From assembly GCF_020745735.1 (NCBI RefSeq), contig NC_083418.1:62141776-62205775 (forward strand): a DNA stretch of 64,000 nt. Reading direction: 5' to 3'. Shown in pieces: positions 1-64,000 of the stretch (the stretch's first letter is position 1; the number at the start of each line of letters is the position of its first letter). A program made the position numbers and the translations under genes. The stretch is from Hemiscyllium ocellatum. Taxonomy: Eukaryota. The notes beneath the pieces are model-generated. The model did no database searches. It was not told the DNA's origin and was given only the letters and a program-made list of their open reading frames with translations.

Positions 1-124
1 AGTTCTCAATCACATTCAACTCTGTTGTTATTAACTCTCTAAGTTAATGCTTTCTTCTATTTTATTGTAATGCATCATCCTTGAAACGTTGACATTAATG
101 ATTGGAAGGAGCTTGCTACTCAGT

Positions 125-597
125 GACTCAAACTGGAGAGGGTACAGAGAGATTCACCAGGATGTTGCCTGAGATGGAACAGTTGACCTACAAGGAGAGA
201 TTAGATGGGCTTGGATTGTTTCCTTTGGAGCAGACAAGGCTGAGGAGGGATGTGATTGAAGTGTATAAGATTGAGGGATATAGATAAGGTGAATAGGAAG
301 CAGCTGCTCCCCTTGGGCCTCAGTTATGAAGGGTGCAGCTTTATGATAAGGGTCAGGAGATTCAGAGGAGATTTGAGAAAAAACGTTTTCACTCAGAATG
401 GTGGGAATCTGGAATGTAATGCCTGGGAAGGTAGTGGAGGACAGAAACTTACAATCTTTAAAAAATATTTGGATGCGCACTTGAACATTAAGGGCATGGG
501 ACAAGTACAAGAAATTGAGATTACTGCATATTTTTAGTAGTGGTTATTGGTGCAGACTTGATGGGCTGAAGGGCATCTTCTGCACTCTGACCTGTCC
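125..597 (+). mobile_element. CR1 LINE 3' fragment
   Basis: RFTRMLPEMEQLTYKERLDGLGLFPLEQTRLRRD. Confidence 0.8.
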
Positions 598-1176
598 ATT
601 AAATGGCGTCAGGCTTTTGAGTCCAGACATCTTAATGAGACGGAGTGGTGATACAGAAGGAAAGAAAAGGAAACAAATCCAGCACTATAGATCCCACTAA
701 CATGTGGGACACGTTGTCCCATGGGCCTGATGTTCAAAAATGAGTCTGTTCAGTCACAGATGGATCTATGGTAGAAACTTGTGACCTGAGTTTTCACCAG
801 TCTCTAACTGTGTATCAATGAGCAATGATTATATGAAATACAGCATCCCACTTGCTGTCTAGATTTTACAATCTCCAGTCTTGTTTTAAGTAACGTGCAC
901 TTGGAGATCTATGTTTCTTTACTCAATTTCAGGCTTTAGCTTTTGATTTTAATTTGTAATTGTATTGCATATTTATCTCTTTGCAGTAAAATAGCAAGTA
1001 TCATTGACCGTTCCTTAACCCACATCTGACCTTCTGTATTTGCTGATTATTCTTCAATTTGTATTATTGAAAAATTTTGATCATTCTGTGCAAAAGTCTA
1101 CGTTGTCTCTGTTTGCCTGAGGATCACATTTCTGTCTGCTACATCTCCTTCGATGATTCTTTTACTTGATTTACAG

Positions 1177-1257
1177 TTAGTAAAGAAAGAGAATGTTCGA
1201 GGAGTGATAACCATGACTGAAGACTATGAAACCAAATTTTTTGTGAATACAACAAAG
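1177..1257 (+). CDS. PTPMT1: PTPMT1 internal coding exon (exon 2 by human structure; exon 1 is upstream of the window)
   Basis: tttacag|...AAG|gtaggt; 81 nt, LVKKENVRGVITMTEDYETKFFVNTTK, resembling human LVQDENVRGVITMNEEYETRFL. Confidence 0.9.
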
Positions 1258-2599
1258 GTAGGTAGAAAAGCAAAACTTAATGGGGAGGTATTCAATAGTT
1301 CATGTGCTACTTGGATTGAAGTGGAATAGATTCTTTTGGTGTAGGATCCCCTTGCAGAAAGGATTGAAAGCAGGTGAATAATACAAAATAACTTGGAGTT
1401 TTGAGATGAGACAGTAACCTTTTAATAGCATTATAATTTGTAATTACCATCAAATGTCACTAATCATTTTCATACTTCACTCCTACACTGTCATTTCATG
1501 TATCAGTAAGAATTGTCAGAACAACGTTGTATCAAATGAAAGAGAAGAATTGCACGTTATTGATTTTTTAAGCAATAATACCCCTTCAAGCTTTGCAGTT
1601 CAGCTGTTTCATGTGACCGGAGCCATGATTGCTGCTTTCTCTATTTTTTCTCCCCTGGAAATTCTGATGTCTGCTGGGCTACAGTTCCACTCTGGTGTCT
1701 GGTATTTTGTCTCAGTGAGTGTGCTACATATTTTATTCTAAACCATGTGTCTTGAAGGCTATTTCAATACAATGGATATCAGATACAAGCCAACCCTTTC
1801 CTTGCATGATACTCAAACTTTCACATTTTCTTCATGAGTCACTCTGTAGCATCATCCATCTGAATGTTGCTCTTTATCTATCTACCTTTCACTTGGGTAC
1901 TATGCATTGGTTTCATGTTATTATGATTTGAACTTCCTTAGCAGCTGCTTTGATGCTTTTTGTAACTTGCAAATTGACAAAAAGGAAAGTAATTACAAAA
2001 ACTATTTGCAGAATCTGAAAGCATATGGGTTTTGTGTTATTGAGTTTGTTATCAAAATCGGACTTTTACTGAGGGAGCTCATTAGTATTGTTACTCAGGA
2101 TGAAAATGTGTTGCAATTGTAAGTTTCCATTTGCATGCAGTCTCTCAATTGTAGTGTTATAAAGATTTCTATATTCATATGAGTCTCATATTTTGACAAA
2201 ATAGATGCAGAGAAACCCCAATAAAAGTATGGAATGTTTCTTTGCAATTGAATTTATTTTTCTTCACTTTTTCTAATTGCATTGAATTTACACCAATTAT
2301 TAACTAAATCAAGGAAGTGGAGAAAATATCAAGTGATGAGTCCTTTCAAGATTTATTCTCTCACGCTATCATTGGAAACCAGTTCTTTTCTAAATGTAGG
2401 TTGTCAGCCAGTGATGAGCATTATCATTCAGATTTTACCAGGTATGTTCATGTCTGTCTTTGGCAGTGCTGTTGCTTGGCTATGCTTTGTGACCAGAAGC
2501 CAAATTATTTGACACATTGATTCTATCCTGAGACTATACATAAGAAGTGACTTTTTTTATATTGAGAAATAAAACATTGTTTGTAGTATTGCATTCGAG

Positions 2600-3981
2600 A
2601 TGTAAGTTTGTTTGCTGAGCTGGAAGGTTCGTTATCAGACATTTCGTCACCATACTCGGAAACATCATCAGTGAGCCTCTGGTGAAGCACTGGTGTTCGT
2701 GACCTACTTTGTATTTGTTTGTTTCTTTGGGTTGATGTCATTTCCTGTTGTTTTTCAGAAATAAACCCTTTTTAGAGGGTCGTCAACGGGGTCTAAATCA
2801 AAATGTTGTTGAACGCATTCCAGTTGGAATGCAATACTTCTAGGCATTCTTGTGCATGTCTGTTTGGCATCTCCTAGCATGGATGTGTTGTCTCAGTTGA
2901 AATGCTATCCTTCCTCATCTAGTATGTAAGGATACTAGTGAGAGTGGGTCATGTCTTTTTGTGGCTAGTTGATGTTAGTGTACCCTGGTGGCTAGTTTTC
3001 TGCCTGTTTGTCCAATGTGGTGTATGTTACAGTTCTTGCAAGGTATTTTGTAAATGACGTTAGATTTGCTCGTCTCTATAGGGTCGTTCAAGTTCATTAG
3101 CTCTGCATAGTTCCCCTGTGCGGCAGTGTGTGGTGGCTGGTTGAAATAATGTTCTAATGCAGCTTTGTTTGTGGTGTTGAGATGACTGACTTGATTGGAT
3201 GAGAAGGAATCATCCCAACACCACCCACAAATGAAGCTGCATTAGAACATTATTTCAACAAGCCACCACACACTGCAGTTAGAGGAAAATCACTATACTG
3301 CATATTCAAAAAAGACACAGTCTGCCAATTTCTCAGTAACAAACTGAAACAAGCAGATAAAACACATCCAGAAACTTTAGCCAGTCTCCCCTACATCAAA
3401 GACATCTTGGAAATGACTGCCAGACTACTCAGACCTCTTGGTATCTTGGTAGCCTACACCCCAACACATTAAAATAGCAGCTAATGAACTTGAAGGACCC
3501 AATATGGACAACGACCAAAACCAATGTCACTTACAAAATACTGTGCAAGTATTGTAATGAACGCTATATTGGACAAACAGGCAGAAAACTAGCCACCAGG
3601 ATACATGAACACCAACTAGCCACAAAAAGACATGACCCACTGTCACAAGTATCCTTGCATACAGATGAAGAAGGACACCACTTCATCTGGGACAACACAT
3701 CCTAGGACAAGCCAAACAGAGCCATGCATGACAATCCCTAGAACCATGGCATTCCAACCGGAACTCAATCAACAGATACGTTGACTTGGATCCCATTTAC
3801 TACCTTTTTTGAAAGGGTTTATTCCTGGGGGAAAAAACAGGAAATGACATCACCTCAGGAAATTGTCACCAACCCAAGGAAACCTGAATACCTAAATAGA
3901 AAGCGGGTCACTGGTGTGTTACTTTGTATGGTGACAAACCGTCTGAAAATGAATTTTCCAGCTTGATGAACAAACTTACAT
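2600..3981 (+). mobile_element. Penelope-like element with 5' inversion in PTPMT1 intron 2
   Basis: GIY-YIG fragment YKILCKYCNERYIGQTGRKLATRIHEH at 3484-3705; 2600-~3200 is an inverted copy of ~3215-3981. Confidence 0.85.
2635..2675 (-). ncRNA. Minimal hammerhead ribozyme motif, partly decayed
   Basis: Minus strand reads UCA-CUGAUGA-U-GUUUCC-GAGUAU-GGUGAC-GAAA-UGUC-UGA; stem I is UCA/UGA. Confidence 0.55.
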
Positions 3982-4043
3982 ACAGTGTTACATTCCATTT
4001 GAATACTTTTTAAGTTAAATTGCTAATCAAAGTTGTGTTTCAG

Positions 4044-4235
4044 GAATGGGAATCCTTTGGCGTGGAACAGTTGCGTCTCAGCACAGTTGATATACTTGGA
4101 GTACCAAAATTAGAAGACCTGAGAAAAGGCGTTGATTTTCTTACTAAACATCGTAAAAATGGAACCAGTGTCTATGTACACTGTAAGGCTGGACGATCAC
4201 GCAGTGCCACTATGGTGGCAGCATATTTAATTAAT
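4044..4235 (+). CDS. PTPMT1: PTPMT1 exon carrying the phosphatase active site
   Basis: ttttcag|...AAT|gtatgt; 192 nt, EWESFGVEQLRLSTVD...VYVHCKAGRSRSATMVAAYLIN with intact CX5R motif. Confidence 0.95.
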
Positions 4236-4789
4236 GTATGTTGACCAAGTCTTTTTTTAGTGAAATAAACATAATAATTATAATGAGAGGTTGCTCTGTG
4301 TAAATGTTGAGTAGGCATTTGTTTTTGAAAATTTTTTTAAACTTCAAATTACACAATCATTTGTATTGTAGGATTATGTATCTGTGTAATTTTATACATA
4401 AAATACTGAATTTGAGTAACCTTTGCATAAGTTATAGAAAGGTAAGTTAATTTTTACCACAAGCCTTTACTGTCATAAAATCTTCATTCCAATTGCAAGA
4501 TGACAAGTGGAAATATACCTTCAAATTCAGCATCCTTCATTATTCTCTTCACTGCATCTTGCAAGAAGGGATTGTGATTTTGAAGGGGTAAGAAAGCAAT
4601 AGTAGTGGCCCCAGCCGTCTTTCAGTAATAAACCAATAAAATTTATTAAAAACTGTATGTGGGACCCTGTTGTTCAGTGCCAAAACAGATGCTGGAACTG
4701 TGAAGTGAAAACATAAGATTGAAAATAATTAGCGGGTCCAGTGGTATCTGTGAAGAGAGAAATAGAATTACTGTTTCAGATCATAATGG

Positions 4790-5325
4790 AGCTGTATGTA
4801 ACACTAAGCCACAGCTGGAGTAATGTCTACAGTTTTTGTCTTAACTCGATGGGAAAGATGTGATTGTATTTAAGGGAGCAAGGAATGTTGCTTGGGCTGG
4901 AGTGATTTCAACTGTGATAGTTTGAGAGACTAGGTTTATTTTCCTTAGAACAGAGGCCTGAGGGGGTATTTGATTTTAGGTATAAACTGTCTAAGGGATA
5001 ACTACAGTGTAGATAGGGAGAAACCTTTCCACTGGAAGATTGGTCAATTAGCAGCGAACATAGTTTTAAAGTAAGTTGTTGGAGGTTTAGAGAGGGTGTG
5101 AGGAAAAATCTACTCTAGAGGGCTGTAGGCATTTGGAACTCACTGCCTAAAAAGGTAGTAGAGACTGAAACCTTTTGAAACTTGAAGAACTTTTTGAACA
5201 TTTGAAACATTAGGATGAGAACCAAGTGCTGGAAAATGGGATTAGAACAAATGGATGTTTGAAAGACCAGCACGAGCATGATGGACTGAAGAGCCTCATT
5301 CCATGCTGTAAAAATTCTGACTCTT
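4790..5325 (+). mobile_element. CR1 LINE 3' fragment, decayed
   Basis: Recognisable CR1 C-terminal and 3' UTR sequence. Confidence 0.6.
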
Positions 5326-6649
5326 TCATCAGAATGTTAAGTCATTGTCTCTTCACAGATGCTGCCTGACCTCTTGTATATTTCAAGCATTTACTGTGAT
5401 TAATATACTTTTGAATAAAAATTCAGTAACAGATACTATATAATAAGTACTCTTTGATATATGTAATATTGAGAAATTCAATCATCCAATCCTGATTTAA
5501 ATAACTTTAGATAAAGGCAGAATGTGGAATGTGTGAACCTATAAAATGGAGCAACTTATTTGTTCCTTCCTAAATTATCTGAAATTGTTTCCCAAAACTG
5601 CATATTTCACAATGGAGGGAAAAGATTGTTTCAGATTTTTGTTGTCAAATATTCTTTTAAAATTGGAAGATAAACTATATTAACATGTATGTGTTATATA
5701 TAACTGGTTTACAGTAAATGTTATGTTAAGTTTACTGTGAGTTTAAAAGAACATTTATGGATTGATTTTTACCCTACTCCTCCTTCCCTTTTTTTTTATT
5801 CAGTGTTTTTGTGGTAATCTCATAGTAATTTCATTTGCTTCCCTGATTTTAACTTATCTGCCTGCTGCTACTCAGCTGCCAATCCTCCTCCCATTCCAAC
5901 AATCCAACTTGATCTGAATATTAACCTTGATCTTGCCTCCCTGTGTGCAACCCTGATGATTAACTATATTTTAAAAAAAATCTTTTGCAATGTTAAAAGT
6001 CCCAATTAACTAATCTACTCTTATCCTGAGACTGTTACAACAAGAAATATTTAGATTTCTATACTGTCTTCAGCCATGTTTCCATTATGGATATAACTGA
6101 GCACTTTCAGATTCACATCATTTTATTTTTGATATCTTGTGGTTTCTTATGTGGCTGATTTTACCAACTATCTTTGTATTTCATTTGCTGTCTTTTATTA
6201 ACCCCATATTTGCATTGAAGTATATCTGTTGAACTCAATGCCTATGCCTTTTTAATATGAAAACATCTGTTTTTCAATCTCTCGCTCTTGAAATTTCAAT
6301 GCTTCCCAATTGATTTTTCTCTACAGCTGCTGCTTGTCGAAAAGTCGGTCCTTCAACTCAAAATAGGTTTCAGTACAGTTTTAAAATTGTCCTGTGCTGT
6401 CTAATCTTCCTCTGAATGCTGACATAGCAAAATCTAGTTAATTGAACGTCCTAAATTCTTCTGATGGGAACAGCATGTCTTGTTTGTTCATACTACTGCT
6501 CATTGTTTGCTGATAATTAATTTGTTTTATTGTCTTTAGTTGTGTGATTGAATCAATTGAGCTATAAAATATTGCAAGTTACTTTATGCATATATAATCG
6601 TGTTCTGAATCAAATATCTGAACAGTTTACCTCTAAATCTTTTCTTCAG

Positions 6650-6817
6650 CTGCATCACTGGACTCCAAAGAAAGCCTGTGATTATATTGCTTCAATCAGA
6701 CCTCATATTATAATTCGTAGTGGACAGTTTAAAATTTTGAAGAGCTATTATGATGATCTGTTCCCAGGAGAACCAGACATACTGTTCGAAGCAAAACGCT
6801 CTGCAGCTTTCAAGTAG
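6650..6817 (+). CDS. PTPMT1: PTPMT1 last coding exon
   Basis: ttttcttcag acceptor; LHHWTPKKACDYIASIRPHIIIR...AAFK then TAG; phase 0 matches the previous exon. Confidence 0.9.
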   Translation: MHHWTPKKACDYIASIRPHIIIRSGQFKILKSYYDDLFPGEPDILFEAKRSAAFK

Positions 6818-8402
6818 TGCAGCACAACATTTGTGGACATTGAAATGCTAATATCCTCAAGTGACTGAAAGGTTTAAAAGCGAGAATGATAACTGGCAAG
6901 AATATGGTTAAAGTGGCCACTTTCTGTGATCAGCAGACACCAGTTGGTTTGTTTTTGTTTGTGTAGCATGAAAGGCAATGTTGTACAGTTGTACTAATGT
7001 AAATATCAATCAGCTTTGAATTTTTGTTTATAAATAGCAAATATCTCAACAATGTCAAAGTAACTTATAGACCAAGCAGGATAGTTCTTTGAAGAAAAAT
7101 TCAGACACCCTGGAAACTTGATGCTCTTACATTTAAATTTCATTGGAAATTAATTAACAACAATTTATTGAGCTAGGTGTCAATTGTACATTTAAATGCT
7201 GTATTGCAGTGTTTAAGGAGATAGCTTGGGTTAGTAAAGAATCTTTTGTTTTTCTTTTTTTAAAAAAAAATTGTTGTATGGAACTAACTTGCCATCTGTC
7301 CATTGGAAAAGAACAGTAAAATAACAGCATTTGTCATTAATGAGGTTTAAGTGTTGGCTGAGCTTTGTTAACACCATAATTCCATGTTCTCAGCAAGGAG
7401 CTTTGTCTTGCAAAAAGCTTTGACCTGATCCTGCTAAAGGTATGAGATTGAAGTATTACTCTGGAAAAAGTACCCATAAGCAAAATCTAGTTATGACCTG
7501 TACTATGTAAAAATGTATTTCACTGAGATGCAATTAAAATCCTTTTATGTTTTGTACATTTCATTCAATTCAGTGAAATTAGCTATTTCTTATCTTGTAC
7601 ATTTAGGGAACACTAATTTTGATTTTTCTTGTTACCTGCCACAGTCCAAATGGGAGAATGCTTTGTAATGTTTGAATTACTTTGAGTAATAACATAAATT
7701 AATTATTTTCCATCAAGGAGAAGTTAATCCAAATGTGTCAATGATCACATGGCATTAAACTGATCAGATATTCTGAAACTCTATCCCAGTTGACAATTTT
7801 GGATCAATAGCCACTTAACTAGGTAGACTCTTAAATTTAGCACTGAAGTTATCGGTTGGGTAAAGTTGTGGTGGCCTATAGAGAAATGGGAAATCCTGTA
7901 CTCTGACAAGTGATGTCTTCAATACTTTAGTAGTCTTCTAGCAATACCATGTTTTTTTTTAATCTATCACCTCCATGCCACAGTTGGGCTAGTTTTGTGC
8001 CTTGAATCACATTCCAATTACAATTTACAGAAAGCCCTTGTAGACAACATAGGGGAATCTTTCATTGCATCAGTCTGAATTGTGTTTATACCTAAAAGCT
8101 TTAGATGTTAGTGTTTTAAAAATTCAAATGTATTACTTTAATACATGGAATTGTGAAGTACCCAATTTGTCAGATTACACAAATGTTATGGTCATGTTAA
8201 GAATCTAATTGACAATAATACAAATGAAATGTTGTGATGCCAAAATGAAACTAGTTCATAATGAGAATCCCAAACATATATTAGCTGTACATGCCATTTT
8301 CAAAATTTGGTAATATCATATAGTAAATGTTTTAATGAATATGTAAACAAGATGCACCTGAAACAAAAAAGTAAACAAGCTGCACATATAGCATCTTGCA
8401 GC

Positions 8403-8750
8403 ATAATCACAGAGTCATACAGTGTTGAAACAGGCCCTTTGGCTCATCATATCTATGCTGACCAATAAACACCAATCTACACTGATCCCACTTATCTACA
8501 CTTGGTCCATGGTCTATTATGTCCTGGCATTTTATGTGCTGTTCCAGATGCTTGGCAGATGTGGCAACTGTACCACTCTTACGCAGCATATTCCATATTT
8601 TTACCACCCTGTTGGTGAAACACTTTTTTTTCATAGATCTCCTTTAAATCTCTTTCTCCTCCTCTTAAACTTGTGTTGTCTGGTCTTAGATGTGCCTGCG
8701 ATCTGTCCTCTGTGTGCCTCTCATGATTTTGTATTACTTGTACCTCATCA
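8403..8750 (-). mobile_element. CR1 LINE 3' fragment
   Basis: FTNRVVKIWN motif; CR1 3' end shared with the SINE tail. Confidence 0.75.
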
Positions 8751-9534
8751 ACTAAATTATTTGCGAATAGAGGTATAACAATTTAAAATAATCAAGGAGA
8801 TTTGACAAGTTTCTTTAAGCAGTATGGAATTAATCAAAGTAGACATCATTACATGTTTTAACAAAACATTTGAAGCAGATACAGATGGCCACAGGGAAGT
8901 GGAATTCATTTTTGAAGGTTTTTGCAATGATTTCCTGCGCTATGTATAGTGCTACATTCACAAAAACTTCATTGGAACACCTGAATAAACTTATCCAGAT
9001 TTTAAAAAAAATTAGACCTGATGACAGTGGGATAATGAATGCTTAATCTTTTTGAATGTAATTAGTTGAGGGATGAATGTTCAGCAGAAGTCTTTTGGGG
9101 GAAAAAAAGTTGTTTTTCACAAAGCTTTAAACCAACATGTAGAAGTGAGGGACCTGTTAATGTTGGCTAATTGGCAGTTCACAGTAGTGTTAATAGTACA
9201 GGTTTCAATTGAGTTTTCAGCTGAGGTAGACCTGCCTCTTCATGCTGCAATTGAAAAGCATTACTGTCAAAAACTGCCAAGAAAATTGTTCAACATGAAA
9301 TATCAACAGGCAGTAAATCAAGGATCTGCCTTCAGGCAGAGCATTTACAAATTAGGCAATATGTAGGTGACAATACAGCAGAACTAGTTCCAAAAATAGT
9401 GAATATTTCCTTCATGTAAAATACAATATATTTCTAAATATGTTACTTATCTTGGAACTGAAGGAGCCATTCAAATCAAAACAGTAACCCTCTTTTTCCG
9501 TAGGCTCCTCGAGCCTGAAAATTTTAGCAATGTG

Positions 9535-10445
9535 TGCGAAAGCAAGTGGAGGTGTAGTGGACAGTGAAGAAGGTGACCTCAGAGTACAATGCGATCTTGA
9601 TCAAATGGGCCAATAGGCTGAGGAGTGGCAGATGGAGTTTAATATAGTTAAATGTGAGATGCCGCATTTTGGAAATCAAATCAGGGCAGGGCTTATACAC
9701 TTAATTGTAAAGTCTGAGAATGTTGCTGAACAAAGAGACCTTGGAGTGCAGGTTCATAGTTCCTTGAAAGTGGAGTCACAGATTTGATAGGATAGTGAAG
9801 AAGGCATTTGGTATGCTTTTCTTTATTGATCAGAATATTGAGTATAGGAGTTGGGAGGTCATGTTGCAGCTGTACAGGATGTTGGTTAGGCCATGTTTGG
9901 AATATCGCGTGCAATTCTGGTCTTCCTATCAGAAGGATGTTGTGAAACTTGAAAGGGTTCAGAAATGACTTACTTGGATGTTGCCAGGGTTGGAGGATTT
10001 GAGAAGCTGTACAGACTGGAGCTGTTTTACCTGGACCGTTAGAAGCTGAGCAGTAACTTTATAGATGTTTATAAAATCATGAGGGGCATGGATAGGATAA
10101 ATAGACAAAGTCTTTTCCCTGGGTTGAGAGAGTCCAGAACTAGATGGCATAGGTTTTGGGTGAGAGGGGAAAGATATAAAAGGGACCTAACGGGCAACTT
10201 TTTCACACAAAGGTAGTGTGTGTATGGAATGAGTTGCCAGAAGAAGTAGTGGAGGCTGGTACAATTGCAGCATTTAAAGGCATCTGGATGGGTAAATGAA
10301 TAGCAAGAATTTAGAAGGATATGGGTTTAGAGGGATATGGACCAAGTGCTGGCAGATTGGACTAGATTAGGTTGTTATATCTGGTCAGCATGGACAAGTT
10401 GGACTAAGGGTCTGTTTCCATGCTGTACATCTCTATGACTCTATA
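9535..10445 (+). mobile_element. CR1 LINE 3' fragment
   Basis: Decayed RT C-terminus ending in a CTCTATGACTCTAT tail. Confidence 0.85.
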
Positions 10446-12999
10446 ATTACACTTTTGACCTTATTGATAGAGGGAAGATAATTAAAGAACTGAAGATGGT
10501 TGGACTGTCCTGATAAGTTACAGCAGTGATGTTCTGGGACAGAGATAATTGACATCAAACAACCATAACCATTTTTTAATTTCAGCTAGGTACAACTCCA
10601 ACTATTAAAGAAATTTTCTTCTGATTCCTATTAACTCATACTCAGACCCTTTGATGTCAAGGACAATCACTCTTCCTCTGGAATTCAGCGTTTTTTCCAA
10701 GTTTGAACAAAGGTCGCATTAAAGTTGTCTGAACGTAATCCAATTTGAACATCAATGAACAATTATTGATGCTGTTACTGCTCTTTTGACAGCCCTACTG
10801 AACCATTGACAACACTTTCCACGGCGTGCTGATAATCAAGAGTAGATTGATGGTGTAATAATTTATGGATTCAGCTTACTTTTTGTGAATAGGGTGAACC
10901 TGGAAAGTTATGCATTATTTGGCAGGTGGATTCCAATCTTGTAGCAGTACTGGAAGAGCTTTATTGTAGGTCCTGCCAGTTTAGGTTGGATGCTGAACTT
11001 GGCTTGATGTTCTGCACTTTTCATTGAACTGAGGTTGATCTTCTAGCTTGATGGAAATGGTAGATTGGGTAATATTCTGAACCATGAGGTTACAGGTAAT
11101 GGTTGAATACAATTCTGCTGGTGTTGATAGTCTAAGGCACCTTATGAATATTAAGTTTTGAATGAAAGATCTGTTCTGAATCTATCCATTTAGCATGGCA
11201 GTAATACCACACTATCGAGTCTGAAGATTGCTAGATAAAGATGCATTGTCAAAGCTTTTCATCTTGCACACGTCAGAACAATTCTCAAAAACAATTAATA
11301 TACAGGAAAACAATACTTATACTGCATGAGAGGAGAGTGCTGAATTTCACTTGCCAACTAATGTAATGTAGCTAAAGACCAGCAGATTGTATCAGACAAC
11401 ATTGTTTCAGCTGTTCACAACAAGCAAGAAACTTCATCGAAACAGCCTGCACTTGCAAAACTGACAAAACATTGATCAGTATAGATGTATTTCTATGCTT
11501 GAACAACATTTGCTAAATTATCCAAAATCCGCAAAGAATTACACTGACAGCAAATTACCAGTCAGGTTCACGATGTGGCATATTTGAAGTTATGTGTATT
11601 AATTCACAGGGCCATATTATTAAACATGCAGAAAGAATACAAAGTAACAATTTTGACTCAATAAAGTAGATGACAGCTATTCTCCAATTCATTTTGTAGA
11701 GAATTGCCTTACAAAGTTAACCTGTCCAGTTTTAAATTTAAACAGTTTGGAGGTTAACTGTCAATTCTCATTAAATAATACATTCTCTGTGATAATATCT
11801 CTACCAACCAGAAACCACTTGCCACTAATCAAACTCTCATACAGTATTATTAAATGTTTTCTTTTAAATTAGTATTTCTTGAAAATTGGCATGAAGTGCA
11901 AAGTGAAAATCTCTCACAATTTTTTTTTAAAAGCAACATTTAAGTACTGTACTACTCAGCAACAGACAGACTTTGATCATTTTTCATAGATTAACTGGAC
12001 TTGAGGGGAGGTTTTTTTTAAAAAAGGAGTTACATTGTATTTTCCACTGCCTCATGAAATCCGAAGGTATTTTACAAGCATTGGTGTAATTTGGAGTGTT
12101 GTCACTGTTGCAGGAATTCAGCAGCCAATTTGTAAAGAAGTTCTCAGAAACAACAATAACCTAATAATCTGTTTCTGTGATGTTGATTGTTGGGCTCACT
12201 GCCCTGCTTATCAAAATTATGGTGATATTGAGTTGATTAGTTTAGCATCTCTATGTCCATCCAAATTGTTTTAGCGACTTGTCACCTTCGTCTTCCTGTC
12301 TGCTCCTGTTGGTCAGAGGGTAGCTGGGTTACCTGCCTTTAGGTCTGCTCAGCAGGTCAAGTGTGATGCAGTCCTCATTTTTTTTTCCCCTTTTTGAGGA
12401 GTCCTTGTTAAATGGAAATTATGGTTTGGATTTAGCATCGCCCAAAGGCAGGTTTGAAGGGAGGGGTGGAGAGCACATTTGATCAGGTGGAAAATCTGCC
12501 CAGCTTCTGCATGCCAGTGGGCTAATTGAAACCCTCAAATAAACATTTATATCCATTTGAAGGCTTCATTTGTTTGAAAGGCCTATGCCAAACACCTAGG
12601 CAAAATTTCTTACTTGGTCCCTCCTTATCAGGCTTTTGAGTCAGAGGACCCAAGATTTTGCCATCCCCCCTAGCTGTCTACCCATATTGACCTCCCCTAG
12701 CCTTAGCTAGGGACTGACAACATGGCCTTGCTAAGATCCCAAACACTCCCATTTCAGTTCAGTGCTGCATCCCTCCTCCAATTCCCCGAGTACTGAATAT
12801 CTTGCCTCTAGCCAAATCAGAGCAACTGTTCTTCTGCTGGGTGGACCCCAACATTCTGAATTTTCAGTTGAAGGTTGGGGATTACGTTGCCTGTTGAATT
12901 CAATACTTGGAGTGTGGATCTTCCAGACGCAGATCAGAGATGATTATTCAGTGCTATAATGTACTCATACAGCACTCCACTCCTCCACAGTGTGACATA

Positions 13000-13213
13000 C
13001 AGATGGTTCTGTTATAACACGGTAGTTCTATCTTGTGCAACCCAGTGTTAAGAAAATCGTATCATAGCAGCACCATTTAAATAATGGGGCCAGAATCACG
13101 TTATAACCAATACACACTTAAAAGTTGATGCTTTAGAAACAGTATGCCCAACTTCTCAATCGTGTTACAGCAAATTCACATTATTGAAATGTGTGCTACA
13201 GCAGAATGACCTG
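13000..13213. mobile_element. Tc1/mariner-pogo type MITE
   Basis: TA on both sides; imperfect TIRs CAGATGGTTCTGTTATAACAC / CAGGTCATTCTGCTGTAGCAC (15 of 21 match). Confidence 0.6.
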
Positions 13214-13291
13214 TACTTTAACAGAATATTGTCGACTATTCCTCTGTATACCATATAAAATAAAACAGCGAGCCTATTAACAAAGAGCAAG

Positions 13292-13297
13292 TTTATT
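13292..13297 (-). promoter_or_regulatory. Possible KBTBD4 polyadenylation signal
   Basis: TTTATT on plus (AATAAA on minus) about 530 nt past the stop. Confidence 0.4.
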
Positions 13298-13829
13298 TCA
13301 CATATGTAAGGACAGAGAGAAAACCTTCCCTGATCAGATTTAAAACATCAATATACATTTGTTAAAGCACCTACTGCAGAACTACATTATTTCTTTTATA
13401 AAAGTAACTGATAGCATAATTTTAAGATAAAAGTAATGTTGAAAATAATGTTGCCTGTTTGCTTTACTGAAAAATATTTTGGACATAACATTTATGTAGA
13501 ATTATGAAGCTTCTCTTTTACCTTTACATTATTGTTTTAATTTCAAATGGGACCAATAAAGTTTGTGAGGCAATACATGTTAAAAATCAAATTTTGTTCT
13601 CAACTGCAGTACTTTGAAACAATGTACTTTGTGGCCAATGTACTAAAGAGCTAAAAGCTGCAGTTAAATCTCCTGTTAAATGCAACAAATATCTGATTAC
13701 TGTCAGCTATGGGGAAAAAACAATGTCCAATCGTGGATTGATACTGAATTAAATTGTAACACCGAACCTTGACAAACCTTCACAATGCAAAACAGTCCTG
13801 CAAGGGTGAATTGCAGTTTTGACTTGAAA

Positions 13830-14687
13830 TCACGCCAAAACAAATTGCCAATTCGTCAGCAGTATCTCAATTCCACTAATTACTGACACCACAGATGTGG
13901 CTGGGTTCAGTTTTAATGTATTGGCATCACCCTTTTTACACTTATCTCTGAAAACATAGATACACCCATTACAACTAGCAATCTTCCAGAGGGAAGGTAC
14001 ACGACTCCATACCTCTGGGAAACGCAGTCTGGTGAAGCTGTCGAGCAGAGGATTGTAACAAACCAAAGAATCCCCCTCAGCTACAATAAAAATCAGGTCC
14101 TTGTGAATAGCAGCATGCATACGGCCTGCAAAGGGGAGAAGGTATGATTTTAATTGGCACGTTCTGGAATGTGTGTCAAAACATTGGATTAGACGTGATG
14201 GTTTGGTGAAGAAATCCAAGTCATTCTCTTCACCACCTAGAAGATAAATAGTTCCATTCAGGTTAACACCGGCAGCGCAAGATACTGCAGTGTCCAGCTG
14301 ATTGGTTTCAACCCACACATTATCACAGACCACATAATAAATGACAGCGCTGGATAGTGTATCCTGTAGAGTTTTTCCACCGAGTGAGTAAATGGCATCC
14401 TCACTTGGTACAGATACCAGTGTGTGCTGAAGGCGATCTCTTGGCAGTGATGCACACTGTTCCCAGTCCATTGTCTCCATATTACACTTCCACATTCGAC
14501 GTGGAATGGGGCCACCCACAACATACAAGTCACTGCCATGCTTGCACGCAGCTGTAATTTGCTGACGCAATCTATTTTGTCCACTGACACTAATGGCATC
14601 ATCATCACAATGTAAAGAAACTGCCAGTGAGTGAGTCCGAGTGTCTTCTTTTCCAATCAGATAAATATGAACAATTTCGCCAATTTC
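13830..14687 (-). CDS. KBTBD4: KBTBD4 last exon (Kelch repeats)
   Basis: AG acceptor at 14689-14688; 858 nt, EIGEIVHIYLIGKE...VVGGPIPRRMWKC...LLTNWQFVLA*. Confidence 0.97.
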   Translation of the reverse strand, partial: EIGEIVHIYLIGKEDTRTHSLAVSLHCDDDAISVSGQNRLRQQITAACKHGSDLYVVGGPIPRRMWKCNMETMDWEQCASLPRDRLQHTLVSVPSEDAIYSLGGKTLQDTLSSAVIYYVVCDNVWVETNQLDTAVSCAAGVNLNGTIYLLGGEENDLDFFTKPSRLIQCFDTHSRTCQLKSYLLPFAGRMHAAIHKDLIFIVAEGDSLVCYNPLLDSFTRLRFPEVWSRVPSLWKIASCNGCIYVFRDKCKKGDANTLKLNPATSVVSVISGIEILLTNWQFVLA

Positions 14688-14816
14688 CTGTATGAAATAA
14701 AAAATTCCAAACCTGATAAACAACAATGGCAGTGTTTAATCTTTAGATAATAATCTTAAAATTAATACAAGCTGCACACATATTTAATTAATGGGAGGAT
14801 TCTAAAAGACAATGTT

Positions 14817-15132
14817 TGATTAGATTCCCTACAGTATGGAAACAAGACCTTTGGCCCAACAAGTCCACACCAACCCTCTGGAGATTAACCCACCCAGATT
14901 CATTCCCCTACCCGATATGTATTCCTGACTAATGTACCTAACACTATGGGCAATTTAGCATGGCCAATTCAGCTTACCTGCACATCTTAGGGTTGTGGGA
15001 GGAAACTGGAGCACCTGGAGGAAATCCACACAGACATGGGGAGAATGCGCAAACTCCACAAAAACAGTCGCCCGAGGTGGGAATTGAACCCGGGTCCCTG
15101 GCGCTGTGAGGCAGTAGTGCTAATCATTGAGC
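14817..15132 (-). mobile_element. HE1-type tRNA-derived V-SINE
   Basis: tRNA-like head, V-domain (GTGTGGAGTTTG...CCTCCCACA), CR1-like tail ending in (TAATC)n. Confidence 0.85.
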
Positions 15133-15438
15133 CTTTTCTTTTGATAGGATGAATTAGTGCTTACTATTGAGGATGTGTATAGGGTGTCAGCAGGCAGGGA
15201 AAGAGTTAAGTTAGAAGTTTTGTGAAACAAGAGGTTCAGCTAAGCATGACTCAGATCAGATAAGAACTTACAGTTAACAACGGGTTGCTGAAGGCAAGGG
15301 TAATGGGTTAACAAGGCGGAAAAGCAGTCATTATGTAGAGCCATTTAACAATACTAGAAGCATTTAGTATGTAACATCAGTTAACAAGATGAAGGAGCTA
15401 AAACTATACTTTTATTCTGAGTATTTTGGTTCAACTGT

Positions 15439-15458
15439 GGGGGGGGGGGGGGGGGGGG
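15439..15458 (+). repeat. Poly-G run (20 nt)
   Basis: Homopolymer in KBTBD4 intron 3. Confidence 0.9.
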
Positions 15459-16322
15459 AGGAGGAGGGGAGAGAAACAGGATGACACTGACTTATTGAAC
15501 CATTTCCTTGTTATCTCAACAGGTATTTTTATTATGAGTTCAGTGTAAATCAAAAAAAGGTCTTCTTTTGGTCAGTCTCTATGGAGAATACTTACCGGCA
15601 AACCAGTAATTTGGTGGGCTGAAGGGCCTGATCCAGCTGAATTATGTTGTATTGTGTAACCCTTACAGCAAGACAACTGTATAATCGACTTTAAAATGAT
15701 GATGTGTTGTTCGAAAATCTATGTGAATTATCTACAATTTTTGGTAAGACCAGTTTTGGCTAATAATTAAAATGTACTGCGAAATTAAATTTAACTCTAG
15801 AAAGGATGTAAATTTCTTTGCATTTTCAAACTGTGGCAAGATTATCGTGTTTGGTCTTGCCAGGAAAATAACAGAAGATTAGATGTTAAGCTTAGATCCA
15901 TCAGACCAATGCATTTGGTGGTTATTGCAGTAATGCAAAAGAAAAGTAGCCTCTCATTGTTGTCAAGTTTCAAATTACATTGGATTCTGATTACACTGTA
16001 ACTTTTAGAAGAACATCAGCTAAACTCCCAAACTGGCAGCTTATACTGGTATCACCAAACAATATACCCCAAACAATGAAGGTGTACTGTAATAGATGAT
16101 TAGGGCTCCTCACGTTTAGGTTTTACTGTAAATATGTTATGTCCTGCTTCAGTGGTCTAAAGTTACTCAGATCATGATCCTTAACTTTCTTTCCGAACTT
16201 CATAAAAATAGACATATGCAGAGTAGGAAAATGGTATTCAATGACTTTGCCTGCAAATGTTAAACTATTGATTTTTAAAATTTGTATTCAAGATATGGCC
16301 AACACTGGCAAGGTTGAAACTC

Positions 16323-16635
16323 TAGATTAGATTAGACTTACAGTGTGGAAACAGGCCCTTCGGCCCAACAAGTCCACACCGACCCGCCGAAGCGCAACCC
16401 ACCCATACCCCTACATTTACCCCTTACCTAACACTACAGGCAATTTAGCATGGCCAATTCACCTGACCCGCACATCTTTGGACTGTGGGAGGAAACCGGA
16501 GCACCCGGAGGAAACCCACACAGACACGGGGAGAACGTGCAAACTCCACACGGTCAGTCGCCTGAGTCGGGAATTGAACCCGGGTCTCAGGCGCTGTGAG
16601 GCAGCAGTGCTAACCACTGTGCCACCGTGCCGCCC
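16323..16635 (-). mobile_element. HE1-type V-SINE, full length and young
   Basis: Starts GGGCGGCACGGTGGCACAGTGGTTAGCACTGCTG; intact A and B boxes; CTAATCTAATCTA tail. Confidence 0.9.
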
Positions 16636-17347
16636 AAAAAAAAAGCCCATTCCACTGTGATGATGGAGCACCTAAAATAGTTCCAGATGGAGAATTCTAG
16701 GATACCCAATCAGAAACAACAGGGACAGCAAATAAATGTCAAATCAAGCTGGTCTATAGCATGCAGGGAAATTTGGAGGTTTTCTTACAAAATTGCTCAA
16801 AAGTCAAGGGTAGCTGATTGGGCACTCTTGTTCAAGTTACTCATGAACTACATTTACTTGTCATCCATGTAACTTGTCACTTGGCTGCTCAAACTTGAAT
16901 ATTATCCAGACCCTTACTGGAATCTAACATGGACAGTTGCATTACTGAGGATGCCACTGAAATTGTTAGCAGACAGTCTCCATCCTTATGATGGTGGGAA
17001 GGTCACTGATGAAAGTGGTTACAAATGGTTGTGCTAAGGATGCTTCCCTGAAAACTCCTGCCATGATGTCCTGGAACTCAAAAGTAGCTTGTAGGAATGT
17101 TGCATTATTTAGAACTCTGCAAAACTACAAAGCCAACATTCATCACTTATAACCCAAATCATCTGATCAAGCCTTCTCACTATTTGGAAAAATTTGGAAT
17201 AATACATTTCCGGAAAAGGTAAAAAGCAAACTCTTCAATTAGCATTATTCTGCAGGAATTCTTCTGTTTCACACTTACAGGTAACATTAGTTTCAATCTG
17301 TAATGGGGAGGGAGGTACTTACATGATGTAGTTTTGAGGTAACATAC

Positions 17348-17454
17348 CTTTAAACTGGATGTCAGGTTCTCAGAATATTGTGCTCGCTCTTCCTTATTGT
17401 GATCTATCCATGTTTCTATTGCTTTTGCAGGTTTCTGGGAACTGGGAACACCAT
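17348..17454 (-). CDS. KBTBD4: KBTBD4 internal exon (BACK-Kelch linker)
   Basis: ctgtag|...AAG|gtatgt; 107 nt, (D)GVPSSQKPAKAIETWIDHNKEERAQYSENLTSSLK; phases 1 and 0 fit both neighbours. Confidence 0.93.
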
Positions 17455-17902
17455 CTACAGGATCGAGAAAGAAAAACACTTTTTTGATACAATCCGTTCT
17501 GTACTGTTTTTGAGCTGGCTACCAAACTAGTCTGATAGTGGTGTGTTACAGTTTACTCAGAATATGAATTTTTAAAATCTATTCATGGGATGTAGGTATC
17601 ACTGACTAAGCCAGCATTTATTGGTCATGCCCAAAGGGCAGTTAAGAGTCAGCCACATTGCTGACCAGGTAAAGTGGCAGATTTCCATTCCTAAAGAATG
17701 TGAGTAATTGAGATGGATATTTACAACAATTGTTGTCATTTGGCCAGCATTCTATTCTGGATTTTTATTGAATTTAAATGTAATCATCTGCAGAGGTGGG
17801 ATTTGAACTCATGTCCTCAGAACAGTAGTCTTGGATTATGGATTACTAACTCAGTGGTATTAATGCTCACCCCTACCTTATCTTATTTTGGCAATTTGCA
17901 AA

Positions 17903-18233
17903 GATAGATAGACAGACAGACAGGCAGACAGACAGGCAGACAGACAGATTCCCTACAGTGTGGCAACAGGCCCTCGGCCCAACAAGTCCTCACTGACCCT
18001 CTGAAAAGCAACCAACCCAGACCCATTCCCCTTCATTTACCCCTGACTAATGCACCTAACACTATGGGCAATTTAGCACACCCAATTCACCAAACCTGCA
18101 CATCTTTGGACTGTGGGAGGAAACCCCCGCAGACATGGGGAGAACATACAAGCTACACACAGACAGTTGCCCGAGGCGGGAATTGAACCCGGGTCCCTGG
18201 CGCTGTGAGGCAACAGTGCTAATCACTGAACCT
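17903..18233 (-). mobile_element. HE1-type V-SINE with an expanded (GACA)n tail
   Basis: Family similarity; microsatellite at 17903-17947; a plus-strand 5' fragment follows at 18277-18375. Confidence 0.85.
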
Positions 18234-18576
18234 CCCTACACATTTTGGCCTGGAGATATGGTAGAGTCTCCAATATGGGGGCAGCACGGTGGCTCAGTGG
18301 TTAGCACTGCTGCCTCACAACACGAGGGTCCCAGGTTCGATTCCAGCCTTGGGTGACTGTCTGTGTGGAGTTTCGAGCATCCACCACTTTCAACTTAATT
18401 CACCACCTGGTTTGCATGCTCACACTTCTGTCTTCGACCCACTGCAGTGTTACAGTGAAGCCATGCAAACTTGGGAGAAGAGCACCTGAACTTCTGATTA
18501 GACATTTTACAGCCTTCTGGATGCAAGAAAAACTTGAGAAGACTCAATAGAAAAATGAAGACAGGAAAACACATAC

Positions 18577-19180
18577 CTTTAATGATATCTGTAAACAATC
18601 TTACAGGTAGTTTCACAAAATCTTCTGTCTTGTGAAGCTGTGACAGATGTGTTTTTGCACATTGTTTTGCTGCTGTGTACAGTTTCTGGTCACTGTGCTG
18701 ATCCGCTAACCACATGACCTGTAAACAATTCCTGATGTCAACAGTCCGAGCCAGAAACCGAGAGCACTCTTCAAAAAGTGATGTTAACTGATACATATCT
18801 GCCACCTCGTATGTCTCCTGGAGGTCCTCCACTCTCAGTTTTACAGTGCCCCGGTAAATATAGTCCACAAGAAGCTGGAAAACACTTGCATTTACATCTT
18901 TGAGTTCAATAACATCATTATGAGCTTCTTTTAAGTTAGAGGTGAACATGGAACGGAAGAAGCAGCTCTGAGCAGAAAGCACGAGTCGATGCAGCTGGAA
19001 TTCTTTGCCTTCCACAGAGATGGTAACATCTGCAAACAGCCGGTCTTCAAGGCACAGATCCATAATACTCTGGGCAACCCGTACAGAATGGAATCTATCT
19101 GTGAAGGTATAGCTCATAAAATAACTTTCATCTGTCGTTCCTGCGATGGCTGCACCTCCTGCATCACTATTTAGCTCCAT
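18577..19180 (-). CDS. KBTBD4: KBTBD4 BTB-BACK exon (acceptor at 19203, main ATG at 19180)
   Basis: MELNSD...FADVTISVEGKEFQLHRLVLSAQSCFFRSMF...LFTDIIK, then G|gtatgt donor; the three exons total 1569 nt = 522 aa plus stop. Confidence 0.97.
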
Positions 19181-20189
19181 TTTTGCAGCAGATAAAACAG
19201 GACCTATGGGAATAATTTCATTAAAAAATATAGTTTTAGAACCTAAATTATTTAAAAATTAATTTTCTTTTGTACTTTTGTATTATGAAACTTCACTATT
19301 TTAGGAAAATAGAAAGATAAAGCCAGTAATCTCTTTTGCTAATCTACACATTAAAATACACAATTGTGAATATTGTATTTCACCAGTAATATAAAGCAGC
19401 AATGTCTTACTTGAATATATGAACAAATAAACAAGGAACAAGAATAAGCCATTCAGCCCTTTGAGCAGCTCTGCCATTCAATAAGATCATGACTGATCAG
19501 ATTTTAACCACAACATGTCAGGTAGTGGGCAAACCCCAACCCAGAACTTAAACAACCTGATTTAAGGTTTTGAAGAACTGCTGAATAGGGTCTTAATAGA
19601 TTGTGTAGGAACCCTACCTAATGCCAGGAGAGACATTAAATACCTTTTAATAATGATCAATATTTCTTGAGGCAGTATCTTTGGGAAAAGTTATGGCAAA
19701 AATTGTAGTGCAATATGTAGTTCTAATTTTAACAAGACATAACCCAATAGCGCAAGGAAATACTATTTAACAATGTACCAATTAGATAACTGACAGATCA
19801 TAAGCCAGGCTGACAGCAAGAGGCATTTACATATACTGACAGCTGCACATAATAATAGATAGGGTCCTTTTCTTTGCAGATAGCGAGAAATTGTTCACAC
19901 ATCACACCTATTTAATTATAACAAAATAGGAGACAGACATTCTCTGGATTATTACTCAGAGCAAATCACGCACCTACCTGTTTTAAATTTACACAAAGCT
20001 TGGCAGATAACTGTCAGTCATCATTTAACAGGTGCATTCTCAATGCCTCCACCAGAGTCTACTTGCCAATAAATCAGCATGCTTTTCCCATACTGTTCAA
20101 AAATATTATTTCACTTTAAATTGTTAAGTGCAATCCTGGCAAGTGCAAGATGAAAAGCTTAGCCAAGTGCGTTTTTTTTAGCAACATCA

Positions 20190-20860
20190 AAGCTGAAAAG
20201 ATTGAACAGAAAGATGGATTATTTAGCATAAAAAGGGACATTAAGCAGAAAGATGGTAACCTGCATTATCAATATTTTGGAAGTTAAAATTGATCAAAAA
20301 ATGAACTGGCCCAGCCATATAAACTGTGGCTACAAGAACAGGTCAAAGGCGATGAGTTCGGCAGTGAGCACCTCCTGTCCCCATTCCAACATGTCTGTTC
20401 ATACTCAATTAAGTACAGTCATGAGTGTGATGGAATAATATTGATTTATCTGGATGGGTGCAGTTCTACTCAACAAACGAAACAAGGCAAAGTAGCTGAC
20501 TGACTACCCTATCCACCACATTAAAGCTCACTACCCTCACAGTGACAGCAGTAGCTACCATCTATGAGATGCACTGCAGTAACTCATGAAAATACATTCA
20601 ACAGCACTCTCTGCTGCACACACCCCTCACCCCCAACCCACACACACACCTGGGAAGACAAAAACATTTGCAATTTCTCTTTCCAAGCTGTATGCAATCC
20701 TAACTTGGAACTAAATTCCTTCCCTTTACTGGGTTAAATTCCTAGAACTCGCTTCCTAACAGCACTATGGATATCCCTACAACACATGGACTGCAGTGGT
20801 TCAGAAAGGTGACTCACCACTGCATTTTCAAGTAAATTAGTGATGAGCAATAAATGCTGG
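20190..20860 (+). mobile_element. Old L2/CR1-superfamily LINE 3' fragment
   Basis: RT C-terminal remnants; related minus-strand pieces at ~10500-11200, 16690-17060, 27390-27830 and 36830-37330. Confidence 0.45.
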
Positions 20861-20869
20861 CCTATGAAC

Positions 20870-21210
20870 AAATTAAACAAAAGATGACAAAAAGTAAGGA
20901 TGCAATTATAAACAGAAATGTTAAATATTAAATGAAATGCAAATTATTAAACAGAAGTTCGGCTTATTTAATAGAAAGATTAACTTATTAAGAAAAGTGA
21001 ACAATTAAACAGAAAAAGGAAATGATTAAATGAGTAAAAATATTAAACAAAGGGAGAAATTATTAAAGTGGAAATTAGGCAGAAAAGTGCATTATTAAAC
21101 AGAAAATGGAAGTTATTAAGCAGGAAAGTGTATTTTTAACAATAAAATGAAATTATTAAATGAATAAACTTATCTTGAAAAGGGTGAATGTATTCAACAG
21201 GAAAGTTCCT
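20870..21210. repeat. Degenerate AT-rich minisatellite, ~20-bp unit
   Basis: Recurrent (A)TTATTAAACAGAAA-like unit. Confidence 0.6.
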
Positions 21211-21345
21211 TTGGTGAAAGTGAGGACTGCAGATGCTGGGGGTGAGAGTGTGGTGCTGGAAGTGCCTTATTCAGGCCCCTGTGGCTCAGGGAGAGAGAAA
21301 CTCAATAACCGGGAACCCAGGAACAAGACACTCCCTCGAATTTAC

Positions 21346-21388
21346 CTCTGTATTTATTAACCGAGTGGAATCGCTTTTCCAACCCCAT
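21346..21388 (-). CDS. KBTBD4: Candidate alternative coding first exon of KBTBD4 (22-aa N-terminal extension)
   Basis: ATG at 21388, MGLEKRFHSVNKYR, then G|gtaaat donor (phase 1); splicing to acceptor 19203 reads in frame (GPVLSAAK) into MELNSD. Confidence 0.55.
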
Positions 21389-21419
21389 CCAAATCTCTCT
21401 TTTGTTTTGTTTTACCTCT

Positions 21420-21860
21420 GATTGCCTGGAGCCGCGGCCACAGCGTCTGAGAGGGGAAGGGGGAAGAATGGAGGTGGACACCGCGACATGGGGGGAGGAG
21501 GGAAGGGATGAAGGGGCGGACCGACAGTGCGGAGCCGGTAGTTCCGGTTCCGTTACCATGGCGGCCAGGCTGGTGGGTCTGGCTCGAGCGGCATTGCAGA
21601 GAACCTTCCGGAATCTGGGTGAGTGTCGGCGCCTGAGGGCCAGGGGAGAGACAGCGGGGTCTCCGGCCGCCTCCGGGCGGGGGAGCGAGTGAGGCAGAGA
21701 GAGAGAGAGAGAGAGAGGGAGGGAGGAGAATGTGTGTCCCCGCGGTTTGACCTTCGCGCGGAGCCGGCACCTGGAGGGTGTCACTGGAGAGACCGGGGGG
21801 GGGGACTGACTCGGGGCAGCGGGTCTGAGAGACGAGACGTGGGGAGGGAAGAGGAGACAA
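21420..21860. promoter_or_regulatory. CpG island and bidirectional KBTBD4/NDUFS3 promoter
   Basis: GC- and CpG-rich stretch between divergent first exons; GC box GGGGCGG at 21513-21519; tandem CGGAA ETS-like cores on the minus strand at 21541-21552. Confidence 0.75.
21558..21618 (+). CDS. NDUFS3: NDUFS3 exon 1 (mitochondrial transit peptide)
   Basis: Strong Kozak ACCATGG; MAARLVGLARAALQRTFRNL; G|gtgagt donor; phase 1 matches exon 2. Confidence 0.88.
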
Positions 21861-22700
21861 GGTTTGCTTTCCTTTATTGGTCAGAGTATTGAGTACAGGA
21901 GCTGGGAGGTCATGTTGTGGCTGTACAGGACATTGGTTAGGCCACTGTTGGAATATTGTGTGCAATTCTGGTCTCCTTCCTATCGGAAAGATGTTGTGAA
22001 ACTTGAAAGGGTTCAGAAAAGATTTACAAGGATGTTGCCAGGGTTGGAGGATCTGAGCTACAGGGAGAGGCTGAACAGGCTGGAGCTGTTTTCCCTGGAG
22101 AGTCGGAGGCTGAGGGGTGACCTTATAGAGGTTTACAAAATTATGAGGGGCATGGATAAGATAAATAGACAAAATCTTTTCCCTCAGGTCAGGGAGTCCA
22201 TAACTAGTGGGCATAGGTTTAGGGTGAGAGAGGAAAGATATAAAAGGGACCTAAGGGGCAATGTTTTCATTCAGAGGGTGGTATGTGTATGGAATGAGCT
22301 GCCAGAGGAAGTAGTGGAGGCTGGAACAATTACAACATTTAAAAGGCATCTGGATGGACATATGGGCTGGCTGCTGGCAGGTGGGACTAGATTACAGCGT
22401 GGAAACAGCCCTTCGACCCAACAAGTCCACACCGACCCTCCGAAGAGTAACCCACCCCCCTCTGACTAATGCACTTAATGTGATGGACAATTTAACCTAC
22501 CCTGCACATCTTTTTGGAATGTGGGAGGAAACGCATGCAAACACAGGGAGAGTGTGCAAACTCCACACAGACAGTCACCCAAGGTTGGAATTGAACTTGG
22601 AGCCCTGGTGCTGTGGGGCAGCAGTGCTAGCCACTGAGCCACTGTGTAGATTAAGATATCTGGTCGACATGGACAAGTTGGACTGAAGTGTCTGTTTCTG
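21858..22700 (+). mobile_element. CR1 LINE 3' fragment with a nested SINE
   Basis: LYRTLVRPLLEYCVQFWSP...RVVCVWNELP; SINE at 22388-22646 flanked by TAGATTA. Confidence 0.88.
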
Positions 22701-22714
22701 TATGACAAGGTGCT

Positions 22715-22716
<2 letters not shown>

Positions 22717-22748
<32 letters not shown>
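22717..22748. repeat. (GT)n microsatellite
   Basis: Perfect dinucleotide run; (TG)16 at 23479-23510 and (GA)n at ~21695-21716 lie nearby. Confidence 0.95.
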
Positions 22749-22755
<7 letters not shown>

Positions 22756-22897
22756 CAGTGGTGGTGGTACAGGAAGAGGGTGCTACAACTAGTAAGGAAG
22801 GTCGAAGAGGGGAGCCTGCTGTAGATGTTGGTGGGAACAGAGACAGAGTACAGCATCTAGTTGAGGGAGAGATGGTGCGGGAGAAGGTGTTGCAACT

Positions 22898-23060
22898 GGT
22901 GGTCAAAGTTAAGAATCACACAACACCAAGTTATAGGCTACAAGTTTATTTGGAAGTACTGCTCCTTCATCAGTAAGCCTATTGGATTATAACCTGGTGG
23001 TGTGCGATTTTTAACTTTGTCCACCCCAGTCTAACACCAGCACATCCATATCATAGCAAC
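22898..23060. mobile_element. Penelope-derived hairpin mini-element, decayed
   Basis: Inverted arms of the AAAGTTAAAAATCACAC family around a partial GCTCCTTCATCAG. Confidence 0.7.
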
Positions 23061-23214
23061 TAATGGTGTTAGTGTTAAGAGACTGCTTGAGCTCACAGGG
23101 AGGGCGAAAGAGGGTAGATGGTGGGGTTGAGAGAGGATGTTGCAGCTGTTGCCGGGGTTAAAAAGAGGGTTGCAGGTGCTGGGGGTGGAGAGAGAGGGGA
23201 GGGTGTTGCAGCTA

Positions 23215-23476
23215 CAGAGGAACCTTGTCCGAAAATCGGATTATCCAAAGGAGATGTCGAGGTCCCGATATGTAGAAACATTACATCAAAGACATGTTTC
23301 CAATAATGATTGCACCTTTTGTGTATAGTGATTAAGCAGGCACTGTCTCCAAATGACTGACCTCCTGCTGTCTCTCTCCCCATACTTTCCCTGGAGTGAA
23401 CCCTAAACACGCCCCCCTCCCCCGATAATCTGACCGGCAATGTCCTGTACAGGGCAAAGCTGGAACCTGTCAAACC

Positions 23477-23513
<37 letters not shown>

Positions 23514-23954
23514 ACCCCACAAAGGCAGCAGCAGTCTTGTTATTGATGTACAGTCCAGCTGCCCTGGAGAAGGAGCGGGGATGGGGGGGAGGCGGGTGGG
23601 GGCTGTATTGGACGGGGTTCGGGGGCGTTGTTGGACAGGCCAGCACGAGATTGTGTTGGGGGCTGGAAAGGTGTTGGACGGTGTTGGGGGCAGGAGGCGA
23701 AGTTGGACAGGGTTTCGGGGGTGGTGGGTGGTGTTGGACGGCCGTTGGAGGCGGGGGCCGGTGTTGGATGGCATTGGGGGCAGGGGGCAGTGTTGGGCGG
23801 GGGCTCGCGCAATGTGCTGCTGCAGTCTCCTGAGTGGGAGCAGACTTTAATAACTGACCTCCAGAGGAAAGGCATTTAATCGATTAACTGAATAATCGAT
23901 TATCTGAATGAAATACTGCCTGCCCATCTCGTTCAGGTAATCGAGGTTCCCCTG
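23215..23954. mobile_element. Tigger/pogo-like non-autonomous DNA transposon
   Basis: TA on both sides; TIRs CAGAGGAACCT / CAGGGGAACCT; internal (TG)16 and a G-rich GTGTTGGACGG repeat. Confidence 0.68.
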
Positions 23955-24476
23955 TAGTGGGTAGGGAGGCAGGGGAAAGGAGAGTGCTACAGTTACTATG
24001 GGGGAGAGAATGGAGAGCAATGCTACAGCTAGTGGGGTGTGAGACAGAGAGGAGGGTGCTGCAGCAGGTGGAGGGATTAGGCACGAGTGAGGAAAATGTG
24101 CTGCAGCTGAGGGAAGGGATGTGATGAGGGTGCTGCAGCTATTTATGGCACTGCTGGGAGGCTTGTCGGTAGTGCTGGATTGTGGGCTTTGCTGCTGGGA
24201 TGGGTTGCTTCTTTTGGGAGGTGTGGGTATGATATGGGGTGGGGAGATGAGGAACCTGGAGCTTTCTCTGTTGGATCACTGCATTGAGAAACATCAGGGT
24301 TGATGATGAGGGTTTGTCCATTCAAGGCCTGAAAAATAACAGGGACTCAATTTGTAGGATTGTAATAACTTCAGGAAAAAAAGGGAACATTGATGTGGGA
24401 CAAAATACTTTGTTAGATTAAATGGACCTAAAATAAATTATGTCTCTAATGGGAGCCCCTGGAAAGAGTTATTGTT

Positions 24477-24650
24477 TCTAAGTTTGGGAGAAGATTTGTA
24501 GCTCGGGTGCTCATTGTTGTGGTTCTGTTCGCTGAGCTGGGAGTTTTTGTTGCAAATGTTTCGTCCCCTTTCACCCCCTGAGGATGTCACCTAGAAAGGG
24601 GATGAAACGTTTGCAACAAAAACTCCCAGCTCGGCGAACAGAACCACAAC
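24477..24650 (+). mobile_element. Penelope-derived hairpin mini-element
   Basis: Inverted arms GTTGTGGTTCTGTTCGC...CCCCTTT / AAAGGGG...GAACAGAACCACAAC; 10-bp TSD AGTTATTGTT at 24467-24476 and 24651-24660; CTGAGGA...GAAACGTT near the apex. Confidence 0.8.
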
Positions 24651-24979
24651 AGTTATTGTTCCTGCATCTTCCCAAAAAGATGCAAATCCTGGAGTGATTA
24701 AATCCTTCAGAGTAATGAGCATGCAGCATAGGTAGGAAAGTGGTATAGAAGTGTATACCAGACATGATTAAACTAATGGGCTCTTGTTGCGAACCTTAAT
24801 ATTTTCATGATTCAGCTGTTCAGAATGTTTTAGTCTGCTTGCAATATTCAGATTTTCTACAGAATGTGAGCAGGATTTCTTAAAATTTGTGCATGAAATG
24901 TGGGGCATCACTGGTTAGACCAGCACCTGTGCCCATTCCCTAATTTCTCTTGAAAATGTGGTTGTAATCTGTCTTGGAC

Positions 24980-27355
24980 CATAAGACATAGGAGTGGAAG
25001 TAAGGCCATTTGGCCCATCGAGTCCACTCCGCCATTCAATCATGGCTGATGGGCATTTCAACTCCACTTACCAGCGTTCTCACCGTAGCCCTTAATTCCT
25101 CGAGACGACAAGAATCTATCAATCTCGGCCTTGAAGACATTTAGCGTCCCGGCCTCCACTGCACTCTGTGGCAATGAATTCTACAGGCCCACCACTCTCT
25201 GGCAGAAGAAATGTCTCCGCATTTCTGTTCTGAATTGACCCCCTCTAATTCTAAGGCTGTGTCCACGGGTCCTAGTCTCCTCACCTAACGGAAACAATTT
25301 CCTAGCATCCACCCTTTCCAAGCCATGTATTATCTTGTACGTCTCTATTAAGTCTCCCCTTAATCTTCTAAACTCCAACGAATACAATCCCAGGATCCTC
25401 AACCGTTCCTTATATATTAGACCTGCCATTCCAGGGATCATCCGTGTGAATCTCCGCTGGACATGTTCCAGTGCCAGTATGTCCTTCCTGAGGTGTGGGG
25501 ACCAAAACTGGACACAGTACTCCAAATGGGGCCTAACCAGAGCTTTATAAAGTCTCAGTAGCACATCGCTGCTTTTATATTCCAACCCTCTTGAGATAAG
25601 AGACAACATGGCATTCGCTTTCTTAATCACGGACTCAACCTGCATGTTTACCTTTAGAGAATCCTCGACTAGCACTCCCAGATCCCTTTGTACTTTGGCT
25701 TTACTAATTTTCTCACCATTTAGAAAGTAGTCTGTGCTTTTATTCTTTTTGCCAAAGTGCAAGACCTTGCACTTGCTCACGTTAAATTCCATCAGCCATT
25801 TTCTGGACCACTCTCCCAACCTGTCTAGATCCTTCTGTAGCCTCCCCACTTCCTCAGTACTACCTGCCTGTCCACCTAACTTTGTATCATCGGCAAACTT
25901 CGCTAGAATGCCCCCAGTCCCCTCATCCAAATCATTAATATATAATGCGAATAGCTGTGGCCCCAACGTTGAACCCTGCGGGACACCGCTCGTCACCGGC
26001 TGCCATTCTGAAAAAGAACCTTTTATCCCAACTCTCTGCCTTCTGTTAGACAGCCAATCCTCAATCCATCCCAGCAGCTCACCTCGAACACCATGGGCCC
26101 TGACCTTGCTCAGCAGCCTCCCATGTGGCACCTTATCAAAGGCCTTTTGAAAGTCGAGATAGACCACATCCAGTGGGTTTCCCTGGTCTAACCTACTTGT
26201 CACCTCTTCAAACAATTCCAACAGGTTTGTCAGGCATGACCTCCCCTTACTAAAACCATGTTGACTTGTTCTAATCAGACTCTGCTCTTCCAAGAATTTA
26301 GAAACCTCATCCTTAATGATGGATTCTAGAATTTTACCAACAACCGAGGTTAAACTAATTGGCCTATAATTTTCCATGTTTTGTCTTGATCCTTTCTTGA
26401 ACAAGGGGGTTACAACAGCCATCTTCCAATCATCCGGGACCTTTCCTGACTCCAGTGACTCTTGAAAGATCTCAACCAATGCTTCTGCTATTTCCTCAGC
26501 CACCTCTCTCAGAACTCTAGGGTGTATCCCATCGGGGCCAGGAGATTTATCAATTTTAAGACTTTTTAACTTTTCTAGCACTATCTTTTTCTAACGGCAA
26601 CCATACTCAACTCAGCCCCGTGACTCCCTTTAATTTTTGGGATATTACTCATGTCTTCCACTGTGAAAACTGACGCAAAGTACTTGTTAAGTTCTCCTGC
26701 TATTTCCTTATCTCCCATCACTAGGCTTCCTGAATCAGTTTGAAGAGGCCCAATGTCTACTTTTGCCTGTCGTTTGTTTCTTATGTACTGAAAGAAAGTT
26801 TTACTATCATTTCTAATATTACTGGCTAGCCTACCTTCATATTTGATCTTCTCATTTCTTATTACACTCTTTGTTATCCTCTGTTTGTTTTTGTATCCTT
26901 CCCAATCTTCTGATTTCCCACTATTCTTGGCCACTTTATAGGATCTCTCTTTTTCTTTAATACATTTCCTGACTTCCTTTGTCAGCCATGGTTGTCTAAT
27001 CCCTCCCCGGATAATCTTCCTTTTCTTGGGGATGAACCTCTGTACAGTGTCCTCAATTATACCAACAAACTCCTGCCATTTTTGCTCTACTGTCTTCCCG
27101 GTTAGCCTCTGCTTCCAGTCTATTTTTGTCAGTTCCTCTCTCATGCCCTCATAATTACCTTTATTTAACTGTAACACCATTACATCCGATTTTGCCTTCT
27201 CTCTTTCAAACTCCAGACTGAACTCTACCATATTATGATCGCTACTTCCTAAGGGTTCCCTTACTTTAAGATCTTTATAGAGTCTGGTTCATTGCAAAGC
27301 ACTAGGTCCAGAATAGCCTGCTCCCTTGTGGGCTCCATGACAAGCTGTTCCAAAA
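24980..27355 (-). mobile_element. CR1 LINE, 5'-truncated and fairly young
   Basis: ORF2 in two frames (216 and 466 aa) with YRPISLTSV, VYLDFQKAFDKVPH, GVPQGS and FADD; short tandem tail CATAAGACATAG at ~24980. Confidence 0.93.
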
Positions 27356-28944
27356 AACTGTTCCAGTTATGTGGTTATGGGTGCATAAACAATGATGTTC
27401 AGAAGCGAATTTCCAGATTATGATCCAGCAAAGAGAAGGAATGGTGATATAATTTCAAGTTATGATGGTGTGGGACAAGAGGAACTTGTAGGTAGTGAGG
27501 ATCACATATTTTTCTGTTCCTGTCCTTCTAAGTGTAAGGTTCTGGGTTTGGAAAGTGCTGATGAAGGACACTTGGTGAGGTGCAGCAGTGAATCTTACAA
27601 TGCTGCCACTGTGCATCTGTAATTAGGGTGTAATTGTTGAAGATGGTAGAATAGGGTGGTGTCGACCTTGTTGGAGCTGCACTCATCCAGGCAATGGAGA
27701 GTAAAGTATTCCATCATATTCTTAATTTATGCCTTATAGATTATGAACAAGCTTGAGGGAGTGGGAGGTGATTTATTTGTTGTAGAATTCCCAACCTCTG
27801 ACCTGCTATAGTCGCCAAAGTATTAATAAGGCTGTGTAATGTGGTTAAGTGAAGTTCAAATGGCTGAATTGTTTTTCATTCAATCATCTTCGCTAAAGCG
27901 GAATGTTTGAGTTAATAAACTTGCTGGTTGTGAGACTGTTGTGAAATTGCTGTCCGTCTTCATCTATTTTACAATGCTTCTGCAGTATTTAATTGTAAAG
28001 TAATTTAGAATGTGGTTGCTATATATTGTGCTTTGTTTTATTTAATGGTGCATTACCATCATATTAGAACTATTTAATAGCTGATAATTATAGTTTATGG
28101 CAATTTATGACTTGAGTTATCTTCAGCTCTGTCTTCCTGACAAAGTTGAGTAAAATGAAGCCTGTGTTTAACTTCTTCTGATTTGCTAAGACTGTTGGAG
28201 CCTGTGATGATACCCATCTCATTGCTGTGAAAAAAATATGAAGTATAGTTCTGCTATTTCTCTGCTGCTCTATATCTGATATACCTATTGTTTATTGTGA
28301 TTTTACTTGATCTAGTCTTAATATTTACTTCAGTGAGTTTTAGATTTCCACACTCCTTTAAGTTCCAATTATTCCACCTTTGGGTGAACCTTCCTATTTT
28401 TTTAAAACCTTGATCATTTTAAATGTTTCATTTCAATCATCTGTGGATGTTCAATACTCATGGAAATGAAAGCTTGGACTACTCAACCGGTCCCCTCGAT
28501 TTAACCTCTGTATTATCCTGAGAAATCTACTCTGCACCTCCTCCAATGAATATACATCCATTCTAAGATCTTCTTTGTAAAGAGCATTGTGTAATATTAA
28601 TGTAATCACCATACCTTTGCATTCCATATTTCCTTAAGTAAAGGTTAATATTCCATTAGACTCTGAAATGAGTTTTTGACCCCCTCCAGCAGTTTGCAAT
28701 TTCCATTCATGAGGACATGAATCTCCATGCTCTGCCACTACTTACTTGGAAACTAGTGATTCCTCCATTGTAATTCTTCTGGGTGAACTGTCACTTTTTC
28801 CTCATAGAACTGTTTGTCACGATTTGGGCAAAACTATCAAAGTCCCTTTGCAATGTTTCACTGCTGTCTCCAGTAATTACTGTGCCACCTAACATAATCA
28901 TTAAACTTAGATTTTGAATGCCTGATTCAACTTAAATCACTGAT

Positions 28945-29243
28945 TTAGATTAGATTACTTACAGTGTGGAAACAGGCCCTTCAGCCAACAAGTCCTCACC
29001 AACCTTCTGAAGAGCAACCCATCCTCCAACATTTACCCCTTCACCTAACACTACAGGCAATTTAGCATAGCCAATTCACCTAACCTGCACATTTTTGGAC
29101 TGTGGGAGGAAACTGGAGCACCTGGAGGAAACCCATGCAGACACGGGGAGAATGTGCAAACTCCACACAGAGTCGCCTGAGGTGGGAATTGAACCCCGGT
29201 CTCTGGCACTGTGAGGCAGCAGTGCTAACCACTGTGCCCACCT
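28945..29243 (-). mobile_element. HE1-type V-SINE
   Basis: Family similarity over the full length. Confidence 0.85.
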
Positions 29244-30242
29244 TGCCACCCAAATACCCTGAAAAACTGGCGGCACCTCTATTCAATTCCTGAAGAAAGG
29301 CTATGCTTGAAACATTGATTCTCTTGCTCCTCGGATACTGCTGGACCTGCTCTGCCACGCTTTATCAACTCTGACTCTCCAGCATCTGCAATCCTCATTT
29401 TGTCCTAATTATAGGCTTTGTCCATTCTGCGAGCCTATCTTTGCAATTTATATCACCTCACTTTTGCCTCTCTTCTGAATACATCATTGGGAAAATTAAT
29501 AAATATATAAAAATCCTAATAAAGAACTTTAGGAAATAACTGTTTACTATGACTCACTGTTTTCTGTCAAGTAATTTTATTTCTTTTAATCTAAGTTGAC
29601 ACTGACCGTCGTATTCCTGAGCCTGATATTTGTTAACCAGTTTTTGTGTTAGTTTGTCAAACATATTCTTGAAATCCATATAAACAACACCATATTCTCT
29701 TTGAGCTTATGCTTTGCATCATCAAATAATTCAAATAGATTAGACAAGCACTACTATAACCTGTAATGCCTCTCCTTAATGAAGCCATGCCAGTTCAAAG
29801 ATTGCTAATTTTTTTGATTTTAAAAACTTTATCCTAGACTAATGTCTTGGCCAATTTGTATCAATTAGAAATATCCTTTCACTCTTCCTTGTCACATTTG
29901 CCCTCTTCAGTCTTCTGGCATCTCCATCCCCTAATCTAGAGAAGAGTGAAAGATTGTGGCAAGCCCATCGGCTATTTACCCATTTCCTTTAAAATTTTGG
30001 ATGCAAACCACAAGAACCAAGTGACTTACATGACCAAAGTATAGGTAACCTTTACGTTATCACCTCTGTTTCAATTTTCACACTCTGCTTCTACCTATAT
30101 TTTGTCAGCATCCTCTTTCTCAGTACACACTGATACAAAATATTATCAAGTATTCTAATCTTACCCTCCACTATAAGTATATTAATACCCCCTTTGATTC
30201 CAGGTGAATTCTCAAGTCTTGCACCCCAACTATTTAAGTCCT

Positions 30243-31085
30243 TTTCATAGTCATACAGCACGGAAACAAACCCTTCATTTCAACCAGTCCATGCCGGACG
30301 TAATCCCACCTGCCTGCTCCTGGCTCATATCCCTCCAAACTTTCCCCATTCGTGTATTTATCCAAATGTCTTTTAAACATTGTAGGTAGACCCACATCTA
30401 TGACTTTCTCAAGCAAGTTCATTCCACACATGAACAACTCTCTATGTTAAAAAATTGTCGCTCATATCTTTTTTAAACCTCTCTTCTCTCAACATAAAAA
30501 TGTGCCCCTAGTCTTGAAATCCCTGATTCTAGACTATTACCATTAAAGACAATTACCATTAACTCTACCTATACCTCTCATTATTTTATAAATTTCTAAG
30601 ATTGCCTCAAAACCACCTACGTTTCAGTGAAAGAAGTCCCAGCCTATCCACCCTTTTTTTTGTAGCTCAAACCTTCCATCCCCAGCAACATCCTGGTAAA
30701 TCTTTCCTGAACCCCATCTAGCTTAATAATATCCTTGCTGTAACTGGGCAACCAATACTGGACACAGTATTGCAGAAGAGGCCTCACCAATGTCCTATAG
30801 AACCACAACATGCCTCCTCAACTCTTATACTCAAAAAGGACTGAGCAACGAGGGCATATGTGCCAAATGCCTTTTTAACCAGCCTGTCGACATGTGACTC
30901 AAACTTCAAAGAATTCTGTCCCTGTACCCTATGTCCCTCTGTTCTATAATGCTACCCAAGGCCCTATCATTAATTGTATAAGCCCTACCCTTGTGTGTTG
31001 TACCAAAATGCATCACCTCACATTTATTTAGATTTAACTCCATCTGCCATTTTTCAGCCATTGACCCATTTGATCAAGATCCCTT
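30243..31085 (-). mobile_element. CR1 LINE 3' fragment
   Basis: Reverse complement of the family at 9535. Confidence 0.78.
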
Positions 31086-31869
31086 TCATGTTATTCTATT
31101 CTATTCTCATTTTTTTTCCCCTAGGGTAACTGTGATTTAATTAATTGTTTCTTGATGAGCTAACAGTTTCTGAGGGAAACAGTCTGGGTTCTAAAAGAGA
31201 TTTGATAGCGAACCATATATAAGACCTGCCAGAAACATTGTAGCCCACAGAGTAAAAAGAAAGTGCTGGCATGAATACCAGTTAATAAAAGCAAATTAAT
31301 GCAGGGATTGGAAATCTTAAATAAAAATCAAAAATGCTGGAAATGTTCACTTTAGGAAAGACAAACTTTGAAGATGCAGAAAATTTACTCAATTGATTCT
31401 GGGGTAAGAAACTTCAATTATAAAGGCTGGAGAAACTGGGCATATTCTCTTTCTAGAAGATTGAGTCAAGGTTTAATATATTTGATATAGTTCTGCCAGG
31501 TCTAGACAGAATAGATAGAGAAAATGTTCCCTTGATGCTAGGATTGAGAAGGAGAAGACACCAATTTAAAGTGACATGTAGACATGAAGGAAAACTTTTC
31601 TACTTGGTGACTGATTAAGTTCTACAATGGACAGCCTGTGTGTGTGGTGGAGGCTGGACAATCGTGGCTATCCAAAGAGCATTGGATAAGTATCTGAAGA
31701 GAAAATAAGATGCAGGACTACAAGGATAGATTGGAGCTTTGGGTCTGGTTGTGCAGGTTTTGCACAGACACAACTGGCTGAATGTCACCTGTGCCATATG
31801 TTGTCACCTATCTATATGACCCCCAAATAGACTACTAACTCCTTTAAAATAAATTAATTTCCAGGCAAC

Positions 31870-33225
31870 AAATGGAAATGTCTAAAGGACAAAGCATATG
31901 TTAGGTATAGACAGGAGAAATTGAATGACTCCTTAGAGTATAAAGGCAGTAGGAGCATACTTAAGAGGGAATTCAAGAGGGCATAAAGGGGTCATGAGAG
32001 AGCTTTGGCAAATAGGGTTAAGGAGAATCCAAAGGGATTTTATCAGTACATTAAGGAAAAAAAGGTAACTCTGGAGAGAATTAGGCTGCCTTGCTGATCT
32101 TTGAGGGGCCCATGTGTAGAGCTGCAGGAGGTAGGGGAGATATTAAACAAGTATTTTGCATCAGTGTTTACTGTGGAGAAGGACATGGAAGATATAGAAT
32201 GTGGGGAAATAGGTGGTGACATCTTGAAACTTGTCCATATTACAGAGGAGGTAGTGCTGGATGTCTTGAATCGCATAAAAGTGGATAAATTCCCAGGACC
32301 TGATCAGGTATAGCCTAGAACTCTATGGGAAGCTAAGGAAGTGATTGGGCCCCTTGCTGAGATATTTGTCTCATTGATAGTCACAGATGAGGTGCCATAA
32401 GACTGGAGACTGGCTAACGTGGTACCACAATTTAAGGTGGTAAGGACAAGCCAGAACTGGTGAGTCTGCCATTGGTAGTGGGCAAGTTGTTGGAGGGATT
32501 CCTGAGGGACAGGATTTACATGTATTTGTAAAGGAGGAGAAAGTGAGGACTGCAGATGCTGGAGATCAGAGCTTAAAAATATGTTGCTGGAAAAGTGCAG
32601 CAGGTCAGGCAGCATCCAAGGAGCAGGAGAATCGACGTTTCGGGCATAAGCTCTTCTTCAGGAAAGGTTGTCAGCATGGCTTTGTGCATGGGGAATCATG
32701 TCTCACGAACCTGACTGAATTTTTTGAAGTAACAAAGAGGATTGATGAGGGCAGAGTGGTAGACGTGATCTGTGTGGACTTCAGTAAGGCATTTGACAAG
32801 GGTCCTCATGGGACACTGGTTTGCAAGGTTAGAACATGTGGAATACAGGGAGAACTAGCCATTTGGATACAGAACTGGCTTGAAGGTCAAAGACAGAGGG
32901 TGGTCGTGGAGGGTTACTTTTCAGACTGGACACATGTACTAGTAGTGTGCCATAAGGATCTGTGCTGGGTCCATTGCTTTTCATTATTTATATAAATGAT
33001 TTGGATGTTTATAAAATCATGGAAGGGCATGGATAGGGTAAATAGACAAGATCTTTTCCCTGGGTTTCGGGAGTCCAGAACACAAGCGCATGGATTTAGG
33101 ACGACAGGGGAAAGATATAAAAGGGACCTAAGAGGTAATGTTTTCACACAGGATGGTGAGTGTATGGAATGAGCTGGCAGAGGAAGTGGTAGAGGCTTCA
33201 AAGGGTATGTTTCCATGCTGTAAAT
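31870..33225 (+). mobile_element. CR1 LINE fragment with an internal deletion and a Penelope insertion
   Basis: VDKFPGPD, SCLTNLTEFF and VDFSKAFDK motifs. Confidence 0.82.
32535..32663 (-). mobile_element. Penelope pLTR fragment inserted in a CR1
   Basis: GAAAGTGAGGACTGCAGATGCTGG...GACGTTTCGGGCATAAGCTCTTCTTCAGGAA; same family as 54485 and 59658; related pieces at 21212-21260, 29285-29400 and 43380-43470. Confidence 0.7.
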
Positions 33226-33281
33226 CTCTAGGACTTGGTTTAGATTTTGAGATTTTTACAGTAGCAAACAAACTCAACATA

Positions 33282-33603
33282 GGGGCAGCATGGTGGCTCA
33301 TCGGTCAGCACTGCTGCCTCACAGCACCAGGGACCCAGGTTCGATTCCAGTCTCGGGCAACTGTCTGTGTGGAGTTTGCACATTCTCCCCGTGTCTGCGT
33401 GGTTTTCTCCTGAATACTCTGGTTTCCTCCCACAGTCCAAAGATGTGCAGGTCAGTTGAATTGGCCGTGCAAAATTGCCCATAGTGGTAGGTGCATTAGT
33501 CAAAGGGAAATGGGTGTGGTTGGGTTACTCTTCGGAGGGTCTGTGTGGACTGGTTAGGCCGAAGGGCCTGTTTCCACACTGTAGGGAATCTAATCTAATC
33601 TAA
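33282..33603 (+). mobile_element. HE1-type V-SINE
   Basis: Family similarity; AATCTAATCTAATC tail. Confidence 0.85.
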
Positions 33604-33954
33604 ATCAAACGTTACTTAGTAGTTAGCTAATACATCAATCTAAACTAAAATTACACTTTCACATGAACTAATGTAATTGCGATATATTTTGAGTCCTTTT
33701 GATGTGCACCACACATCTGGCAGAAATTTGGCATTTTGGCCACTGGTCCAAACTATCACCTGGATCTCCTCACTTTTCCCCTAACACATTAGGTTGCTAT
33801 GTTCTGGATTCACCTCAATTACTCCTTGTGTTTTCAACGCCTAAGAGTCCTGTCTATTCTGTTCCTAGTTTCCTAAAAAGAAAATAATCTCATGCTAGCA
33901 TCCTGCTTGATTGTGAACAGAAGGAGGTCTGTTGTTTCTCTGCTTGTGATAAAG

Positions 33955-34045
33955 CAAAGTTAAAAATCACACAAGACCACATTTTGGACCAGCAGGTTTA
34001 TTTGGAAGCACTAGCTTTCGGAGCACTGCTCCTTCATCAGGTGGT
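33955..34045 (-). mobile_element. Penelope pLTR 3' fragment
   Basis: AAAGTTAAAAATCACAC...TTTATTTGGAAGCACTAGCTTTCGGAGC family, also seen at 22898-23060, 47450, 49650 and 61640. Confidence 0.75.
34009..34043 (-). ncRNA. Minimal hammerhead ribozyme, intact core
   Basis: Minus strand reads CAC-CUGAUGA-A-GGAGC-AGU-GCUCC-GAAA-GCUA-GUG. Confidence 0.75.
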
Positions 34046-34249
34046 TATGTAAAGCAGCTATCCTTTTTCCATGGGATACTATGTAAAGAAGTTCAGAATG
34101 TAACTTGATATTTCAGTAGGTATCTGTTTGAGACCCCCCCCCCAAAAATAAGACAACCTGAATGCACCGACTATTAAGTGTTTATTAAGATTTCATCAGC
34201 CTTTCAGAATGTTCTGATTACGTTATATTACAGTGCACATTTTATAATG

Positions 34250-34561
34250 TGGCACGGTGGCTCAGTGGTTAGCACTGCTGCCTCACAGCACCAGGGACCC
34301 GAGTTCAATTCCCGCCTCGGGCAACTGTCTGTGTGGAGTTTGCACATTCTCCTCGTGTCTACGTGGGTTTCTTCCGGGTGCTCCGGTTTCCTCCCAAAGT
34401 CCAAAGATGTGCAGGTAATGTGAATTGACCATGCTAAATTGCCCGTAGTGTTAGGGACATCATTCAGGGGTGAATGGGTCTGGGTGGGTTGCTCTACAGA
34501 AGGTCAGTGTGGGCTTGTTGGGCCGAATGGCCTGTTTCCACACTGTAGGGAATCTAATCTA
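34250..34561 (+). mobile_element. HE1-type V-SINE
   Basis: Family similarity over the full length. Confidence 0.85.
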
Positions 34562-34760
34562 AAAAAGCAGTCTTGAAACTCCTACTGTTCATGTCATCAT
34601 TCTTTGATTCTATAGACACTGGGGCAACTCTGTTCCTGATACAATGCTGTGGAATTTTTGAACATCGAAGTATGCAGGCAAATAAGGCCTTGGTTTAACA
34701 TCTGTCAGGAAAACCTCTGATGCAGCACTCCCCTCAGCCTCAAGTGGACACAATATTTTT

Positions 34761-34925
34761 ATAGGAGAAAGTGAGGACTGCTGATGTTGGACATCAGAGC
34801 TGAAAATGTGTTGCTGGAAAAGTGCAGCAGGTCAGGCAGCATCCAAGGAGCATGCCCGAAACGTCGATTCTCCTGCCCCTTGAATGCTGCCTGACCTGGT
34901 GCGCTTTTCCAGCAACACATTTTCA
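34761..34925. mobile_element. Penelope-derived hairpin mini-element lacking the CUGANGA core
   Basis: Inverted arms; 11-bp TSD ACAATATTTTT at 34750-34760 and 34926-34936. Confidence 0.78.
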
Positions 34926-35214
34926 ACAATATTTTTGTAATGTAGCTTCAACATATAATTTCATGACTCTGTGCCAATGCTAACTATCTTATTGAAATGT
35001 TATAATTTTTATTATCTCACTTGCACAGGTTGCTTCCTCAAAATGTTGCTGTTATTTCTGTAGGTTTTCATTATGCAATTGAGTTCCATTAACTCTTTAA
35101 TATATGTAGCTATTGTATTTAGGGCTATGGAGACAATGGCTCGTTATCTTGAAACTGTTTTGTTTTATTGTACATTTGTGGTGTAAAATTCTTGTCGTTG
35201 TGCTTTCATTATAG

Positions 35215-35277
35215 GTCCTGCTGGTGGTGCTGTGGCCTCTCAGACCAGGTTTGAGGGATCCGTTTCTGATTCTCGGC
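35215..35277 (+). CDS. NDUFS3: NDUFS3 exon 2
   Basis: ttatag|...C|gtaagt; 63 nt, phase 1/1, GPAGGAVASQTRFEGSVSDSR(P). Confidence 0.82.
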
Positions 35278-35830
35278 GTAAGTAAAGGCCAAGTTTCATT
35301 TCAGTTGTATGTGAGTTGCATAATGACCCTATTTATGACATGAGTTTCCTACGATATGTGTAATTTTAAAGTGAATATAAATATTACTCTTCTTATTTGA
35401 AAGAGACCAAAACTGCAAGTAGTGTGTCCACTGTGGGGAAGAGAGTTACCTTGCTTCTCATTTTCAGGCTACACCACGAGTGTAAAAATCAAAACAAGGG
35501 CCAAATGTGTAAGCTTTTCCTGTGTCCGTACACAGTCTGTCCTTCAGCTTGTTCTCGGCTGTGCCTCCTCATAGTGCTGTATGAAAACTGGGTCCCTCTC
35601 GGTCCCAGGCTAAAATATCAGAGAAACCTGGATTGAATTTGGCCCAAGATATACAGTATGAATGCCTGTGAACATGGTCACACCTGATACTTGTGAAACC
35701 ATCTTTCACCTATGGACAGATAGATTCACTTCCTTATGGATACCTCACAAAGAGAGACAGTGAAGCATAAGGGAACAAGTCCTGATTAAATGCTTGGAGT
35801 GGGGCCCAAAGATTACTGATGTCTAATTCT

Positions 35831-36481
35831 TGTCAATTTATGGACCAGGCCAGACTCCCTCAAAACATTTCAAGGAAGTGGTCCAGACCCTAACTTTGTT
35901 AGTTGTTTTGAGCGGGTGTAAAGTGGATATTCCAGAAGAGATGCCGCTGGTCACACTGCATAGTTTTAAATAAAACAGAATTTATTTACAAGATTACTGA
36001 ATGAAGCACAAACTAAAGAGGTTAAATACAGAATTTCTTATCTTATCTGAAAACCCAATGAATTATCCCAACTTAGATCATGCTGTTCCACATACTTGCA
36101 ACAATCCCCTTTGGCACAAAAGGTAAAATCAAACATAGGGTCTTACAGGAGAGTTGTCAGAGAGAGAGGAGGATCAGCCTGGACCTGCTTCTTTAGGTCC
36201 AGCAGCTTTTTCAACTGCTTTCAGAGAAACATTTGACTGCCAAAACCAAATCAAACCAGAGAAAAGCTGAGCTGGGAGAACTGGTCACTTCCTTTTCATT
36301 GTGCAAGTGTTTTAAAAAAAAAACTTGAAAGCCTTTTGCCTGTGGCAGAATCTGTTACTTTTAATCAAATTGGCTCTAAAGCCCATCCAAACACAGAGTT
36401 TTTGAAGTCTGTGTCTTTACGACCTCTCTGAAACAAAAACCAAGGACAACATAACTTTGTTAAAGGAGCAGCATCGTCACA
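35831..36481 (-). mobile_element. Possible solo LTR
   Basis: About 650 bp with TGT...ACA ends and AATAAA on minus; no clean TSD seen. Confidence 0.4.
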
Positions 36482-37564
36482 ACCATTCTGGCAACTCTGA
36501 CAAGCAAGTCAATGCGAAAGTAGTGCTTTGGATTGTTTTGGACCTAAACAAGGGGGTGGAGGTGGAGTTCGAGGTGGGAGCAAGGACGTTCAGTGAGCTG
36601 TGGGCCTTTGTTAATTTTGCTCAGGCTTATGCTTAGGCGGAATAATTAACTTCCATTGTGCGCACACCTTTCAGCAAAATACAAATCATCATGATGGACA
36701 ACTACCAAGGGCTCAGAAAAAACACCAAATAACCAAGTGTTCAGGGTCAGAGAAGTCACACTTTTTGAACTGATAGTTCTTAGTACAGATTTGATCAGAA
36801 CTTTTTGACATTTGAAATGCTTAACTTGAGGCATTTCTTCCATCATTGTTTAGCATGAGTGCATTGCTGGCAAGGTTGCCTTTATTTCCTTAGTTGCCTT
36901 TGAGACAATACCACCTTGAACTCTGCAGTCAATGTTCTACGTATCCATGCTATCCTTTCTGAGACAGTGTTCCAATATTTTGACCCAGTGACAATAAAGA
37001 TTAAGTTGTGTGTCCAGGTCAGAGTGCTGTGTGCCATGGAGCAGAGTCTAACAGTCTTGGTGTTCCCTTATTCTTCGATGTGGATCATAAATTTGATATG
37101 TCCTGCAGATTTAATACTTATTTAATTTGTGCTTTGCATCCTTAGTAGCCCACCTACAGTGTGTTCTATCTGTGATGGAGAAAGTGGATATTTGACTGCA
37201 GAGGGTGCCAAACAAGAGAAGTGTTTTGATCCAGGTGGTCTGGTAACATTTGAATAGTGTTAGTGCTGCAACTGTTCTGATGTGGAGAATATTCCTTCAA
37301 TCTCCTTACCTATGTCTAATTGTTAATGGAATAGCTTTGGGGATCAGGAGGTGGGACACTAACAACAGAATACTCTGCATATGACTTGTTTGAGCAGCTA
37401 TGTTATTTATTGCTACTTAGGTCACTTATAAAACTTTACAATCTGTTTATATTACCATTTCCTTCCAAATGAAGCAAGAAATATGAGCTTTCTTAATGGT
37501 AGATAATATCATAGGGAATGCATCAGTGAAATTTAATGTAGCAGTGTTACACTTTTCCTTGCAG

Positions 37565-37662
37565 CTACTGTCCGACCAAGGAATGAACTACAGCACAGCC
37601 AGCTCTCTGCATTTGGTGAATATGTTGCTGAAATTCTTCCCAAATATGTCCAACAGGTGCAG
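37565..37662 (+). CDS. NDUFS3: NDUFS3 exon 3
   Basis: 98 nt, [32 protein letters not shown]; AG/GT boundaries. Confidence 0.95.
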
Positions 37663-38107
37663 GTAAGTGTGTCAGAATGATACCAAAACATAAATCGAGT
37701 TGTTGAGTTTTATAAATCCAATCAAATATCCGATATTGGAATTTAGTACTATCCCACCACAGAAGTGATTGTTAAATAGGAGGCAATCGTCATTTAAAAT
37801 AACAAGCAGGGTTTTTCATCCAAGCAATGTTTTGAAGATGTCTCACTGTCATTATTGTGCAAATATTAGATGTGGAGAGCTGTTTTTAAAAAAAAAAATC
37901 CTTTCCTAATTCCTTCAATTTGTTTTATTTAACCCCTAAATATATCCAATGGCCAAAGTAATGGTGATAAACTGAAAGGGAAAATAATTTTTTGCCATTA
38001 ATTTGTTTCATTTGTTTGTTATTATATACTGTCTTAGGTTATGCTGTCATGATTTTATGAAGCCTGTATGTGAATATGATATCTGTTTGCTTTGTCTTTT
38101 AAAACAG

Positions 38108-38257
38108 GTAACATGTTTCAACGAGTTGGAGGTTTTTATCCATCCAGATGGCATAATACCAGTGATGACGTTCCTCCGAGATCATACCAATGCTCAGTTT
38201 AAATCTCTTGTAGATGAAACTGCCGTTGATATCCCTTCTCGTCAGTTTAGATTTGAG
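38108..38257 (+). CDS. NDUFS3: NDUFS3 exon 4
   Basis: 150 nt, [50 protein letters not shown]. Confidence 0.95.
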
Positions 38258-39959
38258 GTAATTGAAGAAGTGGCTGGGGAGGGTGAAACAAGTGACTACA
38301 ATTGTGCTATGAAATAGTACATTTATTGTAGCTTTACAATTTTGCTTGTTTGCAAATATTAAATGTAAGATGTTACAAGGAAGCTTTCTTTATTGTTTTG
38401 GAGAGCAACTTTACTCAACAATAATGTATATATTGAAAGGTTCTGATGACAAACGTGTCAAGCATCCTAATCTTAAGCTTTGAAATAAATACAAAAATTA
38501 TTGATGCTGTAACTCAGAAGCCTAAAGAGTTTTTGAGAAGCACAGCAGGTCTGGCAGCATCTGTAGAAAGAAAACAATTGACATTGTGAGTCGAGTGATC
38601 CTCTGTCAGAATTCTCTTTCCCTCTACAGATGGTGATGGACCTGCTGTGCTTTATTTTTGTTCAATCTCTAGATGTGGGCGTCACTAGCCAGACTAGTAA
38701 TTAATGCCTATCGCGAGTTGTCTAGAGGGCAGTTAGGAATCAATGACATTACTGTAGGTCCAACACTCCGTCTATGTTTTTAGCTCTTTCACTCATATCT
38801 GTCATAAGAGGATTAATACTCATATTACTTGGTGGGATGATTGCTCCACACAGAATCTCATGTTTTGAATTCCAGCAGAAGCAATAAGGTTACCAGCTGG
38901 AAGATGAATTGTTAAAATATAGAGTCATAGAGTTTTTATACTATTATAACACAGAAAAAAGCCATTTGCCCTCTCAAGTCCTTCTTGGCCAATAACCTTG
39001 GATGCCTTGGCATCATAAGTGTGCATCTAAATATTTTTTAAATATTGAGGGTTTCTGCTTCTACCACCCTTACTGGTGGAGTTCCAGATTCTCAAAAGCA
39101 ATTTCCTCTTATCTCCTCTAAACCTGCTGCATCAAATCTTTGCATCTTTGTCATTGATCCTTCCACCAAGTGGAAACCACCTTTCTGTCTACCCTGTCTA
39201 TGTTCCTCAATCATATTCCATCTCTTGCTCCCTTCTTGATTAAGCTAGTACCACATTAGCTGTCTCCCAGTTCTTTGGCATCTTTCCTGTGTCCGGTGGC
39301 ACAGTGTTCCTGCTATTGCCAATGTTCCTGCTATTGATTTGCCTCACTCAACAGCCTGGGATTTGTCTCCCCCAGCCTTAGAGATTTATCCAATTTTAAA
39401 TCTGCCAGAACTCTCAGAATCTCACTGTCTTTGGCTGATTACTATAAGTATATCACAGACTTTTTTGATAAACCTGTATTCTGTACCCACGTCATCCTAC
39501 TCATTTGTGAAAACTGACTCAGTATTGATTTAGTTTACTATCTAGATCCTCCAGCTCCATGCAGATTAGCACTGCAGTCCTAAATGGGCTCTATTCTTTC
39601 CCTAGTTCTTCTTTTCCCCATAATGTACCTGTAAAATAATTTAGGACTGTCCTTTGTTTTACCTGCCACTATTCTTTCATGCTTCCATTTGTTCTCCTAA
39701 TTCCCTTTTTAAATTTCCCCTTGCACATTCTGTACTCCTGGTGAGCGTCTGCAGATTTGTGCTCTTGGTATCTATCATGAGCTTCCCTTTTTCACTTTAT
39801 CTAATCCTGGATATCCCTTAATGTCTTTTCTATGCTCAAGATTCAAAATAGATCAGTGACCAGTGGCTGACAAAGTTAAAGATTGTATAAGATTAAAAGA
39901 TCAGGCTTGTAAATGGCCAGATAGTGATAAATTTGAGGATTGAGAAGTCTTTGCAATGC

Positions 39960-41770
39960 AGCAAAGTGGACCAAGAAGTCTGATTGGCAAAGGAAGAATC
40001 AAATAGGAATACAATCTGGCAAACTACATAACAAATCAGCTGTACAAGCTTCTACAGGTTTATAAAAAAGAGACATTTGATTAAGACAATGTGGGTCTAT
40101 TAAAATCCAAAGTCAAGAGAATTTTTAATGGGGAATAAAGAAATGGCAGAGAACCTAAATTAGTACTTTGTGTCTATTTTCACTGAGGAAGGTACAAGAA
40201 ATCTCCCAGAATCACAGATCCTAGTGAGTAAGGAGTATGAGGATCTGTAGAAAATTAGAATTAGTAAGAAGGTAGTTCTAGAGAAATTAGTGGGGTGGAA
40301 AGTTAAAAGTCCCTGGAACCTGATAGTCTAGTTTTTGAGGATGTAACTAACAAAATTGATGAAGGGGAGTTGATGGATGTAGTAAATTTGGATCTTGATA
40401 AGGTTGCCCACAGGAGATTGGTTAATAAAATTAAACATGATGGGATTGGAGATAAAGTACAAGCATGGATTAAGGATAGACTACAAATACAAAGCAGATC
40501 AGTAATAGGTTATTCTCACATATTTAGAGTGTAACTAACGGAGTGTGCAAGAATCAATACTTGAGGCCCCAGTTGTAATGATTTTAACGTGGGGACCAAA
40601 TGTAATATTTTCAGGTTTGCAGATGATAGAAAGCTAAGCAGAAATGAGGAAGATGTAAACCATTTTGAGAAGGATTTGTGGAGAGAATGCAGAGTTAATG
40701 TTTTGGGTGCAGTGACTATTCTGTGGGTCAGAAGGGTCACTGAATCTGAAACTTTAACTCTGCTTTCTCTCCACAGATACTACCTTAGGTTTTTTTCAGC
40801 AATTTCTGATTTAGTTTTTGATTTCCACATTCACAGTTTTTTGAGCGGTTTTTTAAAATGAGAATTTGGACAGGTTTAGTGATTGGTTAAGAGTGAGTCA
40901 GATGGAAAATAATTTGGAAAAGTATAAGGGTATACATTTTGTTTGGAAAAACACGTGCAGAATATTTCTTAAATGGTGAGATTGTAAAGTGGAAAGTGTA
41001 GTTGTGCAAAGGGACTAGGTTGTTCTTGGCATTAAGTCACTGAAGGCTAAAATGCAGGTAATTGGGTGATGAAACAGTAGCCCTCATTATATGAGGATTT
41101 GAATACAAGAGTATTGAAGTTGTGCTTCAATTGTTTAGCAGCTTGGTTAGACTGCACTTGAAGAACTTGTGAGAATAACCTATTACTGATCTGCTTTGTA
41201 TTTGCAGTCGATCCTTAATCCATGCTTGTACTTTATCTCCAATCCCATCATGTCCAGTTTTGATCTCCTTATCTCAGAAAAGATGTTCTTGCCATAGAGG
41301 GAGTGAAGTGAAGATTCACCAGACTTGTTTCTGGGATTGTGAGACTGGTTGATGAGAGATTGGGCAAAATGGGCCTTGTTCTCTCAAGTTCTGAAGAATG
41401 AGAGATGGTCTAACTGAAGAGATAAAAGGGGTAGATGCAGATAAAATGTTCCACCTGGTTGGGCAATTGGGAACTGGGGATACAATTTTAAAAATAAGAT
41501 AGATACTATTTAGGACTGTTCAGAATTTTTGTTTACCCCAATTCTTTCTGGAAGATCAATCTTTGAGTATAGTTAAAGTAGAGGTTGTTGAATCTTTGAT
41601 TATCAATGGTGTAAAGGGTTACGAGAACAGTGAGGGTAAAAGACATGAATTGTTTAGACATATTTATTGGATAGAGATATGGATGAAAATGAACAGTGTA
41701 GGTTAGATGGGCTTCAGGTTGGCGCAACATTGAGAGTTGAAGGGCCTGTACTACGCTGTTATGTTCTATG
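39960..41770 (+). mobile_element. CR1 LINE, decayed
   Basis: FADDRKL and other RT remnants, with many stops. Confidence 0.7.
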
Positions 41771-42576
41771 TTTAAGCAGCCTGATCTTACTAAATAGCAG
41801 AGCAGGCTTGATATGCTAAGTGACCCACTCCTGTTACTGAGACCTTACAGACACAGAATTTAATGTACTTGCAAAAACACAAATTGGAAAATTGGCATCC
41901 ATTCAAGAGATAAGACCCAAAACTTGAGATAAGGGAGTTGAATAAAAATTGATGTAAAAAGTGTCATGGACTGTGAAGCTTGTGCAAATTATGTCATGTT
42001 GGTTAAAAAAAGTATGTTCAACGATGGACTGAAGAAAAGCTTAATTCTATCAACTCAAGATAAACAAAGTCTTCCCAATCAGGTTTGTACAGCGGAAAAA
42101 TCTAGTCTTGAGAAAACAAAACAAGAGACAAGATAGAGAAGATTGAAGTCTAAAACCTATAAATGAGAAGTCTGAGTGTTTCTTATTCTGAATGTTGAGA
42201 AGTATATAGCTTGAGTTAGACTACATCACTGTCTAAGCTGAAAATTTATTGTGACTCTATCACATTAAAGTAGTGTCAGACTGAACTATGAACCAGTCCT
42301 TTCTCATAATAACTGGTCTCAGAAACCTCTTTTGGAAAAAAAAGAGTATAAGATTAGTCATTTAAAAATAACCTAAAAATAATAGCAGAAATGCCAAAAT
42401 GCTTGTCAGATCCCCTTTGTTACGATGGGTTTGCTATAAAGTAGGTATTGGCTTAAAACATAGCATTGAGAATTGGATAAATTGTGGAAGAACTTCGATT
42501 TGATTGGGGTTTGGGTTACCCCATGCAGATATTGAGATTTAATTTTAAGATCTCTTCTGTTCTCACTTTCCAACAG

Positions 42577-42702
42577 ATTGTATATAACCTGCTTTCGCTG
42601 CAATTTAACTCTCGTATCCGTGTGAAGACTTACACTGATGAGTTGACACCGCTGGATTCCCTGGTACCTGTGTTCCAGGCTGCAAACTGGTATGAGAGAG
42701 AG
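42577..42702 (+). CDS. NDUFS3: NDUFS3 exon 5
   Basis: 126 nt, [25 protein letters not shown]...AANWYERE. Confidence 0.96.
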
Positions 42703-43769
42703 GTGAGTTGAATAAATTGGATGAAATGTTATGAGAAGACGTTTATTACCAGCCAATTTCTAAGCAAATCAAGATTGAGTCAGAGAACCAAAATAATTGA
42801 ATCACAGGCAAGAGACTATTTAACATTGTAGGCCAAGTGTGTAGGTAGTAAAATGGACGGGTGAGAAATTACACCAACTTCCAAATTCTTAGCAGAAGAC
42901 ATTTATCTTCTATAAATTAACACATTTATAAGAGTAGGCATTGTCTGGTTGTGAGCAGAATTTGAGGTAGAAGTAAAAGCTGCAAAGAACTGTTGAGACG
43001 GGAAACATTTGGAAGACGAAGTTATGTGCTGTGTTACACGTGGAACTCTGGTAGAGTTCTAATCAGAATGTTGACTTATAGTTTGCTGAGCATCAGAAAT
43101 AGAATGTAGCAACTAGGATGACTGTTGTGGGGGTGGGCAAATAATAGTCGATAGAATCTATCAGGCCACTGTTGAATTGTGGAGATGGCTAAATGTTTTG
43201 TTATTTAGATTGGTTTGCGAATAACTGTGGTGAAGTTCAAGATTGAGTCAATGTATGTTGTTTGGGGAAGGAGTAGGTTTGATCAGCTAGATCACCTTTT
43301 TTCCATTCATGCTTTGATCTTTTCTTTGCTGAAATCAAGAACATGGGACTTTCATGGAGTAGCCAGACACTGATTGTTGTAGAAAAGTGTGGCATTGAAA
43401 AAGCACAGTGGGTCAGGCAGCATCTGAGGAGCAGGACAGTCGATACTTTGGGCATAAACCCTTCATCAAGAATAAAGGGCTTATCTCGAACTGATCATTG
43501 TTTACAGTATTATAATTCCCAAAGTTAATTATGTGGTGAGCAACTTATGTGATTTAAAACTATTATGCTGTGCTTATGGCCTCTAATCACACGAAAAGTA
43601 GGGTGTTAAAATGTAACTGAGTATGTTATAAGTTTCTGTCTTGGCTCAATTGTTTTTTTTAAGAATTTGTTTCAAATTTAACACACACTTTTATAATGTC
43701 TTAGACAAAATACAGGTAACATTTTGCTCTATATGTAAATCTTAGAAATATCAAATTTTAAAATGTTAA

Positions 43770-43934
<165 letters not shown>

Positions 43935-44194
43935 TAAAATAATATCTTTTAAAGCTGTACATCTATGAAGCTTTTTCTTTTTCCTCCTCGTTCTGTGCTC
44001 CTACTCAGAAAACATCTTGGCAACACCCTACCCCTCCTAAAAGCCACTTGAGTCAACTTTGTATGTTAGAATGAAAATCTCTTCTAACTAAATTGACACA
44101 TTTAATTTAAAATAATTGCAAAAAAAAGGCTCATGTTTCAATATTCTACTCACTTTAAATATTATACCCATGACCATGTCATTGTCATTTGGTC

Positions 44195-44700
44195 ATATAG
44201 CATGGAAAGAGGCCTTTCAGCCCACCATGTCTGGCCAGTCATCAAGCACCTATCCACTCAAATCCCATTTTCCAGCACTTGGTCTTTGATCTTCTATGCT
44301 GTAGCATTTTAGGTGTTCATCTGCATACTACAAAAATGTTGTGATGCTTCCAGCCTCTACTGACAATGAGTTCCAGATACCATCACCTTCTGGGTGAAAA
44401 GAACTCTCCTTAAGTCCTGCTAAAGCTTCTGCTCCTTAGCTTAAATGTTTGCTAACTGGTAATTGACCCTGCAAGGAAAAAGATTTGCTCTATCTATGCC
44501 ACTCATACTCCTGTAGACCTTTATCAGGTCCCGTTTTGGTCTTCTCTTCTCCCTATTCTATCTAGTCTCTATTCATAACTCTGAAAAGCTTCAACCTGGG
44601 CAACGTTTTGATGAATCTCCTTTGCACCTTCTTGAGTACAATCTCATCCTCCACATCGTGTGGTTATCAGGAATCTGCACAATACTTCAGCTGTGGTTTA
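44195..44700 (-). mobile_element. CR1 LINE 3' fragment
   Basis: CR1 3' UTR and C-terminal similarity on the minus strand. Confidence 0.62.
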
Positions 44701-44771
44701 ACTTATATCATATACTGCTTTGGCAGTTCTTGTGTTCTTTGTCTTTGGCTAACTGTTCCCCTTCTTTCTAG

Positions 44772-44939
44772 GTACGTTATGATGATGAGGTAAAACGTGT
44801 TGTAGCTGAGCCTATTGAACTTACCCAGGAATTCCGCAAATTTGACCTCAACAGTCCATGGGAAGCTTTCCCAGCCCACCGTGAACCAGCTGATGTACTC
44901 AAACTTGAAGCTGGAGAGAAAGGTCCTGAGACAAAATGA
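44772..44939 (+). CDS. NDUFS3: NDUFS3 exon 7 (terminal)
   Basis: [34 protein letters not shown]...GPETK*; the seven exons total 786 nt = 261 aa plus stop. Confidence 0.96.
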
Positions 44940-45044
44940 ATAGGAACTGCTGAATATTTGGGGAAAACCTGTCTAATGTCAATTTTAATGTGGGCCTAAA
45001 ATGACTTTTCTGTACAACCTAATAATTTGTGTGAAACATATGTA

Positions 45045-45050
45045 AATAAA
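45045..45050 (+). promoter_or_regulatory. Likely NDUFS3 polyadenylation signal
   Basis: AATAAA about 105 nt after the stop, followed by GT-rich sequence. Confidence 0.6.
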
Positions 45051-45499
45051 CTACTTGTATAAGGTTATAATTTGGTGTCATCTGAGTTGTAATAGCTGCC
45101 TCTGTGCAAAGAAAGAACAAATTTAACTTGGACATTTGAATGATAGTGAGATGGTATCGCCTTTCAACTTGACAAGCTGCTAAGAGACTCCAGTACAGGT
45201 GACGATTACTTATTCATGTACACATTCAAGTACACAAGCTGAATCAGTCATGATTATTGTCTTAAGATTGAACTTTGGTAAAATGTTCTTATCTCTCATA
45301 TACCTTAGATTGTGTATACAATTTCTAATTTTTAATCTGATCAAATTCCAACCATATGGTAACCATAGTCACTTATTTCTTGAAAAACATACATTAAGCA
45401 TTGTTCATGTCCACCCAGGCCTTCCCTTATCTTGCTGATTGTGGAGTGGATCCTACTGCATCCTCTATATCTGTCATTCTGTATCTGGTCTGGCTCTTG

Positions 45500-46200
45500 G
45501 TCATTTGGTTAGATGGAAAGAGTAGAGGAGCTGACTATTATTTAAATGGAGAAATAGTGAAGAAAGCGACAGCACAGAGGGATACAGAAACCATTATAAG
45601 TTCAGTTAATAAGGAAGGCAAATGAAATGTTGGCTTTTATTTCAAAGGAAGTTGAACATAAAAACTAGCAAAGTCTTGCTGAAACTATATAATGCACAGT
45701 TGGGAATACTGAGAGCAGTTTTTGTCCCCTTGTCTAAGTCTTTGGAGACAGTCCTGAGGGTTCACTAAGTTGAATGTGAGTATGAAGGAATTGGCTTGGA
45801 AGTTGAGTAAGTTGGGCTGTATTACTCGGCATTTAGAAGAATGAAAAGCAATCTATAGAAACATAAATTCGTAGGTGACTTCACAGGGTAGATGCAGAAA
45901 AGTTGTTTCCCTTGGCGAATCTAAAAAGGTTACAATCTCCAGAGTAAACGGACCATATGTAACAGATGTTGAGGAAGTTCTTCTCTCAACATGTAGTGAA
46001 TCTGTGGTATTCTTCACCATGGAGTGCTGTTGAGGCTGGGTCAGTAAGTATATTCAAGGTGGAGATAGACAGATTTTTACTCAGTATGTGAATTGGAAAT
46101 CATAGGGAAAAGACAGGAAATTGGAATTGAGGATGATCAGATAAATTGAGAATGAACATTGAACCGACTCATTAAGCTCAATAGCCTACTTTTGCTTCTG
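45500..46200 (+). mobile_element. CR1 LINE 3' fragment, decayed
   Basis: ADYYLNGE motif and CR1 3' region. Confidence 0.62.
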
Positions 46201-47425
46201 TGTCGTATAATTTTAAGAATTTCAAACTTAGATCATAAGTATTGCCCAAAGGTGATGAGTCAGGGTTTGCAAAGGACAGGTCTTACCTCATGAGTTTGTT
46301 TATATAAGAGTATAGATTTTCTTTCTCGGCCAGCATCTGTTCTCTATTCCCAATTGTTCAGAGTCAACCACATTGCTGTGTCAGTCTGTGTAAACAGAAA
46401 CCGAAATAGGTCAGGTAGAAATTAGGGAGAAACAGGGATCAGTTAATTAAAGTTTCAAACATTTTACAATCTCAAATTTTTTTCCAGTGTTTGAGATCGC
46501 TTGTCTCAATGATTTAATTGAAGATATTCTAAATCACATTTCTTTGTGGAGTGCTGAATGCTTCCAACTATTTCTGCGGAGGAGTTTTGAGGAGGGAGCA
46601 AAGTAGGGCCCGGGAGCTGTGAGTCCCTTTGCTTCTCCATCTCCCATCTTTCACACTCCCCTAGGCTCTCTTTTCGTCCTCCCAAGCCTCCTGCAGGTCT
46701 CTGGGACTGATGCCATTCCACCAGGTATTGATCTCCCCCCTTGCCGCTTCCTGATCTCCCCAAACTTCCTTTCCACCCCACGTTCTGAAATAAATAACAC
46801 TGCTAATCAGGAGATCCGAAACAGTTATTCTCTCAGTCCTTTCAATAATTCATTGTGCAAATGATGTGCTTATGTGGTATACAGACCAGAATCATAGCTT
46901 CAGGTTGACCTGTATTAGCTGGCATCAAGCCACGGTGATGGCGGTGGAGTTACCTTTTAAAGAGCTCTGGCATGTCAGGAAACTAATTTTTTCCAGCTTC
47001 CTAATTTGGATTGACAAGCAGTAAGCTGGCTGGAAAGTGGTTCTGTAGATGGCAGGTTGAGGGCAACCCTGAGTTCGGCTATCCGGAACCCCTTTATTTC
47101 TCCCCCCCCCCCCATCTCAAAGTCAACCTGGACAGAGGAATCAGTAAACCTCACAAAGGGACTGGAACAGTCATTCTGAATAAATGTGACTTATGTCAAC
47201 AAAATGCACACCGTTCTTAATGACAGATTTGTATTTATATCCATTGGATGTGCTGCTCAGTACACCTGACTTGAAAACAAGATAAAACTGCATTTACTGG
47301 TCTCAGCAAAGAGTGATAAGCTGTTTGGTGATATTTACAATCTGGTTCGTCCTCGTGGCTTACTGATGTGTTTGCCCAGGTTGTCCAAGACACATGAATG
47401 TGATGTCCCTTCATCTTATCAATGA

Positions 47426-49742
47426 TGTGGAGCCGCCAGTGTTAGATTGTGGTGGACAAAGTTAAAAATCACACAACCCTACAGGTTTATTTGGGAGTGA
47501 GTTTTTGTCAGGTAGCTGGTGGGGCAGGATCATAGGACACAGAATTCATAGTAAAAGATCAAAGTGTCATGCAACTGATGCATTGTATTGAACAAACCTC
47601 GATTGCTGTTGAATCTTGAATCACTTAGAATGGAGTTGCAGGTTTTGATTCATTAATATGTAAATTCCAGAACTTCTTTCAAGTCACATTCTCGAGATAA
47701 CAAGGTTTTATAAAAAATAGTGACATCTCAGTGCAGACAATGCATTAAAGGTGGGAGGTTAGAGTCTCTCAGTATTTCAATCTTGAGTCAGACTTGTTCT
47801 ACTTCCAAAGTAGGAATTTATAAAATATTACATGGAGTGACTGCTTAGAGATTGTGTTTTTTGAACAAAATAGAATGTATCTACAAATACAAATGCGAAT
47901 TCACCCCATAAACTTATAGACTTATGTGTGTGTGCATGTGTGTGAGTGAGTGAGTGAATACTGATGGAGTATATGCCTGAGAGCGTGTGAGCGTGGTGAT
48001 GTGTGTGTCTCTGAGAGAGCGTGTGTATGAGAGACGATCTGTGTATGACTTACCATGGACTTTAGAATCCGTCTCATTCTTGGACACATGCATCTCCATC
48101 AAGGATGGGCATCTCAGTACCTCACTCTACCGCAAGCTCAAGAACAACCTCACGATTCTGCATTTCTCATGCTTCCACTCTAAACATTAAACAGCCATCC
48201 CCTTCGGACAAGCCTACGCTGTTCAGACGAGGAGGATCTGTTCAGATGAGGGGGAACGTGACGGACACCTCAAGGTGCTGACAGACATCCTCATAAGAAC
48301 AGGATATGATGCCCAACTAATCGATCACCAGTTCTGAGGTGCCACAGCGAGAAATCGTAACAACCTCCTCAGGAGACAGACATAGGATGCAAACAATAGG
48401 GTACCCTTCATTGTCCAGTATTTCCTGGGGTCTAAGAAACGATGCCATGTTCTTCACAGCCTGCAGCACAGTAGCGATGAGGATGAGCATCTCACCAAGA
48501 TCTTTCCTTTGCCTCCACTTCTTGCCTTTAAACAACCACCAAATCTCAAACAGAGCATTGTTTGCCGCAACTGCCCAGCCTTCAGGACAACATTGACTAC
48601 AACACCATACAACCTTGTCGTGGCAACCACTGCAAGACGTGTCAAAGTGTTGACATGGATATTACCATTACACATGGGGACACCACCCACCATGTGCAGG
48701 ACAGATACTCATATGACTTTGCGAACATTGTCTATCCCATATGCTGCAGGCATGAATGCCCCAAAGCATGGTACATTGGTGAGACCAAGCAGATGCTACG
48801 ACAACAGATGAATGAATACTGTGCTGCAATCACCAGACAGGGATGTCCCCTCCCAGTCAGGGAACATTTCAGCTGTCAAGGACATTTGGCCTTGGACCTT
48901 CAAGTGACTGTCCTCAAGGCGGACTTTGAGATATGTAGCAATGCAGAGTGGCTGAGCAGAGGCTGATAGCCAAGTTTAGTAGCCATGAGGATGACCTCAA
49001 CTAGCATCTTGGGTTCATGTCACACTACAGGTGACCCACTACACTACACACATGTGCACACACACATACACACCCACTCACACATGATCATACTCATGCA
49101 GACCCTCATACACATGTTATCTGTCAGACACCCACACTCATTCATGCGCACACATTCTCACAGGCACTACTCTGTCACACTCGCGCGCACACACTCTCTC
49201 TCACAGCCTCTCTCCCTCACACTAATGAGCAGACACATATAAGTCTGTGGGGTGAATTTGCATAGCAGATTTGTAATTGCAGATATATTCTATTTTGTTC
49301 AAAAACACACAACCTGTAGGCAGTCAGTCCGTGTGACATTTTATAAATTCCTACTTTGGAAATAGAATTGTTCTGACTCAAGGTTGGGATATAAACAGAC
49401 TCTAACCTCCCACCTTTAATGCATTGTCTGAGCTGAGATGTCTCTTTTGTTTTATAAGACCTTAAGTTATCTCGGGAATGTGACTTGAAAGAAGTTAGGG
49501 AGCTCACATACAAATGAATTGAAACCTGCAATCCATTTGAAGTGATTTAAGGCTTAACAGCAATCTAGGTTTGTTTAATATATTGCTTCAGTTTTATGAC
49601 ACTATGATCTTTTACTATAAATTCTGTGTCCTATGATCCTGCTCCACTAGTTACCTGATGAAGGAGCAGCGTCCTGAAAGCTTGTACTTCCAAATAAACC
49701 TATTAAACTATAACCTGGTGTTGTGTGATTTTTAACTTTGCC
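47426..49742 (+). mobile_element. Penelope-like element with inverted ~600-bp pseudo-LTR and 14-bp TSD
   Basis: RT C-terminal remnants and GIY-YIG (CPKAWYIGETKQ) at 48040-48960; 47450-48030 is the inverse of 49130-49742; CATCTTATCAATGA at 47412-47425 and 49743-49756. Confidence 0.88.
49652..49686 (+). ncRNA. Minimal hammerhead ribozyme motif in the pLTR
   Basis: UAC-CUGAUGA-AGGAGCAGCGUCCU-GAAA-GCUU-GUA. Confidence 0.6.
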
Positions 49743-49759
49743 CATCTTATCAATGACTG

Positions 49760-51330
49760 CATTCCCTCAGTTTATGATGATCATACAGGACATGTATATT
49801 GATAGCAGTGCAGTGACCCTTTGTGCTTAATTGAACATTGTTAGCCAGTTCACCGGTATACCATACAAAGATGCCATAGATATTTGTACTATCTCATAGT
49901 GATCCATCACCATTGTGTGCATCAGTATTTGTTGAATTCATAAAATGAGCAACTTTCAGAGTTTAGTTCCAACAACACCATGAATGCTCAAATAACTGGC
50001 ATTGCCACAGGATCCCCATTAGGTCCAGTGCTCACAAATATCTCTGTTGGGTTTTATGAGAAAAGTCTTTTCAATGGAATGACACAACTTCTTAAACTCT
50101 CAATTGTTCCAATATGCAGATGTTACATTTGCTCTATTTGAATCTGTAGCTAGATGTAAGAATTTCCTTACATGCCTAAATGGGCTCCATCTTGCATTCA
50201 AATTCATTTTGAAATGGAACAGTGAAATGAACTCCCTTTCAAATGTCCTATTTGAGAAATCATGCAAAGGGCCCTTGATTAATGTGAACAGCACGCCGAT
50301 CTTCACTGATTAGTATGCACGTTAGGGTTCCTACAGTTCCACACACTGTAACATTTGCATTATCAACAAATTTCATGTATAGAGCCCAAGTGATTTACTT
50401 TTGACACAGTCTTGATGCTGAAACTGGGGGCATCAATGCTGCCCTACAGGACAGTGGCTCCCCGATCAGATCATGTCTTGCTGTATATCAGACAGAAACT
50501 CATGGAAGGATCCAAGTCTTGGTCCTGAAAAGTCTACCTAAGACTACTGTGAAAGGGTAAGGCATCTCAAAGGTTGCAACACAGGCAAAATTAATTATTT
50601 CACCCTGCTCCTATGGCATATCAACAAGGTTGATGTTCACAATAAATAGGATGATGCCATCAGGGCAAAAAGATGTTCTGCCTATCACATAGTGAGTGAT
50701 GTGCGATATGAATTTCAATGCCAGATATTTTAAGTGAGAAATTACATCATATAGCATGTCTATTTGGTTGCTTGCACCAAGCAAGGTACTGACCATACGT
50801 AACCTGCCCGTTGTAAAACTTGTGACACAGTGTTTAACATTAGATGTGATTCTGTAATTGGGCATCGTTTGGTGGATAATCCTGAATGGGTGAGAAATCA
50901 TGCTGACAACCAAATTAAGTTGGTCAGTTGCTTGCAGTATAGACCACTCAAATTTTCTGCAGGCTGCTTCACTGTGTAGGGTCCTGAACTGTGCAGACAG
51001 TAAAGAGCATGAACACAAACAGCACCTGTTCAGCTCAACAAAATAGGTGACAGCTATTTGCTGGTTCATTTCCCAGGGCAATGCCCTGACTGATCATAGT
51101 CAACCTGATTTAAAACTTGACAAAGCGGGGCAATGAACTGTCGATCAACATTAATGGGTGAATTCTCTACAGCAATGCTTCTACCAATCAGAGTTTACTT
51201 GCCAACCAGTCAGCACTTTCCTGAAATGCAGAGTCAGTGCTGGGTTTTCTCCTTGAATTTATATTCTCATAAAATGTCCTCATGAGTGCAAACCGAAAAG
51301 TTTTGACAACGCATTTTTCTTTTTCCCAAT
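49760..51330 (+). mobile_element. Old Penelope-like element of a different family (decayed RT, GIY-YIG remnant, 3' end)
   Basis: GIATGSPLGPVLTNISVGFYE and FQYADVTF (decayed YVDD) at ~50000-50140; CDSVIGH remnant near 50850; the same 3' end recurs at 11240-11350 (-) and 19940-20180 (+). Confidence 0.7.
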
Positions 51331-54300
51331 GCTCAAGTTATGACAGATTAAGATTAAATGCTACAATTAATTCCTCTGTTCCAAGCAGGCTCATAAACCA
51401 CAGATGCTTCCATATGTAACTGGGCATCCACAATTCCTGAGGTTGTTCAAGAGACAGTTTGAGATTCAAAGAGCTTAATTGCTGTCTGGAAGGAAATGGG
51501 TTTTGAGAGACAGGTGGGATCTGTCGATTTTAACCCGGTCTTCGCTCTGTCATATCATATCTTCACTTCTAATAATAATTTCTAAAATTCATACATTTTC
51601 TGTTACTTTTACATATTTCTATGTATATTGATCCCAATTATCAAATTATCTGAATTACTCAAGGACTGTACCAAGTTGATTAAACCTGCAGTTAATTATG
51701 ACGAAGCTGCTCCTTTAACAAGGTTATCAGTCCTTGTCTTTTTTTTTGGAGAGGTCATAAATGACTCCAAAAAGTCTGGGGTCGGAACATTTTAAGGCCA
51801 ATTTGATAACAGCTAACAGATACTGTCTCAGATAGAAGGCTTTCGAGTTTAAAAAAAAACACTTGTACAATGAAAAGGGAGTGGCCAGTTCTTCCAATTC
51901 AGCTTTTTCTGGTTTTGTTTTGTTTTTAGCAGTAGTTGGAAAAAGCTGCTGGACTCAAAGAAGCAGGTCCAGGCTGATCCTCTCTGTCTCCTCTGTTTAG
52001 GGATGTGTAGATTAGGTGCATTAGTCAGGAGTAATGTAAACGAACAGGGTAGGAGAATGGCTCTGGGTAGGACACTGTTTGGAGGGCGGTGTGGACTTGT
52101 TGGGCCTAATGGCCTGTTTCCACAATATAGGGACTCTATGACACTTTGAAATATGTGGATTCTCAACATTTTGCATGGTAGAATGTTATTATAATGGAGA
52201 TTTATTTTAAATTTTTGGATTTCAAATAGACATGGTCAAGTGATCACCTCTAACTGGAGAACTGTAATGTCAATTTCTCTAATACTTCCTATTATTTAAA
52301 TAGATGTTTAATTATTATTAATAATGACAATTTTTAGATGCTAATACTTATGAAAGGCATTACATGCATTTTGAATCTGACAATCTTGTGGAATAACTTA
52401 TAAAGTTGGAAGTAAAAATATCTATTTCTAATAATACATTGCCATTGGTAGAATTCGGGTCACTGACAGGACAAATCCCATGTTATTGTCAAGGTTAGTG
52501 TGTTACTCAAGTAGGCAGCTTTAAATCAGGGATAGGACATAAATTATATCTGTCTAAAAGAATTTGACAGTACAGACTTGATGGGGCAAAGGGCCTCTTC
52601 TGTACTGTGTGATTCAATGATTGTAGGTACTGAATTTATTATTGTTTACATTATAACAGGAATGTGAGATTGTGCAGTTGCCTGACCTAAAGTTTGAACT
52701 GTATATCCACACATTTTGATGAGTTATGATTTAGTTGTAATTGCCAATTAAATTAAATTCTAAAATATTCCACAAAACCCAAATTGATTTAAATAAGTAA
52801 TTAGTTTCAGAGCAAAGCCAACTAGCCAATTGTGAAACTTTCATTTAAGTTAGATGTATAAGAATGAATATTTGTAAGAATATTTCCAAGACATATGCAA
52901 TTCAAGATTCTGATTCCTTCTCTCCCCCTTTGCTTTTCAGAGTCTGTGGGAATCTGCTCAAGATTTGCTCACTGTTTCCTGAAGAAAGCAACAATGATTT
53001 GGAATGGGAAGACAGAAATGAAAGAATTTTCAAAGTTGAAAATACTAGTCTCTGGCTAAAACTGTGGGGTCAAAGAAACCATTTATTAACATGTGACTTA
53101 CCAGAAATTAACAGGGCTTTAACACAACATGATTATCTACAACCCAAAACTGACAGGATTGAGATTTTCAGCTCGGTAGACAGTATTCTTGCCTTTGGGT
53201 TAGAAAGTTGTGAGTATTTAAATTTTGATTGAGAGAGGGCTTTTGAGGATGCTATTCATGTTGCAGTGTGATATCTATCCATAAGTCATGACTGAATTAA
53301 CTTTATAAAAAGTTACATGCTCAAAAAAGGACATTAGACTCCCCCGAAAGTATTTGTGCAGCAGAATAATCAGAGCCATATTTTCTCACCCCCAAACCAC
53401 TTTACCTTGATGAATAGATTATACAAAAAAACTTAAATTTGGTTGACAACGTAGGATGTTTCCTATCCAGGTTAATGGACATTGCATTGAGAGTTTCTAC
53501 TAGCCACTTTAGCAGGTCAGAGGTTGAGGTTCTTTGTGTTTATGGATGGTACATTATGCAGACACTGATCAAGGGAAGTGGTGAATAAATGAATACAATT
53601 CAAAAGCCAGACACATCCCTTGGATTTCCTTAAAACTTCCCTTGCTCTGCCACTCTAACTACACAGAGAGAATGGCAGAAATCTCACTTCCATGTGCACA
53701 TTCCTGATACTGTAAATCCATTTTATAGACTGTTAGCTAAATAAATATTAAAGTTTCATTGGCACATTCTGGAGGGGGAGTTGACTTGAGATCACTTCAT
53801 TTTGTTTTACTTTACAGACATTATTTCAAAACTGGGATTCTGGAACCAGTGGATACAGGATTAATGTGCAGCCTTGGAAATGAAAACTTTCACTTCGCAG
53901 TTAACCATTTCCCTAAGTGATTAAAGATTAGGAGTTGTGCTAGCATGAGTGAGCAGCACCATCAGATAACATGCCACACTGTTCAGTACACAGCTCAATG
54001 AGGTAATTGTGATGGTTATTCAAAACTCAATCTTTTCTTTTATCATAGGAAAATATCAGCATTAGGTGGTTAACTTAATCAACAAACGGATAATTGGAAA
54101 GGAATTTAATAATGACATAAATTGCATTATGAATGTTCTGTGGAGTATATACACAAGAGTTTAAAATTCCTAAATTACATCCATCTATGGCAATTCGCTA
54201 TTTCTCTATGATTGTGCGTATAAATGTAGGCCATTTGGCACAATTAGTTGATGTTCAATGTTTTAGCCACCACTTCCTGATGAAATTTCTCTTCACCCCA

Positions 54301-54484
54301 GCACTAATGTATCCTCAGCTGTGACCCCTGATTTAGGACTCACCAGTCATGGGCAATATCCTTTCTGCATTTCCCTGTTTAGAATTTTATAAGTTTTCTA
54401 TGATATCCACCCTCAATTTTTTAAAGTCCTAACCAAAGCTAGGGAAGTGTTTTTTGAGCCCCTTGCTGAGATAAAGCCAGGGAA

Positions 54485-54712
54485 GAAACTGCTGAAAATG
54501 TGTTGCTGGTCAAAGCACAGCAGGTCAGGCAACATCCAAGGAACAGGAAATTCGACGTTTCGGGCCAGAGCCCTTCATCTGAATTCCTGATGAAGGGCTG
54601 TGGCCCGAAACGTCGAATTTCCTGTTCCTTGGATGCTGCCTGACCTGGTGTGCTTTGACCAGCAACACATTTTCAGCTCTGATCTCCAGCATCTGCAGAC
54701 CTCACTTTTTAC
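54485..54712 (+). mobile_element. Penelope-derived hairpin mini-element inserted in a CR1
   Basis: Inverted arms at 54491-54579 / 54589-54677; 14-bp TSD ATAAAGCCAGGGAA at 54471-54484 and 54713-54726. Confidence 0.88.
54581..54620 (+). ncRNA. Minimal hammerhead ribozyme, intact core
   Basis: GAAUUC-CUGAUGA-A-GGGC-UGUG-GCCC-GAAA-CGUC-GAAUUU; 6-bp stem I. Confidence 0.75.
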
Positions 54713-56104
54713 ATAAAGCCAGGGAACTATAGACTGGTGAGTCTGACATTGATGGTAGATAAGTTGTTGAAGGGAATACAGAGGGACAGGATTTACATGT
54801 ATTTGGATAAACAAGGACTGATTAGGGATAGTCAGCATGTCTTTGTTCATGGGAAATCATATCTCACTAACTTGATTGAGTTTTTTGAAGAACTACCAAA
54901 GAGATGTTGGGGGCAGAGCAGTGGAGAGATCTATGTGGACTTCAGTAAGGCATTTGACAACGTTCCTCATTGTAGACTAGATAGCAAGGTTAGGTCACAT
55001 GGAATAGAGGGAGAACTAGCCATTTGGATACAGAACTGGCTTGAAGGTAGAAGACAGAGGGTGGTGGTGGTGGGTTGCTTTGCAGACTGGAGGCCTGTGT
55101 CCAGCAATGTGCCACAAGGATTGTTGCTGGGTCCACTGATTTTGTCATTTATGGAAATGATTTGGATGTGAACAAAGAAGTTATAGTTAGTAATTGCAGC
55201 TGACACCAAAATTAGGGGTGTGGCAAAAAAGGTTACCTTTGAATACAATAGGATTTTGATCAGACAGGCCAATGGGCTTAGGAGTGGCAGATGGAGTTTA
55301 ATTTAGATAAATGTGAGGTGCTGTGTTCCGGAAAGACAAATCACGGCAGGGCTTATACACTTAATGGTAAGATCCTAGGGAGCGTTGCTGAACAAAGAAA
55401 CCTTGGAGTGCAGGTTCATAGTTCCTTGAAATTGGAGTTTCAGGCAGGTAGGATTGAGAAGAAGGCATCCAGTATACTTGCCTTTATTTGTCAGAGCATT
55501 GAGTATAGGAGTTGGGAGATTATGTTGCAGCTGCACAGGACATTGGTTCGGCCACTTTGCGTGCATTTCTGATCTTCCTCCTATCAGGAGGATGTAGTGA
55601 AACTTGAAAGGGTTCAAAAAAGATTTAAAAGGGTGTTGCCAAGGTTGGAGGATTTGAGCTAAAGGGAGAGGTTGAATAGGCTGGGGCTGTTTTCCCTAGA
55701 GCATCAGAGGCTGAGGGATGACCTTACAGAGGTTTATAAAGTCATGATGGGCATGGATAGGGTAAATAGACAAGATCTTTTCCCTGGGGTGGGGGCGTCC
55801 TGAACACGAGGGCATAGGTTTAGGGTGAGAGGGGAAAGATTTAAAAGGGACCGAAGGAATAACGTTTTCACACAGAAGGTGGTGTGTGTATGGCATGCAC
55901 TGCCAGAGGAAGTGGTGGAGGCTGGTATAATTACAACATTTAAAAGGAATCTGGATGGGGTACATGTATAGGAAGGGTTTGGAGGGATGTGGGCCGGGTG
56001 CTGGCAGGTGGAACTAGATTAGGTTGAAATATCAGTTGGCATGGACAGGTTGGACTGAAGTGTCTGTTTCCGTGCTGTCCATCTCTATGACTCCATGACT
56101 CTAT

Positions 56105-58945
56105 AATTCAGCCTCTCTTCTTATGTCAGTCCTGTCATCCTTGGAATCAATTTGGTAAATCTTCACTGCACTCCCTCTATAGCTAGAACTGCTTCCTCAG
56201 TTAGGGAGACCAAAATTGCACACAATACTCCAAATGTGATCTCACCAAGGCCCTGTGCAATTGTGACAAGGTATCCCTGCTCCTGTGCACAACTCCTCTT
56301 GCTATGAGGCCAACATACAGTTTGTCTTCTTCACCTCACCTTGCTGCATCTCCTTGCTTACTTTCAGCAACTGGTATATGAGGACACCTAGGTCTCATTG
56401 CATGTCCCCATTTTCCAATCGATCGCCGTTCAGATCATAATTCCCCTTCTTGTTGTAGCTAATAAAGTGGATAACATCACATTTATTCATATTATACTTC
56501 ATTTGCCATGCATTTGTCCACTCATTCCACCTGAACACATCAAAACGAGGCACCTCTGCACCCTCCTCTGTAGTATTGGTAAACTTGGAGATATTACGTT
56601 TACTCCCATCAACTAAATTGTTAAGATATACGGTAGTGAATTGCTGTAGTCAAGCACCGATCCCTGCCAGACCCCCAATCACTACCTGCCATTCAGAAAA
56701 AGATGCATTTATGCTGACTCTTTGTTTCCTGTCAGCTGACCAATTCTCAATCCAATGTGCTTTAATTTTACATGTTGATCTCTTTTACAATCAATTTGTA
56801 TGCAAGCCTACTCTTGTACTCTATTTTTCACATCTTAATCAATCTCTTTGCTCCCTTTGCTGAAATCTAAATGGCTCCCAGTGTTCAGATCTGCTGCTTT
56901 TTAGACTAATTTGTATGCTCATTTCTTGGATCCAATGTTAGCCGTAATTTCCCTTGTTAGCCATGGTTGGGCCAACTTTCCCATTTCATTTTTGTGCCAA
57001 GCAGGAACAAGCAATTGTTGCAATGTGCACTTTAATTGTTGCCATTACCTATCCTCTGTCATTCGTTTGAGTAACATTTCCCAATTTCTTACAGCCACCT
57101 GCCTTATACCATCATAGTTTTCTTTATTTGGATTCAGGGCCTAGTCTCAGAATCAACTAAGTCACTCTCCATCTTTATGAATAATTCTATCCTATTGCAA
57201 TTGTCTATTTTTATATCTCCAGGTAAGTTTGAATTCTGATTATCACAATTTAGTGTACCAAAAACCATACTCTTAAATAGGTGTCACTAGCACTGGCACA
57301 AAACCTTGTTTCACCCTTTTCTTGAAGTGATTCCCAGTGTTTCCTGCTTGAAGACAATAGACAATAGGTGCAATGAGTAGGCCACTTGGCCCTTTGAGCC
57401 AGCACCACCATTCATGGCTGATCATCGACAATCAGTATCCTGTTCCTGCCTTATCCCGATAACCCTTGATTCCATTATCCTTAAGAGTTCTATCCATCTC
57501 TTTCTTGAAGGAATCCAGAGACTTGGTCTTCACTGCTTTCTGGGATAGAGCATTCTATATACCCATCACTCTCTGGGTGAAGATATTTCTCCTCGACTCT
57601 GTTCTAAATGGCTTATCCCTTATTTTCAAACTGTGTTCTCTGGTTCTGGACTCACCCATCAGCGAAAATATGCTTCTTGCCTCCAGAGTGTCCAATCCTT
57701 TAATAATCTTATATGTCTCAACCAGATCCCCTCTCATCCTTCTAAACTCAAGTGTGTACAAACCCAATCGCTCCAATCTTTCAACATATGATAGTCCAGC
57801 CATTCTGGGAATTGACCTCATGAACCTACGCTGCACTCCCTCAATAGCCAGAACATCCTTCCTCAAAATGGGAGACCAAAACTGCACACAATACTTCAGG
57901 TGCGGTCTCACCAGGGCCCTGTACAGTTGCAGAAGGACCTCTTTGCTCCTATACTCAATTCCTCTTGTTATGAAGGCCAGCATGTCATTAGCTTTCTTCA
58001 CTGCCTACTGTACCTGGGTGCTTGCGTAACTTTTTCACGCAGAGGCTGGTACATGTATGGAATGAGCTGTCAGACGAAGTAGTGGAGTCTGGTACAATTA
58101 CAACATTTTAGAGGCATTTGGATGGGTATATGAATAGGAAAGATTTGGAGGGATATGGGCCGGATGCTGGCAGGTGGGACTAGATTGGGTTGGGATATCT
58201 GGTTGGCATGGATGGGTTGGACCGAAGGATCTGTTTCTGTGCTGTACATCTCTATGACTCTATGACTGATGTACAAGAACACCTAGATCGCGTACTTTCC
58301 CTTTACCTAACTTGACACCATTTCGATAGTAATTTGCCTTCCTGTTTTTGCCACCAAAGTGTATAGCCACACATTTATCCACATTAAACTGCATCTGCCA
58401 TGCATCTGTCCACTCACCTAGCCTGACCAAGTCACCCTGTATTCTTATAACATCCTCCTCACATTTCATCCTGCCAACCAGCTTTGTGTTATCAGCACAT
58501 TTGCTAATATTACTTTTAATGCCTACATCTATATCATTAATGTACACTGTAAACAGCTGTGGTCCCTGCACCGAACTTTGTGATACCCCACTGGTCACTG
58601 CCTGCCATTCCAAAAGGGACCTGTTTATCACTTTGCTTCCTGTCAGCCAGCCAATTTTCTTTCCAAGTCAATATTTTGCTACCAATATCATGTGCACTAA
58701 TTCTGCTCACTAATCTCCTATGTGGGACTTTATCAAAGGCTTTCTGAAAGTCCAGGTACACTACATCTACTGGCTTTCCCTTGACCATCTTCATAGTTAC
58801 ATCCTCAGAAAATTCTAGAGGATTAGTCAAGCACGTTTTCCCCTTCACAAATCCATGCTGACTCTGACCTATCCTGTTACTGCTTTCCAAATGAGTCGTA
58901 ATTTCACCTTTTATAATTGACTCCAGCATCTTTCCCACCACTGAC
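56105..58945 (-). mobile_element. Cluster of minus-strand CR1 fragments with a nested plus-strand CR1 3' end (58028-58266)
   Basis: RT ORF pieces at 57555-58001, 58260-58631 and 58537-58947. Confidence 0.82.
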
Positions 58946-59657
58946 ATGAAGGGAAGACATGAAAGGAAAGCAAAAGAAAAAAGTTAAAATAGAAAAATGA
59001 AATTAAGTAAATGAATAATTAAACACTTGGTTTTATTATTTAAAAATAGGAAAGAGAAAAGCCTAAACAATACTATTGATGCTACTGGATATCTCTTATT
59101 CTTGGTCTGAATGAAATTTTGAATCTCACCTTCATTTTCTTCCAGATCCATGTTCCTTACTTTCTGGTAAATGATTTGAAGGTGACTCCAATCACTTTGT
59201 AGATTAATCTGTTATGGAGATCTCATTTAGTTTGTACTTTGTTCAGATCACATCACATTCCCTGCTGAAAGTGATGGTACTTAATTCCTCCCCTATATGC
59301 TTTAGAATTAATGGAGTATTCAAAGTATCGTGCACTGTCTATATTTTCGATATTTTTTCCAACCTAGATCAAATCCTGTTATTACATGTGTCCACATGTT
59401 GTGCTATGGCAGCTTTTGCAGTGAAAATTACAAGAAAGACCAATTTGAAAACACGTTTATTGCAAATGCAAAACTATATCAGGAGACATGGTGAATGCAG
59501 AAAGAACAAAAACGTTTGAAGTTATTCACATTTATTTGCTTGGTGGAGGTGGACATTTATTGTTCAAATGAGATTTACTGTAAACAGATCAATGAATACT
59601 GCAAAGCTGAACCAATCCATAAGATGGCAGTATTCTGCATGTCTGCAACAACAGGAG

Positions 59658-59862
59658 TGAAAAATGAGGTCTGCAGATGCTGGAGATCACAGCTGAAAAT
59701 GTGTTGCTGGTCAAAGCACAGCAGGCCAGGCAGCATCTCAGGAATAGAGAATTCGACGTTTCGAGCATATTCCTGATGAAGGGCTTATGCTCGAAACGTC
59801 GAATTCTCTATTCCTGAGATGCTGCCTGGCCTGCTGTGCTTTGACCAGCAACACATTTTCAG
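59658..59862 (+). mobile_element. Young Penelope-derived hairpin mini-element
   Basis: Perfect 80-bp inverted repeat at 59690-59769 / 59786-59865; 15-bp TSD CTGCAACAACAGGAG at 59643-59657 and 59863-59877. Confidence 0.88.
59769..59804 (+). ncRNA. Minimal hammerhead ribozyme, intact core
   Basis: AUUC-CUGAUGA-A-GGGC-UUAU-GCUC-GAAA-CGUC-GAAU. Confidence 0.72.
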
Positions 59863-61643
59863 CTGCAACAACAGGAGACTGAGAACTCTGGTAAATGAGA
59901 CTAAAGCTTAAAGGTGATAGAATGGATCAAAAATAGCTATTGGCATTAAGTAACAGAAGCAACAAATTCTAACAGTAAAGATAAATTAACAGTTGAGATT
60001 TTAATATTTATGTTATGTATATGAGGCACAAAAAAGTAAACTAGAAAGAAAAAAAACTTTTCTTATTGAAATCTTAATTTCAATAAGATTAAAACATAAA
60101 ATTACAATCAAGAATGCTACATAAAGTAACAATTAATTTAATCATGAAAAGAAAAGGACCCACTCACAATAAAAAGTTTTGAAGTGTGGTTAAGTGAGAC
60201 TGTTGGTTTATGAGTGATATGGTAAAGAGGCAGGTCACCACATCAGCTGCCACAGAGGTAGAAGAGGTAGAGAGAGTTCCTGTTATTTCAGAGTTTACTT
60301 CATAGTATGAAACAGATGGGAGTCCTCTGTGAAAAACATATTCTGTGAGAGAAAGGTAATGGAGAGGTTGTCACTGCTATCAATACTTGTACAATGACAA
60401 ATTTAATTCAGTTTGGAAAGGCATTCTGAGCATTGTGAGTCATGTTTTTGTTAAGTTTATTCTCAGATATACAGCTTAATATTACATAAGATTCTTGTCC
60501 TGTCATATGTATCTTGTATTTATTATGTGGAATAAAATATGCTAAAAGATAAAAAGGTAAAGGGGCAAGAGACAGCACTTGATCAGTTCCATTTATTTTA
60601 TACTTAGGTACATATTATGTTTGTATTTTAAATTAGCATTTGATAAAACAAATATGCATCAAAGAGAATGTTTTACAGTTTCATAATTGACAGCTGCTTT
60701 TTTACCCATTTCACTGGATTTCAGAGAATATTGAAGTTGCATTATGTTAGAAAGAACGTTAAGGAAAGTATGAAGAGTTTGTGGGAAACACCTTAGGAAA
60801 GCGAGTGAAATGATAGTTTCTAAGAAATGATGGGAACTAATTCAAACTCTAGTGGTTAATATTGATAAAATCCGTTTACTTTTGGTGTGTTAACTTTTAA
60901 AAGGTACAAACCTGATTGGAAATAGGCTGTGAATGTGTAGTTTAAAAAAAACATTTTTAAATGAAAACCAATATTCTCTGTTAGCAGTTTAGATTCTGGC
61001 ATGCATAGGTGTTTGGAAAATATCAAACATGTTACGCAGCTTGCAAACATTATCATTGCTGACTTATCTTACAAAATGTAATATTTGGTTATGTGTAGAA
61101 AATAACATGAAAAATGTTTTAAAAACTTAATTTGTGCTGTTCTGGTTTCGTGGGCTAGGTGGTGCAACTGCATTATCTTGTAACCTTCCTCACTCTATAA
61201 GTTGATTAAAATCTAAACTGGGATCTGTGCGGGTTCTGACATTGTACCGAGGGCTGTATTAAAGTTTGGAAGTGTTTCCTTAGGTATAATCTGTACTCTT
61301 AAGAGGTAAAAGTTCACAGTAAAAATTGATGTATTCCAGATAACACAAAACTAGTTTGTGTACAGCATTGCATTAAATATCAAAATATTCATTCTGAGGA
61401 CTGTACAAATAACTAATAATACATAATTCTCCTTGCTCGAAATTATACTTTGTATGATTCATCATGAGAAAAGGGTGAATCTTCAGATTTAGATAGTTCT
61501 TAAAGACTTGGGTCACCCTAACCTGTTTTCACAAACCTTGGGCTTTTTGTCTTTTGTTAAATACTTAAGTTGGCAGGAGCCTCTTTTATGTAATGAATCA
61601 TTGACATTGACTGACCACTGAGAAAAGACTTTAAAGTAAAGTT

Positions 61644-61805
61644 AAAAATCACGCAACACCAGGTTTAGTCCAACAAGTTTATTTGGAAGCACTAGCTTTC
61701 GGAGTGCTGCTCCTTCATCACCTGATAGGTCAACCTGTTGGACTATAGCCTGGTGGTGTTGTGTGATTTTTAACTTCGTCCATCCTAGTCCAACACATCA
61801 TGTCT
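61644..61805. mobile_element. Penelope-derived hairpin mini-element
   Basis: Inverted arms; 16-bp TSD with one mismatch, ACTTT(A/G)AAGTAAAGTT, at 61628-61643 and 61806-61821; minus-strand hammerhead broken at C3 by the junction. Confidence 0.75.
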
Positions 61806-62045
61806 ACTTTGAAGTAAAGTTGCCATAGCCCCAGAGAACTGTGTCTCATTAGAGAGGGACAAGTGGTGGTAGTTTAATCTGAGGGTCATCGTGAGGGGAG
61901 AGATTGAGAAGGAGGAATCTTCATGGCAACCTCAACCAGTACCGAAATTGAACCTGTACTTTTGGTATCACTCTGTATTGTTAACTAGTCATCCAACCAA
62001 CTAAGCTAACTGACCATCAACTGCAATTAAAAAGCAACAGTAATT

Positions 62046-62362
62046 AGATTAGATTCCCTACAGTGTGGAAACAGGCCCTTTGGCCCAATAAGTGCACAGC
62101 GACCCTCTGAAGAGTAACGCACCCAGACTCATTTCCCTACATTTACCCCTGACAAATACCTTAACACTATGGGGCAATTTAGCATGGCCAATTCACCTGA
62201 CCTGCACATCTTTGGATTGTGGGAGGAAACCGGAGCACCCAGAGAAAACCCACGCAGACACAGGGAGAATGTGCAAACTCCACACAGACAGCTGCCTGTG
62301 GCTGGAATTGAACCCGGGTTCCTGGCACTGTGAGGCAGCAATACTAACCACTGAGCCACCGT
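62046..62362 (-). mobile_element. HE1-type V-SINE
   Basis: Family similarity over the full length. Confidence 0.85.
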
Positions 62363-63391
62363 GATGTGATTAATTTCATGCAAGTCTGCTTTGCACTCTA
62401 AGCTGAGGACATTGATTGAAACTACCTGTATTTAGTTATCTGCCATTAAATGCAGGTTGGTTAGATATGCTCTCTTGTTGTCACTTATGCATTTCTATGT
62501 GATTCGCTCCCATCCTTTTAAACTCCCTTTCTGTAAAAATTTTTAGTACGTGGCTAAACTGCACTTCAAATAAATTTAATTAACTAGATTAAAATTGAAG
62601 GAGAGTCAATTCCAAGGTTTTCTTGAGTACAAGTGAGTGGAGTTATTGCCTAGTAAAGCTGATAAAAATAATGAAACAATGCACTAACACTCACGTATAT
62701 ACAGACAGGTGATAACATTGTACAGAGAAAGCACTGGAGGAAGGTATTTGAACATGGAGGTGGTTAGGCAAGCTGCAGTTTAACATTATTTTAACATGTC
62801 CTTAAGTTACGAGAGTGAAAACCAAAGTCTCAATTATTCATCTGTTGTCCTGTTTTCTCAGGCGTGATGAAGCTTGAAGATAACCTACATGTCTGGCTGA
62901 ACAGTACTTTTACCAAGTTGCATTTTCACGCTGCCTGTAAAATCTGTAGTGAGAATCTTAAATGAATAAAATAAAAATCATGTGGGAATAGTTTTCTAAG
63001 TTTTTTCTTTCTTAGCTAAGGAAATGTTTTTCATCATTAAAAGTGCAACTTTAACATAACTGACCCAATGGGAATAGAAGCAGATAGCCTTCCTCACACC
63101 TGCTCAAACATACTCTTCACTCAAATGAGCAGCTTTCCCCATACTGTAATTCCCAGCAGGGTTTTAGGTTAATGTTAATCCCCTGATATTGGATATGATG
63201 GTCCTTTATTGAACTGGATCAGAAACTCAATTTTTATACGGAAATGCAGTTTTCTGAATATTACATAATTTAAATGTGAGTGCTGTGAATTAGTGTTGAA
63301 CATAAAACTGCTTTGCAGCTGAAGGTGCTGAACTCTCATCCTATTTTAACCAAGAATCATTTTTCTTTACTTCTGTCAGATACCAGTCATT

Positions 63392-64000
63392 ATGGAAATG
63401 AAGATGCCTCTACGACTGTTACCCGATGACTTCTTATATGCAGAAACCAGGCCAACCAAAAATACCCAGAAGGAAGTCATAGTTTCAATGGAAAAGCTTT
63501 ATGAGACAGAGACGGTTACACCAGTTCATGGCCTACTGCGGCATTCCCCATTACCACAGAGCAAACCAGTGGGAACTATGCCATTAGAAACACTGCCTTT
63601 GGACAAAAAAACTTTTGAAGATAAGGCCCTGGAACAAATGCTTTTAGAATGCGACCCATCAAAAAACAAGTCCTGTGACTTTAGCCAAATAAAAGCAAAA
63701 TCTTTGGAAGAGCATATATTGCGATTGCAAAATCTCTGTCGCATTTGTGGAGTTGCCTTTAACACCAACTGTTATGATATGAAATACCCAGTAAATGGTC
63801 CTGTTGATGATGTCACCCAAGAGGTGCTCAAGAAAATGGGACATGGCGAGTGTTTTTGGCCAGAACTCATCCGTAACACATTTAGGATCGATGTCAAGAC
63901 AGATACAGAAGCCAGATACCCCACTCACTTCTGCTATAACTGTTGGCGTATTGTGATTCAGACAATTAACAATACAACGAATGAAGATGCATTCTTTCCG
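63392..64000 (+). CDS. RAG1: RAG1 or RAG1-like recombinase, N-terminal 203 codons, cut off by the window end
   Basis: Polypyrimidine tract plus AG at 63378-63379, ATG at 63392 with A at -3 and G at +4, no stop to 64000; contains LQNLCRICG, YPVNGPVDD, FWPELI, FRIDVKTD, PTHFCYNCW and AFFP, matching the RAG1 N-terminal zinc-binding region (CND). Confidence 0.9.
   Translation, partial: MEMKMPLRLLPDDFLYAETRPTKNTQKEVIVSMEKLYETETVTPVHGLLRHSPLPQSKPVGTMPLETLPLDKKTFEDKALEQMLLECDPSKNKSCDFSQIKAKSLEEHILRLQNLCRICGVAFNTNCYDMKYPVNGPVDDVTQEVLKKMGHGECFWPELIRNTFRIDVKTDTEARYPTHFCYNCWRIVIQTINNTTNEDAFFP

Follow-up and report, generated by a model that had tools for sequence, protein, structure and literature searches.

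The window, a stretch of 64,000 nucleotides from the epaulette shark Hemiscyllium ocellatum, ends inside an open reading frame that resembles the start of RAG1, and the nearest intact gene upstream is NDUFS3 and not TRAF6, the upstream neighbour of mammalian RAG1. This raises the question of whether the frame belongs to the shark's ordinary RAG1, in a locus with rearranged surroundings, or to a second RAG1 copy at a site of its own, possibly without RAG2; an earlier note on this DNA had left both options standing. We put the probability at about 95% that positions 63392-64000 belong to canonical epaulette shark RAG1, as the 5' end of its single coding exon. The RAG1-RAG2 locus is already publicly annotated, and its only unusual point is a set of upstream neighbours unlike those found in human.

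The RAG1 gene from candidate first exon to stop codon

From the ATG at 63392, 203 codons run without a stop to the end of the window, where the frame is still open. The ATG lies 12 nt inside the putative exon that follows the splice acceptor and has A at -3 and G at +4, and the encoded peptide contains two cysteine pairs, CRIC (63737-63748) and CYNC (63932-63943); the earlier note had described the acceptor, the spacing, the open codons and the four cysteines correctly. Its assignment of the frame to the RAG1 family is likewise borne out, as Pfam RAG1_imp_bd (PF12560) matches the 203-aa peptide with E=5.5e-34 (118.5 bits against a cut-off of 23.3) and the peptide matches residues 66-196 of mouse RAG1 in solved structures with E about 1e-22. 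The remark that the gene had been missed by the ORF track is right in that the frame is absent from the list; this is merely a window-end effect, because the list leaves out frames that run off an end. The window contains zero N runs. Coordinates of all features are collected in Table 1.

Table 1. Features located in the window, in window coordinates, with the basis for each
Feature	Position	Strand	Basis or remark
PTPMT1-like dual-specificity phosphatase exons	1081-6814	+	DSPc E=3.1e-13 at 4014-4241; flanking exon ORFs by eye only
KBTBD4-like gene (BTB, BACK and Kelch exons)	13833-19258	-	Pfam BTB E=8.7e-28, BACK, Kelch_6
NDUFS3 3' exons	37988-44939	+	Complex1_30kDa matches in three exon ORFs
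ELF5-like ETS-domain exon relic	52902-53130	+	ancestral frame legible only in parts
ELF5-like last-exon relic	53818-53920	+	degenerate wing and recognition residues
Conserved block ending in donor AAAG/GTAA	60178-60355	+	GT at 60356-60357; conserved in six elasmobranchs
Polypyrimidine tract and AG splice acceptor of RAG1 coding exon	63360-63379	+	sequence; AG at 63378-63379
RAG1 coding exon, first 203 codons	63392-64000	+	translation, Pfam RAG1_imp_bd, uninterrupted continuation past window end

The frame was followed past the window in the public record (GCA_020745735.1, CM036676.1). The locus fetched from this record (L002) is identical at its positions 1-10423 to window positions 53578-64000, with 0 mismatches over 10,423 nt, so that window base 1 corresponds to record base 62,141,776. 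The RAG1 frame in the record has 1,048 uninterrupted codons and closes with a stop 2,538 nt beyond the window; this places the gene at 62,205,167-62,208,313 on the plus strand. Pfam recognises RAG1_imp_bd over residues 71-297 of the full frame (E=4.8e-56) and, past the window end, the RING domain (zf-C3HC4, residues 299-337), zinc finger A (zf-RAG1, 360-389) and the RAG1 core (394-1038, 1252.8 bits). The GGRPR motif of the nonamer-binding region is kept, in a stretch, GGRPR...LSLTRRAQKHRLR, that aligns to mouse RAG1, and the catalytic residues D600, D708 and E962 of mouse correspond to D611, D720 and E974 of the epaulette protein (alignment to 9jpu_A, positions counted by hand). The RING domain, zinc finger, nonamer-binding motif and DDE triad, which the earlier note had named as the parts to look for in a complete gene, are thus all intact in the 1,048-codon frame.

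Comparison with five elasmobranchs gave dN/dS values of 0.22-0.35 over the 203 window codons and 0.06-0.08 over the core. These ratios indicate that the RAG1 N-terminus is less constrained than the core, yet clearly under purifying selection; weaker constraint is usual for the non-core region of RAG1.

Upstream of the coding exon, the block that ends in the donor AAAG/GTAA (the slash marks the predicted exon boundary) has counterparts of 78-91% identity in whale shark, Heterodontus, Heptranchias, skate and stingray, where its distance to the RAG1 start codon is 2.4-2.8 kb. The donor itself is invariant and conservation falls off beyond it. At the other side of the presumed intron, an AG lies about 12 nt ahead of the first ATG, at the same position in all five of these elasmobranchs. 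The block is probably the RAG1 promoter together with a non-coding exon 1, and we infer a layout in which exon 1 ends at 60355 and is followed by an intron of ~3.0 kb, the acceptor at 63379 and the start codon at 63392. The start MEM.MP is conserved across elasmobranchs, Heterodontus having lost just the first ATG. The public H. ocellatum RAG1 model has 986 aa; it begins at Met63 and from there on agrees with the window peptide at 100% identity. This model is probably truncated by 62 N-terminal residues, because the ATG at 63392 and the 62 codons that precede Met63 (63392-63577) are conserved across sharks and rays.

Orthology, copy number and the RAG2 partner

Cartilaginous-fish RAG1 proteins were recovered by a profile search, the profile being built from turtle RAG1 and the 203-aa fragment. 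Identity to the full epaulette frame drops with species distance: 98.0% for Chiloscyllium punctatum, 97.5% for one further RAG1 protein in the comparison set, 91.9% for whale shark, 90.7% for Stegostoma, 86.7% for Heterodontus, 84.1% for Scyliorhinus, 83.7% for Heptranchias and 77-80% for rays and skates (skate 80.2%). Over the N-terminal part encoded in the window, the values are 97% for C. punctatum and 86% for whale shark. A maximum-likelihood tree of 22 RAG1 proteins mirrors the species tree and places the window's RAG1 in a hemiscylliid clade with Chiloscyllium (support 100/100), where its end branch is 0.014 long and the median is 0.11. The tree that the earlier note had proposed as a check therefore groups the protein with canonical hemiscylliid RAG1 at normal branch length. 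The closest relative of known annotation, C. punctatum RAG1 (XP_072448749.1, 1,048 aa), has the same length and the same MEMKMP start as the epaulette frame, and the two differ by species-level substitutions only.

The exact RAG1 protein was found at one place only (GCA_020745735.1, on CM036676.1). A RAG1 of 1,021 aa in the comparison set (P0146) was ruled out as a second copy on the strength of its identity, only 85%, and of its place in the tree, between Heptranchias and the galeomorphs; it falls in the Heterodontus/Heptranchias cluster and probably comes from another squalomorph species and not from H. ocellatum. Single copy number apart, all features tested identify the epaulette gene as a full RAG1 family member.

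The mouse protein (PDB 6oem, 9jpu) resembles the epaulette one in domain order, DDE triad and nonamer-binding motif, and mammalian RAG1 is also similar in having a convergent RAG2 and, as seems probable for the shark, a non-coding first exon followed by a single coding exon; the N-terminal 200 residues, in contrast, are only about 40% identical between mammals and epaulette shark. Amphioxus RAG1L (ProtoRAG, PDB 6b40) shares the fold family of the catalytic core, matching residues 406-1012 of the full frame with E=6.3e-80, but the match is far weaker than that to vertebrate RAG1 (272 versus 1493 bits), and in that search the N-terminal zinc- and importin-binding region, the part present in the window, found no match in RAG1L.

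A RAG2 gene lies downstream on the same record, on the minus strand at 62,235,549-62,237,108. Its protein (XP_060694568.1, 519 aa) carries the Pfam domains RAG2 and RAG2_PHD. RAG1 and RAG2 are convergent, with a stop-to-stop distance of 27.2 kb, and the interval between them was read except for about 7.2 kb. The convergent RAG2 that the earlier note had suggested seeking on this side is accordingly present, and its suggestion that the gene might lack RAG2 falls. A convergent RAG2 is the layout of other jawed vertebrates, and we found the same orientation in elephant shark (4.7 kb apart), gar, a Danio species and a bird. In mouse the spacing is about 8 kb, measured between transcripts, as against 27.2 kb between stops in the epaulette shark. 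A search for IFTAP in the 10 kb on the upstream side of RAG2 (L006 1-10000) turned up no recognisable coding exon; most of this DNA is LINE debris and a G-rich minisatellite. Long tracts of the G-rich, minisatellite-like kind, with GGVG/WVLG repeats in translation, occur there (L006 2200-4250) and also at 23.1-24.3 kb of the window, upstream of the NDUFS3 exons.

Upstream neighbours of RAG1

Reading toward RAG1, the order of genes in the window is PTPMT1-like, KBTBD4-like, NDUFS3, a decayed ELF5-like gene and RAG1. Within the KBTBD4-like gene, Pfam places BTB and BACK at 18398-19258 and Kelch at 13833-14735. The last coding exon of NDUFS3 (44772-44936, stop 44937-44939) is 87% identical to the end of a 261-aa Complex1_30kDa gene of whale shark, and its stop lies 18,453 nt from the RAG1 ATG, in agreement with the 18.4 kb given by the earlier note. 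That note had also seen no TRAF6 exon in between. Between 45 and 63.4 kb there are 34 stop-to-stop ORFs that reach 80 aa, and none of them has a Pfam match to MATH or zf-TRAF; the only matches in this set are to reverse transcriptase, plus one weak match to Ets. For ORFs of 100 aa or more between 1 and 45 kb (27 of 34 searched here, the rest having already been scanned), Pfam gave only reverse transcriptase. The claim thus holds for every large ORF in the 63 kb upstream of RAG1. The human-type arrangement, with TRAF6 directly upstream, is not what this shark has; NDUFS3 and the KBTBD4-like and PTPMT1-like genes are found instead.

The same neighbour is present in a second species of the order Orectolobiformes, to which H. 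ocellatum belongs. In whale shark, the called 261-aa Complex1_30kDa (NDUFS3) gene precedes RAG1 on the same strand, with 9.8 kb between its end and RAG1. The NDUFS3-RAG1 interval is wholly colinear with window 44.8-63.4 kb, so the order NDUFS3-RAG1 is common at least to Orectolobiformes. The extra length of the epaulette interval is due mostly to LINE and SINE insertions. LINE reverse-transcriptase fragments (Pfam RVT_1) lie on both strands of the window at 54.6-58.9, 21.8-22.4, 25.2-27.3 and 32.4-33.0 kb. A SINE-like repeat of ~200 bp recurs at 14.9-15.2, 16.4-16.7, 18.05-18.4, 29.0-29.3, 33.3-33.5, 34.2-34.5 and 62.1-62.4 kb and is 70-77% identical to sequence ahead of rag1 in a Danio species (L008 2004-2190 and 3625-3833), which points to a SINE core of great age and wide distribution.

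Between NDUFS3 and RAG1, at 52.9-53.9 kb, lies the decayed ELF5-like ETS gene, which the earlier note had overlooked and at which the public H. ocellatum annotation calls no gene. The ETS-domain exon scores below the Pfam threshold (Ets E=0.0027, 18.4 bits against a cut-off of 26.9), and its best match among solved ETS domains is human ELF5 (ESE-2, an epithelial ETS factor; PDB 1wwx) with E=1.4e-6. It is 82.5% identical to whale shark DNA (L009 4507-4705), with two 1-bp indels between the species. The DNA of the last-exon relic is 84.8% identical to the last exon of a Heptranchias gene and 78% identical to a skate exon. In Heptranchias, a called gene of 259 aa with SAM_PNT and Ets domains ends 8.8 kb upstream of RAG1, and its last exon again matches ELF5 best among solved ETS domains (E=1.6e-12). 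The same ELF5-like last exon occurs in thorny skate in a called 131-aa gene that ends 9.7 kb upstream of RAG1; besides the window and L009, the positions of the ELF5-like gene in our set are L010 1071-1181 and L004 196-306. As this ETS neighbour is present in both shark and skate, the arrangement is at least as old as the elasmobranchs.

Unlike ELF5, the epaulette and whale shark relics have a broken frame and replaced key residues. In the epaulette relic, no single frame encodes an intact ETS domain in which the residues of recognition helix and wing are conserved; its wing motif is LMCSLG, as against LMYKFG in Heptranchias and LVYKFG in human ELF5, and no PNT-domain exon was found in 45-52.9 kb. 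In whale shark, the first part of the ETS exon is in frame and is followed by a frameshift leading to LWGQRKH and two stops; the ELF5-like last exon was not found upstream of RAG1 in this species. We read the relic as an ELF5-like pseudogene, derived from ELF5 proper or from a paralogue. The gene was probably inactivated before the split between hemiscylliids and whale shark, because the frame change before LWGQR can be read as common to both. Since this relic lies in the interval, NDUFS3 is the nearest intact gene and not the original neighbour of RAG1.

A search of the literature on synteny of the RAG locus, including that of cartilaginous fish, found nothing relevant. In the loci of Heterodontus, Hemitrygon, gar, a Danio species and a bird, the 10 kb upstream of RAG1 contain no called gene; the elephant shark RAG1 locus was covered for 1.3 kb upstream, and its gene model is spliced. 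In human, all the genes in question are presumably on 11p, with ELF5 at 11p13, TRAF6-RAG1-RAG2-IFTAP at 11p12 and PTPMT1-KBTBD4-NDUFS3 at 11p11.2. If so, the shark order looks like a reshuffling within one old linkage group. Of the earlier note's proposal that the shark RAG locus is rearranged, the part concerning the upstream flank stands, in that this flank differs from human; the RAG2 side is canonical and convergent.

Competing readings of the locus and what they imply

The most reasonable account is that the window ends in canonical RAG1. The gene would consist of a non-coding exon 1, an intron and one coding exon of 1,048 codons, the usual vertebrate layout, and the protein would carry all the parts of a V(D)J recombinase, from the importin-binding region through RING, zinc finger A and the nonamer-binding region to the DDE core; the upstream flank would owe its difference from human to an ordinary reordering of genes that we take to lie on human 11p. 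A second RAG1 copy, transposon-like or duplicated, at its own site and without RAG2, is extremely improbable. The only observation in its favour is that the upstream neighbour is NDUFS3 and not TRAF6, yet that order recurs in whale shark, the convergent RAG2 is in place, the protein is nearly identical to annotated C. punctatum RAG1 and sits on a normal short branch in the canonical clade, and the conserved block and intron position are common to skate, stingray, Heptranchias and Heterodontus. We give just as little credence to the idea that a pseudogene or retrocopy of RAG1 happens to have an N-terminus that is open within the window. The identity of about 40% to tetrapods might be taken that way, but the frame has no stop over its full length, the DDE triad is intact, both N-terminus and core bear dN/dS ratios well below one, and the N-terminus remains close to those of C. 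punctatum and whale shark; a retrocopy is further opposed by the upstream intron, which has been retained.

How canonical RAG1 came to have these neighbours is a separate matter. TRAF6-RAG1-RAG2-IFTAP is presumably widespread in bony vertebrates, and this spread, together with the presumed location of both shark neighbours on human 11p, which fits local reshuffling, speaks for TRAF6-RAG1 being ancestral and the elasmobranch order being derived by intrachromosomal rearrangement in the cartilaginous-fish lineage. Against this, the comparison has no outgroup to give polarity, TRAF6 adjacency was seen in none of the species (in gar, Danio and bird the nearest 10 kb upstream of RAG1 are devoid of called genes), and the ETS neighbour in shark and skate makes the order at least elasmobranch-old; we consider the chances of a derived order to be about even. 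It is also conceivable, if rather doubtful, that the order NDUFS3/ELF5-like/RAG1/RAG2 goes back to ancestral jawed vertebrates and was already in place when the RAG transposon was domesticated, that TRAF6 adjacency arose later, in bony vertebrates, and that the ELF5-like last exon now serves as a regulatory element of RAG1 in hemiscylliids. This exon is still 85% identical to that of Heptranchias despite having lost its coding sense.

For the biology of RAG, the canonical reading of this locus has little import, as nothing here points to an extra or RAG2-less shark RAG1, and what remains is an ordinary difference in synteny and some small points of annotation. The gains are a candidate RAG1 promoter and exon 1, located by conservation between sharks and rays, and a public 986-aa model that can be recognised as probably truncated at its N-terminus. 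Finally, the ELF5-like gene, in Orectolobiformes apparently a pseudogene, and NDUFS3 beyond it provide a marker for reconstructing how the neighbourhood of the RAG genes has changed.
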